64,000 nucleotides of DNA from Carcharhinus amblyrhynchos. Taxonomy: Eukaryota. Below the pieces are notes generated by a model, which did not search any database, was not told where the DNA came from, and saw nothing but the letters and a program-made list of their open reading frames with translations. How positions within the stretch are numbered: position 1 is the first letter of the stretch; each line of letters begins with the position of its first letter. A program made the translations under genes and the position numbers. The stretch spans positions 110,174,001-110,238,000 of the forward strand of contig OZ336870.1 in the NCBI GenBank assembly GCA_965287045.1. The letters run 5' to 3'. Of the stretch, positions 1 through 64,000 are shown in pieces.

Positions 1-132
1 TTTGCCTACTTCTGCTCCTAATTCCTATGTTTTTATATTTCTAAAATCTTGGCATGCGCACTACTGAAATTTTGTTCTCTGCTCAAAGCATACAAGAGCT
101 GAGAGTATAATTTTATCATTTTTCTGTGCCCG

Positions 133-1530
133 AGTTTAACGTCTGTGGTAGGTAAAATGTTAGAATCCGTCATTAAGCAGGAAATTGCGAGGCATCTTGA
201 AGGGAATTGCTTGATAGGGCGGACGCAACACGGTTTCATTAAAGGGAAGTCGTGTCTGACAAATTTACTGGAGTTCTATGAGGATGTGTCTAGGGCAGTG
301 GATAGAGGAGAGCCGGTGGATGTGGTCTTTCTGGATTTTCAGAAGGCGTTTGACAAGGTACCTCACAAGAGGTTATTGCAGAAGGTCAGGGGACATGGAG
401 TTGGGGGTAGGGTGTTAGCGTGGATAGACGATTAGTTGTCAAATAGGAGGCAGAGAGTGGGGGTCAATGGGTGCTATTCGGATTGGCGGTTGGTGACTAG
501 TGGAGTGCCCCAGGGGTCGGTGCTGGGGCCTCAGCTATTTACCATTTATATAGATGATCTGGAGGAGGGAGCCAAGTGCAGGGTGTCGAAATTTGCTGAT
601 GACACCAAGATTGGGGGAAAGGCAAATTGTGCGGAGGGTGTGGAGAGTCTGCAGAAGGATCTAGATAGGCTGGGCGAATGGGCCAGGAAATGGCAAATGG
701 AATTTAATGTTGGCAAGTGTGAGGTGGTCCACTTTGGTAGGAAGAATGGTAGGAAGGACTATTACTTACGTGGCGAAAAACTGCAGCAGGCGACGGTGCA
801 GAGGGACCTCGGGGTCCTTGTGCATGAGTCGCAAAAACCCAGCTTGCAGGTGCAGCAGGTGGTCAGGAAGGCGAATGGGATGCTGGCCTTCATAGCGAGG
901 GGGATTGAATATAAAAGTAGGGAGGTCTTGCTGCAGCTGTATAGGGCATTGGTGAGGCCGCAGCTGGAGTACTGTGTGCAGTTTTGGGCGCCGCACCTGT
1001 GCAAGGATATTTTGGCCCTGGAGGGAGTGCAGAGGAGGTTTACTAGGCTGATAACGGAGTTGAGGGGGTTGAGCTATGAGGAGAGGCTGAATAAACTAGG
1101 CTTGTACTCGCTAGAGTTTAGAAGAATGAGGGGAGATCTCATTGAGACGTATAAGATGATGAATGGGATGGATAGGATAGAGGTGGAGAGACTCTTCCCG
1201 CTCAAAAAAGACGTAGGACTAGGGGGCACAGCCTCAAGATAAAGGGGAGGTGGTTTAGAACGGAGTTGAGGAGGAACTTCTTCACTCAAAGGGTGGTGAA
1301 TCTCTGGAATTCTCTGCCCGTTGAAGTGGTGGAGGCTGCCTCGCTAAATATTTTTAAGAAGCGGGTTGATGGGTTTTTGATAAGAGAGGGGATTAAGGGT
1401 TATGGGGAGAGGGCGGGAAAGTGGAACTGAGCCACAACAGATCAGCCATGATCTTACTGAATGGCGGGGCAGGCTCGAAGGGCTAGATGGCCTACTCCTG
1501 CTCCTATTTCTTATGTTTCTTATTTCTTAT
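133..1530 (+). mobile_element. CR1-clade LINE, 5'-truncated, young (ORF2 reverse transcriptase C-terminal half plus 3' UTR)
   Basis: ORFs 145-435 and 436-1242 give QHGFIKGKSCLTNL, DFQKAFDKVPH, GVPQGSVLGPQLF and SKFADDTK. There is one in-frame TAG at 433-435 and a frameshift near 1213. The shifted frame ends ...GKWN TGA at 1428-1430. The tail is a TTTCTTAT-type microsatellite at ~1505-1530. Confidence 0.95.
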
Positions 1531-2299
1531 GAGATACTTTAATGCCTTAACCTCGCTAAACATGAATTAAGAGTCATTTTTCATTCCATGTAGTTGGCTG
1601 TTTTGGACAAGTTTCAAGTGGCAAAGATTTTAAAGAATTTGGTCCAAATGTAAAATCAGATTTAAAATTTGTAAGAGAAAAGTGGTAAGCAAATTTGGAT
1701 TTTCATCTAGAATAAAGAAATTTGGTTGAGAATAATATGTGGATGAACCTTCCAACAACTTTAATAATTTAGAAAGATTTAAGATGATAATTGTCTAATT
1801 TGCATCAAACTGAATCCATTAACCAAAATTACTACACCCTTCGCAATACAAAATGCAGTAGTTCAGGAAGGTACTTTCTCAAGTGTAATAAACAATAAGT
1901 GCTGGCCAATTCTTATGAATAGATGAGTCAAGACTAGCCTGCAATATCAGTAAAATGGGGAAATCAGTTCTCGATGTTGGGAGCACAGCACGGAATAAGT
2001 TGGTAACAGTGAGGAGAACACAGTTAAAAAGATATGTCCATGTTAAATAGTTGGCTAGTATGGGAGATAGGAGCCTGAGAGAGGGCAGAAGAGCAGTTTT
2101 GTTAAAATCTAAGTAGATACGAATATAGACAGAACTATAACTTCACAAGCATTTCTCATGCGAGCAGCAATAGGAGAGGGCAATGAAGCACGGACATGAA
2201 GATTTGAATAGCAGATGTTCACCCTGAAAAACACATCTCTGGAAAGTGTCTCCAACTGAGGCTAATTAAGCTCAATTTCAGGTTTTGGACAGAATTGAT

Positions 2300-3920
2300 T
2301 ACAATTTAACACATCAGAGAGACAGGGAGGGGAGTTTTGGTGCAAGAGTAGTCACTCGCATTGAGAGGTAAAAGGTTGCGAGTGTTACAGGGAGGGACCA
2401 CAGCTCAGCAAAGGTGACAAGGGGCAGACTTGATCGATAATGCCTTAAGCAATTTTCCTTGAAGAACCGACTACTTGTGGGGAGAACGCAATTTATGGGC
2501 AGAGTAATCAAATGAGAGGCAATGATGGCTTTGTTTCTAGCTTTCCCCTAACAATGGGATTAATTTAGGAACTACCTGGAGTGACAACCAGAGGTAAGAC
2601 AATTCGTTTGTAAAATGGTGACGGAGGAACTAATTCATTCATGATAGACAAATATCTGGGACCTGCTGATTTTCACCCCAACAAAAAACAGATAGAGAAA
2701 TTGTTGAAACGAAATTTGAAAAGTTCAGTCATTCCATGAGTGGCCAAAACTATGGCAGGTGGAGTTCAATACGGGACTGTGAGAGTTAATTTGTTTTGGA
2801 CCTAAAGGATAGATCCGAGTATTTTCTAAATTGCGAAGAAACTGGAAAAGCAGAAACATTCAGCGGTCCAAATACAGAAAGCATTCAAAACTAGTGAACA
2901 AGCACAAAAAATAATTGAAAGGGTTAATGAGCTGTTGGCCTTTATCTCAAGAGGAGTGGAATATAATGGGGTGGAAATTGTTACCTCCACACAGAGCTCT
3001 GGTTAAACCTCCACTTAGTGAATGGTGTTCAGTTCTGTTTGTCACACCTCAGCTAAGGTGTGAAATCTTAGCCTTGAAAGGAGTGGAAGTGCAAATGCAC
3101 CAGAATGGGACTGAGCTAGAAGGGTTAAATTACATTCACTTAGATTTAGAAGATTAAGGGTCAATCTAATCAACTGTTTAACTAGATTAAAGTATTTGAT
3201 AGGGTAAATGCGGAAAAACTATTCAGTCTGCTGAGAGAGTCCAAAGCAAGGGGGGGGGGGGAGGTTTGCGGGGGGCATAGTTTATAATTTGACTTGCTCA
3301 GGGGTGAAGATAAAATGTATTTCTTCACACAAAGGGTAGTGGAAATTTGGATTTCTCATCCTCACAAAATTATTCAGCTGGTCAATTGCAAGGTTCAAGA
3401 CTGAGCTTGATTGATAGATTTTTGTTAGGTAAGGGTTACAGAACCAAAGCAGTTGACTGGGGAGGCAATGGCCTAGTGGTATTATCACTGGACTATTATT
3501 CCAGAAACTCAGCTAATGTTTTGGGGATCCAGGTTTGAATCTCACCACAGCAGATGGTAGAACTTGAATTCAATAAAAAAATTCTGGAATTAAGAATTTA
3601 CTGATGACCATGAAACCATTGTTGATTGTTGTAAAAACTCATCTGGTTCACTAATGTCTTTTAAAGAAGGAAATCTGCCGTCCTTATCTGGTCTGATCTA
3701 CATATGAGTCCAGGTCCACAGCAATGTGGTTGACTCTTAAATGCCCTCTGAAATGGCCTAGCTACTCAGTTCAAGGGCAACTAGGGATGGGCAATAGGGA
3801 TGGACACCCATGTCCCATGAATAAATAAAAAAAAGTTGGTTGAAGATTTGCCATGATTTAACTAAATGGCAGATCCGATTTGTGGGCTTAATGATCTGCT
3901 GATTTTCCTATTTTCTTGGC
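2300..3920 (+). mobile_element. Decayed CR1 LINE 3' fragment, interrupted by a SINE
   Basis: Degenerate CR1 ORF2/3'UTR motifs (tggcaggtggagttcaat, ttcttcacacaaagggtagtggaaatttgg). The tail resumes after the SINE at ~3835. Confidence 0.7.
3460..3833 (+). mobile_element. tRNA-derived SINE (family 2)
   Basis: A-box-like ggcctagtgg and B-box-like ggtttgaatc. The body ggttcactaatgtc...gaaggaaatctgccgtcctta...actcttaaatgccctctgaaatggcctagc is shared with the copy at 43408-43810. A-rich tail. Confidence 0.8.
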
Positions 3921-4685
3921 TTCTTATAATCATAATTGTTACCAATAATGCTGTTTATGAAAAAAAAATCAAAAGCAGGATAGCAGTAAAATAAAAACTC
4001 CTGTCTAAAGTCTAGCCACTTAAACGTATTATTCAATGTACTGTACTTGCAAAAATCTCATGGCATCACATTTGACAATCAGTTTCTTGAACAGAAATAA
4101 TTATAAGCTAAAATATCTGGACTTGAAAGCTACACATTTCTGACAACAATAGCTATATATAAATGGAATACATGCATTATTTTTATACTTGGTGTGTAAA
4201 CCTGTAATAATTGATGGATTAAATGTGCTGAAAGCAGAGATTTTCTAGCTGATTGCACCAAGACGTCTATGTTAATCCAGGCATGCACTGTCCAGAGAGA
4301 ACGGCATGCAGCTTGTATCTGGTCAGCAAAGAAAATGATTGATTGCTTGTGAAGACCAGTGGATGTTTGTTTCACAGAAAATTTACAGAATACTGCACAA
4401 GCAATTCGCTCAAGGGTTAAAAAAATCAAAAAGGGGGCCCTGAATCTTCATTGCCTCCCTGCCGCTGAACCATTAATGGAAGAAGTGGCAAGAACGCCCA
4501 TTTCAGAGAAATTTGGGGCTCTAAACATTTCAGCTCACGTTGGAAGTGCAGAATGGTTTTATTTATGGGGGAATTGTCAATTTGCTTCTGTTTTCACTGC
4601 CAATTCTTAAGAAAATGTTGCTTATAAAAAAGCGCTGATTGTCTTTAATAATTTTCATTAGTTTTCTGTATTGTGGCAGCTGTAG

Positions 4686-4841
<156 letters not shown>

Positions 4842-6735
4842 TGACCTCTTTCCATAGATTTCTGACAGTATCAGCTGAACTTTCCACAAAAATGGGTACT
4901 TTAAAATGCAACTATGCTTGCCTCTGTTGTATTTTGGGAGAATCTGTGCTCTTGTTTCATATTACCTTAATAATGCATTTACTTTGGTAAATGAAAAATC
5001 ACAATAATATTTATAGCTCAAATGAGTATTTATAAAATGTTAATTCTTTGATTATTTGAGAACTTTTCACTCAGGCATCATAATACGCTGTCATTCTTGT
5101 GACCGTTAGTCGGGATCTAACATGGTGCCTATTGGCATAAAGAACAACAAAATAGAGAGCGCCATTGTACAGACTCACTCACCTTACTTCAGTATTGTTC
5201 CAAATAATAAAACTAATTATGAGCAGGAAACTTGAGGATTATCAGTAAGGTAATTTAACAAACAGCAGCTAATATAGATTTAACTTTTTTCAGGAAATTA
5301 TACCAAAATGGACCATGGAAAGCTTTAAGTCTATGGTAACATATTGAAGTTGGGGTCATATTAGACAGCAATACAAAATAAGTGTTACTAATTGGCCACC
5401 ACTTTACACCCTGTTTGATTTTCATTTGTATTGATTACAAAACTGCTTGGCGTAAAACAGGCTGCTGGTTGGACTTTTGCACGCTTTGCCGAAGGCAAAT
5501 TTCAACCCTTCGATGCCTAAAAAATGCTTTTGACAAAGTCCCTGGAAAGAATTTAAAGAAGTGAGGATTTAAAGTAAATCATGCAAATTATTATTTTTTA
5601 ATTAGCTGAACGGTGGAAAATAACATGTCATTGATCTTAATTTTGTAAGGCCCTTTAGTTCCTCCCCCCAGTTTAGGAGTAGTGGGGACAGCCTGCTGAT
5701 GATCCTGACCACTGCCTCGCAGTGATTTAATTCTGGGAGTAGTGTTAATTGCTTTAAAGTGAGTCTTCTGCCCCTAACTCAGGTGGAAGCACCACCCTAG
5801 AGAGCTGTCAGCAACTATGTAGTCCCAGTAACAACAGACAGACATGGTGCCCACTGCTGGGACAACAGAAAGTACCTCCATATTGAGGAGCTCAGGTAAG
5901 TCTAGCATGGGATCCCAGTAATGGGTAGGGGCTTTGTTCAAGAGGCCAGGCTGGAGGATTATGAATGGGGATAACCTGGTGGGGGAGAGCCTCTGAGGAC
6001 CCAAGAGACCTGTATAGGTGCCTTTGTCCAATAACAGCCCATGCAGCGAAAGCTGCTGTGTTTTCCATAATGTGTGGGCCTTCCCCACTAAGGATAAAAT
6101 CCTGGTGACCTCAATAGGCCCAGTGCAAGCAAGCCACCCGAAACCTATCCAACACCGTCCCCATATAAAATTTCAGACTGACTAGGGCCAATAGGCAGCG
6201 GGCAAGCTGCCCATGGATTTTTTTTTTTAACTCCCACCTCCCTGCTTTCCAACCTGCCAGCCCAGGAATGTAAAATTCAGTCCATTGTCACAAGAGTTGT
6301 ATTAGAGTAGGGAAAAAACAGAAGCTCATTGCAAAGCTTTGTTACTTATTTCAAACTGCCATAGGACAGTGGAAATACTGCTCAGACATTACAAAAGGAG
6401 TTGGACAAAATATTTAAATGAGCAGAACAATAGTCAGTGAGCTTTAATGCAAGCAAGTATAAAATAAAGCACATCAGGAAGGGTATTGAAATAGAAACAT
6501 AGAAAAACTACAGCACAATACAGGTCCTTCGGCCCACAAAGTTGTGCCGAACATGTCCCCACCTTGGAGATTACTAGGCTTACCTATAACCCTCTATCTT
6601 ACTAAGTTCCATGGACTTATCTAAAAGTCTCTTAAAAGACTTCATAATTAAATAATAACTATTTATAGTTATTATTAATAGTTAAAGACTTAATCAAGTT
6701 AGTAGATATGGCATTCAACAGTAATCAACACTGCA

Positions 6736-7351
6736 AAAATAGAATTCTCAACTATTATGGCTAAAACAACAGAGTCCAAATCAAAGGTAATCAGGGTCAA
6801 ACTGTTTGGCATTCTGATCAGACCACACTTCTAGGTACAAAGTCCGGATGTGCTCAGATGTTCAAACATTAAGGCGATGCAGCAAGGATGTATAAAGCTG
6901 ATCTTTAGTAACAGAGGTCAAAACTTAAAGAGACACTGATAAAAATTTGGCATTTCTAGCTTGAAATGCAATAACTAAATGGTGGTCTTATAGAGACATA
7001 TCAGACAGTAAATGCTACAGAAAATGTATATTAAAATAATTGTCAAACTAATAGCGAGAGCAGGACAAGAGTCACAAGTTTAAACTACTTAAAGGCAAAT
7101 TTAGAACTGATATCAGAATATTCATATGAAACGATATGCCCAATTTTTATCAGTGTCTCTAAGTTTTGACCTCTGTTATTAAAGATCAGCTTTATACATC
7201 CTTGCTGCATCGCCTTGATGTTTGAACATCTGAGCACAACCAGACTTTGTAATTAGAAGTGTGGTCTGATCAGAATGCCAAACAGTTTGACCCTGATTAC
7301 CTTTGATTTGGACTCTGTTGTTTTAGCCACAATAGTTGAGAATTCTATTTT
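6736..7351. repeat. Inverted duplication: arms ~6736-6953 and ~7136-7351, spacer ~180 bp
   Basis: Left arm aaaatagaattctcaactatt...gagacactgataaaaatttggcat is the reverse complement of right arm atgcccaatttttatcagtgtctc...aatagttgagaattctatttt. About 10 differences by eye. Confidence 0.95.
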
Positions 7352-7614
7352 GTTTATCTTCTGCTGTGTGGCTGTAACTTACCGGGTCAAAAAAATTGTG
7401 ATTTAAATGGGTTACATTATTATACAAAGAGACCTATCCATTTTAGACTATCAAAGCATTTATACTAAATCTAATACACCACCATAACAAATAATTTAAA
7501 CTTACTCTGATTTGTATAATTATTGTCCTCTTTCAAAGAGTCATCCACAACTTTTCATCAGCAGAAACAAAACTGTCACAAAAATATCCTGAACATGTCT
7601 AAAAGGGTTAAATT

Positions 7615-7920
7615 ATCATAAAATCACTACTGTGCAGAAGGAGTCCATTCGGCCCATCGAGCCTGCACTGACAACAATCCCACCCAGGTGCTATCCACAT
7701 AACCCCATACATTTACCCTGCTAGTCCCCCGACACTAAGTGGCAGTTTAGCATATCTAACCTGCACATCTTTGGACTGTGGGAGGAAATTAGAGCACCCG
7801 GAGGAAACCCACACAGACACAGGGAAAATATGCAAACTCCACACAGATAGTGATCTGAGGCCAGAATTGAATCTGGGGCTCCTACGGTGTGAGGTAGCAG
7901 CGCTAATCACCGTGCCACCC
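7615..7920 (-). mobile_element. V-SINE (HE1-like, tRNA head, CR1-type tail)
   Basis: The minus strand reads ggcacggtgattagcgctgctacctcac...tgtgtggagtttgcat...gggtttcctccgggtgctc...cccacagtccaaagatgtgcaggttag (V domain), then a CR1-like 3' end. Confidence 0.9.
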
Positions 7921-8994
7921 CCACATTGCAGAGACTAAGCTTGTATGCCTTTGAGTTTAGGAGGTTTATGGGTGATCTAAGATAGCTGTTTAAGATGGTG
8001 AAAGCATCTGATGGAGTGGATATAGGGAAACAATTTTATTGGTGTGAGGGTCAAAGATTACAATTAGAGGCACACTGTTCAGAGGTGATATCTAGAAGCT
8101 CTTCCTTACACAAAGATTAGAGGGAATTTCAAACACTTTCCCCAACAAACTGTTAAGTCTAAACTGAAATTTTCAAAATGGAAATGAATTGATTTTTGTT
8201 ATCCACTGATTATTGAGGGTTTGAGAACTAAGGTGATAGAACAAACCAAAGCAGGTAGAACAAACATACAGATCGGCTATAATTTGATGGAATGGAGAGT
8301 CTGGAAAAGTGAATGGCCTTACTCCAGTTGCTATTTTCTGAACAAATAGATAGCTCTTGAGATTTTCTTTTTAAACACTAGATATCAGAGAACATGCAGA
8401 TTCCAGAACTTCTACTACAGATGCAGCTCAGAAAAAGCTCATGTTCATTCTTATCAGGATACAGATGGAGGTGGATTTCAGTGCTTTGAATTCTGTTCAC
8501 ATAACGGAATGATTTATCAAAACTTAGATGCTGGAATAAATACAATGCAAGGTAATTGTTTTCTCAATCCAATTTACTGATTCCTCCTGTGTCAGCATTC
8601 TGTCAGCTATCTGTACTCATTTTTCAATGCACTTGTGATGATATGTATCAAAATACAATAGTGTGTCTGATTTGAGGCTTTGGAATTCAGTTATCAAGTA
8701 TTTGCTGCCTATCTATTCAGATTGACATGGACTGTTTCTTTGCTCCGTCGTTATGTTACATTTTTGAGCTTCATCTAACTTATTCTTGGCTCTGATCATA
8801 ATTCAAACAAATGCCACAGACAAAACCTGACAGGGTTTTTTTATTGTTCTTAGACATGCAAGTGTTCGTTTTCATTTGAATGAAGCAAGTCATCGATATT
8901 TGCAGGTTTTCACTATCATTTATTTTGGGTGTTTTCTCATCGATCCAGTCATAGCCAGAGAACCACCGTCAATGGCTTCTCTCATCACTATCAC

Positions 8995-10250
8995 ACCAAT
9001 AACTCTGGTGTCGCCCAAGAATCTACCCTTGGGCCCCTTCTTGTTTCTCATCTATATGCTGCCCATTGACAATATCATCTGAAAACACAATATCAGATTC
9101 CATAGATATATTGGTGACACCCAGCTCAATCTACTTTACTACCACCACCTTTCTCAATTCCTACAGTCACTGTTTGATACCTAGTCTGAGCAGAAATAAT
9201 CTTTTAATCAAATATTGGGAACACTGAAACAATTATCAGCGGATCCTGCAGTCAACTCTGTTCCCTAGCCATTGATTCCATAGCCATCTGAGGTAAAATT
9301 ATAGAAACCTACAGTGCAGGAGGAGGTCATTCGGCCCGTTAAATCTGCAAGGACCACAATCCCATCCATGCCCTATCCAGTAACTCCATGCATTTACCCA
9401 GCTAGTCCCCCTGACACTAAGGGACAGTTTAGCATGGTCAGTCCACATAACCTGCATGTCTTTTGGATTGTGAGAGGAAATCGAAGCATCTGGAAGAAAC
9501 CCACGCAGACATGTGGAGAATATGCAAACTCCATACAGTCAGTGATTCAAGCTGACAATCGAACCCGGGTCCCTGGCGCTATAAGGCAGCAGTGCTAGCC
9601 ACTGTGCCAAAGCACACTGTTTACATATCGTTACCAGGATATGCTTTTGACCTCATATCGTTTTCATCACCAAGACTATGAATTTTCACCTCCACGTATT
9701 GCCTGTCTGTGCCTCTGCCTTAGCCCATCTGCTACTAAAATCTTCGTCTGGCATTTTGTTATCTCCATGTGTGATTATTCGACTACCATTTTGGTCAGCT
9801 TTATCTTACATCCTCTGTGAACTTAATTTCATCCAAGATTCTGATGTCTCTGTTTTGTCTCACATCAGGTCCTACTCACCCATCACCCTGTGATCTCTTG
9901 TCTACATTGGTTTTTAAATCAGCAACACCTCAAATTTAAAATATGTTCAAGTCCTTCCATGTCCTCATATCTCTATATGCCTATGAGTACTCAAGGTTTT
10001 CCAATTCTGAACACTTGTGCATCCCATTTCCTCACCCCTAATTCACAGCTGTGCCTTCAGCTGTTTATGCCCAAAACTTCAATATTTTTTCCCCTGATTC
10101 TCTCCACTCATGACCTCGTTCCTCCATCAAGCCACCCATTAGAACTTACCAAGTTCTTGGTCACCTGCTTCGATCTCCTGGTGAGCATTAACACTTCTCT
10201 GAAGCATTTTGGGATGTTTTATTGCCTTAATGAAAGTTATTCTTGTTGCA
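8995..10250 (+). mobile_element. Decayed L2-type LINE fragment, interrupted by a V-SINE
   Basis: Degenerate GV.Q.S.LGP.LFLIYMLP...DTQL reverse transcriptase motif at 9007-9128 and an L2-like 3' end near 10200-10250. Confidence 0.7.
9300..9610 (-). mobile_element. V-SINE (HE1-like)
   Basis: Same V-domain and tRNA head (ggcacagtggctagcactgctgcc, ccgggttcgatt) on the minus strand. Confidence 0.9.
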
Positions 10251-10284
10251 TTCAATGCAAATTTCACAGAAGTCATTGCAGAAA

Positions 10285-10890
10285 ACATAAAGAGAAAATG
10301 CTGGAAAATCTCAGCTGATCTGGCAGCATCTGTGTTTTGTGTCTTTATGACTTCTTCAGAGTTAGAGACAGCAAAATGTGATGGATGTTATGCTCTTTAA
10401 AGAGGTGTAGAGAAAAATGGAAGGTCAAGGATGAGTGGAAAAATAAAAATTGGTGGACAAAGATGTCGTGGGCACACAACAGAGGGTGCATAAATGATGA
10501 TGTTAATGACTAAAGTAGGGGCTAATAGTGGCACAAAGATAAGATCGCAGAATGTGTTAATAGCATAACAAGGGTGAGCACTTTGTGAAAGCAAAAATTA
10601 AGAATAAGTGACAGATGGCTCAGTGGAGGAGGGGGATGATTGGACAAAAGAAATTGTATTAAAAGTGGGGGTTCTATATGCAGCAGGGAATTCATGGTCT
10701 GAAAATCTTGAGCTCGATGTTAAGTCCAGAATTCTGTAAAGTGCCTAATTGGAAGATGAGGTGCTACTCCTTCAGTTTGTGTTGGGTTTCGTTGGAAAAT
10801 TGCAGTAGGCCAAGTATGGACATGTGGGTAGAGAGTAAGATGGTGAGTTGAAATGGCAAGCGAGAAGAAGGTTGGGGTCATGGTTGTGGT
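10285..10890 (-). mobile_element. Penelope-like element 3' fragment (GIY-YIG endonuclease C-terminus, 3' UTR and terminal repeat)
   Basis: The minus strand of 10692-10885 translates, with one frameshift and one stop, as HDPNLLLACHFNSPS..HMSILGLLQFSNETQHKLKE*HLIFQLGTLQNSGLNIELKIFRP*. It ends in a degenerate CTGAAGA-hairpin motif at ~10335-10362. Confidence 0.8.
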
Positions 10891-11639
10891 ATTTTGCTTT
10901 CACATCATTGCGAAAAATACTGGAATTGCATGACCAATCATTTGGCACCTGACAAGATTTATTTATGTCATTTTGTAGACTTGCATAACCTCATCACGCT
11001 TTGAAGTTTCCATAAACCCTAGAATTTTGTGGCACTTCAAGAAAAATCTCTGCAGCAAGCAAATGTCATTTGATGTCATTGCAATCACGGTGTACTTTAT
11101 TTCAATGCTGGATTGAAATGGTTTGAATTTGGGGCTGCAGTTACAAAAGGTTGTGCAGTTTACACTGTGTAAAATGCTGGGTTTAGCCCTCCTTGGTTTC
11201 AAAATGCAGTATTACACAGTTGTACAGAATTAGCTGCCAATTAACACTGGTTATTTAATCTAGGCAGAAGTAAATGAACAAAATAGCTAGACATACAATG
11301 AACAGTGCAACAGTTAAATGCTGCATTTGAAACTCAATGGCCGAATGAAGCAATTTACACAGCCTATTAAAAATATATCTGATGTAGCAATACTTGGTAT
11401 ACTGCATGAATCTCAACTGACAGGGAAAACACTAATCGCCATTAATTTAGTTTTAATTGATCCTCCATTTTGCACTTTATCTAGTAAATTGGATTTGGAG
11501 ATTCTACAAAACTAGTTGGATATAAATGAGCCTAGGAATTTTGCACCTTGCTTGTTATACTCACGACTGCATAGTAAAGAGTTTCTAGGCTGCATTACAA
11601 TTAGGATCAGAAGGTGGATGTCAGTTGCTATCATGTAAT

Positions 11640-12025
11640 AGAATCTCACACACAACCGAGCCCATTAACAAACATGGAATCACACACACCAAACTCATCG
11701 ACAGGTGTGGAATCACTCACACCAAACTCATTGAAGGATGTGGAATCACCCACACCAAACTCATCAACGGATGTGGAATCACCCACACCAAACTCATCGA
11801 CAGACGTGGAATCACACACTCACACCAAACTCATCAACAGATGTGGATTCACCCGCACCAAACTCATCGAAGGACGTGGATTCACCCGCACCAAACTCAT
11901 CGAAGGACGTGGATTCACCCGCACCAAACTCATCGAAGGATTTGGACTCACTCGCACCAAACTCATCGACAAATGTGGAATCACTCACACCGAGCTCATC
12001 GACGGATGTGGAATCACGCACACAC
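11640..12025. repeat. Minisatellite, 33-bp unit, ~11.5 copies
   Basis: Unit GTGGAATCACCCACACCAAACTCATCGACGGAT with variants, including one 4-bp insertion near 11818. It explains the overlapping repetitive ORFs at 11614-12190. Confidence 0.95.
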
Positions 12026-13595
12026 TTGTACTCAATGCTACATCTAATGAAGACGAACATGCCTTATGCCTTATTTATCACCTTGGCCCACTGTGTTGCT
12101 ACTTTTAGAGAACTGTGGACCTGCAAATCCAAATCCCTCTGTATGTTAATATTTCTAAGGGTACTGCCATTTACAGCTTACATTTTATAATGTTCTCATC
12201 TTTGGTTCAAAGCAGATCTTGGAGTATAAATCAGTAAAAAGTTCATTGCAAGTCAATCAGGTCATAACAAAACCATTGGGCTTTCTTTCCAAAGGAATAA
12301 AACTGCATCTAGAGAAGTTATGCCAAATATCAGTCAAGCCATGTCAGTGTGTGCAGTGTGGTCACCATGTTATAAAATGGATGTCGAGACACTGAGGAAA
12401 GGGAAAATAAGACTTCCTAAGGTGATATCAGAACTGCAAGTCTACACTCATTGGGAAAGAATGAACAGGTGAAATCTTTTATCATTTGAAAAGAGGAATC
12501 TGAGGAATGACTTCATGGAGGCTTTCAGATTTTGCAAGGTTTTAGCAGACTTAACACAATGGGAATATTTCCACTTCCAGGAAAGAGCAAACTAAAGGCT
12601 ATTAGTGTAAAACTGACACTCAAATTTAAAAAGAGAATTGAGGAAAACTTCTTTACTCAGAATGTAATGAAAATGTAGAGCAGAGGGGGCAAAATTGTAT
12701 ACTGCTTCCAATGGGTGGGGGCAGGGGGAGGGGGTGTTCTGAGGCTGAGAGTAGGGGAGCCTGCCTGTCCCAATCCAGATGCAACTTCATGTTCCAGGGC
12801 CTTGTGGGGAGGGTAGGGAGCGGGGGTGCGATGGGGAATCTCACCTTTTCACCTGTTTTGTTCTTAAGTGGCTACATAAGGCTGTTATCCTATCCAATCC
12901 CAATTTTTAGGCTGGCAGAGTATGTGTGGGGAGGGTGGGAAATGGATATGTCCACCTGTCCCCATGTCGGGTGGAAAGGGGAGGAGGGCGTCTCACACTG
13001 AATTTCCACCCGTGTCCCCCCATCCCTCAGAGTTTGAATGCCATATCCCTCCCCGGGATATTGGCATTCCAGGTGCCCCTCCTTGCATGGCCTACCCTGA
13101 TGCTATTTTTCACCCCTGCTCTCGACCCACCAGGATGCCCCCGACTTCCCAAAACCAATCCCCTCCCCACCCCTCAAACTTGTGCTAAAAATGTCTACAT
13201 CTTGTGGAAACCAATTTGAATTGAGAGAGAGTTAGTACTTTTGGCTGAGGAAGTTGCTGAAAGTAAAAGGAATCCATGCATACTCGTTCAATTCTAATGG
13301 GAAATCATGGGAGGTTCTAACATGATATTAAAATGTGACGTCTGCACTTAAAAGAACCTGGCAGTCAACAAGCAAAGCCATGATTTTCTGAAAAGATGCA
13401 AATAAAAATTGGCCTTTGAGGGATGAATTTATATTGGAATGTGGCAGAAATATGAAATGTCATCAAACAGGTGAAACACCTTCTGACTGTTTTCATCCAA
13501 AGTGCCATTTTGAGATTTACCTAAATGTGAGAAACACCTCTATTGAGATAGGTAACTTTATTGCCAAGATCTACACTACATCTCAGTCTACAATT

Positions 13596-13714
13596 CAGAT
13601 GCTGGAAATCTGAAATAAAAATAGGAAATGGTTGATCAACTCAGCAGGTCTGGCAGCAACTGTGGAGAGAGGAACAGAGTTAATGTTTCGAGTCCATGTA
13701 ACTCTTCTTCGGCG
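13596..13714 (-). mobile_element. Penelope-type terminal repeat fragment with degenerate minimal hammerhead motif
   Basis: The minus strand reads CCGAAGA-A-GAGT(tacatgg)ACTC-GAAACATT-AAC then tctctccacagttgctgccagacctgctgag. Same family as 10285-10362, 35250-35356 and 54815-54910. Confidence 0.7.
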
Positions 13715-16700
13715 AAGAATATATAGTAGGACAGTGGTACTTAGGCCACCAATCTGTTCTTGGTCATGTTAAGCACCGTGAGCATTTTATATGGGGATCC
13801 ATGTACACAGATCACTAAAATGTGAGGAACAAATAATAACAGAAAAAGCTAATTAAATTCTAAGGTGAGATGACATGAATTAGGTCTGTACACCCTGACA
13901 TTTGGGAGGCTAAGAGCTGGGTAATTTGATGGAAATTTTCAGGAGTTTGAAAGGAAATGATAGAGCATCCAAATCAGAACCAGGTCATTCAGGAGAAAAA
14001 GTTAGGCAACACTTCTTCACACAAGGAATAAGACCGTGGAACTCTCTGCCACAGAAAGCAGTAGATGCTGACTTAATTGTTGGTTCAGATTTTGCTGAGT
14101 GCAGTACTCACTATTCATCTCGAGAGAAATTGCACACTAACAAGCTGCAAGGCGCAGAATTCTTCTGAAGTCAATTTGAATTCTGTGACCTCGACATGCA
14201 GTTTTCCTGACAAGATGAGCAACTGAAAGACTGATCAGCAAATCAGATTGAAGCATCCTCACAGGAACGAGGGGCTGGGTGAACTGTTCTGATCTTACCG
14301 AGTACATTAAACAGCTGTTGAAGCCTCCTCAAAGATCAATCAAGACTACAATTACGCTGATGGACAAACATCAGTCAATGCCATTGCTGCATCTATTATC
14401 CATTCTCCACATATTAAGTGCCCAGCTATTGTTACAATCACTTCCTTACTGTACATCAATGCGTGTCAGTTCGCCCGACCACAAACATCTATTAATACGC
14501 CTTTGTAATATTACAATAGGCAGAAAGATATGACACAGTGCATATACAACCAGCATTAAGCATATCTGTTACATGAATTCCAAATAAAAGCACCCAGAAC
14601 CTCCATTTTGATACCTGCATCCATCATTTTTAAGGGCAATCCTTTTGATCTGATTGGTTACAAATTCTATGCCTGCTGAAATGATGCAGTCAGCACCTTG
14701 AACCAAAGAGACAAAAGCTCACATTCAATAATGACTTTAATAAGTATAATTGAAATAATGAACACCCTCATGATGTACAACATCATTGTTGAAAGGGCAC
14801 TATATTCATGATTTTTGTTCTGCAAACCTTTATTCCTGTCTTTGTAATATGTCCAATGTTATACAAAGGAGGTACGTTTCTACATTTTAATATGATTTAA
14901 GTTACTGCTTGCTGAAAAAACAGTCATATAAAAATATATCCAAGTATACAAAGGAGTTTGTCAAACGCATTTTTCACAAAGCGAATGATATTCTGTTCAA
15001 TTCCAATGGCAGTTTCAGTCATCAATTTAGACCTTGTGAAATTGGATTGCTTTCTTCTATTCGAGGATCAGATTTGTGTATTTCAATAATGTTGTCAAGT
15101 ATTGTGGGAGATTTTAGTAGATTGTTTTAGACCTTCACTTCAAAAATTAACTTCATGCAAAGGTTGATTTTCTTGCGATATACATACCAGCTCACTCTAT
15201 CAAATGGCTTAATGTATAAACCTAGGGGCTGAGTTCAATTCTCAGCAGGTGTGAGAAATGGATGATTCTGGCTTGGCCACCAACATGCACATCCTGCTCA
15301 ATTTTCTTTCCATTGAAGCTAAAGAAAATCAAAATTGGAAGTGTATGAAGGGCAGCTGATCCGCTAATGTCAGTTTCATGTCCTCTCCCCACATTACATT
15401 GAAAGTTGAATTGCACCTCCTTCATAGAATTTTTTGGCATTGAAAACTATCACAGGAGAACAAGCTTCCTTATATGTTATGCATTAAATATTAGGTGGCC
15501 GTCGCAAGGACTAAATTCTATTTTTATGTTTATATCCCTTCTTGGTCTCACCCCTCCCTGTTGGTGCAACCTCCTTCAGCTCTGCTATCCCATCCCCGAT
15601 CTCTCTGCTCTAATCTGGCCCATGTTTATCCTCACCTTACCTTCCTTTCACTTATCATTGGCCATCTAATCAGTTCTCATCCTCTGGGAAAGCCCTCCCT
15701 CAATCCCTCATCCCCTGGTTCTTCACCTTTAACCAAGCTTTTGATCAGGCCTGCTCATATCTCCTTTTGTTTCTGCTTTGATTTATTTACGAATGCACCT
15801 CCTTGAGATGTTTTTCTGCTTTAAAGTTGTTACATAGATACATGTTGCTTTTGTTGTAATATACCTGAGAAGACCAAGGTGTGTGTACCTTGATTGTAAA
15901 GATGAATTGACGAGAGTACATGAAAATAGCTCTCATGTTGACACATAATTGAATTGGGAGACATCTCATAACTGGGTTTGTTTCCCACGATGTAGCTGCC
16001 AGGGATACTGAAGATATTTAATCTTTTCTTTGAAAGAAGACATTTGCAGTATAATGGATTCAAAAGTGCAAACATCTGAGGTGCAGGCAGGCCCAGGTTT
16101 TGCTCATGTATTGACCTCTGTCCTAATATTCATCACAAGTGATGACAAAACGCATTGTAAATCCATTTTAACAGCAAGAAAAATCTTTTCCAGAAAAAAG
16201 TCCCATAAAACACACACAAAAAAATTTAAAACACTGGATGTTCTAATTCTTAACTGTGAGAATGTTTGCCCCACTATTCTAATTGCAGCAAAGGATAAGA
16301 GGATTCAGTGTTCAAAGCTCATCTTTTGGAGTGTGGGGCAAGTTGAGAGTATAATGCTCAGGGGTCTACAATGTAACCTGTGGACGCTGACTAGACGCAT
16401 ATCCCAAAAAGGAGAAGACATTGCAAAATCATCAGGGTTAATATATAATACTTTACAAAAATGTAATATATATTACATATAATATACAATATAATATATT
16501 ACAAAATATATAACATATTACAAAATGTGTTGCAAATTATTACAAGATATTTCCTTTTCCTATTAATTTTTGTGTATTTTTTTAAATTACAATAGCTAGT
16601 AAACCTTCATGAAACCAGAGGGAATAATTCTTTGGCCAATCTGCATGACTTTAAGGGTGTATACATATATCTAAAAAGGAATTGACTGTAGAGATACCTC

Positions 16701-16818
16701 TAGAACTAAATATGACAAGAATGTTGTTATTACAGTGTACTTTAATACATTAAAAGCTTAAGCTTGATTTATCTTTGTTCATCTCCTTCATCTTTAAATG
16801 TAGCTCATCTTCCAGTAA

Positions 16819-17049
<231 letters not shown>

Positions 17050-17189
17050 TAAGTACTAGTCTTCAGTTGTTTATCAGAACAATTTGGTGGAAATGAACCA
17101 AAGAAATGCTTGAATGGAATCTCTAAACATCTGAATTGAAACTCAAAACCCCCAAACCTACATGTTTTAGAATTTGTTCTCATGAAAGT

Positions 17190-17472
17190 CAGTTTATTTA
17201 TTAATGTCACATGTAGGCTTACATTAACACTGCAATGAAGTTACTGCGAAAATCCCCTGGTCGCCACACTCTGGTGCCTGTTTGGGTAATTGAGGGAGAA
17301 TTTAGCATGCCCAATGCACCTAACCAGCATGTCTTTTGGACTGTGGGAGGGCACTACAGCACCTGGAGGAGACACAGAGAACATGTAAACTGCACACAGA
17401 CCCAAGCCGGGAATCGAACCCGGGTCCCTGACGCTGTGTGGCAGCAGTGTTAACCACTAAACCACCGTGCTA
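17190..17472 (-). mobile_element. V-SINE variant with a different (L2-like) tail
   Basis: tRNA head and partial V domain on the minus strand. The tail cttcattgcagtgttaatgtaagcctac...aataaataaact is also seen at 20965-21015. Confidence 0.8.
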
Positions 17473-18497
17473 CCTAAACTAATTTTAAAGAACTATTCCT
17501 GACACCTCTTATCAAACACCACTTTTTATATTTTGTCAAACTTGTGTGGTAAATCCCCACAATCATACAATCGATGCATGTTTGATTTATAACTGTGCAG
17601 TAAAATGAAAACAACATGGGAAAGGCTAAAAATTTACTGCAGGGACACCAACAGCTTGTAGTTATATCAAAAATGCAAGAGATTGAGAATGTTTTTATGA
17701 AAGCTTTTCAATTTCCATGAGGATAACCTTGTTCTAAGTCAACCAGCAGTGTGGCCCAGCCCCATGGCAATCAGCCAGGTCCAGGATATGACACGTCCAA
17801 CCCAAACTGCAAGTTTCTATTGGAATCTGGTTAGAAAGGATCTTGTCTGTTAACCCCAAAGATGGTCACTGAAGCTGAAGTGGCCATGGGTAAGAGAAGA
17901 GAACGCCAGTCTCGTGATGATGAAAGCAGTTTGGGTTGAGACTTCTGGTTGTTGAACAGCTGAGTAAACCATTCCAGAGTTCACCCTCCATAGGTTGTTT
18001 GAGTAGTAAAAATGCAGCCCACCAGTGGTTTGTGGCCTGAATCATGAGCTGGTCCCCAGTCAAAATCCTGTCCTCATGATTTCTTAATAGCAGCTTATAA
18101 GGAATAACCATTTGGAGCCAATTGCAGCATTTCCAAATGGTCAGTGCTGCTTTTACCATATTTGTCTACGCACCACACTTTTTCTGACAGGTTCCTAAGA
18201 TGCCCCCATAATGTTGTGGGTGCCCAACACTGCTGTGGTAATTGGGTGACCTCATCCTGACCTCAGCAAGGTCTGGGCAGAATTGATTTGCACCCACTCC
18301 CGACACTAACTTCAACAATGCAGCACCAAGGATTTTCTGCTGTCTAATGTATTGAAACTAGTAGAGGTTTTGAATGAAGAGTTAGGGCCATTGCATAGAA
18401 GATGATCAATGCATAAAATATAAAAGGGTTTTCATTAGGCATTTGAATGGGTTTCTCACTAGAAGTTACACTACAAGTCAAAAATGAAGGCAGATAG

Positions 18498-18758
<261 letters not shown>

Positions 18759-19209
18759 TGACTCACCTTATCTGAGTCCTTCAGAAAGAAAAACCTATAT
18801 GCTTACCACTGCATCCAATTGACTCCTCAGTGACAGCGTGGGCTGAGTGATAGAGAAAATGGGATGGGGAGATTTTCCAACACTGTTCCTTCACATCCAC
18901 AGTGTACCCGGTCCACCACTCCGCTTGTCCATCATACCTTATTTGCATGATACTGGGACAGAGCGGGTCAGAGAAAACAACTTTCCTGGCCCAGTATAGC
19001 CAACCTCAGGTAAGACTTGCAAAGGGGTAACAGGTTGGGGTTGGACACACGTACCACTTTGATCATCCCTCTCATACAGATTCAGGAAATGTCAGACAAA
19101 CATTTTCTCTCCTCCATGGAGTGAAGAAGGTGTGTTGACATTTTGGAACATTTTTAAAAAATAAATTTTGACTAAATGGATTTTTCTTTCCCTATTGGCG
19201 ATCAATTTG

Positions 19210-19545
19210 TCAGAGTGAGAATAATGAAGAGAATAGCAGAATAATGAACAGCCGTGTCCAAAAGCAAAGAAAAGAAAAACAAGGTTAAGACAAGCATGTG
19301 TTTAACAAGATGTAGAAATAAAATTTCTGGTCAGAGATTATGGTCTGAAATCGTTGAACTCAATCTTGAGTTTAGAAGGCTGTGAAGTGCCTAATTGAAA
19401 GATGAAATCTGGACCTTGAACTGGAACTAAATCCCGATAAAATGTGGCGACAATAGGAAATATAAACCTCAATGATAATATGATGTTATCAGTGTGAGAA
19501 GAAATTTGACTTGGTAACAAAACAGCATGATGGTCAGGAAGCATG
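19210..19545 (-). mobile_element. Penelope-like element fragment (GIY-YIG C-terminus)
   Basis: ORF 19338-19544 ends FIFQLGTSQPSKLKIEFNDFRP*, homologous to the fragment at 10692-10885. Confidence 0.7.
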
Positions 19546-20578
19546 GAATTACAATACAGAATGATTGGCTATATTGTAAATAGCTGGATGAGGGAACATA
19601 CTACAGAAGTGTAATAACATAACAAATTATCTTGCTTTATAAACTTCTTGAGCTTCATTCTTTGGCTTTCTAACATAATCTTGGGCTCTTATACCCAAAT
19701 CCAAGTAATGTTTTTTTTTCCTCTAGGGGCCAAGTTTTGATTGCTCAATTCTCTTTGATTAGCTTAGATATTGTCTGAAGATGAACTATAATGTTCAAGG
19801 AACTGTCAGATGAATCAATCTCTCCATTCACTATATGTCAGTATTCACCAACTGTCAACTGCTCTCTTTTATTTCTGTAGAGGCTTTGGAGCAATTACAG
19901 AGGTTTTAAGAAAGTGAAGATAATTTGTTAGGAAGGACACGAGTCTTTCAAGTAAATATCAAAAGTTTCAAAGGCAACTTCAATTTTGAAAATCAAACAG
20001 AACTCCAGGTTAGAATGTAGATCCGTCAATTTCTGCCTAAATTAGCCAATCTGAGTTGCAGTTGGGATACCACAATTGATCATCGTACCCTTGGACTCTT
20101 TCATGGTTTATTTCCCTGATAGTTAAAGATCATGTGGCATGGAAGATGGCCATTTGGCCCATCAAACCCATACTGGCTCTCTGCAGAATAATGTAGTTAG
20201 TCCCATTTCCATACTGTAGTCCCATATGTCATGTGAAGATGGGATTTGGCCTGGGTTTGATGTCCCATCTGGAATGCTTCCAAGTATTGTCTAAACTCAT
20301 GCAGAAAAATAAGCCACTTAGACAAATTGTTTGTTGCTTGGGAGTCATATCCAAGTATAACATCATAGGGAAAATGTTAGAAACTATTATTAAAGTTAGA
20401 AACTATTATTAAAAGTCTTCACAGGAGGAGAAACAGCGGGATTTGCTTCATATCAGATAGATTTTTTAGGATCCACTGGTTGTTCAGCCCTAGGTTCAAT
20501 CTGCCCATTTAAGATGGATGATAAAAGCAATGTAACTATGCAGCAGCAAGAGGAATCTTAAAGGCATGCATTTACTTT

Positions 20579-21022
20579 GGGCAACACAATGGCACAGTGC
20601 TTAGTGCTGCTGCCTCACAGCACCAGGGACCTGGGTTTGATTTCCAGCTTGGGTCACTGTCTGTGTGGTGTTTGCACATTCTCCCCGTGTCTCATGGGTT
20701 TCCTCCGAGTACTCCGGTGTCCTCCCACCGTACAAAGATGTGCAGGTCAGATGGATTAGTCATTCTAAGTTACCTCTTAGTGTATCAAGATGTGTACGTT
20801 AGGGGTAAGTACGCGGGGTTATGGGGATAGGGCCTGGGAACGATGCTCTGTTGGAGAGTTGGATGGGCCAAATAGCCTTCTTCTGCACTGTGGATTCTAT
20901 GATAAACTCCCTCAGTGTGCCCAGGCAGGTGCTAGAGTGTGGCAACTAGGGGATTTTCACAATAACTTCATTGCAGTGTTAATGTAAGCTTATTTGTGAC
21001 ACTAATAAATAAACTTAAAACT
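20579..21022 (+). mobile_element. V-SINE (HE1-like, to ~20902) followed by an L2-like LINE/SINE tail
   Basis: ggcacagtgcttagtgctgctgcctcacagcaccagggacctgggtttgat head, V domain and CR1 tail ggattctatga, then the ttcattgcagtgttaatgtaag...aataaataaactt tail. Confidence 0.88.
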
Positions 21023-21993
21023 TACTTTGTGTTATTTTGAACTGCCATTATTCTCTCAGAGGTGAGGATGGGGGATGTTGAAGAACATCAACCAAGCAAT
21101 GCCAGGGAGATCAGCTGGTTACCCCCTCATTTTAGCATCAAGCATATCAGCAGTCTAGAAGTCAGGGCACCTTTTATCCCAGAATAAATGAGAGGAGATT
21201 CCTCTGCAGAGCTATCACATCTAAACATACCTGCCAATGTATGCTATAGATACAGCATGCTGCTGGTGGCAGTAAGCCATCTCCTCCCCCATCTATTATG
21301 CCTGTGCAGAACTAGATTGAGGATTACATGTAGCTTCAATCAATTTGCTCTCCTTATTGTATCAAGCTAGTGATTGCAGCATCATTTACTTTATCATCTT
21401 TCCCACTGAACAAACATGTCATGACTTTCCAATATCCAATAATTGCTGCATTTCCCAACACTACCAAAATTGTTGTAAGCACAATTTGGAAGGAAGCACT
21501 AACATTGTGAATTTGTGTGCTTGTGCAATTAAACTGCCACACTTGCTGCTGTTACTAAAGTGATGGGTTCATCTGGCCCAAAGGGAGCAAGTGTTCCTGG
21601 AGGGATTGCAGTAACTAAGCTAGAGTTTTCATTCACAGGCCAGTCGTTTCCTTTTCTCTTCCACATTTTTTGGCACAACAGGAACTACATTCAGTGTGAC
21701 TCTAGCACAGAGCATGGCATAAGAAGATCACCAAAAGCAGGAAAGCGCTGTCAGTGGTGTCAGGTGACATATACATGGTCTTAAACTCTGCTGCTCCATT
21801 ACATGAGGGCACAGCAGCCTGGTAAAGATAGTGCAGGTAAGGAGGCTGACATTTATCAAGGAGGCATGACCGAGATATGCCATTGCCTTCTGAAAGATCA
21901 CTATATAATGAGTAAAACGCTATTAACAATTAAAGTTAGTGTGGCCTTGATTTTCATGCATTATTTGATTTCTACTCGAATACTGGTTGGGTG

Positions 21994-23275
21994 TAACATC
22001 ATAGAGAAAATGTTAGAAACTATTATTATTGCAGCTGTAGCAGAGAACGTAGATAAGTTCAAAGCAATCAGGCAGAGCCAACATGGTTTTGTGAAAAGAA
22101 AGTCATATTTAACCAACCGACTGGAGTCTTTTTAAGGAAGTAACTTGTGCTGTGGATTATGTTCTTATAAAGGAGAACAGGTGGATGTACTGCACTTAGA
22201 TTTCCAAAAGGCATTTGACGAAGCGCTGCATCAGTGGTCATTGTGGAAAATAAATCTCGTTGTATAGGAAATAACATATCGGCATGGATATTGGTTAGCT
22301 AACAGGAAGCACAGAGTAGGCATAAATGGGCCTTTTTCAGGTTGGCAACAATGGTTTAACATGGGGATCAGTGCTGAGATCTCAACTCAACTGCTCACAA
22401 TTTAAATAAATGACTTGGATGAGGGGATGGATGGGATGGTTACCAAATTTGCTGCTGACACAAAGATAAGTAGGAAATTAAGTTGTGATGAGGACATGCG
22501 GAGATATAAGGGGTTAGGTGAGTGGGCAAAGAACCGTCAAATGTAGTATAATGTTGGAAAATGTCCATTTTGGCCCAAAGAATGAAAGAGAGGTTTATTA
22601 TCTAAATAATGAAAGATTACAGAGCTCCGAGGTGCAGAGGAATCTGGATGTCTTACTCCATGAATTGCATAAGGCTAGTATGCAGGTACAGCAAGTAATT
22701 AGGAAAACTAATAGAATATTATCATTTATATATGCTATTATCAAGTAAGGAGGTCATGCTTCAGTTATATACAGCACTAGTCAGATCATATTTGAAGTAT
22801 TGTGTACACATCAGTCACCTTATTTAAGGAAGGATGTAAATGCGTTTGAACCAGCTCAGAGAAGGTGTACCAGGCTAATACCTGGAATGGGCAGGTTGTC
22901 TTATGAAGAAATGTTGAACAGACGACATTTGCATCTGCTGGAGTTTAGAAGAGCAAGAAGTGACTTCATTGAAACATGTAAGATCCTGAGGAGTCTTGAC
23001 AGGATGAATGTGGAGAGGATGTTTCCTCTTGTGGGAGTATCTAAAATTAGGGGTCATTGTTTAAAAATAAGTTGTCACCTATTTAAAATGGAAAGGGGGT
23101 GAATTGTTTTCTCTCAGAAGGTTGTGGATCTTCAGAACTGTGTTCTTGAAAAGGAGGCTGAAGCAGAGCCTTTGAACATTTTTAAGGCAGAGGTGAATAG
23201 ATTCTTGGTAAACAAGGGGCGGGGGGTGAAAGGTTATCAGGGATAGGCATGGTGCAGATTTGAAGTTACTATCAG
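21994..23275 (+). mobile_element. Decayed CR1 LINE (reverse transcriptase to 3' end)
   Basis: ORF pieces EKMLETII..RQSQHGFVKRKSYLTNRLE, LDFQKAFD, LQSSEVQRNLDVL and LSYEEMLNR..LEFRR, with many stops and frameshifts. Confidence 0.9.
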
Positions 23276-23941
23276 ACTGGGCACAGTAACTTGTGCATTT
23301 TCTAACACCTGTCCTCTACTGCAGCAAACACAGCTCCGGAGTGAGGCTCCTAAACAACAGCAGACAACACACAGCACAAAGCTGACGATCACAGCGTAAA
23401 TCAGCATCTTATGAAACAGAAAGCTGTCACTAATGGCTGACTGCTGTGCACCCAAAGCCCAATATGTCGCTCCTACTGGCTTGTGAGAACAGTAACATCT
23501 TTAGATCAGCTAACCCAGCATAGGAAACCAATGAACCCATAAACAAAATAAGCCAGAGAAAGCCAATCTGAACTCTATACACATAGTATGGTGACAGATA
23601 ACACAGCTGATGGGAAGAAACAAAATCCAGAGACAAAGTGTAACATTTTCATCAGTATAATGCTTTTTGAGCTGTCAGCTAGCTCTTTTTGGGGCTGCAT
23701 CAGCTGTTATGCAACTGTTTGTCATTGTTTCTGGGTTCTGTAGGTTGGCATGTATTAACTCACTGTTAACCCATTGATTATACAGGAACAGGAATTTCTA
23801 AGATATAAAAATTAATAATGCAGCTTGGGGATGATTTTAAAAAGTAGATAGTTCTGTCTCTCCTAATGAGCAATAGCGAGATGGACTAAAATGCACACTT
23901 CTATACCATGCTGTGTAATATATGTGTCCTTTATTTTGTAG

Positions 23942-24005
23942 CCTCCTCCTCAGATCTATGATAAACAGCTTGATGAAAGAGAGCACAGTATAGATGAATG
24001 GAAAG
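23942..24005 (+). CDS. MAPK10: MAPK10/JNK3 coding exon, 64 nt
   Basis: Translates PPPQIYDKQLDEREHSIDEWK(E), with ttttgtag and gtaatg boundaries and consistent phase. Confidence 0.97.
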
Positions 24006-24237
24006 GTAATGTGAAACATTGGATATAATCATGATCATATGCAAGTTGATAATCTTAAATAAAAATTTCCAAGCAAGATGAATATTACCATCTTCACTAA
24101 ATTATGAAAAATGATGGATAGATAGGTGTAAATCAATTGAATTGAAAATAAGTGCTTTCTATAACAACCAGACTCAATCTGCAGCACCAGTGCTGTGCTT
24201 GAGCACAATCTGAAAAACCTACTGCGTCATATTTACT

Positions 24238-24350
24238 GGGCGGGATTCCCTGGTCTTGTCCGTGGCGGGACCCGTTGCGAGCGAGAACAGAAAATTTGGC
24301 GTTCCAGCCAAAACTCCATTCACTCTCAGCAGCGATGGAAAATCCCAGCC
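24238..24350. mobile_element. Short GC-rich MITE-like element
   Basis: Imperfect inverted termini gggcgggatt...aatcccagcc. Related short elements at ~27254-27380 and ~40481-40583. Confidence 0.5.
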
Positions 24351-25171
24351 GAAAATGAGGATGGAAGATTTCAGCCACTGTCTGTAAACATACAGTAAGA
24401 AACAAAAGATACATGTTTACAAAGATACAAGCAATACATGTTTAAGTTACTTGCTGATACTGGCCTCGATTAAGTGAAACAATGTACACATAGAATTTAT
24501 CCCAAAGGAGCAGAATATAGGAAATAGGAACGTGTTATTGAGATTACTAAAGAGACCCTTGATTTCAATGTCAGAATAATTCGTGGGCATTACACTACAG
24601 ATTTTTAAAACAAAAGGACTCCTGCACTCCCTGTGACAGCTGAAGCCCTACCTCAAGTCAATCACATTAGAGATGGGGAGCAGAGCATTGAGGAAAAAGA
24701 TGGCGTTGAATTTCCACAGAATTGATAGTGGGCCATGTGGCTCAGCCTATCATTCCAAGCTGTCCCCTGAAAACCCAATACCAAATCCAGTGAATGGGGA
24801 ATAGGATACTTTAAATATTAGAGGCAAGTGCCCATTCCTTTAGTGGCAGAATTGGACCAGCCATCTCATGGAGGTGGTACATAACAGGCCTGCCTGAGCA
24901 GGAATGGCCAAGAGCCAGACTTTGCACAGTAGATCGGATAGATCTCCCCTACACACATCCTCGCCCCAAGTAAGAATCAAGAAATTTCCTTAAAGGGTAA
25001 GCACTTGCTTTCTCCTTTGATAGGGCCTTCAGTAGGTCCAGATCAGAGCGTATGATGACTCTTGCAAGAGTATATGCCCTGCTCAGTGTATTAGAACGTG
25101 CTGGCTGGAATTCCTGAGGTGAACTTGGAAGGTTCCCAGCCATGACGCCAGATTTGCTGTGTAGCATGATC

Positions 25172-25475
25172 ATCATAGAATCTCTACAGTGCAGAAGGAG
25201 GCCACTTGGTCCATCGAGCCTGCATTGACAACAATCCCACCCACACCCTATACCAGTAACCCATAACCCCTGCTAGTTGCCCTGACACTAAAAGGCAATT
25301 TTGGATGGCCAATCCAACTAACCCACACATCTTTGGACTGTGGGAGGAAACCAAAGGAACTCCATGCAAACACAGGGAGAACGTGCAATCTCCACACAGT
25401 CCCTCAAGATCGGAATTGAACCTGGGTCGCTGGCACTATGAGGCAGCAGTGATAACCACTGTCACTGTGCCACCC
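25172..25475 (-). mobile_element. V-SINE (HE1-like)
   Basis: Same tRNA head, V domain and CR1-like tail on the minus strand. Confidence 0.9.
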
Positions 25476-26069
25476 TTTGAATGATAGAGTGTAATTTTTA
25501 AACTTAAGTTCAATGTGGTGAACACTCAGCCAATCCTTCCACCCGAAACAACAGATCCCTTTCCTGAATTGAAGGAAGGTGGGGGCACAATTTCAGATCC
25601 CCCTCCCCCCCCAACTGCCCCACCCCACAGACACACACATTCTCCATTTTTGAAATTATTCCTCTAATCTTCCTTGCTACAAAATAGCCTACAGTTACTA
25701 AGCAAATAGGATTCACAACCATTATCTGCCATTGATGATGGGTACACTTTTGGGTCAATGTAATACCTTGCTAGCGTCAAATGAACTGATACCTAAATAG
25801 GCAGGCCAAGCTCCAAAGATAATGTGATTTTGCCTCCCAGGAGAAACATCATGTCAAAGTGATTGAAACGCCAGGGTATTGTTTAATGTGACTTGTGTAA
25901 GTACTGAGTGCCTGCTCACGGTATAGATGATTAAATTGGTCAATGTTCGTGTTCACTCTAGGGGTAGCCTATGTAGATACTGTTATGGTAATATCGTTTC
26001 TGTAGTAAAAACCACCAAGAGTCACAAGAAATAGATATGCTAAATTGACCTGATTTCTGTTTTTGACAG

Positions 26070-26147
26070 AATTAATCTACAAGGAGGTGATGGATTTTGA
26101 GGAGAAAACTAAAAATGGTGTTGTGAAGGGGCAGCCGTCTCCCTCAG
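26070..26147 (+). CDS. MAPK10: MAPK10/JNK3 penultimate coding exon, 78 nt
   Basis: Translates (E)[25 protein letters not shown], with tttgacag and gtaaat boundaries. [16 protein letters not shown] is JNK3-like. Confidence 0.97.
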
Positions 26148-28294
26148 GTAAATCCAATAACCCTGTACACAAATAGTAAGGTTTATTCTCAGATGTTGTT
26201 TTATATACAGCCTATTCAGCCATTTTCCATTGTTTCCATTAGTATATTCCAGAATTGCATTTAATCATCAATTTATAGTTTTCAGCAACTGAAAGGTTAT
26301 TTGTTTTATCATAAACCACCAGAAAAGAACAAAAATGACACTTCAGTAAGCAAGGTAACAGCACAACAAAGAAGAAGATTGGCGCATTGCTCATATTTCT
26401 AACATGGGGCTGAATCTTCTGCTCCATGGTTGGTGATTCTTCCATTTCTGGACACTAGAGGGCAGTAAATAGTTTGCAATGCAGTGATTTCCTTCTCGCA
26501 AACAGGCACAAACGAAGAATTCACATAACTGATGCCGTAAAATATGTCTTTACCAATGTGTTTGAAACATTTTCAGATTTTTAACATTTTTCGCTTGTGT
26601 GATGACTACCTCATCAACTTTTTCACCTTTTTCAGGATGGGGCATTGCTGCAAATGTTGGAAATTTCTGTCCATAAGTAAGCTCCAACTAATTAATAAAT
26701 GAAATGTGCAGGTTAACTGATGGGGTGGAGTTCATTGTTAATTCCAGTGGAAAAGTTGATACTCTCATATCTCCTTTTAGTCTAAAATTAGTTAAACGAG
26801 GAAAATATCATCCTCCCAAGTGCATTACTGATTTAGGGCTCTGACATATAAGGAACATTTTCATTTTCCTGTCCCTTTGCCTTTAAAAGCTTTCTATAAA
26901 TATAACTTAAGCAATCTGGTTTGAAGTTAAATAAATTTTTGCTTTCTTTAGAAATTCATTTTAAACTTGATTATGGTTTTCATGAAGATTAATTTTTAAG
27001 CTATTTTTCTCCTTTTTCAATCATTTTTGTTAGGCTATCAGACCCCTCTGTTATCTTGATTATTTCTTTTCCCCCCTCACTTGATAGGATGGGTTGGTTA
27101 AATGTAATTAACATTTTGAGGTGGAAAGCTTATTAATATTTCCAGTATTCACCTAGTTGATTCTGCCCACTCGCATGCCCACCCTCAGCTGAGAGTCTCC
27201 AGTCTTGCCTGCATTATAGCAAGGAACAGAAACAGATGAATTGGGGTAGACCTTGGCTGGGATTCTCTGACCTCGCCCGCGGCTGGGATTCTCTGGTCCC
27301 GCTGCTGTGAATGAACATTTGGCTGAGTGCCACATTCTCCATTCTCGCTGGCAGCGGCGGTGACATCTGAGAATTCCAGACTTAGTGTGATAAGGCAAAA
27401 CAGGTGTTGGTGAATCGGCAGCCGTTTTATATCTCATCTGATCTTTATTTACATCGAAGTCGATGGAAATCCAAACCAGGTGAGTTGTGTAGCTTGGTGC
27501 TGAATGGATGCCTCTCCTTCGTCTTTGAGCCGACACATTCACTATGCCACCTGCAAAATATTTTTTGCATTAAAGAAAAAGGTCGGTTGAGAGATGAGAT
27601 GGTGGCATGTCTCCTGGAATGGCTTAAACTTCCCAGGCAACCGCTCAAAATCAAAGGGTTTTCCTGAAGTTCCTGATTTAACTTGGGTCTCCTCGTGATG
27701 TTACAGCTGCTAACTCATTAGCAGCATAATACATCGGCACTTGCTGTTTAAAGAATGGCATTCCGAAAATAATTCAAGAAATACCAGAATGTTATGATAG
27801 TTTTTGTGAACATTTAGTTTTCAAAAGCTATCTAATGCTCAGCCACCCTTCTAGGCTCAAATATAAGCTGCTATAAAGTGCAAGATTTATCTAAAATGTA
27901 ACGTCCTTGTTACCAACAGTTCAGGCTGGGGGGAGAATAAAGAGTGCTTACAAGTACATGTTTGCAACAGGATTTGAAAGACCAGACTGCAAGATCAGTG
28001 ACCTACATCACTACACAAGTTAGAGTGCACCAATGGTGAAACAATTACAAATATATACAGTACTTTCATATTTCATTCACAAATTATCATTGAATGTGAT
28101 TGGAGTACAGCAGTATTCTGTTTCTATACAATAAACATATAAAAAGGAAAAGCAAATTGATGAGCAGTTGGCATTTTCATATTTGGGGGGAGAAACAAGA
28201 AGATGTAGTACCACAAGAGATACCACCCCGAGTAAACATCATAACAATATTCACCTTTCACTTCAGGGGTGCATCTTTAAGAGGACATTGTTAA

Positions 28295-28720
28295 CAGAAT
28301 CACAGAAGCGCAGAAGAGACGCTTTGGCCCATCGAGTCCGTACCGATGCATGGAAGGTCCTGGCTTGCCTACCTAATCCTTTTTGCCAGCACTTGGCCTA
28401 TAGTCTTGAATGTTATGGTGTGCCAAATAGTCATCCATGTACTTTTTAAAGGATGTGAGGCATCCCGCCTCCACCACCATCCCAGGCAGTGCATTCCAGA
28501 CCATCATCAGCCTCTGGGTAAAAAGGTTTTTCTTCAAATCTCCCCTAAACTTCCCACCCCTCACTTTTTATTTATGTCCCTTCATGATTGACTTTTCAAC
28601 TAAGAGGAACAGCCGCTCCTTATCTATTCTGTCCATGCCCCTCATAATCTTGAGCACCTCACTCAAGTCACCTTTCAGACTTCTCTAATCCAAAAAAAAA
28701 CCATGCCAAGCAGCATCCTG
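28295..28720 (-). mobile_element. CR1 LINE 3' fragment
   Basis: ORF 28373-28564 (-) MRGGKFRGDLKKNLFTQRLMMVWNALPGMVVEA is the CR1 ORF2 C-terminus, followed by a 3' UTR tail. Confidence 0.85.
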
Positions 28721-29199
28721 GTTTAAACCAAGAGAACCAAATGTAATCTTACTCATTACGTTCTCTGAGCAGGGATCCATGCTCAAAGAGGGAAGCAATT
28801 TCACCTCATCTCAATCCTAAATGACCAACTACTTATCCTGAGACTGTGAGCCCTAACTCTCGACTATCCTACCAGGGGAAATAGCTTCTTGGCATCAATG
28901 CTGCCGAGCCCATTCATAATTTTATACATTTCAATGAGATATCCACTCACTCTTCTCAACACCGGAGAAACTAGGCTCATTCCACTCCATCTCTCCTCTT
29001 TGAACAGTCCTGAGTTAATCCAGTCACCATCAACTTCATTGCTTTTTGAAAAAGTCGCTGACAGATCTTTCCTGAACTCAGCTTGCTATATTTCACAGTG
29101 GGGTGTTGTTGAGTTCAGGAATGCTCAGAGTGGAAGATGAAGAATTTTTCTTCTATTGCCAGGAGACTGCATAATGATACCCCCGTTCTGCTGAAGTGC

Positions 29200-30470
29200 C
29201 ACATGTCTAGAAGAATGTCACTCAGGGGAAATGGACTGACAAATGGCAGGTGAAATTTAATAAAGGGAAGTGTGATGTTGTGAGAAGAAGAGAGGCAATG
29301 TAAGCTAAATGATCCAATTTTTAAGGGAATGCTGGATAAATCCTTGATGGCAGGGCAAAAACCACTAAAATTATACAAGGTGCTGAGCTTTATAAATGAA
29401 GTAATATAGCACAAAAACAAGAAAGCTGTGCTAAAAATTTATAAATCATTGAAGTTGTCAACTGAATTATTGCATTCAATTCTCTTTAGAAAGGATAGCA
29501 AGGTCTTGGAGAGGTTGTGGAAAAGATTTACTAGAAAAGGTATAGGCTCTTTTTAAAGTGTACCTTCATGCACAATTTCCTTCTGTTTAGGTAATAGTGG
29601 GATGGTGGTGGTAAAATTATTGCACTAATTATCAGCCACATCATGAACGTTCCTTCCATGATCAACAAGTTTTGGCATGGGACTTGAACTCTGAGCATCT
29701 GATCCAGAGGTAGGGATGCTACCACTGAAACCAGAAACCTCCAGAGATGGAGGACTTCAGTTATCATAGAATCCTAGAATCCCTATGGTGCAAAAGGAAG
29801 CCATTTGGCCCATCTAGCCTGCACTGACAACAATCCCATCAGGCCCTATCTACAAAATGCACTGCAGCAATTCATCAAAGATCCTTAGACAGCATGTATT
29901 TATCCTGCTAATTCCTCTGACATGAAGGGGCAATTTAGTATGGCCAACCCACCTAATCTGTACATCTTTGGAGTGTGGGGGGAAACCCACGCAGACAGGG
30001 GGAGAATATGCAAACTGCACAAAGATAGTCACCCAAGGCTGGAATTGAACCCAGGTCCCTGGCACTATGAGGCAGCAGTGTTTAACCACTACCATTGTGC
30101 CACCCTCCATCAGGGAGGATGTTATGAGGAGTCACTAAAGAAGTTGTCTTACTTGGAGCAGCAATGGTTAAGGAGTGAGTTAGTACAGCTGTTATTTGGC
30201 AGCTTGATCTAGATAGGGGGAAACTGTTTCCACTAACAGGAGGAACAGTGACCTAAACTGACAGCGACAGGCACACAGATTTTAAATAATTGACAAAAAA
30301 ACATTGAAAATGAGGAAAATATTTTTTACTAAGGGAGTTATTATTATATGGACTGCATAGCATGAGCAGGAGAACTATAGGGGAGGAGTACGGAAGTAAG
30401 ACTAAATGAAAAGTTTTTCAAACAGCTTGATGGATCAAATGGCCTCTGTCATTGCTGTGTGATTCCATAA
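29200..30470 (+). mobile_element. Decayed CR1 LINE interrupted by SINEs
   Basis: tggactgacaaatggcaggtgaaatttaat and ttggagaggttgtggaaaagatttactag motifs. It resumes after the SINE at ~30106 with gttatgaggag and has a CR1 tail near 30430-30470. Confidence 0.65.
29763..30105 (-). mobile_element. V-SINE (HE1-like)
   Basis: tRNA head, V domain and CR1 tail on the minus strand. Confidence 0.88.
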
Positions 30471-31269
30471 TTCTAAGTATTCTAAAATTGTATCTACAAG
30501 GATTTATATACAGATATGTACATGAAGCTATTGTACATTTTTAGCCCATGGTGCTTGCAGAAGCAGTCAATTGGTATAGTGAGATTTTTTTTAGGATGAT
30601 TGAGCTTGTGCTGGGAACAATATGAGATTAAGGACTGAAGCAGTTTGTTCTTGATCACTGCAGGGTCCAGTTTACTCTAGAAACTAGAAGATCCTCTTAC
30701 CCGTTAAAAACCATTACATTGCGAATGTAAATCAGAAGAAACATTTATTATTGCCTGCTTTATACTAACACAAAATCAACATAAGCCTCAAGATTTTAGA
30801 GTAAAATATATTTTTTAAAAAGGGCCTTTCTGAAATCCTGAAGACGTCACTTACTGTGTGTGGAGGTAACTCCTCAATCAGTGACTTTTACTTTCTGTTG
30901 ATCTTTTTAACATTTGCTTTGATTTCCCCTAAAGTTAGTGGAACTCTAATAAGTGCAGTAATGGAATTTTTCTGAGAGTTGCTTTTAGTTCCACTGTAAC
31001 AAGTTAACCTAGGGTCAACCAACATCACTAAAACAGATTTCAACTGGATCTCTAGAGTAGAATTATGATGTTCTCAAAAAATAAATTAATTAGCTTTTGA
31101 TCCAGTTTGTTTATAATAAATGACATTGGGTCTCCAGCAGAAATAAATAAAAGTGTTAGTACCTATACAGCTAACAATTCAATGATATTTCTTATGGTGG
31201 CTATTTAATTTGAACAGAACAACTCTATGTATCGTACTGTTCAGTTTAGCCCAATTTTCTAGTATTGAC

Positions 31270-31652
31270 CTGTGGCTCAGGTGGTCTTGCCTCTGAGTCA
31301 GAAGGGTATGGATTCAGTTCCTACTCCAGAATCTTGAGCATAAAATTCTTGGTTGACCACTCCAGTATTGAGGGAATACTGCACTGGCGGAAGTTGCAGA
31401 TTTTAGAATGAGGCCCCATTTGTGTGCAGGTGGATGTAAAAAATACAGCTGGGCAGTTATCCCAGCGTCCGTAGCCAATTTTTATTCCTCGACCAACATC
31501 TCTTTTATAAAAAAAATTGCTGATCTGGTCATTATCACAATGCTGTTTGTGGGATCTTGCTGTGTATAAACTGGCTGTTGCATTTCCAATATTACTTCCA
31601 AATATCAGCTACAAAATGCTTTGGAATGTGCTGAAGTCGTGAAAGGGGCTAC
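31270..31652 (+). mobile_element. Deu-domain SINE (SacSINE1/AmnSINE1-like)
   Basis: tRNA-like head (gcctctgagtcagaagg), body aggtggatgtaaaa...gatctggtcattatcacaatgctgtttgtgggatcttgctgtg and tail gctttggaatgtgctgaagtcgtgaaagg. Confidence 0.75.
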
Positions 31653-31934
31653 ATTCCCTTCATCCCTTCCTCTTTTTTCTTCTTCCCATCAAGAAGTTTA
31701 GAATTTGCAGTGTCAAACACTGAAGAATTTCACTCACTGTTTGTTCCTATTTAAATATCTTGTTACTGATGAATTTTTATGAATTATTTTTGTGTCCATG
31801 GTTCAGGGAAATTTCATCATTTCTGTACTGCATCTGAGAACCAGTTGATGAATTAGTGGTCTTTTTTGTGTTACAATTCTGAGCATATCTGAACAGGTCA
31901 CGCATGACATGTTACAATATAGGTAACATACAAC

Positions 31935-32705
31935 ATTGTTTTTTTTAGCGCCTTTTTTGACCTCCGAGCAACTCAAAACATTTTTCAGCCCAATAAATAC
32001 CTTTGAAGTTTAGTTACTTTTGTAACGTAGGGAAACATAGCCACCAATGTGTACACAGACAAATATATGAATTAGGAGCGAAAGTAGGTCACTGAGCCCT
32101 TTGAGCCTGCTATACCAACACAGCAAGTGTTTTTTATTCATTCATGGGACATGGGGGTCGCTGACTAAATATATATTTCCAAATCAGGATGGTTAGAGAC
32201 TGGACGGGAACTTGCAGGTATCGGTGTTTCAATGTATCCACTGCCCTTGTCCTTCCAGAAGGACGTGGTCATGGGTTTGGAAGGTGCCGTCTAAGGATCT
32301 TTGAAGAATTGCTGCAGTGCATTTTGTAGATAGTACACACTGCTGCTGCCGCTGGTGGAGGGAGTGGAGGTTTATAGATGTGGTGCCAGTCAAGATCACA
32401 AACAGCAACCAGAGAATCTGTTTTACTGATGTTTGTTGAGGATTAAATATTGGCCAGGTGAGCATGGAAAACTTCCCTATTCTTCTTCTTCAAATAGAGC
32501 CGTAGGAATTTTAGGTCCACCTGCGAAGGCAGATGGAGTTTCAGTTTCATTCCTCATCTGAAAGACTGCACCTCAGAGTGCAGCACTCCCTCAGTACGGC
32601 ACTGAAGCGTAGGCTGGATTATGCACCCAAGTGTCTGAAATGGAACTCGAATGCGTGACTTTCTAACGCCGGAGATGGGAGTGTTATCACTGAGCCTCAG
32701 CTAGC
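31935..32705 (-). mobile_element. Deu-domain SINE, antisense copy split by nested LINE 3' fragments (~32060-32395)
   Basis: Reverse-complement match to 31270-31652 in two pieces (32395-32705 and 31935-32060). Confidence 0.65.
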
Positions 32706-34971
32706 ATCTATTTAATCCATACAGCCAAATAGAAAACTTAGCAAACATTAATATAAACGATATTGAAAGCTTAGGATCGTGCTTCAAATAAATGTACCAA
32801 CAGTTACAGAAAATGATGAAAAGGTTGGAAAAGCAGTTTAAGTTAAGAAAACAACTATTTTGATCAGTTTGGTACTCAGTCTATAAAATGGGTAATAGCA
32901 GATTTTTTTGAGCCGTCCCTGTGTTAATGGCAGGAAATAATCATGTACCGTTCTATCTTGGTACTTTCCAGATGTTGCATCAATACATGATTTTGGGATA
33001 TTTTTCAGTCTGAATTGGACACAGTTTTGTGAAACTAAAGGTTGATGATCATTGATTTGGTATGGAGTGTATGAGGAGACCTCAGAGATTGGCTGGGGAG
33101 AGTGGGGGGCACAGATGAAACTTTTTGAACTTGCCTTTCAAAAGGTTTCTGAATCTAGACTGATTCTGACTCCTCTGAGGATCCATGATCCATGTGTCAT
33201 GAAGAAATTAGCTTGACTCCATGAAGGTTACAGAGTTTAGGAGATGCCCATGTTACAATGGAGGTAACCAGGTCAGAGTCCAGAGTGTAGGCTCGCTAAC
33301 CACACCGGCAAAAATTGCCAGTGCTAGAAATATGAGCAGAAATCTGGGAAGTGGGTCCTACCTGCCATTTTTAAAATGTGCTGGAATTGCCTGAGCTCCA
33401 CAAAAAATCTGGCCCACAATATAATTTTCCTAGTATAATTTTATGTAGAGGATTATCATAGAATATGATGGGTTCGATTTTGGTCTTCCAGAGTGAGGCT
33501 AAATGGAGGTAAGTTGATTGAGAGCAATGTCTTCCCACAGGGTTTGGCAGAGTATCTTTATTATTTTCTGGTTCCCCTCATTTAGGAAATTAGACACAAT
33601 TGTAGATTTTTAAGGGCCTTCAACAGCTTAAAAGGCAAGTTTTTTTTTGTGTGGCCAAAAAAAAGGGGAATAACATTTTGATGCTACAAGGCAAAGTTTT
33701 TAGACACAGCTGAGAGATGCTGGTAAAGGGAAATACTACTCCCCTTGGATGATGAGTTGGTGAACAAGACATCTGGCACATATGAATGTGGCCTGTTTCA
33801 TCTCAGTCCCTGACGCAGTGCAGAGTGAAATGTTATGATCTTATCAAGACTGCCAGGTAAGACTCCCATTACATCTCTTGTTCTCTCTGTCAGATCCTAC
33901 TTTGGTCTTCTCTAACGTTTTTCCCATGATTGTCCGTGGGTCAATAGGGAAGACTTGTTGTACTTCCTTCTTGCTTTTACCCTCAAAATATTCTGTGGCT
34001 CCCAGAACTGCTTTGCCCTCTTGGCCACGCATATTGCTTCTTTCTATCATTATTCACTCTGAACTGACTAATACACACAAGGGTTGAAAACCCATGCCCA
34101 AAGCACATATTTACCTTCTTCCAGTCTTCTTGCTCACAATAGGGACAGATTGGCAAACATTCTTCAACCCCTCTCCCCTCATGGAAGTGGGTGCCATTCA
34201 CATAAGAAGTTGTCCATCCATCAACATTAGAGATAGCAGGGCTAAAGGCCTGTCACAGCAAGACTTATTGCTTTTATATATTAGCTGGTTTGCTTCATAT
34301 CTGAGATGTCTTATTTATCTCAGAACAATGTGTAGATGATACCAGATCTTAATCAATAACATTTATTTATAGTACTTTTAAAATATCTCAGTACTCACAT
34401 TGTTATTTGTGCACAGATGGACTCAGCTCAGGTCTTACTGGAACTTTGTCTGGTGTCAGTACTTAACTCTCTTGCTTCACTCTTACACTTAAGCAATCAA
34501 GTACAATCACATAGCTCAGACAACTGACTAACATAATCAAACTATTGGCATCTTTCTTCCCTCTTGTGTTTCTATGTTTTCAGTCACACTCTTGCCAAAC
34601 TCCTGAAGCTCATAACTTGCTGTGGCATGGTGCTTTCCATTGAAACTACAATCTAACCATTGTTCCTCTCCCTTTATTTCTGAGCCAATCATGTTATGTC
34701 CAAATTAATATTCAAGCTTGTGCAGAATTATAATGGTTGCTTTTATTTCAGATTCTAGGAGCATCTTTGCAAAGAGGTACTTAATAATCAGCAATATGCA
34801 CAGATCTGGAGCGTAATAGCTTATTACTTTTTATGTTCAACTAATAAAATGCAACTACAATGTTAATCAAATCAAAGGACTTGGATGCTAGTGCCAAACA
34901 GGATGCAAATGAATACCTAGCTCACAGTGCACCTTGCTGTTAATTTGCCCATGAACTCCACTAGAAACTGT

Positions 34972-35196
34972 GATGTGGAGATGCTGGCTTTGGACTGGGG
35001 TGAGCACAGTAAGAAGCCTCACAACATCAGGTTAAAGTTCAACAGGTTTATTTCGTAACATGAGCTTTCAGAGCACTGCCCTTTCATTAGGTGAGTCCAC
35101 ATGGTCACTCACCTGATGAAGGAGCAGTGCTCCGAAAGCTCGTACTACCAAATTAAACCATTTGGACTTTAACCTAGTTTTGTGAGACTTCTTACT
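34972..35196. mobile_element. Penelope-type inverted terminal-repeat element (palindrome 35008-35196)
   Basis: agtaagaagcctcacaac...aggtgagt, a 10-nt spacer, then actcacct...gtgagacttcttact. A second copy lies at 63158-63374. Confidence 0.85.
35109..35145 (+). ncRNA. Minimal type I hammerhead ribozyme-like motif
   Basis: tcac-CTGATGA-a-GGAGC(agt)GCTCC-GAA-AGCT-C-gtac has both catalytic core boxes, a 5-bp stem II and a palindromic AGCT stem III. Stem I is partly mismatched. Confidence 0.7.
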
Positions 35197-35249
35197 TTTC
35201 ACCAGAAATATCATCCTTTGTGAATTCGATAGTAAATCAGGATATTATG

Positions 35250-35356
35250 GATGCCAGAAATCTGAAACAAAAACAGAAAGTGCTAACAAATCAGCCAGCA
35301 TCTGTGGAGGGAGCACTGACAAGTTAATATTTCAGGTGTAAACCCTTAAACAGAAT
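35250..35356 (-). mobile_element. Penelope-type terminal repeat fragment (degenerate hammerhead)
   Basis: Matches the 13596-13714 family. The minus strand reads ctgtttaa-GGGT(ttac)ACCT-GAAATATT-AAC, with the core box decayed. Confidence 0.55.
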
Positions 35357-35438
35357 TGACTTGCATTATGGATTCACTGAGCAAGTACAAAGGAGCAGAA
35401 GCAACCAAATAGCAAGGGTATGTCGACTGTTAGGCAGC

Positions 35439-35772
35439 TCATAGAATCACAGAATTCCTACAGTGCAGAAGGAGGCCATTCCGCTCAGTGAGTCTGCATC
35501 AACTCTCTGACAGTGCATCTTACCCAAGCTGTATCCCCATAACACCATGTATTTACCTTACTAATGCCCCTAACCTTGGGATACTAAGGAGCAATTTAAC
35601 ATGGCCAATCTATCTAACTTGTACAATTTTGTACTGTGGGAGGAAACCAGAGCACCCAGAGGAAACCCATGCAGACACGAGGTAGAATGTGCAAACTCCA
35701 AGCCTGGAATTAAGCTTGAATCCTTGGAGCTGTGAGACAGCAGTGCTACCTACTGTACCACCATGCTGCCCT
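35439..35772 (-). mobile_element. V-SINE (HE1-like)
   Basis: tRNA head, V domain and CR1 tail on the minus strand. Confidence 0.88.
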
Positions 35773-37699
35773 CATGTCTTAGATTTACTGAAGAGGGCAG
35801 TGATATAGAAATCATTTCTATGGACTAGCAGTTGCTGAAGACAGTGGCACACAGAGAGATTCAAACACATGTTGCAAATTATGGTTCAGTCCTGTACCCA
35901 CTTGTGTTCTCATCTGTCACCTCAACACTCTGCAGTGAACTACAGAATACATATTTATCTCAGTACCTGTTGCATGAGAGCCCACAGTCCCTATCCCCTG
36001 CTACAATTATAATTAGGACCATCTGTCAGGGATACTTATATTAGAGCAATACAGAATCTGGCTGTTCCTTCAACTCTGCCTGAGGCTGGCTAGATCAAAT
36101 GAATTGAGGCTTTGTGCAGATCAATGATTTCCTAGAGTCTGCTCCCCTGTACCTCAGTAGGAATGCTGTGCTGTAAATTAAGGTCAATTGTATAGTGGGA
36201 GTGGTAAAGGAAGCAGTCTTTTTCGATGACAGCACCTGTATACCTTTGCAGCCCCCCCTCCCTGAATAAATTTCCCATTCTGATGTCAGCAAACTGGGCC
36301 AGATTGCCCGATCAGGGATCCAGTTATTGCAGTCTGAAGCTTCCCCTTTCAGGGCTGAACTCCTACAGATTGGAGGTCACTAACATTTTTGGAGCCCTGG
36401 AATGACCATGAAAACTTAATCCTCCAATGATGTTGGCACTAAGGATCATCTTAAAATGTGTAAAAGAACTTTGCACAGCCCAAAATTGTGCAGGCCTTGG
36501 TGCAAACCATTCAACCCAGAATGGTATTTGAGACTATTCCTTTAGGGGCAGGTGACTTTGCAATGTTTGGTGACATAAATAGCAACTTTGAATATGGTAT
36601 TTGGCTTGTAGGTTGGAAAGAGTAAAACAGCTGTTGGGAATGATTGGGAAGCAGGGATCTTCAATGAGCTGCTGTCAGACAGATCTGGCTGGGGATAACT
36701 ATTGAGACACATTCTGCTTCTTTATAATTTCCTAAGTCCTACAACATTCTCATTCATCATGCAGCAAGTCACCCTCCAATGGTAGCTCCATGCTGTTGCC
36801 CTCATTGCAGAGACACATGCAGCACATACTGAACAGAAGGGACTCCCCTTATGGACCACATTGGAGGAAGCCTCTTCTCTTTCCTCTCTCCTCACTCTGC
36901 CCTCTTTCCTCTGATTGATCCTACACAAATACCACAATATATTCTGTTGTTGCTATGCTTGAAGGACATTGCTTGGACACCATGAAGCAGTCTTGTATTA
37001 CGTTACAAAGAAGTCCTTATTAACAATGCTGATCTATGTACATATTTACATTAGGTACACACTGTTACTTATCTCTAGATTGACCTTAGCTTTAGATCAT
37101 GTGCCATCATCATGTAGGTGGCATTGTATGCAATCTTGTTAACCCTTTATGTTCCAGATCATTCTGTTATACTCTTCTCTCGTCGCTTTTCTCCTCCACC
37201 TAAATTTCTGTGTGGTGATCCCAGTAATCTTTTCTAGTTGACCCATAGATCTGACATGTAAAGTTCTGTTGCAGAGAGTGGTTTCCTAAGAGATGTCATC
37301 AACTAGCTGTGCAGCCAATAGCCCTCATCTCCAAGTAACCAGGCTTCCTCTTGCGGTGTAATGGACAAAGAATGGGAATCGATATTGCTATTCTTTTGCT
37401 GTCATTGTGTCAAAATCTTGGAGCTCCCTACCTAACATCACACCTCCCCTCTACCACAAAGACTGCAACAGTTCAAGAAGCTGGCACAATGGCACTTTAA
37501 GGGCAATTAGGGAAATAAATTCTTTGAGCCTGAATTTCCCACATTCCGTGGATTAAAAATAAAATTGCTTCCTTGACATTTCTAAATGCTTTAATAGCTC
37601 TCTTGAAAGATTAGAGCATAGCCTCCACTGTGCAGAAGGGACATTCCCATTACCTGTTAGAACAGCTCACAGAGGACAACCTGAAACTTTCAGATATCA

Positions 37700-38436
37700 T
37701 GTAACGTTAGCCTAGACCTTAAGTTTTACATTTGAACTTGGCATTGGTGAGCATAAGGTATTTCACTCCAGGTATGATTCAAGTGACCCACTAAGAAGGT
37801 TTTATCAAACAAAGTTTATTTAAGAACAGTTAGAATCTAACAAAGAAAAAGCATAACTTTTACAAATTACTAGATTTAAACATGACATAGTATAACTCCT
37901 AACAGCTAGTTATCTCTGTTATTCCAATGTAAAGAAATATACCATAGACATGTACCTTTCTTTGGAATTAGCACAAAAACAAGTACGCTCACGTGATGTT
38001 CAGCTTTCTAACACTTCTGGACAGTGAACACGACAGCCATTTTCAGAAAAGGATATATCCTTCAAACAGTACAACTGCAGAGAAGTAAACTTAATATCAG
38101 GCAAATTCCAATACAGCAGTGCCTAAACAGGAAAAGACACTGTTGTTTCTCTCAGCTTCAGGCTGCTTCTGAAAATGCAACTAAAAACTGGAATGCTTTG
38201 TGAAAAGTGGCTGTGATCAACCACATGATAACCTGTCAATCACCCCCAAGGTCCACTTAGTAATCCTGGGGAGCATTAAAACCACAGAACGCTGCATTAG
38301 TTCAGATTAAAATCAACATGATATCAATTATACAGCTTTAGTAACAATAAAGGACATGGGCTACAGACAACATAGTGCTGACAAAACATCCCGCAAAGAA
38401 ACATGATTAAAATACATTTCTTAAAAGTACATTACC
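37700..38436 (-). mobile_element. Probable solo LTR
   Basis: Starts TGTAAC and ends ATTACC (imperfect inverted end). Flanked by ATCA on both sides (37696-37699, 38437-38440). AATAAA on the minus strand at 37815-37820. Confidence 0.55.
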
Positions 38437-38988
38437 ATCATATATTGTACAGAAAATCAACAACTCTTGCATTTGCATCATGTTTGTTGGCTGGAATGTC
38501 ACCAGTCACTGAAAAGTGAATTTTCAAATGTGTCAGCAGAAGGTCACCACACCAGAGGATTGATGGGGTTGATTAGCTTGCCAGGGTAACTGAGTGTGCC
38601 TATGCACAAGTGACGCAAAATATTCTTTGATGCGGTTTTGTCCCTTAAATCAGAAACAGCCACTCAGAAAAATACAAGTTTTGAAAGAATTGAACACCTT
38701 TATCTGTATCTTTCTCTTCTGGATAGTGGCCTAGACCAGCTGAAGAAGGAATTCTCACACTGCTACCCTATGGAATATGATTGGCCAATATTTGGTGTCA
38801 ATATAAAGCTAAAACCATTTAGCATCATCACTAGTATGAAAACATGCTTTTGGCAGGAAATGCAACAGGAGCTCAATTTTTTTAAAAAGTGGGCTCTGTA
38901 GTGTGCACATCCTTTAATAAAGAGGAAAGAATGTAGTCCTTATGAAACTGTGTTCCCGGATTTTATGGCTCTACTGTTAATTTCTCAG

Positions 38989-39005
38989 CACAGGTGCAGC
39001 AGTGA
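38989..39005 (+). CDS. MAPK10: MAPK10/JNK3 terminal exon, proximal acceptor (short p46-type C-terminus AQVQQ*)
   Basis: tttctcag|CACAG: using the upstream AG adds 5 nt, giving (G)CA CAG GTG CAG CAG TGA, the known JNK short-isoform ending. Confidence 0.92.
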
Positions 39006-39133
39006 ATAGCAGCGAAAGCCTTCCTCCATCCTCATCAGTAAACGACATCTCATCTATGTCAACCGATCAGACCCTCGCGTCCGACACTGACAGCAGCCTG
39101 GAAACTTCAGCAGGACCGCTTTGTTGCAGGTGA
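38994..39133 (+). CDS. MAPK10: MAPK10/JNK3 terminal exon, distal acceptor (long p54-type C-terminus)
   Basis: Translates (G)[45 protein letters not shown], diagnostic for JNK3. TGA at 39131-39133. Confidence 0.97.
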
Positions 39134-39175
39134 CTAACCGTCTGCCTGCGGAGCCCCTTCTTCTTTAGAAAATGA
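39131..39175 (+). other. MAPK10: Stop-codon readthrough signal and extension of MAPK10 long isoform
   Basis: TGA CTA context, then an open frame LTVCLRSPFFFRK to a second TGA at 39173-39175. Mammalian MAPK10 is an established UGA-CUAG readthrough gene. Confidence 0.75.
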
Positions 39176-39647
39176 TGCAAGGACTAAATACTCAGCGCAC
39201 CTCTCTGGAAAAGAACTATTTAAAAAAGAACGTGGAAGTACTGATGCTAAAATATTATGTCAAAATGCTTTGCTTATACCTCATTCCAATGAAACTAACG
39301 CTCATTAAGAGTATTAGGCAGCATCATTTCACATGTAAATATGTGACTATAAATAAGCTCCCTTTGGCACTTGCTCTGGCAACGCAAGGCGAGCGGGAAA
39401 GATGCAGCATTATAGTTAAAACTAAATGCACTTTTGTCTCAAAGTTGCAATATGTGTCCCTTCTTCCACTTATGTATTTGCTGACTATAAACACCTTGTA
39501 GAAATATAATCCTATAAATGGCCATATACATATTACCTACCAAAAAACTCATGGAACCCATGTTCATGACAGTAACTATGAAAACGACAAACAATGCAAT
39601 TCTATTAATCCTTTGAGCGTTGAATTTCATTGTAGTTTAAGACACAT

Positions 39648-39653
39648 AATAAA
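39648..39653 (+). terminator. Candidate MAPK10 polyadenylation signal (alternative at 39987-39992)
   Basis: AATAAA in repeat-free AT-rich sequence after the stop. Usage cannot be shown from sequence alone. Confidence 0.3.
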
Positions 39654-42338
39654 AATTAATTTGTAAGTCTAATTAAAGGGACATCCAAAAACACAAACCA
39701 TTTCTGACCATGCATAGACTATAAACTGTAATGTTCCTTTTTTTTGTTTAGAAACATTATGGCTTCCATGAACTGTTAAAGGGTTTATACCTTTTTTCTC
39801 TGGCCCAATTGGGCTGCAGTTTAAGTTTGCCAAATACATATAATTTACAAAAATCTTATCGTAGTTGACCAATTTTCATAAAACGTATCAATGTCTGTGG
39901 GCTGATGTTACGTTATAAATGGTAAGGTGGTGGCTATGTTCTGTTATACTTTGTCATTTATACAAACCTAAATTGAACATCCTTTTAATAAATTATGACA
40001 AGGCAACACATGCCATACAGTATGGCATGATTCTGTTCATTAGCTTTTGGATGTGACAATGTGATATTATCACTTAAAAAGAATTAAAATTGAGTAAGGC
40101 GAGCAAACTCAGTTAGATTTGCAATCTGACTTGAGAGATTCTGAAATTTCTGCTCATACATGCATTTGTATGCTATGTTTTAAGGTGGCAGGAACATCTG
40201 GCCAGTGAATTAAAAGACATGCACATATAAAGCAATCGCACATCTTGACATAATTGGCTGCACAGTCTTTAGTTGCACTTGCCTGTAGTTGTGCATGATC
40301 AAACTTCCAAATATATTACTTTAAAATGGAAGGAAAAATATACTTAGATATACTGTAGGCTATTATATGGTACATAATGTATGCAGCCAAGGACCTGAAA
40401 AGTTTGCTGTATTCTTAAACTCCTTTAATGCTGAACCTGCATGGACTCACAATATGCCTACTCTGCTCCCCAGCAAACATGGGGTGGAATTTTATGGACT
40501 CATTGCAGCAGGGGCAGAGCCAGAAAAGACAGCGAGTAGTTTGAAAGTCCATTGACTTCAGTGGGATCAGAAAAACTCCCACCACAGAGTTATTTTGAAT
40601 TGCATTAACCAGAATCAAATTTATTAACTGCCCACTTGAAATTACAACAAAAATCTTAACTGGTGGGATGCAAAACATGAGAGACTAACATTCAAGACAT
40701 GACTAATGCGAACTCTACTAAAAAAGAGCATTGGGGTTTAAAACCACAATGAATTCATCTTAAATCAGAAGGTTCAAATTTAGGTTCAGATCAGGACTGA
40801 AATGACAATATGAAATTGTGCAAGATTTGGTTGAGTTGCATATTTGTGAAGAAGTAATTTTTGGGAAAAATGATTGATTCTCAAAAGAAAATCAGAAAGA
40901 TTGGTTGCATGACTCGGTATCTAAAGTCCTTGGAACATTTCAATAATTTATCACAGTGAAAGAGTGCTTTCAAAATAGCAGTTAGGATGTAGCAAAACTC
41001 TATTCGCTTTGAGATAAAAGTTATGGATAACTGAAACTGAAAAGTAAGCACACAACAGGACAGAAATGAATGTACTTGAGGGAATAACATGAATTCAGCG
41101 AAACAAATATTCTGATATGAAACATGGTAAGCATTCCTGTTCTCTGGCTTGTCGCAGTGAAACCGATTACTAAATGATCTGAAGCTGTTAGTGGCACGAA
41201 TCCCTGTTGGCGGTGAGGACATGTCAGAAAAATTAAGCTGCTGAGCCTCATTGAAATATCCTTATTTTGTCAAATTTCATCTCAAATTTCCCAACTTGAA
41301 TGAGACTCCGTCACCTGCAATGCACATGCACAATGCTCAAGTATTCCCATAGATTTCAAGCTTGGCCTATGAAGTAGGTTTACAGGGAAGATAATGTCAT
41401 ACAGTTGTCAGGAATAATATTTGTTTTCTTCTGTGTTTTTAGGTAAATTTTGTTCCATGCTTTAGTTGATTTTACGAGGTTGCCAGTCCACACTTTGAAT
41501 TGTTTACTCTGCTAATCCTTTCCATCCTATTATTTCACATTTCTGCAGCCATTTAAGTAACAATAACCAAGTGGTCAAACTGGGAATTTATTGGAAATGT
41601 TATTGGATTTCATTATTCAGGTAAGGGAGATGATTAGGACTAGGAATGTAATATACCAGGATTATAAACTCCACAGGAAAGATAGGGAAAATGATAGCAG
41701 GGAAGTAGCCTTTGTGATTAAGAATGTGACCACTTTGATAATAAGGGAGGATATAATGAGAGGCAATTGAAATGGATAGAATTAAGAAATTGAAAAGAAC
41801 TTATGACTGGAATGAGATTTAGTTATTTTCCCAAAGTAACAGCTGTGGGGTGGTAGATTGTATACATGCTAAGTGGTTTTAATGGAAGATTTTATCTATA
41901 TGAACTTGAATAAGCAAACTAACTCATGTCAGAAAGGCAGTGAACTTCTTGAGTGTGCCCTAGATAATTTTGTGCAGCAATTTGCCCTAGAGCCAAAAAG
42001 AAGGGGTGGGCATGCCAAGTTAGATTTTGTAACAGATAATGTGTCAGATTTAATCAACAACCTAATGGCATGTGAATGTTTATCGAACAACTATCATAAT
42101 ATTCAAAGCCGTGTTTGCAAAGGAGAAATGCAAAGCAACTACAAAGATTACAAATTCGGTAAGGCTGACTTCAATGGGATGGGACAAAGACTGTTGACAG
42201 TTAACTGGGCAATTCTGTCAATTGGTAAAATGACAAGATCAGTAGGATGTGTCTTAAAAAGGTGTCTTGGCTAAGGTCCTGCACTTGATGGAAGTCAATG
42301 AGCTTGTACTGAGGCTTCATTTGAAGCAACTTTTTAAA

Positions 42339-42544
42339 ATGCCATCTCAGCCTTTTGGCTAAGATGGAGCTCACATCAGGCACTGGAGGGGGTGTGATGC
42401 CTGCTCCTATCAGCTTGGATTTGGTTGATTGAGTTCAAGACGGGAAATGCACAGCCTGTCTTGTCAGCTTGGATCTGTAATGTCTCTCTTGTAGGGACTT
42501 TAATTGGACTTTGATTGGATTTTGATTGGATATAACAAAAAAAA
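42339..42544 (+). mobile_element. Short A-tailed insert with U2 snRNA-like 5' sequence
   Basis: TCTCAGCCTTTTGGCTAAGAT (42345-42365) matches U2 nt 7-27 at 20/21. Two further U2-like blocks lie at 42401-42416 and 42455-42474. It ends in (ttgattgga)x2 plus A8 and interrupts the CR1. Confidence 0.6.
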
Positions 42545-43407
42545 GTGACACAGAACCAGTTTATACCCCTAAGGAGTAAAAGCTCTACTTGTCAAAATAA
42601 ATAATCATGGGCAACTGAAGAGGTAAAGTACAGCATAAAACGAAAAGAAAAATCATACAAAAATGGAAAAAAAATCAGAAATCTTAGCAGCTGGAAAAGT
42701 TACAAAACAGCAAAGGGTGTTAAAGATAAAAGCTGCAAAAATAGAGTACTAAAAGAAACATGCAAACAATGTAAAAATCAAGGCCAAAAACTTATTTTAA
42801 ATAATTTCATTTGGAAAAAAAGTGTAGTCAGAAGTAATGTGAGTTTTTTGTAAACTGATAATGGTGCTATTTTCAACGAAATGAAGGAGATGGCAGATAT
42901 GCTGAATAATTACATTGCACTAATGTTTACAGCAGAGCAAGAGGTTAGAATGCTAGATATCCCAAGGAAATGAATCTAGATCAGGGAGTCAATTAAATTA
43001 ACATAAGCAAAATAAAAGTAATGAAGAAAATAAGGGCACTAAAGAATGAAAAATCATCAAGACCCAGATAATATACATCAGAGTTTTAAAGGAAGTGGGT
43101 GAGAACATTGTAAATGGCCTAGTTATAATCTTCCAACATTCTCTTAACTTGGGAAGTGTTCCGTTAGATTAGAATATGATGCAGTTGCTGCAATTTTAGA
43201 AAGGTATGAGAGAGAAATAAAGACAGTTAGAGTTAGCCTAACATCGGTTATTGAGAAATTACAAGTGTCTGTAAAAAAGGAAAGATTAATTGAACACCTT
43301 GAATATTTTCAGCTGATCACAGAGAGTCAGCACAGATTTGTAGAGGGTAGGCCATGCTCACATACCTGGCTGGACTCTTTGAAGATGGAGTAGAAGCCAT
43401 GCTTCAG

Positions 43408-43810
43408 GGGAGATGATGACATAGTGAAAATGTCTTAACACCAACAATCCAGAGGTCCAGGCTGATGCTTTGTGGCCACAAATTCAAATCCCTGTATGCA
43501 AGTGGTGGAATTTAAATTCTATGAATAAAATGTGGAATTGAAGGCTCCTCTCAGTAAGGGGGGTGGCCATGGAACCAGCATTGATTGTTTTAAAAATCCA
43601 TCTAGTTCACTAATATATTTTAGTGAAGGAAATCTGCCATCCTTACCTGGTTGGGCCTACATGTGACTCCAGAACTACAGCAATGCGACTGACTCTTAAC
43701 TGCCCTCTGAAATGGCCTAGCAAGCCACTTGCTTCAAGGGCAACTAGGGATTGCCCAATAAATGCTGGCCTTGCTAGTGACACAGACATCCCATTAACAA
43801 ATAAATTAAA
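43408..43810 (+). mobile_element. tRNA-derived SINE (family 2)
   Basis: Shares its body with 3460-3833 (gaaggaaatctgccatccttacctgg...actcttaactgccctctgaaatggcctagcaagccact). Confidence 0.8.
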
Positions 43811-46800
43811 AAATATACACAAAGCCCAGGTTAGAACACAGTATATATTTCCTTGTATGATACTTGGACTCCAAGGGTTAAACTTTGGGCAATTACACAA
43901 TTACATTCCCTGGAATTTCCAAGATTAAGGGCTGATTTTATCAGTTTTTAAGATATTGTAAAAAAACAGAGTGGATAGAGAGAAACTACTTCCACTGGTT
44001 GGACAGAGATTTGGGGTCTCTTCTTAATGCACTTCCTGGAACCATCAGATGCCACCCCCAACCTCCACTCATATCCACAGGTTGTCATTTCCTTTTGACG
44101 TCTCAAACTAACCCCTGCCTCCCCACTCTCCTTGTCCCCTTTTCTGGGGTTTGCCAACTGGGCATTCAGCAAGACCCCCATACATTTACTAAATCCTGAT
44201 CCAATGATAGAGAGCTACCAGTTTCTAATTGGCCGGCAGCTCTCAGAGGCATGGCTTCCTGTTCCTAAGAGATTAAAATTCCCCTCCAGCCTATTAATGA
44301 ACAATTGGCTGTTAAATGGCTGGGGGGGGGGGGGGGGCAGCAGTCAGCATTCCCTTGGCAGGGTCCCTCCTGACTTTTTAAGAAGGTGATGTGGAAGACT
44401 CTGGAACCATGTAAAAATTCAGCCAATCAAGTTAGCTTGTGGATCACCATGATCTCATTCAATGATGGAAGAGTTTTGAGGCTCTAAAATGGCTTAGTCC
44501 TGTTCCTATGTTCCTCACATATATTCACAGGGTTCAACAAATTGGAGACAAGAGCACCATAGGGGTTTTCTAAATCCTTTACCACCGTGTGTTTAGAAAA
44601 TTTGTTTCAGCTTAGCTGGACATTTCCTAAAATTCACTGCCTGTGACATAGAGAGGAGTTACAACAGAACTGACGTATCCAAATAATCAACATGTGCAAC
44701 AGGAGCATGTTTTCCCAGAATAGGGAAGCTGATCACAGATTAAGACTTTTATTCCTGTCAATCTACCAAGGATTCCCTAATATGTCAGGCAGTCAGCAGT
44801 GCACAACTAAATTGGGCATGGCAGGTTTGCAAACATTTACCTGGAAGTAGCTTTTTCTATGTAGAATCCCCTCAGTGCCCACATTATGGAAAGAGAAGTA
44901 ATACTGAATGGCTGACTCTTAGGAGAGGAGAACTATTCTTCTTCTGCCCTGATGGCAGTGAGAAATCCCCATCCACTCATCAGCCAAGGAGTACTGAAAA
45001 CTGGGACCCCCATCTCTGTTTTTCACATTCTAACATGCAGTCTGTGTGGTTTTGGCACAATGAGCCACATACGTGAATAGTAATGGTATATACACTGGTT
45101 GAAATTGTATCTCAGAAATGCTGCTTTGTATTAAGGATGATGAGCCCCACAAGAAATATGTGCAAGTGACTCACATTTGACTTGGCCCTGACACTAATCC
45201 CTCCTTTCTTATAATTAATATAAGGGATGTGGTTAGCTCCAAATAGCAATCATTATTTTCTGACACACAAAGACAGATCTTCTACTCAGAGCAAGTAAGA
45301 CCATTTAGATTTCAGAATTTTTAAAAGTAAAACATTAGTTAAATCTGCTTTACAACATCTGTGTCTTGAAATGTTATTCAAGCATCTAGACATTTTTGCT
45401 GATATTTTTCAAAATTATGGTGAAGATTAAATGTTTCTCCTTCCTACCAGCTTCAAGTATCATTGTCTGTGTCAAAGAGTCTGTGTCTTCTGGTCCATTT
45501 GGAATCAATTGTTCACTTTTGGGTTATAGTATAAATTGCATAGTTAGAGTAAAGAGTTACAGGCAGGCTTAGTTTTTAATTTTTTTAAAAAAACAGGATT
45601 TGCTGGCATGGTAGAAATTAGGAAATATAGTTTAAGGTCCAGAAGACATACATCTTAAGCCATCAACATTCCTCAACCCGTTCCACAAAACTTGCATTGT
45701 TCAAGAATTTAAAATGCAAGTTGTTGTAATTGTATTGACAAGATCATGAAGTGTCCTATATTTTACAGCAGCAGAGGTTTTTGTCATTAAATACTTTATT
45801 AAATAACTTCCTCAGTCCCACGGCCCTCTGAGTACTCTGCATTCCTCGAATTCTGGTCACTTTCATACGCTAGGTTTAATTAGCTCCATAATGCTTTCAG
45901 TGTTTAACCCCAAAGTTCTGGAATTGCTTTCTTAAACCTCTCAGCATTTATGGAGTATCTTAAATGATATCTCCTTGACCAAGCATTTGGTCTCCCGCTC
46001 CAATGTCTCTTTCTTGGGCTCAGCACCAATTTTTAGTTTGTCTGATTACATTCTTGTGAGACATTTTACAACAGTAAACACACCATATAAGTGTGAATTG
46101 TAGTTATCGAATGTTCAAATCATGTAAGTTATTCAATTTTTCACTATGTTTGGTCTAACTTTTTTGCTGTTAGCAATCTGATGCCTGTTATCAACCCTTT
46201 AACTGTTTACCAGACTGGGAAACACCCTTAATTCTCCCCATGGAGAGCTTCCACCATTCAGCACTCAACACTACCCAGCTCCTGATACATTAAATGTTAT
46301 TATTCCAAGCTGCACAGTCTCTTCTACATCCAGTATTGGTAAAAGCTGAACACTACGATTACTGGAGCCAAAATTGGGCCAATTAGTTTGATCATTGCTG
46401 CAGTTATATCAAGGCAACCCAGAATCCAACGAAGTGTAGCTGTCCCCTTCAACCAGTCTGTTTACGGTATTGGAAATGAGATGTGTTTGGGAACAGTCTT
46501 CTAACTGACTGCTCTACTAGTGGCAGTGTAGCAGAATAAGCCTGCTCATGGCCTAACATGGAAACCCTGTTCTAAATTGAGGCCATTCATATCATTGAAG
46601 TGGGCTGCAAGTTATTACCAAGCATTCATTTTAGAGGTGTTCATCCAGATTTCCCATGTAAGGTAGAATAGCTGACAACCACCACGAGAGGCGCCCTCAG
46701 GCTCATGTCAGGCTGACAAACACATGGCCAAATAAGGCTGCAGCTAAAACATGGAACAGAATCCAGACGAGAACATGTTCCATCCAGTTTTCTGACCTCT

Positions 46801-49224
46801 GATCTAGGAATTCACTAGCACTCTGCTTGAAAAGCAATTGAAAATTTGAGGGCTAAAAACATGGAAGCCAATTTGCTCACAGTAAGTTCCCACAAAGAGG
46901 AGTGGAATAAATGACCAGATCATTTATTTTAGTTGATGGCTGAGGAATTTTAATTCATATTGTTATCATTATTGGTCATGTTTGTACGTGGCACATTGAC
47001 AATGTGCCATACATGGAGTATCAATAAAGCACAGAGCAGGCCAGACATACAAACTATTATAAAATAGTTGGTGTACTTTTACAACATTCCTAGCCCTATA
47101 ATCATCTCTTTGGGATGGTGAATACACATTGCCACACATAATCAGGTATAACATCTATATAGATAAGGAGCCCCTGTCCTGTTCCAATATTGACTGCATC
47201 TGGACTGAGAAAGACCCAGCAGCCAAACAGCATTTTAAAACATTGACCTGTTTCCTAAATGGAGCAAACTTCATGCAATACCTAGCTGCACTAGGTGCAT
47301 TAGTGGTATTCGGGACAGTTCAATTTGTCTGAAATATCTGAATAGTAGACTGAAAACTAGAATGGAAAGATATTTTTAGCAATTATACTAAAAGATTTCC
47401 GTCTGGTTTACCTTCTTAACACTCTGAATTTGGCTGCAAAAATAGATGTGCAAAGTTAATAGGTAAAATGAGGGATACAATTAACGATTATTGCATTATT
47501 TGAAAAGATGGTTGATACCCAATTCTATCCCAAAGTGAATCTGAATTTCAGAATTCTACGTCCAAGCAATTTCAGCAGCAAAGGTGGCTGAATTAGTCAG
47601 CCCAGTGTCCCTATACAAAAACATGCTTGCAAAGCACAAGGTAGTAAAAGGCTAAGAGGCTTTATTGCTATATTTTGTAGCAGAACATAGCTAACCACTA
47701 AGCTGAATCCACTCTAAGTCTGCATGTTCTTACTAATGGCTTATCTTCTAAAATCAATGGCATGACAGGATATAAATTAATGATTCCTTTCTGATTTCCT
47801 GCAGAGATGTTTGCAAATGGTTCACAGCAGGAAGTTTCTCCCAGACTGTCTGGGTGACACGATTCCATTTATGGAAGGCTATTTTCAAACTTTATGGTTA
47901 CAAAGTTAAAAGTTCAGAATTAACAAAAACACGGCATCAGTGCACGTGTTCTCCCTGAGGCTTTTGTCCTTCAGACTTCTAACAAAGATGCCTCCTATAA
48001 AGCTGATAGCATGAAGTCTATCCAAGAGTATACAGATTGCTTCTCTTACTGAAAGTGTGTGTGAAGCACTATCTGCTTGTACTAACAGTGGGAGGGGCTG
48101 CTATAAAGTTTCCTGGAGCTGTCAGTCGATCATCAATCATTTTTATAATGGTCATCTTCAACAGAATATCCTTCTCTTCCCCTCCTGGATTTGTATTTTT
48201 TTTCTTTTTGGAAAGGGGAGGGGGTGGTGGGATGCGTGTGCGATCAATTGAAAGGGAGCACTCCTGCATTTTGAATAGTCGAATCACGCAATATTAACGT
48301 CAAACTGCTTTCGGGTTTATTCAGAGTGTTACTGAGTCTCACCTCAAACGGACAAAGGGTGTTTTGGGGAGTTGGGAAAGAGGGAGTGGCAATGTCGTTT
48401 TGCCCTGGACAAAACATCCCCCTGGTTGAACTGAGATGTCCATAATCTGATGGGGACAGGGAAAAAAACTATCAAGAACTGAAATTTAAATAAAATACCC
48501 TTCAACACCAGATATTGCCTTTCTGAGAATGGTAGGATTACTCAATTAACGGACAGTGAGAAAAGGAGTCAGTTAGTGGTCCAATTTTGGCAGTGAACAA
48601 TTAGCATTTTGATGGCTCCAGATTGCAGTGTGTGTGAAGAGTAATAACTGGGTGTAACAGGTCTGTTGGGACAGCTTGTTGAGGGGTTTTCAAAAACATG
48701 TTTTGTTCGGGGAAGAGGATTTTGTATGAAACAAAGTTTAAAAACAATATTTTAATGAACTCAATACCATTTGTCAGTCTAACTGAGAATGTGTTCATAA
48801 CATCCAGGTATTTTCACTTAATGGCGGTGCAATAAGATTTCTTTCTGAGACCGCACCATTATGAGGTCAGCTGCGATCACAACTGGAATCTGATGTGACA
48901 ACTTTGTGTCAAGTTTGATTTTAAACAAACTCTGGTGGTTGCTTTTATTTTGTACTGTTTGTGATCAATTTTGTTAGGATGTAAGAATGAGATTTGTGTC
49001 CGAACTCTACAGCAGTGCTGAGGAAGATTGTTCCTCAAGGTCTGGCTCCAGGATCGAACTCGAATTTTCAAATCAAAACTGGAAGGGAAATAAAGCACTC
49101 AAACTTTTAAAGCTACTGTGTATGTAGAAAATATATGTATGTGATTAAAGAAAAATAAAATACGCCTTTAAAATGGGAAATCATGTTCCTTTGTTGCATA
49201 AACGTTTGTTGGTTTAGTGAACTT

Positions 49225-50058
49225 GGTCTGGGCATAAGGCCCTAGCAAATGGAATTTAATGTGGGGAATTGTGAGGTGAAGAACTTTGGTAGGAGGAATC
49301 AAAAGTCAGATTAGATTATGATCTAAATAAAAAGAGACCGCAGGTAAGTGAAGCACAGAGGGATCGAAGGGTTCTAGTGCACGAATCACCAGAAGCTAGC
49401 AGGCAGTTCCAACAAGTAGGTGAGAAGGCAAATTACATTTTGGCCTTTATTGCAAAGGGGTTGGAGGTTAAAAATAGGTAGGTTTGTTACAATTGTACAG
49501 GGTGTTGGTGAGCCCTTACCTGGAATACAGCACACAGTTCTGGTCCCCTTACCAAAAAAAAAGGATATAATATGGGGGCAGTCCAAAGGAAATTCACCAA
49601 TTTGCTAATTCCTGGGTTGAGAGGCTTGTTCCATCTAGAGAGACTAAATAGTCTGGGTCTATGCACCTTGGATTCGAGTGCAGGGTGACCCTATTAAAAC
49701 ATATAAGACCTCAAGGGGGGCTTGACAGGGTAGACAATGAGATGTTCTCTCTAGTGGGACAGTCTCAAAGAAGGAAACATAGCTACAAGGTAAAGAACTG
49801 GTCACTTAATACTGAGGTGCGTAGAAATTTCATCTCGCAGAGAGTGGTGAATTCTCTGCCCCCAAAGGGTGGTGGAGGTTGGATCATTAGAAGTATTTAA
49901 AGTGGAGGTGATAAATATTTGATAGATCGTGGAATAAAGAGCAATGGGGAAATGGCACAGAAAAGGAATTGAGGCTGACATAGATCAGCCTTGATCATAT
50001 TGAATGGTGGAGCAGACTTGAAGAACCTGGTAGCCTGCTCCTGCTTCTATTTCTTGTG
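49225..50058 (+). mobile_element. CR1 LINE 3' fragment
   Basis: caaatggaatttaatgtggggaattgtgagg, ORF 49661 (GLDRVD..MFSLVGQS..HSYKVK..TEVRRNFISQRVVN) and tail agatcagcc...cctgctcctgcttctatttcttgtgtt. Confidence 0.88.
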
Positions 50059-50654
50059 TTGTGTACCAGGAAGATCCAAGACTGAACCTATCCCAACAAA
50101 TTGAAAGCGAAGAATACAAGACTTGAAGCGGGAGGGGGCATTAGGGTCTCCAGAATGTGCACCAGTTCTCTTTGTAAGGTGAGCAAAATTTTCCAATAAT
50201 GTGTTGCAGCAAGCCAGGATCTGAACGTGGGCCCTCAAATGATCCATTTGCATTATTTGTCCAGTGAATATGCCTTATGACCACCAATTATCCACCTACT
50301 ACCAAGAGGCTTGGAGCCTACAGCCTTGGAGCCATTGTTGCTATGATGCTGGTATTATAAGAAATGGTGACTTTACTCCATTAAAGTTCCTGGCAGAATT
50401 TTATTGCAAGGCTGAGGTCTAACTTATCTGCGCCATCACCTCAGTCAGACAGTGTTCACTGGAAGGAGCCATGATTATCAGCCGCAAATTGTTTAGAATC
50501 TTGTGTTAAACCCTGACTTGAAACCAGATACAAAAGCCTCAATTTTAACTCAGGCCCCAGAGTATGTTGGACATCAATGTTCCCCTTAACTTTTGTTTCC
50601 TGTGTACAGTTGGCTTGTTGCATTGTATAGTCCCTTTAAGGTAGACCCACATTT

Positions 50655-51130
50655 TGATACATGACCTTGGACTTTTCTATCTTTTTCCTGATGGAAGAAG
50701 GTGGAAGAGAGAATGGCCGAGCTGCGTGGGGTCCTTGATTATGCTGGCTGCTTTTCTGAGGCAGTGGGAAGGGTAGACAGAGTCAATGGATGGGAGGCTG
50801 GTTTGTGTGATGGACTAGGCTTTGTTCATGACCCTTTGTAACTTTTTTGCAGTCTTGAGCAGAGCAGGAGCCAGACCAAGCTTTGATGCAACCAGAGAGA
50901 ATGCTTTCTGCGTTGCATCTGTAACAGCTTCTTCTCTGTTGCCAGAGTTTTGAATGGATCTACCTCATTAAATTGATCTTTCACTGTATCCTAGGTATGT
51001 CTGTAACACTATATTCTGTACCCTCTCCTTTCCCTCTTTTCATAGAGGATGCTTTGTCTATATAGCGTGCAAGAAACAATACTTTTCACTGTATGAAAAG
51101 GCATGTGACAATTAAAAAAAAAATCAAATC
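50655..51130. mobile_element. Rex/Babar-type LINE 3' fragment with 5' inversion
   Basis: The minus strand of ~50655-50924 encodes YRCNAESILSGCIKAWSGSCSAQDCKK..IIKDPTQLGHSLFHLLPSGKR. The plus strand from ~50923 continues aacagcttcttc (NSFF) to a 3' tail ending aaaatcaaatc. Confidence 0.7.
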
Positions 51131-51564
51131 ACAAACATATGTATATCTAAAAGGGAACATTGCACGTGTGAGATCAATTTATTCCCTATTCAGCACAGTC
51201 CCAACTGCTGGAAAACTACACTCGTGGGGCTTTGAGAGATGTTTGATGGCTGCATTGCTTGAGGCCATTTTAACCCTGAAATGCAAATCAAAGCTAACAC
51301 TGCGTGTGTCTCGTGAGATGTGGGCTCAGGATGGAAATTATGTCATCTAACACCACCGTTTGAATATTCCTAAGGCTGTGTTATGGCAAAGGCCTGACAC
51401 TTCCTAAAACCTGAAAGTACAAGTGACAACAGGTGAGAGGGCACTAAAAATGCTGCCTCTATTGTACACCATGCCCCCCAGCACCCCTGTCCTCACCCAC
51501 ACACACACTATTCTCATCAAGAGCAGAGACTTAAAATCAGGCCTCGATTTTTTTATAGAAGACT

Positions 51565-51820
51565 GAATCACAGAATTAGTTATGGCAAAGAAAGAGCCCA
51601 TTTGGTCAATTGTATCTGCACTGGCTCTCCAAATAAGCATCACGGCTTAGTACCATTCCCCTGCCTTTTCCCCATAGCCCTGCATAATCTTTCTACTCAA
51701 GTAATCATCTAATGCCGTCTTGAATGCCACAATTATACCTGCCTCCCCACCGCACTTCCAGGCAGAGTATTCCGGACCTGAATCACGCATCTGAAGAAGT
51801 TTTTACTCACATCACGTTTT
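51565..51820 (-). mobile_element. CR1 LINE 3' fragment
   Basis: Reverse complement of a CR1 3' end (gcagggctatgggaaaaggcaggggaatgg, gtgcagatacaattgaccaaatggg). Confidence 0.7.
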
Positions 51821-53129
51821 AATGAGTACAGTAGTTGCTACTGCCCGGTTCAGCTGTAAACAGCACCACCCTTTCTATTTCAGTGTGAAAACTCAACATA
51901 TAATGGGAGTACTCAAAATCAGGAGATGCAGCTCAGGAACATCACAGCCTGATGGCCGAAGGCTGCATGTTGTTGGTGGGGGAATGGTGTGATGGGCAGG
52001 TGGTATATATTGACACCGTGCTTTGGCAAGCTTGGGTTATCATGCGGGAGTCAGAGGTGGGGAGTGGGATCGTTTCAGAAGGATTGAGGATGGTGCTGGG
52101 GATCGGGAGCTGGGCGTTCACAGGGTCTGGTCCAGCGGGAGAGGACAGGACGAGATGGATACTCACCCTTGCTGCCCAAACGAGGGCGTTCATTTTCTTG
52201 CAGCACTGGACGCCGCTCCTTTGTGTCAGTGTATAGGTGCTGCAGCCACTACATCCTAGGCTGCTGTCCTGGCCCCTGGGTCATCTGGATTTTGGGGGAG
52301 TGAGATGGCCTTCCTCTCCGCCACAGTATCCAGCAGCTATCCTTACTCTCCCTACACTCACTCGGCTGCCATCCTCCTGGCATAACTGAACGTGTGATCA
52401 TCATTAGTGTTTAAATGAAGCTTCCTCTTGTTAATGGCACACAGCTGTGGCCACTCGGGCTGAGTCCTGCACCGAGAGCCTCCATAACAGCGTCTCCCAC
52501 ATGAAGGCTTTTTCAGCGTACTAACTGTTGGAAGATTATGATGCTAAACACACCAGAGAGGCTGACGCGGATCACTCTGGTTTTCTCGGAGTTAGGACGC
52601 TTAGAAATGTTGGGGGAAAATTTCGCCGTGTGTCTGGAGCATCAGGGGATGTTAGGCTCCTCACTAAGCTGTAAGTTTGTAGGCCACAGACTGAGCAGAA
52701 AATCTTTCACTTTTCCTCTGCTTGCTTTCATTTGCTACAGAGAAAAAACATAACCTTTTGATATACTGCCCCCAGGTTTCCACTTCTAAGTCAAACAATT
52801 CAAACTTTTCAATTAAAGACATCTTTAAGTGGCACATGTACCTTGCTTTTTGATAGTTTCAATGCTGAACTCTCCTCCCTCTCTCACGCACACAGCAATT
52901 CCTGAAATCTAACGAAAGGTTTTCCTTATTGCCAGTACAGAACTGAACACGTAAGTACTGTCCACTCCTCCCTGGTTCCACCTGGATATCCTCCCCGATC
53001 CAGATTGTGCCAATATTTTAATTGTACCCAATTGGCTTGATGTTCTGCGCTGCCTCGCCATAAGGTCCGATCACGTGGCCGTCAGGGATCGATTCCCATC
53101 TCACTTAGCAGGACCGCGCTACCACAGGT

Positions 53130-53425
53130 AGAGACCTTTCCCCTTAATAGAGTGGTCAATAACCAGGGGGCTTTGTAAGAAGCAGGAGAATTAGAATGGA
53201 TTTGACCGAAACCTTTTTCACCCAGAGAGTAGTGGGAACCTGGAGTTCCGCCTGAAACGTGGTGGAAACGGGAATTCTCAGAGCATTTGAGATGTATTTA
53301 GATGAAACACCAAAGCACACAAAACCATGTACCAAGTGCTGGAAAATGGGATTAAAATAGATAGGAGTTTGGTGGTCGGCACAGACATGATAAACTGGAG
53401 GGCCAATTTCTGTGCTGTAAAACTC
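53130..53425 (+). mobile_element. CR1 LINE 3' fragment
   Basis: tttttcacccagagagtagtgggaacctgg and ccaagtgctggaaaatgggatta motifs. Confidence 0.7.
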
Positions 53426-53969
53426 TACCTGTCACTCTAAAGACTGCATGTAGAATTTCAGCTGTTAAACAAGACTTTCTGCCCTTCCTAAATCTCGCAT
53501 CTCCTGCACGCAGTTCAGGTGATGCAAAGCTCCCAACATCAGAGCCACCTCCACTGTGTGACTGGGTTCGGATGGCTGCTTCCTTCCCATGCTAGAATCC
53601 CGACATCTTCTGGACCTTCTATTGGGTGCCATGACCTTACCAATAAATTCAGCCCATGTCCTTTGGAAGGGTGAAGCAGCTTAATTCACATCTCCTTTGA
53701 TAGTTTCTTATGAGCTTTGATCAAAGTTATATTTAATTAACATCAATCCACTCTAGGATTCATAAAAGCATGCATAATATCCACTTGCATAATCTACCAC
53801 GGGTTCAAAACTTAGTGAAGGATTTGTTGAAAATTAATCTTACAGTTTTGGATTGCTAGTGTTACTTAGTAACACCATAAATGTGAAATCTGCTTTTCAA
53901 AGGAATTAAAGAATGTCAAGGCACAGCAGAAAAGAGTAAAACTTTGTTAGGCTATCAGGTAAAAGAGCG

Positions 53970-54250
53970 AAAGAACAAAGAAAAGTACAGCACAGGAACA
54001 GGCCCTCCAGCTGTCAAGCCTGTGCCAATCATGATCCCCTGATTAAACTAAAACAAACCTTCTGCCCTTACTCGGGCTGTATCCCACTATTCCCTCCCTA
54101 TTCATGTACGCATCCAGATGCCTCTTAAATGTTGCTAATGTGCCTGCTTCTGTCACCTCCTCTGGCAGTGCATTCTAGGCACACACCACTCTCTGCATGA
54201 AAAACTTCCTCTGCACATCTCCCTTAAACTTTCTCCCTCTCACCTTGAAC
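53970..54250 (-). mobile_element. CR1 LINE 3' fragment
   Basis: The reverse complement reads ggagaaagtttaagggagatgtgcagaggaagtttttcatgcagagagtggtg...cctgttcctgtgctgtacttttctttgttcttt. Confidence 0.8.
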
Positions 54251-54814
54251 TGGTAAAGAGCAAAGAAAAGTAAATCAATTGGTGCATAAACAGAGGAGTT
54301 GATGCCATGCTTATAGAAGCATTATATAGACACTGAAATGATCCATTGTGGCAGGCAGCACATTCTGCATCAGAAGTGAACATAAGAAATAGGAGCAGGA
54401 GTAGGCCATCTAGCCCTTCGAGCCTGCCCCGCCATTCAACAAGTGTACTGACTAAATCTTGAAAAGGTTGTAGACATTCAGGGTTCATGACTGTAATGAA
54501 TATTAGGCCTTTAGCACATGAACAAGGATTTCAGGGCCCCTTCCTAAAATGGGGTCCTTGAATGCAGCCTGCACAAGAACTGCTTTGTTCAAAATGACCA
54601 AGTCATTCCCTGAAGGCTTCTCCCAAACAAGTTGAAAGAAAATTAGCTGAATGCAGAGACATGAGGAGTTAGAGTGTTTCTTCTGGTTCCACATTAGTCC
54701 CAAAGTCCATTTCCAACTCCTGGTCAACAGCTGCTTTCCAATTCCTTCCCCACATCTCTCCCTGAGCATACCTGCTGGCCACTTCCATGGGCATCTTATA
54801 TCTACCTGTCTACT

Positions 54815-54910
54815 GAGCACCGATAAAGAATCATCCTGACTCGAAACATTGGCTCTCTCTCCACAGATACTGTCAGACCTGCAATTTTCTGTTTTTGTTT
54901 CAGTATCCAC
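54815..54910 (+). mobile_element. Penelope-type terminal repeat fragment (degenerate hammerhead)
   Basis: ccgataaa-gaatc(atcct)gactc-GAAACATT then ctctctccacagatactgtcagacctgc...tttctgtttttgtttcag. Confidence 0.55.
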
Positions 54911-56072
54911 AACAACTTGTTTTTATCTCCAGTGAGCTGCCTGGGAACGTGCAGCAATAAATACTTGAAGAAGAAAAATATTAAAGGATATAGAAAAAAA
55001 AAATGGGATTTTGATCATAAAATCCAACCTGGAGCTTGCACAGATTGATCAGCCAATGTCCTCCTGTGCAGAGATTTCTATGATTTTATTTGACTTTAAT
55101 TTGTAGTCCAGCCTCTTGAACCTTGCGTCTTGATTTTGATGTGATGGATATACAACCCTCATGCATTACAAATTGGGGCTTATGTTGAATCGAGGCAGGA
55201 GGAACCCTTTAAAATGAATGTTTTGCCAGAAATAAAATACTATTTATCGAAACATTCTGCACTCAAGCTAAATTGTTGGTAAAATCAGTGCTTGAGAAAA
55301 TGGCTTTCCTGCAAAATTTCCCCATTTCCATGTATTGGCATTAACAATAAATACAACCTGTGTATACAGAAAGATTGGATGTGGGGCTTGAAATCTTGTT
55401 TGGCTCTGACACGTTAAATTACATACTGGAAAAAAGCAAGACACTTACAAAAAGGTTTAGGTAATTCATTTGTTATACTTTTTTTATAAAATATGTACAC
55501 TTTTTTGGTCATGAACAAGTAAAATGGCACATGAAGCATCGGCACGCTAGTCAATATTTTAACTTTATATATCCCGTCGCCCATTTCATAACTTTTAAAT
55601 TCTTCAGTATTCTCTTGTCCCCAGCGAGAAAGGGGGAGTGACAATAAAGAATTACAAAACAGGCCAACTGTACCACAATGCTAAAAAATAGCTTGTTAAG
55701 TGCAAGTTAAAAAGCCTTGATAAAAAGCTAGATTGCAACACAATAATATTAACTTTAGCAGTTTAAATACGAGGCTTTCATTAAACGTTTCCTTTTTTCA
55801 GTTTGACATACATTTGTTGATGGGTGCCATTGATTTTGTTTTCATTTAAGCTATATACACAACCAGCTGTAACACTTAACAGTAATATAATTACATGGAG
55901 CTTATAGGTTAGAATAAGATGGTAAGTATACAATTAAAATACTGGCAAGTACAGTTGAAATGTACGTTTTCCTTCTAAGTTTTGAATTTCAATGAGTGCT
56001 ATCGCCAGTCAGGTGACCAGTCACCTGGCTTTTCTCCCCCCACCCCCATCCATTGTCCTGATCTCTCGATCT

Positions 56073-56316
56073 TCACTGTATCCAGATGGTATTACTTCTA
56101 TCTGGTCTTCGTGTCTCCACAGTCAGATCACCAAACGTCGAGAAAAATTGCTCCATCTCTTTTTGCAACATTTCATTGCGTTTCTCAGCATCCTCCCGTG
56201 CACGCTCTGTGTTCCTCATCTTTATCTCCACCATGGTATATTTCTTCCTTTCCTGGTCAAGTTCCTCATGAAGTGTCATTACCTCAGACTCTAGCTCAAT
56301 GTTTCTCTGTTCCAAA
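56073..56316 (-). CDS. ARHGAP24: ARHGAP24 (FilGAP) last coding exon, C-terminal coiled coil, 244 nt
   Basis: Translates [80 protein letters not shown]. The acceptor ttgttgcag ends at 56317. The NTIWIQ end and tail-to-tail position with MAPK10 match human ARHGAP24. Confidence 0.96.
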
Positions 56317-58414
56317 CTGCAACAAGAATGACAGGGAAATGATCAAATACTCATGCTCATTTTGATAGATGCAACTATTAGATTGAAAGTTGACCACATT
56401 CCTCTTGCAAAGACTCAAGTTTATCAATGTTATTTAAACAAGATATTTCTGTTTACACCAAAATGACATACATGATGGATAGATAGGATAATGGCAGCAA
56501 ACTATACGAGAAGGAGTTAGAATTCATCTTTCTGCCTGGGTGTGAATCTTGTTATAAAGCCACGCTTTATAAAAATGACATTATGAAATGATTAACTAGA
56601 AACCATGGAATTGTTTTCTAAGAAAAGGCTAATGCCACATTTCAGTGACTTCAAACTGCAATTCCTGAGATGGCTAAAAGTTTGCATCATTGTACACAAT
56701 ACTATCTATTAAGGTGGAGCCAACCTGTGTAGAAAACACAAGCAGAGACAATAACCTTGAAGAAGTGTCAATGAGATCATCCTAATTCTTTCACAGAACA
56801 CCCCAGACATCACCTGACTTGGCATTATAAGTAATCACCTCAGACAATGAACTTGATCTGATCTACCCCTAATCTAATCAAACTGAAACCACCTGCCTGG
56901 AATACACCATTCATGACTATATTTGGGTCACAGGTCAGCTAACTCTTTTCATTTTTAAGAAACTGTTTGCTGCAGACCAGAGGCAGAAGCAGAAAAGACC
57001 CCTGTGTGGGCCTCACTTCCTCTCACTCTCTACCTTTCAAGCTTGAACCTGTCTACTGTTTGACTATCCAAGTGCCAAGAGATTTTAAAGAACTCAACAC
57101 AGCAGGGTCCACCTGTAACTTTAACGTCCTCAGAAAAAACACCAAGCTCAGCCTGGGTCTACCCAAGCCATCAACTTACACAAAGCATATAATATAGATT
57201 TTAAAATGCCACTTAATGTAACCTCCCACTCTGTACCTATTGTATTGGAGTGAATATACATGCAAAAGTTGCAGCACTTACATTATTTTTCTTAGACAGA
57301 GTTAAGAACAATAAATACTACTTTCTTTTTGTATGCATGTCTCTTGCAGTTGCAGCATGTAAACAATTAAAAAATAACTGAATGCATATCCTTTCTAAAC
57401 TCCTTTTATCACGAGTGGTCGGAAATGAGAGGAGCCATTCCACCTCTACTCACCTGATTGTCACAGCCAACTGATATCCAATCCAATTTGATTTAAATGG
57501 TTAAAGAACTAAAATGGGGTTGTTTCTGTAATATATGTACACTTAAAGACAGACAGGGAGAAAGAGAGAGACAGGAAGAGCTAATCTTATATAGCATTTC
57601 TCAAAGATTAGCTAGTGTTCTTTCAGATCACTCCTCAGGTATTGCCTATGGAAGTAAGCTGAATAGATCCTGATGTGAATCATATTTCGATATCCCTTGG
57701 GTGCAGGAGGTTTTCACGTTGCTTGTAAATTTCTGTCTCTATAAGCCTTTTTTCTCTCATTTTACTACTTTGAAAGATAACATCTCAATTATATAGGACA
57801 TTCTCAAAACAAGCTTGATGGTAGAATTTACTTTGAAGGATTTTTGGTTATTAACATGACTGGTTTCACTCGGTTCTGGTGTCACTGGACACGTAATAAA
57901 AAAGATCAATTTTGGAATGATTTCATTTGATGCTTCACAGCTTGGTAGGAATTTTAAGCTCATGGTAATATCTATAAAAGGTAATGAGAATGGGTTTCAG
58001 TATAGAAGCAGATTTTGTTTTATTCTCCCCGAGTATCAGACTATGCTGATTGGAAATGCTTGGGGGAATTCCATTCTGAGCTATCAATGAGATTTAAGAT
58101 TAACATTTGCAAGGCAAAAAGGAGATTTCAGCAAAACAATTAAAAGTTTCATGGTCCGTGCTCTCTAACCTGATAGCAAAGAAAAACAAAATAGCAATTG
58201 CTTTGCTGACGAACACATACATGATGTTGAGAACTCATTCTTAAATTGGACAGAAGCCTAGGTGAAGGTAACAAATGGCCTGATGCTATTACTGAAATCA
58301 AACAATCTCAGAACAGTAATGGTACATCTGGATTTCGCATTAGCAGAAGCCTGGAATAATCACTGGAGAATGTGGAGCATTAAGATCAGCAGTGAGGAGG
58401 CTGATGATGATAAT

Positions 58415-60784
58415 TGTGCTAGCATGGCCCCTTTAAAGGGGCAATTCTTAAGAGCCACATGATTGGGCTGGACACTATGAAGAGGCAGCAGAGGAAGTCA
58501 AGCTAATCTGACACAAGAACGTGTGTCCTGGGTCGAGATGGAAGCCAGTTGAAGCCAGGGAGGAGTGGAGAGTAGTTGTGTGTTCAGTTCTGTCAGATCC
58601 TTGTTTGTATGTAGTCATTTATCATTGGTAGTAAGCCCTTTATAACTTTAAGCCACAACATGTGGCCTTCGAAGTTATTATAGCAGCGGCGAGGGACAAC
58701 TTTCGTTAGCCATTAGGGAACGGAGTGTGCAGCTAGAGGGGGAGGAGAGTTGAATGTTGAAACTGTCACGAAGTAAGGCGCATAAAGATGCCTATAATTG
58801 GAAAAATTGAATTATTTGACCCAGAAGTGGAAACCTGGGGACAGTATATTGAAAGGTTGTGTTTTTTTTTGTAGCAAATAAAATCACAGCAGAGGAAAAG
58901 CGAAAGGTTATACTGCCCACAGTCTGTGTCCCACAAACTTACAGTTTAGCGAGGAGTCTAATGTCTTCTGATACCCCAGACACTAGTCTTTTGACAAGAT
59001 AGTCAAATTGGTCAAAAATCATTTTAACCTCCGACTGCTGATCATTATGTTGCAAAAAAGTTTCGTTCAGCTGTCCGGAAGCCAGGGGAGGCAGTTTCAG
59101 ACTTTGTGGTCATATTGGAAGGTTAGCAAAGCACTGCAAATTCGGTCCAGTTTTAGGAGAAGTGTTAAAAGAGTTTTTGGTCTGTGGTATAAATGGCCTC
59201 ATCATGCAGAAGTTGTTACTGGCTGACACCAAAATCTCTTTAGAAAAAGCTGTGGATTTGGCCCAGATGACTGAACGCACTGAGTAGGGTGTAAAGAAGT
59301 ACAAGGCATGCCCAATGGGGTGAACCATTTGTGCTGGAATACTGCTGGTGTGAGGAATAGCTCAAATGCAGGCACAGCAGAGCCTGAGTAAGGGGGTGCA
59401 GGACTGAAGCTGGAAGCCTGATTTTGATAGAGGGGAGAAGCTTGCTGATGCCAAATTTATGTATGTTACAGTTGTAATTGGAAAGGTCATTTATACGTAT
59501 GGTGCATATGGATGGTATTTCACAATAATACCAAAACAAGTTAGGTTGCCAATTACTACTGCAAGGTTACAGAAGTGGGCTCAACTACGTACAGTTACAC
59601 ATTCCCGTACCACCCAAGGACACAAATATCAAATGTGGAAGCATTCTTTGCCACAGAGTCATCATCACCGGTCCCACAGGAAATAGTGTTGGCGCTGCAC
59701 CTGATAGAGACTTTGCCGATCTCAGCTAAACACAGCCTCCTAAGCATTAGCAGAATGTTGTACAAATGTTCAAATCATTGATGAAGAAACACATTAATAG
59801 GCCTCTAGCTCTACGTATAGCCAGTTTCTTGTTGTCATGTAACACCATGCCAAATGCAATCACAGGGGTCAATACCAGCTGAACTACTAATGGGATGCCA
59901 TTTATGGACACAGCTGGATATGATATTCTCAGATTTGGTGGGGAGGGTGAAAGCTAGAGAAGTCTCCCAGGAAGAAAATCATAACTTACAAAAGAAAAGA
60001 GAGCTTTTAAAGTTTATGATTTAATTCTGGTCAGAAACTTTGCAGCAGGGCTGATATGGGTGGCTGGAATAATTGTGGAAAGAACAGGACCTGTTTTCTA
60101 TGTTGTAGAAATATAATGTTGTCCAGTCAAAAAACACAGAGCATTTGAGGGAGAGAGCTAGGCCTGACAGAAGCGATCAAGATGATCCCTGCAGGAGATT
60201 TAGATTCAGTGGTGGATATAGAGATCCCACTTGTAAATGTGGAACTGAAGCAACCAGTAGTTTCTGTCACTGAGGAGACAACAGCTACAGAGGAGGATCT
60301 CAACTCCAGATTGATGAATTTACCTTTCCCAACTATCTGACAAGATACATCATTTCCCCAAGAGTATAAAACAGAATTGAAATGTTCTATCAGGTCCAGA
60401 AGTCCCCAGACCAACTGAGCATGTGATGAGATTTCCTTGAGTATTTCTGATGTCTTGTTGAACTGTGCATGCCTGTGTTTAATGATGTTCCTTTTGTTTC
60501 ATCCACAGTTGAACTCAGGAGTTAGGGAGGAGGAGAGAGTGTGGTAGTGTGACCCCTTTAAGGAGTCAATTCTGAGGGCCACATGATAATACCTTTGGAG
60601 TTGCAGCACTGGATGCCAAGCCAATCAGGTGCAAGGGCATGTATCCTGAGTCCGGGAGGATCCTCAGCTGGAACCAAGGGAGGAGTGAAGAAGTCGTATG
60701 TTCAGTTCCATCTGACTCTTTATATTTATCGTTAATAAACCCTTTATAACTTTAAGCCACCCTGAGTTGCCTCTGAAGTTATTA
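58415..60784 (+). mobile_element. Internally deleted Gypsy/Ty3 LTR retrotransposon relic (LTRs ~58415-58680 and ~60540-60784)
   Basis: Diverged direct repeats (ccctttaa..gccacatgat..agggaggagtg..ccctttataactttaagccac..gaagttatta). PBS-like tagcagcggcgagg at 58681. gag start MPIIGKIELFDPEVETWGQYIERL at 58788. Integrase remnants PAELLMG..L.TQLD and LVRNF..W..GII.ERTGPV. Polypurine tract agggaggaggagagag before the 3' LTR. Confidence 0.88.
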
Positions 60785-61070
60785 ATGTTGAAATTTGATT
60801 GCTGAAACTTGCAGGTGCTTTTGACTAATGTATTGATGATATTTGTGATTTGAACTTATCTGAAGTTTTCCTGCCCTTACAGGTTGCAAGCTTCTGTGTA
60901 GCCTTTACTTGTAAATCAATGTGTTATTTTCCCCTAAACTGGTGAACAAGAACACTTTCCAAATAACAGTAAGAACCCCAAAGAATTTTACATCATATCC
61001 AAGTATGGCAGAACCCCAGAGAATTTCAAATCATATTGAAGATCAGTATTGAAGAAACAAGAATGGGACT

Positions 61071-61817
61071 TGTAGCCAAACAGGCCATCTAAAATGGCGT
61101 TTTGTAAAGCACTCTGGGACAACTGGGCAAGAAACTAAACTGACAGGCTGCAGTTTAAAGACAGACAAACAGGCTGCAACCCTGATGAGTGAATACACAG
61201 GATATGGGCCATCTCCAGGATGAGAGAGACTTTCTGGTCACACTGAGTTGTGTGCCAGACATAGGGACACCGTGAATCCTTATTTAGGAGGGAGGTATGT
61301 GACCTATGTGCCTTCAACACCTACAGGCATGGCCGCCGGGGACACACCCAGAGATCGGTGTGGTAGCACCTGATTGGACTCTTATTGATCAGGGTGATCA
61401 AGTCCTGATCGATTGATTGGCAATGGCCAAAAAAAAGGGCGTGAAACCAAACGGGGTATAAAGGATGCTGCACAACCAGGAATCTCTCTCTCTCTGACCC
61501 CATGAACAAGCTACAACGACAGAGAGCCACCACACCTGAGAAGGAAGGAAAGAAAGAAGATCAGAGCCAGAGTGCCACACCAGACCAAAGGACCAGACTA
61601 CACAGACAACTACCAAGACCAGTGCAGAGATAAAGGCCAATATCTGTTTGGGTACTTGTCAGTCACGCAAAGTTAAGTCAAGGTCTTGTATTGTACTTGA
61701 ATTCTAGTATTTTCTGTAGGGTGGGTGATTATTGATTGTGTGGGTTTAAATAAATATTGTTTGTACTAATAAGACGTCTACTCAAAGTTATTTGTCCACC
61801 ATATAAGGGTTAAAACA
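61071..61817 (+). mobile_element. Solo LTR with 4-bp target-site duplication
   Basis: Starts TGT and ends ACA. GACT on both flanks (61067-61070, 61818-61821). Two ATTGG boxes, TATAAA at 61457-61462 and AATAAA at 61749-61754. Confidence 0.85.
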
Positions 61818-63157
61818 GACTGATTTTTACAACACTGTTCTTGTGAAGGAGGAATATACGAGACACACTGTACTCTCTACCTTTCCTACAAGGCTTCATG
61901 CCATATATAAAATGTAATTCTGTCTGTACGGGCACTATTGCATTTCCCAGCTGCCGCAGTGACTTTACATTGATAGTCGACACAACAATGAGTCGGTTAT
62001 GCCCATCTGCCATCCATGGAAATCATAGTTGTTGATTTCTTTTAATGAAAGAGCAATGCTGAGGTGTTCAGAGATATTTCAGATGCTGCAATGATTCAGA
62101 GTCTCAAGAAGCTGTAATTTGCTGCCAACTGGCCTGTGCATAATATAAATTCACATTCTTCCACACAAGAGCAATACCAAAGGTTATTGAATTTCTCATT
62201 ACGATCTTGGAATGAATGAGAATTTCAAGTGAGGGACATCTGGATGTATTCATTTCCCCAGAAGCTACCCTCTGGCACCAGTACAGCTGGGAAATGGTAA
62301 TGAGAAAGTCTGTTACAGGACAAAAGCTGCTCCTTTCAGTTCATCACTTGTTTGTTATGTTTTGTACAATTGAAAACAGCAACAAAACAAGAGCAGCACA
62401 TGTAGGGGATTTTGAATTGACGCATCTCCAAAGGCTATTTACTGCAAAGCTTTGAAATAGGATTTGGTTTTCAGTTTCCAGTTGTGTGGTACCTGGTTAC
62501 TTAACTCACACAAGGCTAACTTTCTAGGCATGTGGAAATAGTTAGGAAAGAAAATAAAGGCTTGAAGGTACAAAATTAAAATGGTGTCTCTTAATGCAGC
62601 CATTTAGTCCAATACCACTTCAACTGGCTGATGCAGTGATTTAAGACACTTGTGAGTTCCATGTCAAGAAACAATCCAGGAAAGTTCTGTTTGCTGATCA
62701 GGAAATTTGATTTCCGCCCAAAATGGGTGTGACGTTGACAGAGAGGTGCTCCATTTGCTCAGTCATACTTGGGAACTGTGAGCACCGAACTGTTTGCTGA
62801 CTATAACTCACCAGTTATTGGACAATGCAAATTGGAAGACTTCTTTGCTGAGGCGGCCTACATTGGATCTCACATGATTGGACTTGCAGGGATGCCATGA
62901 GTGGACTCACTGTGCTTGGAGTTTTTTTTTGTGGGAAATACCATTTACTTCTCCTGAGCAAACAAGTTAAAAAAAATCAACATTTTCTCGACTGTTTTGT
63001 GATCCCTATAAGATCTGCTGGTTCAGCCTCTTAACACTTGGTACAACTAAATGGACAACGTGCAGCACACACTTCTACTTACATGTTGTCACTGGAGACC
63101 TGCAACCAAGATATGACTCTGATTTGTAATATTAAAGAGCCATCCCTGCATTTCAGG

Positions 63158-63374
63158 TGTGGAGATGCTGGCGTTGGACTGGGGTGGGCACAATAAGAAA
63201 TCTCACAACACCATGTAAAAGTCCAACAGGTTTATTTGGAATGATGAGCTTTCGGAGCACTGCTCTTCATCAGATGAGACTCACCTGATGAAGGAGCAGC
63301 ACTCCGAAAGCTTGTGATTCCAAATAAGCGTATTAGTCTTTAACCTGGTGTTGTGAGCCTTCTTACTGTGCCCA
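63158..63374. mobile_element. Penelope-type inverted terminal-repeat element (palindrome 63185-63374)
   Basis: Same family as 34972-35196: tgggcacaataagaaatctcacaacacc...tcatcagatgag / ctcacctgatgaagg...ggtgttgtgagccttcttactgtgccca. Confidence 0.85.
63281..63317 (+). ncRNA. Minimal type I hammerhead ribozyme-like motif (mirror copy on - strand at 63242-63277)
   Basis: TCAC-CTGATGA-a-GGAG(cagca)CTCC-GAA-AGCT-T-GTGA has a perfect 4-bp stem I (TCAC/GTGA), the core boxes, stem II and a palindromic stem III. Confidence 0.75.
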
Positions 63375-63380
63375 TTGCAG

Positions 63381-64000
63381 CTGGGAACGGACAGAGTGTT
63401 GGAGGAATACAGAGAGAGTAGGAGGGATCTCAAAAGGGGAGTTAGGAGAGCAAAAAGGGGGTATGAGCTGGCTTTGGCAGGTAGGATTAAGGAGAATCCA
63501 AAGGCGTTTTACTCCTATCTTAGGAGCAAAAGGGTGGCTAGGGGCAAAATCGGTCCTCTCAGGGACAGACGTGGGGAATTGTGCTTAGAGGCTGAGGGAA
63601 TGGGGGAGATCCTGAATGAATACTTTACGTCTGTATTCACGAAGGAGGGGGGCTTGATGTTTGGTACGGTCATAGAGGAAGCGGTAGACCAATTGAAAGA
63701 TCTATCGATTACGAGGGAAGAAGTGTTAGGGCTTTTAGGTAGCATTAAAACTGATAAATCTCCGGGGCCCGATGGCATTTATCCTAGGCTGCTTAGGGAG
63801 GCGAGAGATGAGATTTCTGGGCCTCTGATGCAAATCTTTGTCTCTTCTTTGGACACAGGTGAGGTCCCAGAGGCCTGGAGGATAGCGAACGTGGTACCGT
63901 TGTTTAAAAAGGGTAGGAGGGATAACCCGGGTAACTATAGGCCGGTGAGTTTAACATCAGTGGTAGGCAAGTTGATGGAGAGGATTCTTAGGGATAGGAT
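63381..64000 (+). mobile_element. Young CR1 LINE, 5'-truncated; ORF2 open to the window edge
   Basis: Uninterrupted frame ..RIKENPKAFYSYLRSKR..EILNEYFTSVFT..KSPGPDGIYPRLLRE..VPEAWRIANVVPLFKKG..PGNYRPVSLTSVVGKLMERILRDR. It is absent from the ORF track because no stop falls in the window. Confidence 0.95.

Follow-up and report, generated by a model that had tools for sequence, protein, structure and literature searches.

The analysed window, a 64,000-nucleotide stretch of the Carcharhinus amblyrhynchos genome (contig OZ336870.1), carries MAPK10 on its plus strand. An exon at 18553-18677 matched JNK3 328-376 (E 3e-22) and the last coding exon, from 38994, matched JNK3 419-464 (E 9e-19). The exons between them (23942-24005 and 26070-26147) were chosen by eye from an enumeration of splice sites. 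The palindrome at 34972-35196 was found to lie in the last intron (26148-38993), since the preceding coding exon ends at 26147 and the last one begins at 38994. This agrees with the placement in the sequence-only reading from which the work started. The same reading had described the element as sense within the gene. The motif of the right arm is indeed on the gene strand, but this is uninformative, as a palindrome always has one sense arm. Ahead of the last exon there are two AG acceptors 5 nt apart (38985-38994), and the shark protein ends one residue short of human JNK3. We take the paired acceptors to resemble the alternative acceptor behind the short and long JNK isoforms. Exon-like ORFs on the minus strand at 56073-56342 and 60127-60498 belong to a convergent gene, presumably ARHGAP24.

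The inverted repeat consists of a left arm on the minus strand (35008-35096) and a right arm on the plus strand (35107-35196). The arms are 82-83% complementary and are separated by a 10-nt centre (35097-35106), the locus-specific junction between them, so the repeat of about 190 bp described earlier was recovered. Its predicted RNA fold reached -122 kcal/mol (z -12.8), and none of 200 shuffled sequences folded as well. Next to the left arm, at 34972-35007, we identified an unpaired 36-nt tail that was absent from the first description; it extends the minus-strand arm and in full elements ends at the ORF start codon. Both arms are 5'-truncated pLTR ends of a Penelope-like element (PLE), one tailed and one short-ended. 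They differ from their subfamily consensus by 11% and 8%, respectively, against a mean of 9.5% among arms, and the decay of this stump is thus average for the subfamily. A possible TSD flanks the element at 34959-34967 and 35200-35208 (plus strand); it is a weak candidate with 8 of 9 positions matching, and its score of 6 was also reached by 19% of controls.

The same old subfamily is represented in the window by another two-armed copy at approximately 63157-63370, which is followed by a LINE-like fragment. The window also holds other long inverted repeats, at 6736-7351 (199-nt arms, 95%) and at 52630-58983 (a multi-block pair about 6 kb apart), which are possibly ends of DNA transposons or DIRS-type elements. 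A 33-bp tandem array of about 13 units, with several open frames, occupies 11622-12054.

The hammerhead motif and its decay

In the right arm the hammerhead spans 35110-35144 on the plus strand. It comprises stem I (CAC), the CUGAUGA box at 35113-35119, an extra A at 35120, a 5-bp stem II (35121-35125 with 35129-35133), GAAA at 35134-35137, the palindromic AGCU at 35137-35140 and C17 at 35141. Boxes, stems and the predicted cut after C35141 were found exactly where they had first been read. The core (CUGANGA, GAAA and UH, with H not G) is intact, consistent with a predicted hammerhead of the minimal type I. The decayed mirror copy proposed for the other strand was also present, at 35059-35096 with C3 at 35090. 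It carries G5>A (35088), G10.1>A, C11.1>U and G1.1>A, and fails the core test at G5A. This change abolishes hammerhead catalysis, and the left-arm motif is likely inactive.

The bare core pattern occurred six times in the window against 2.85 expected, and three of the six were accounted for by the right arm and the palindrome near 63157-63370. Support for the motif therefore rests on the stems and the family, not on the boxes. An Rfam search over the window gave nothing at gathering score, only sub-threshold hits to miRNA hairpins (E up to 10).

Two features had been regarded as deviations from a hammerhead. The extra A was invariant in a sample of 100 young arms, picked by anchors outside the motif (counts here are sequences, not events), and is a listed feature of PLE hammerheads in the consulted part of PMC4209133; it is no deviation. 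The weakness of stem I is real in one respect, as one further pair has been lost here by decay, leaving two contiguous pairs: position 35144 is A, where 93% of arms carry G. The stem was short to begin with, however, at 3-4 bp in this subfamily, and it is 6 bp in most young copies.

It had also been anticipated that the family would conserve the core above background. In the young arms mismatches amounted to 1.5% in the core (mostly CpG) and 2.3% in the flanks, compared with 23% in stem II and its loop; the flanks are as constant as the core, so this comparison does not tell the two apart. In old arms the changes acquired after insertion were 6.2% in the core and 6.0% in the flanks, showing equal decay of both once the element is in place. 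Besides stem II and the loop, the variable sites in young arms were N7 and H17. H17 was U in 77 and A in 22 of the 100 young arms and never G, and it was C in 69% of old arms. One stem II pair varied in a compensatory manner (A-U 54, G-C 45, G-U 1), possibly through one event, and at least 4 bp were kept in 13 of 16 recurrent stem II variants, in a table that required an intact core. This covariation is better evidence for the hammerhead fold than the conservation of the core.

The full palindrome had a predicted energy of -109.5 kcal/mol, as compared to -16.8 and -15.8 for the single arms, and the long hairpin was favoured over separate arms by about 77 kcal/mol. The suggestion that the hairpin sequesters the ribozyme is consistent with these predictions. 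Sequestration is unnecessary to explain why the host intron tolerates the element, because a single minimal hammerhead without cleavage in vitro is described in the same part of PMC4209133, and because a palindrome offers a sense arm in either orientation of a host gene.

We judge it extremely improbable that in the MAPK10 intron the hammerhead is still active, or has been co-opted, and alters splicing or RNA levels. On the plus strand nothing is missing from the core, stem II or the cleavage triplet, and the motif is sense in the pre-mRNA. Stem I, however, has only two pairs, there is no sense partner nearby, and the predicted hairpin competes by the margin given above. A predicted co-fold of two right arms paired through stem II and not through stem III (AGCU), and the divergence of the arm (8%) is ordinary. 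We regard the hammerhead at this locus as a known type of passenger that is decaying and likely inactive.

An abundant family and its coding element

Copy number, which the sequence-only reading had left to a genome search, was determined over 2.9 Gb. Two disjoint exact 24/25-mers from the arm gave 34,862 and 28,337 matches, with 0 for controls, corresponding to at least 63,000 arms in the genome. Back-to-back core pairs within 30 nt were detected at 3,276 loci or more, against 5 for the control. A DNA search returned 4,379 first-look candidates, and the 40 that were scored gave 79 matches, which means that nearly every scored locus matched on both strands.

The proposed PLE origin was borne out, as the arm sequence is the pLTR of a full element with RT and GIY-YIG domains in the same genome. 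In the window's older subfamily, the sequence beyond the tail continues into an ATG and ORF (L045), and upstream of the ribozyme there is a UTR of about 215 nt followed by the 3' end of the ORF (L040 and L066). The layout of the stumps was also seen in several palindromes of kilobase size that carry partial ORFs on each strand. The idea of a distinct, non-autonomous element without an ORF was not supported: elsewhere the arm runs directly into both ends of an ORF for RT and GIY-YIG, and the centres of the palindromes differ between loci.

A protein search, in which 150 of 30,284 first-look candidates were scored, supplied the autonomous partner that had been sought. The locus, L097, reads in order: TSD, inverted tailed pLTR, hammerhead, 893-aa ORF, pLTR, a second, frameshifted copy, short-ended pLTR and TSD. 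Its pLTRs contain three direct hammerheads about 3 kb apart and one inverted hammerhead, and the locus is thus a partial tandem. The 893-aa protein matched RVT_1 (E 4e-10) and GIY-YIG (E 4e-5, above the Pfam cut-off), and its translation has a C-x4-C-x2-C linker ahead of the endonuclease. A CX2-5CxxC linker defines Neptune and Nematis in the consulted sections of PMC8557442, and by this definition the predicted protein places the element in one of these two groups. With its intact ORF in a tandem dimer (L097:1768-4518, G000:C23) and identical pLTR hammerheads, L097 is a candidate for a recently active copy.

Other searches were less informative. Pfam gave no match in five short ORF pieces, and a PDB sequence search gave none for a 917-aa frame. 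Searching the genome with a generic GIY-YIG family produced three hits and was set aside, the matched stretches being misaligned with the PLE endonuclease region. Four sets of putative-RNA contigs from other organisms covered the pLTR; neither a transcript end or start nor a clear splice junction was seen in them, and they speak neither for nor against expression. The family may already be catalogued in Repbase.

Joining of arms and their 5' ends

We collected 91 head-to-head pairs from loci that several searches had supplied; 21 duplicate or overlapping loci were left out. In 87 of the 91 a short arm was combined with a tailed arm, the short end lying about 90-100 nt past C3 and the tailed end about 36 nt further, which substantiates the inverted terminal repeat layout proposed for the MAPK10 locus. 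A TSD score of at least 8 was obtained for 60 of the 91 pairs, in comparison to 1.75% of 400 shuffled pairings, and the TSDs were mostly 11-15 bp. Inspection of the pairs by eye also indicated that TSD ends often have 2-5 nt in common with the two 3' ends of the element, which suggests microhomology at both priming sites. Loci with identical flanks recurred in G000:C1 at 0.1-5 Mb (for example L120, L126, L145 and L151), which points to segmental duplications in the contig arm.

The centres were distinct in 47 of 50 consecutive back-to-back loci, and the repeated ones fell in different subfamilies. Private changes were common to both near-identical arms of young loci (L235 and L248). At the subfamily sites +32 and +34, examined in 51 old pairs, discordance was 0.20 and 0.10 within loci but 0.58 and 0.53 between loci. 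Together, the agreement within loci and the distinct centres indicate that the arms of a locus derive from one source and that the junction is made anew each time, so that each palindrome was likely built at insertion. At L248 (G000:C1:44050760-44051560) the core change A15.1>C is common to both arms, which suggests insertion of an RNA whose ribozyme was probably dead.

These data bear on an alternative in which PLE proteins mobilise, as one transcribed unit, a MITE- or SINE-like palindrome without autonomy. Thousands of palindromes of similar size would fit such an element, as would the few recurring centres (3 of 50 and 2 of 50) and the ability of pLTRs to act in trans noted in the part of PMC3846280 consulted. 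The uniqueness of nearly all centres and the different subfamilies of the recurrent ones argue against it. Sizes, moreover, are continuous from about 100 bp to several kb, ORF-bearing palindromes have the same build, and the arm variants equal those of ORF-bearing copies. We consider copying as a unit quite improbable.

A closer competitor keeps the PLE origin and has the mirror arm arise when a single cDNA, or an antisense template, snaps back or primes itself. Such a process would also yield arms of the same source, including the private changes shared by young arms at L235 and L248; centres often have microhomology or short palindromes, and self-priming is proposed in PMC3846280 (same part). 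It accounts less well for the fixed position of both 3' ends: in the 87 pairs described above the mirror arm reaches a second fixed site, with a TSD, and a short-ended cDNA cannot template a tailed arm. In addition, both strands were extended by the anole protein in vitro, according to the sections of PMC11167929 used here. Snap-back is accordingly a real but lesser possibility, and priming from both nicks is the reading we prefer.

One site did not follow the general pattern of agreement. At the stem II site +10 (35123 and 35080 in the window) A was found 67 and G 30 times, outside a CpG context, and the partner base was T in 98%. The arms were discordant at +10 in 21 of 49 old pairs, among them the MAPK10 locus, but at +34 in 5 of 51 (p 2e-4), and in old-subfamily arms discordance was as frequent within loci as between them. 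This mismatch speaks against a strictly single template, which does not explain it. Editing of RNA on separate templates or a mutation hotspot are possible causes; that the arms were sometimes copied from two different RNA molecules appears unlikely to us. The variant showed no significant association with the tailed arm (12 vs 6, p 0.24).

The positions at which arms begin were analysed in arms picked by a downstream anchor only, among the first 100 matches listed per pattern, in one arm of contig C1. An older or mixed set comprised 117 arms (13 duplicate loci dropped) and a young set 93 arms (3 duplicates dropped). Among older or mixed arms reaching C3, 39 of 80 stopped in the next 20 nt, compared with 12 of 92 and 9 of 41 in neighbouring intervals. 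For young arms this was 22 of 74, against 8 of 82 and, beyond, 1 of 52. The 5' ends are thus concentrated 1-20 nt upstream of the ribozyme (p 6e-7 and 2e-5, respectively). A pile-up at the scissile bond was discarded, as only one of the 93 young arms begins within 2 nt of it. Eight of the 117 older or mixed arms started at +25 to +34, where the profile has an indel and two of the rows are duplicates, which makes this set uninformative on the point. Splicing of the template, with a joint at the AG at -16/-15, was also considered and dropped, since no shared upstream exon was visible by eye. A TATA-like stretch at -36 and an Inr-like sequence near -6 are visible as candidate motifs.

The simplest reading of the pile-up is run-off at an RNA 5' end located 1-20 nt upstream of an uncleaved ribozyme. 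Arm 5' ends upstream of the ribozyme and not at its cut suggest uncleaved templates. As the ends are spread over 20 nt, folding of the cDNA could be an alternative cause. The reading agrees with the same sections of PMC11167929, in which ribozyme mutants insert normally and reads ending at the cut site are absent. Neither this pile-up nor, for genomic PLE copies, priming from both nicks was mentioned in the searched passages of the literature.

A model for insertion and its relation to known PLEs

We are highly confident that the MAPK10 locus is the decayed, 5'-truncated end of an EN-bearing PLE, likely a single insertion primed from both nicks, with the hammerhead as a likely inert passenger. 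In the proposed course of events, the PLE protein would cut both strands of the target DNA about 13 bp apart, and reverse transcription would be primed from two positions inside the RNA that lie about 36 nt from each other. These positions would be the counterpart of the pair of ends that the anole PLE showed in vitro. Synthesis of both cDNAs would then come to a halt, in most cases 1-20 nt upstream of the ribozyme core, most likely because the template is an uncleaved transcript with its start there, and the cDNAs would be joined head to head, often via microhomology. We infer priming from both nicks and the transcription start from genomic footprints only. In the MAPK10 pre-mRNA the arms are predicted to form the long hairpin, and the sole motif with an intact core would have neither a dimer partner nor a full stem I.

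The locus itself is ordinary: it is a real but dead repeat, and its layout has already been described for PLEs. Head-to-head inverted pLTRs with a tail are reported in the consulted parts of PMC8557442 and PMC3846280. In the anole PLE, according to the sections of PMC11167929 cited above, both strands are cut and are extended from two RNA-internal positions flanking the tail, the tail ends are the RT start sites and the hammerhead is dispensable. The short and tailed arms, the TSDs and the common source of the arms match this layout and the in vitro behaviour. As in EN+ PLE insertions (PMC8557442, Fig. 2; Adineta Pen2a, PMC3846280, both in part), we observed a head-to-head inverted 5'-truncated copy, a one-sided tail of 30-40 bp, a TSD and partial tandems. 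Unlike in those insertions, the arms here are about 90-125 nt long, the ORF is gone and the stump form exists at thousands of loci.

The motif resembles the minimal hammerheads that metazoan PLEs carry (Cervera and De la Pena 2014, PMC4209133, in the part consulted) in its core boxes, the extra nucleotide between 9 and 10.1, the G10.1-C11.1 pair, the palindromic 15.2-16.2 and a variable stem II. It differs in having shorter stems (stem II 4-5 bp, stem I 3-6 bp) and cores only 7-32 nt apart; pairs of PLE hammerheads 100-700 bp apart on opposite strands are noted in that study. Its results and discussion, in the portion consulted, include no shark family among PLE hammerheads.

With PAc, the Anolis Poseidon element (Frangieh et al. 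2024, PMC11167929, in part), the shark PLE shares a pair of element ends that lie downstream of the hammerhead and delimit the tail, and inserts that include the uncleaved ribozyme. PAc belongs to the Penelope/Poseidon clade and its ORF begins inside the ribozyme, according to the same sections, whereas in the shark PLE the ATG follows the tail, about 130 nt past C3, and the protein has a CX2-5CxxC linker. The stumps also resemble non-LTR retrozymes (PMC7229834; bioRxiv 10.64898/2026.07.22.740005; parts of both) in lacking an ORF, carrying a type I hammerhead and deriving from PLEs. Retrozymes, in these sources, are head-to-tail tandems with ribozymes on the same strand, whereas the MAPK10 stump is head-to-head. 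An assignment as a non-LTR retrozyme was therefore rejected: head-to-tail repeats with at least two same-strand hammerheads are characteristic, and here there is one motif per strand.

How PLEs integrate and what their hammerhead does are described as open questions in the consulted parts of PMC8557442 and PMC11167929. We give about even chances to a broader proposal, that the stumps are a genome-wide record of PLE integration, with priming on both strands of the target at two sites in the 5' leader of the element's own uncleaved mRNA, with run-off 1-20 nt upstream, and that the ribozyme does not make the template 5' end though its fold is maintained. The MAPK10 locus alone is of little importance, and its value lies in the clues that the family gives to the PLE mechanism. 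Young insertions in the tens of thousands, whose ends can be read, together with an intact 893-aa source copy, would allow a direct test of whether template 5' ends lie upstream of the ribozyme and not at its cut.

What the first reader, a model, noticed from the sequence alone, without database searches (positions are those of the whole stretch)
39131..39175. Conserved programmed stop-codon readthrough extension of JNK3, with a UGA-CUAA variant context
Seen: TGA CTA ACC ... AGA AAA TGA, encoding X-LTVCLRSPFFFRK*. Established: mammalian MAPK10 is one of the validated UGA-CUAG readthrough genes. From memory the human extension is of similar length and sequence (L..CLR.P.FFR.), which should be confirmed. 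Inference: readthrough is ancient in jawed vertebrates. The fourth downstream base here is A, not G, which may alter efficiency. The extension adds a third Cys and a hydrophobic/basic end beyond the palmitoylated CC, possibly changing membrane targeting.
Basis: partly seen in the sequence, partly recalled or inferred. Interest (0 to 1): 0.7.

Follow-up and report, generated by a model that had tools for sequence, protein, structure and literature searches.

The report
Known JNK3 leaky stop, shark copy
This shark-or-ray copy of the brain kinase gene JNK3 keeps the leaky stop signal and 13-amino-acid tail already published for humans and other vertebrates, so a few percent of ribosomes likely add the tail here too; it is real but ordinary.

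Summary
It ends the long splice form of MAPK10/JNK3 in a cartilaginous fish. The tail is under protein-level constraint: 34 of 34 stop-suppressed MAPK10 database translations have 13 residues, and 9 variants share L..CLR.P.FF. Against a teleost-type copy there are 4 synonymous changes, and similarity ends at the second stop. This is published: Loughran 2014 reports 13 residues back to lamprey and 5 of 73 without G at +4. A 2026 mutational-scan preprint measured CUAA: the only one of 765 +1..+4 variants that raised readthrough (1.76 to 2.28%), but background-dependent, and this copy also differs at +8. The A is gene-specific here: AQP4, four opioid receptors and MAPK8 keep CTAG. Readthrough was not measured in this animal. 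The scan noted this feature in three other genomes. More interesting side leads: the JNK1 paralog has TGA-CTAG plus 12 codons, kept in 2 of 2 covered relatives; JNK2 may carry a decayed tail; the mu and delta-like opioid receptors also carry the signal and tails. Verdict: already known, low interest.

The parts
4750..4821 (+). MAPK10 internal exon ([21 protein letters not shown] type)
   Evidence: AG/GT bounds and translation
16853..17035 (+). MAPK10 exon ([14 protein letters not shown]...)
18553..18677 (+). MAPK10 exon, end of kinase domain
   Evidence: Pfam PF00069 partial hit E=1.8e-5, below the curated cut-off
23942..24005 (+). MAPK10 exon (PPPQIYDKQLDERE...)
26070..26147 (+). MAPK10 penultimate exon ([11 protein letters not shown]...GQPSPS)
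   Evidence: the loose ends of 4 contigs read as this exon's end joined to the last exon
38984..38993 (+). Tandem 3' splice acceptors 5 nt apart: exon start 38989 gives the short form ending AQVQQ* (never reaches the leaky stop); exon start 38994 gives the long form ending GPLCCR*
   Evidence: upstream acceptor in X16 and X19, downstream acceptor in X18 and X20
38994..39130 (+). Last coding exon, long form; ends in the CCR motif, one Gly shorter (GPLCCR) than most vertebrate JNKs
   Evidence: CCR palmitoylation of mammalian JNK3 per 10.1101/2020.11.17.387191
39131..39137 (+). First stop TGA with 3' context CTAA (variant of UGA-CUAG)
   Evidence: unchanged in 4 of 4 related species
39126..39145 (+). 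Possible 7-bp hairpin enclosing the stop (pairing noted by Loughran 2014); the +8 C>T change keeps a G-U pair; role unproven
   Evidence: covariation not above shuffles
39134..39172 (+). 13-codon readthrough extension LTVCLRSPFFFRK
39173..39175 (+). Second in-frame stop TGA

Best explanation
The window holds the last exon of MAPK10/JNK3 of a cartilaginous fish, whose UGA-CUAA stop is followed by a conserved 13-codon frame, and a few percent of ribosomes on the long splice form likely read through it as they do in the human gene. Shown here: the sequence, the orthology, the fixed length, the synonymous-change pattern, and both splice forms in relatives. Shown by others in human cells: readthrough of MAPK10 (about 14%, 4-5% or 1-2% depending on the reporter) and that CUAA works in the human context. 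Inferred: the CUA after UGA weakens termination so that a near-cognate tRNA inserts a residue (Trp, Arg or Cys; recalled, not from a call); efficiency in this animal is likely in the low percent, not higher than human. Inferred and untested: the 14 extra residues move the palmitoylated CC away from the C-terminus and add a Cys, a Phe pair and basic residues, which would likely change acylation or vesicle/Golgi targeting of that JNK3 fraction.
For: Length 13 in 34 of 34 TGA-as-W translations of MAPK10-type genes; L, C, L, R, P, F, F invariant over 9 variants. Window versus L005: 4 identical, 4 synonymous and 5 non-synonymous codons of 13, both stops in place; similarity collapses after the second stop. 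In 4 related species both stops and CTAA are unchanged, with no indel; 2 of the 3 changed codons are synonymous first-position Arg switches (CGG>AGG, AGA>CGA), the third is Ser>Asp at a position that is Asn elsewhere. The last three sense codons equal those of L005, and Loughran reports UGC-AGG as invariant. Reporter data. CUAA is the only one of 765 +1..+4 variants that raised readthrough, and only in MAPK10. Nature mirrors this: AQP4 and 4 of 4 opioid receptors in this genome keep CTAG, while 4 of 33 MAPK10 tails from other animals begin LT, which needs A at +4.
Against: No readthrough product was observed here: contigs cannot show translation, and no ribosome-profiling or proteomic data were available. 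The 4 related species are close (3'UTR about 93-95% identical), so they add few independent changes; organisms H and I show the same changes in the tail, as do J and K. The 34 translations are unnamed, heavily redundant (7 distinct tails among the 33), were retrieved with the tail in the query, and their second W could be TGG. This copy differs from the human reporter at +8 (C to T) as well as +4 and lacks one upstream codon. The six +8/+9 single mutants lower readthrough by 0.82 points on average, and the only double within +1..+10 reported to raise it was 4A+8A; 4G>A flips sign with background. Efficiency here could therefore be lower than human. Loughran could not show the full-length HA-MAPK10 product because it expressed poorly.
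Confidence: 0.88

Rival explanations
1. The extension is an inherited relic in this lineage: the +4 A, +8 T and upstream Gly loss have cut readthrough to near background, and the frame survives because shark DNA changes slowly.
For: +8/+9 mutants lower readthrough and 4G>A has strong negative interactions, e.g. -1.7 points for 7G>T in the 4A background. The tail has 5 non-synonymous differences from L005. 3'UTRs of the relatives are highly conserved too: 8-10 changes per 155 nt versus 1-3 per 39 nt in the tail.
Against: All 7 invariant residues, the length and the second stop are kept; changes among relatives are mostly synonymous; CUAA alone is not a loss-of-function change.
Confidence: 0.07
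2. The stop context is conserved as a 5' splice donor (CAG|GTGACT) or an RNA element such as the stop-enclosing hairpin, not for readthrough.
For: 20 of the 120 listed homologs run on past the usual end with unrelated tails, most from directly after CC or CCR, as if gene models spliced there. The 27-nt context folds with z=-2.4, 2 of 200 shuffles as good.
Against: Those tails are unrelated to each other. 4 of 4 contigs run unspliced across the site, with no joints. Covariation of the hairpin is not above shuffles, 91 of 500, on only 6 sequences of which 2 are MAPK10. Neither idea explains a 13-codon frame with synonymous changes.
Confidence: 0.04
3. The UGA is decoded as selenocysteine.
For: Only that the codon is UGA beside two cysteines.
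Against: No Rfam family, SECIS included, reaches its gathering score in 38900-46000. Short reporter cassettes with 12 nt after the stop give full readthrough of the human gene.
Confidence: 0.01

Closest known systems
Vertebrate MAPK10 (JNK3) UGA-CUAG programmed readthrough, Loughran et al. 2014 (PMC4132726)
   Same: Ortholog; UGC-AGG before UGA; CUA after it; 13-residue extension; the same stop-enclosing pairing potential.
   Different: +4 is A (the paper counts 5 of 73 non-G but its main text does not name them; supplement not readable); +8 T; one Gly fewer before CCR; tail LTVCLRSPFFFRK versus the common LAACLRNPAFFRR (8 of 13 identical).
MAPK10 CUAA variant in the deep mutational scan of Toledano, Supek and Lehner, bioRxiv 10.64898/2026.07.14.738498 (preprint)
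   Same: The same 4G>A change; the only +1..+4 variant above wild type (1.76 to 2.28%).
   Different: Measured in human context in HEK293T. The natural copy is 4A plus 8T with further changes beyond +15 and upstream; the value for that double would be in a supplement that I could not see.
Other UGA-CUAG readthrough genes: AQP4, OPRK1, OPRL1 (PMC4132726); MDH1, LDHB (PMC12233894)
   Same: The same cis signal and no need for a long downstream structure.
   Different: In this genome AQP4 and all four opioid receptors keep G at +4 with 24-29 codon tails; MDH1 and LDHB were not checked.

Membership tests
MAPK10/JNK3 readthrough (Loughran 2014) | Gene is the MAPK10 ortholog | tested here: met
   96.9% to Narcine MAPK10 versus 81-85% to 4 MAPK8-type proteins; paralogs elsewhere in the genome. 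No tree was built.
MAPK10/JNK3 readthrough (Loughran 2014) | UGC-AGG-UGA-CUA context | tested here: met
MAPK10/JNK3 readthrough (Loughran 2014) | 13-residue extension with conserved residues and a fixed second stop | tested here: met
MAPK10/JNK3 readthrough (Loughran 2014) | Measured readthrough above background for this sequence | not testable with these tools
   Only human-context reporter values exist
Strict UGA-CUAG motif class | G at +4 | tested here: not met
   A at 39137 here and in 4 of 4 relatives. It is the tolerated CUAA variant; G is present in only 68 of 73 MAPK10 orthologs, so it does not define the MAPK10 family.
Selenoprotein UGA recoding | SECIS element in the 3'UTR | tested here: not met
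   0 Rfam matches at gathering score in 38900-46000
Structure-stimulated readthrough | Conserved stem-loop or pseudoknot starting 3' of the stop | tested here: inconclusive
   Only a short hairpin that encloses the stop itself, without covariation support; RNAz found none in MAPK10

The most novel reading that the evidence does not exclude
UGA-CUAR readthrough is older than the split of the three JNK genes. Sharks and rays still read through JNK1 (MAPK8: TGA-CTAG plus a 12-codon tail, kept in 2 of 2 covered relatives), JNK2 carries a decayed copy of the tail, and JNK3 has moved to CUAA, the one base change that the human gene tolerates, in at least two lineages. Cartilaginous fish would then preserve an ancestral, larger readthrough repertoire, also covering the mu and delta opioid receptors, that mammals have pruned.
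Probability: 0.3. Interest if true: 0.5.

Novelty: already known. Interest (0 to 1): 0.2.

Why it matters
The finding itself confirms published biology in one more lineage and gives a natural test sequence (4A plus 8T) for the epistasis map of the MAPK10 signal. The job of the JNK3 tail is still open, and the invariant Cys and Phe pair next to the palmitoylated CCR point to what should be mutated. If the side leads hold (JNK1, mu and delta-like opioid receptors), readthrough tails were inherited through the vertebrate genome duplications and lost gene by gene, which dates the mechanism and adds unannotated isoforms of well-studied signalling proteins in fish.

Tried and rejected
No RNA holder is listed on record for this stretch; runs used as RNA are guesses, although their contigs join exons. 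Run X24 gave no cover and X21 covered only the UTR of the MAPK8 locus, so 2 of 4 runs were informative. The metagenome scan gave 5 loci from 65 candidates; L008 is a chance match and L007 a divergent MAPK9-like end; both were left out of the alignment and statistics. Protein searches for a shark-type MAPK8 tail found none; the one stop-suppressed MAPK8 (P0144) has the unrelated amniote-type tail. The ESM Atlas did not name the downstream neighbour's last exon: generic coiled-coil hits, recognition under 2300. Pfam gave no hit for 2 of 3 exons. Hairpin covariation was not significant. A genome-wide shift from CUAG to CUAA in this lineage was rejected: 6 of 6 other CUA-bearing stops examined have G. 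No structure or complex prediction was run: a 14-residue lipid-modified tail is not suited to it. Literature searches for JNK1 readthrough or a JNK3 tail function returned 0 papers; searches were seen as listings only and showed no title on this; PMC8159799 mentions readthrough only in its reference list. The library lacks most subscription journals, so absence is not proven.

Full report
1. Observation. The window reads TGC AGG TGA CTAA at 39125-39137. The frame stays open for 13 codons (LTVCLRSPFFFRK) to a second TGA at 39173-39175. Of 2796 TGA triplets on both strands of the window, 0.57% are followed by CTAR and 2.8% have the next in-frame stop 13 codons later.

2. The gene. Six exons of a JNK lie at 4750-4821, 16853-17035, 18553-18677, 23942-24005, 26070-26147 and from 38989/38994 on. 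The last five, joined in a script, are 96.9% identical to Narcine MAPK10 and to the Callorhinchus JNK P0035, and 81-85% identical to four MAPK8-type proteins. A DNA search of the own genome found two paralogs. L003 is MAPK8: its last exon is 100% identical to shark and chimaera MAPK8 proteins. L002 ends in DGCR and is taken as MAPK9 by elimination and by the GCR motif given for JNK2. The animal is therefore a cartilaginous fish, probably a shark or ray: the one-residue-shorter GPLCCR end occurs in 1 of 212 matching proteins, the ray Narcine, while Callorhinchus has GPLGCCR.

3. The last exon has two acceptors 5 nt apart. The upstream one gives a short protein ending AQVQQ*, which stops long before 39131. 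The downstream one gives the long form ending CCR*. Contigs of relatives show both: X16 and X19 use the upstream acceptor, X18 and X20 the downstream one. Readthrough can only apply to the long form, which is also the palmitoylated one in mammals (passages of 10.1101/2020.11.17.387191, and PMC11417247).

4. Conservation of the tail. A search with the last exon read through as TGA=W listed 120 of 368 hits. The top 10 are unnamed translations in which the stop position reads W (apparently called with a TGA=W code) and which carry the tail. With cluster members and one later hit there are 34, and all 34 have 13 residues before the next W. Among the 33 the tails were LAACLRNPAFFRR 19 times..RG 4..SR 4, LTACLRNP(V/M)FFRR 4, and two singletons. 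With the window's tail there are 9 variants sharing L..CLR.P.FF... Limits: they are unnamed and redundant, they were ranked with the tail in the query, and the second W could be TGG. At DNA level a teleost-type MAPK10 locus (L005; group inferred from its SSSINDISS residues) has 4 identical, 4 synonymous and 5 non-synonymous codons against the window, with both stops in place. The first 43 nt after the stop beat all 1000 shuffles, the next 43 do not (p=0.985). In four related species (runs X16, X18, X19, X20; organisms H-K) TGA-CTAA and the second stop are unchanged and the tail has no indel. The changes are CGG>AGG (Arg, H and I), AGA>CGA (Arg, J and K) and Ser>Asp (J and K). Against this: these species are close, and the UTR itself has only 8-10 changes in 155 nt.

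5. What is already published. Loughran et al. 2014 (PMC4132726; I read passages and section 11 whole; the supplementary PDFs were too large) report about 14% readthrough for human MAPK10, an extension that is always 13 residues and conserved to lampreys, invariant UGC-AGG and CUA, and G at +4 in 68 of 73. PMC12233894 (passages) gives about 4-5%. The preprint of Toledano et al. 2026 (abstract, passages and sections 5, 7, 9, 10, 13, 14; supplements not seen) gives 1.2% individually and 1.76% in the library. It finds that 764 of 765 variants at +1..+4 lower readthrough; the exception is CUAA in MAPK10 (2.28%).

6. Does the A matter? The preprint names wild-type MAPK10 bases 4G, 5C, 7G, 8C, 11G, 12C, 13C, 14T, 15G. 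The window matches all but +4 (A) and +8 (T), so it is likely the library's double mutant 4G>A_8C>T in this stretch. The only double within +1..+10 reported as raising readthrough is 4G>A_8C>A, the six +8/+9 mutants average -0.82 points, and 4G>A is the most epistatic change, with effects of both signs. So higher efficiency in this animal is not supported; low-percent readthrough is the best guess. As a control I looked at other readthrough-family genes in the same genome. AQP4 (named from its recalled C-terminus and a MIP-family hit) has TGA-CTAG and 28 codons. All 4 opioid receptors found have TGA-CTAG and 24-29 codons. The A is therefore specific to MAPK10, as the reporter data predict. Four database tails begin LT, which requires +4 A, and their AAMN/AMN residues resemble named cyprinid-type entries, so the switch probably happened more than once (inference; no tree).

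7. Mechanism. Shown: sequence, orthology, constraint, splice forms. Shown elsewhere: leakiness of the human context, which depends on CUAG and about 12-27 downstream bases. Inferred: a near-cognate tRNA outcompetes release factor at a low rate and the product gains 14 residues. A 7-bp hairpin can enclose the stop and tolerates +8 T as a G-U pair, but it would be unwound when the stop is decoded (inference) and its covariation is not above shuffles. The function of the tail is untested; searches returned no paper on it. The invariant Cys, Phe pair and basic residues directly behind the palmitoylated CCR make altered acylation or vesicle targeting the most likely role.

8. Rivals. A relic with little readthrough (0.07), a splice donor or RNA element (0.04; 20 of 120 listed gene models run on past the usual end, but 4 of 4 contigs are unspliced there), and selenocysteine (0.01; no Rfam match).

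9. Side leads, which are more novel than the finding. (a) MAPK8 here ends TGA-CTAG with 12 codons (LASLSLGSDCLR) to TAA. In 2 of 4 runs laid (the 2 with cover; organisms H and J) both stops and CTAG are kept, with no indel in the tail. Changes are synonymous third positions plus Asp>Tyr; three changes fall in the 4 nt after the second stop, and 4 indel sites lie further on. Against it: the tail is no less variable than the UTR (2-3 of 36 versus 7 of 116 and 10 of 138), it does not resemble the JNK3 tail as protein beyond its first residues, and an amniote-type MAPK8 (L004) has TGA-CTAC and an unrelated 42-codon frame. (b) The 43 nt after the MAPK9 stop (TGA-TCAG) align to L005 with one gap at p=0.003, to the window at p=0.017 and to MAPK8 at p=0.013; these are uncorrected over 15 pairs, and 5 of 30 control pairs further downstream reached p=0.03-0.08. 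This is suggestive of a decayed tail, no more. (c) The mu receptor (L010; 340 bits to mu versus 237 to kappa) and the delta-like receptor (L012; named by elimination, its best hits are mu then delta) share the TQIT motif near the tail end with the kappa-like one. Loughran's main text names only OPRK1 and OPRL1. Searches surfaced no report of (a) or (c), within the limits of the library.

10. Earlier notes of this scan describe the same JNK3 feature in three other genomes and a shark kappa-receptor tail; none on MAPK8. I had read both key papers before seeing them.

11. Verdict. Real, correctly interpreted and already known. Interest 0.2. The ancestral-repertoire reading has probability about 0.3 and would deserve about 0.5.

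Noticed in passing
L003:1468-1509 (minus strand; G000:C31): The MAPK8/JNK1 paralog has canonical TGA-CTAG and a 12-codon frame to TAA, kept in 2 of 2 covered relatives with mostly synonymous changes; candidate unreported readthrough.
   Followed up: partly
L002:1458-1503 (minus strand; G000:C13): The MAPK9-like paralog has TGA-TCAG; the next 43 nt resemble a decayed copy of the JNK3 tail (p=0.003 against L005, uncorrected).
   Followed up: partly
L009:1651-1740, L010:1651-1740, L011:1651-1728, L012:1287-1379 (minus): All four opioid receptor genes end TGA-CTAG with 24-29 codon tails; kappa-like, mu and delta-like share TQIT near the end. Mu and delta readthrough is not in Loughran 2014's main text. 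Conservation in relatives was not tested.
   Followed up: partly
L037:2703-2792 (G000:C8): AQP4-type gene ends LSSV, TGA-CTAG, with a 28-codon extension, matching the published AQP4 readthrough.
   Followed up: yes
window 39113-39130: One-codon deletion before the palmitoylation motif (GPLCCR instead of GPLGCCR), shared with the 4 relatives and the ray Narcine but not Callorhinchus.
   Followed up: partly
window 4750-4821: JNK3 exon of the [14 protein letters not shown] type with an unusual Asn in DNWSVGC. From recall this is the alternative (beta-type) member of the mutually exclusive exon pair; no second copy was found in 1-16850, so the other may lie upstream of the window.
   Followed up: no
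window 56076-56342, minus strand: Last exon of a tail-to-tail neighbour ending [24 protein letters not shown]; from recall an ARHGAP24-type C-terminus, which fits MAPK10 synteny. The Atlas search did not confirm the name.
   Followed up: partly
window 39126-39137: The stop overlaps a donor-like CAG|GTGACT; 20 of 120 listed homolog models run on past the usual end with unrelated tails, but no junction was seen in 4 contigs.
   Followed up: partly
window 103-1239, 21785-23099, 41873-43390, 63357-63998: Fragments that look like LINE reverse-transcriptase frames (CR1-type by recall) in introns and flanks.
   Followed up: no
window 11589-12187: Tandem repeat in an intron that gives periodic open frames in all three plus frames.
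   Followed up: no
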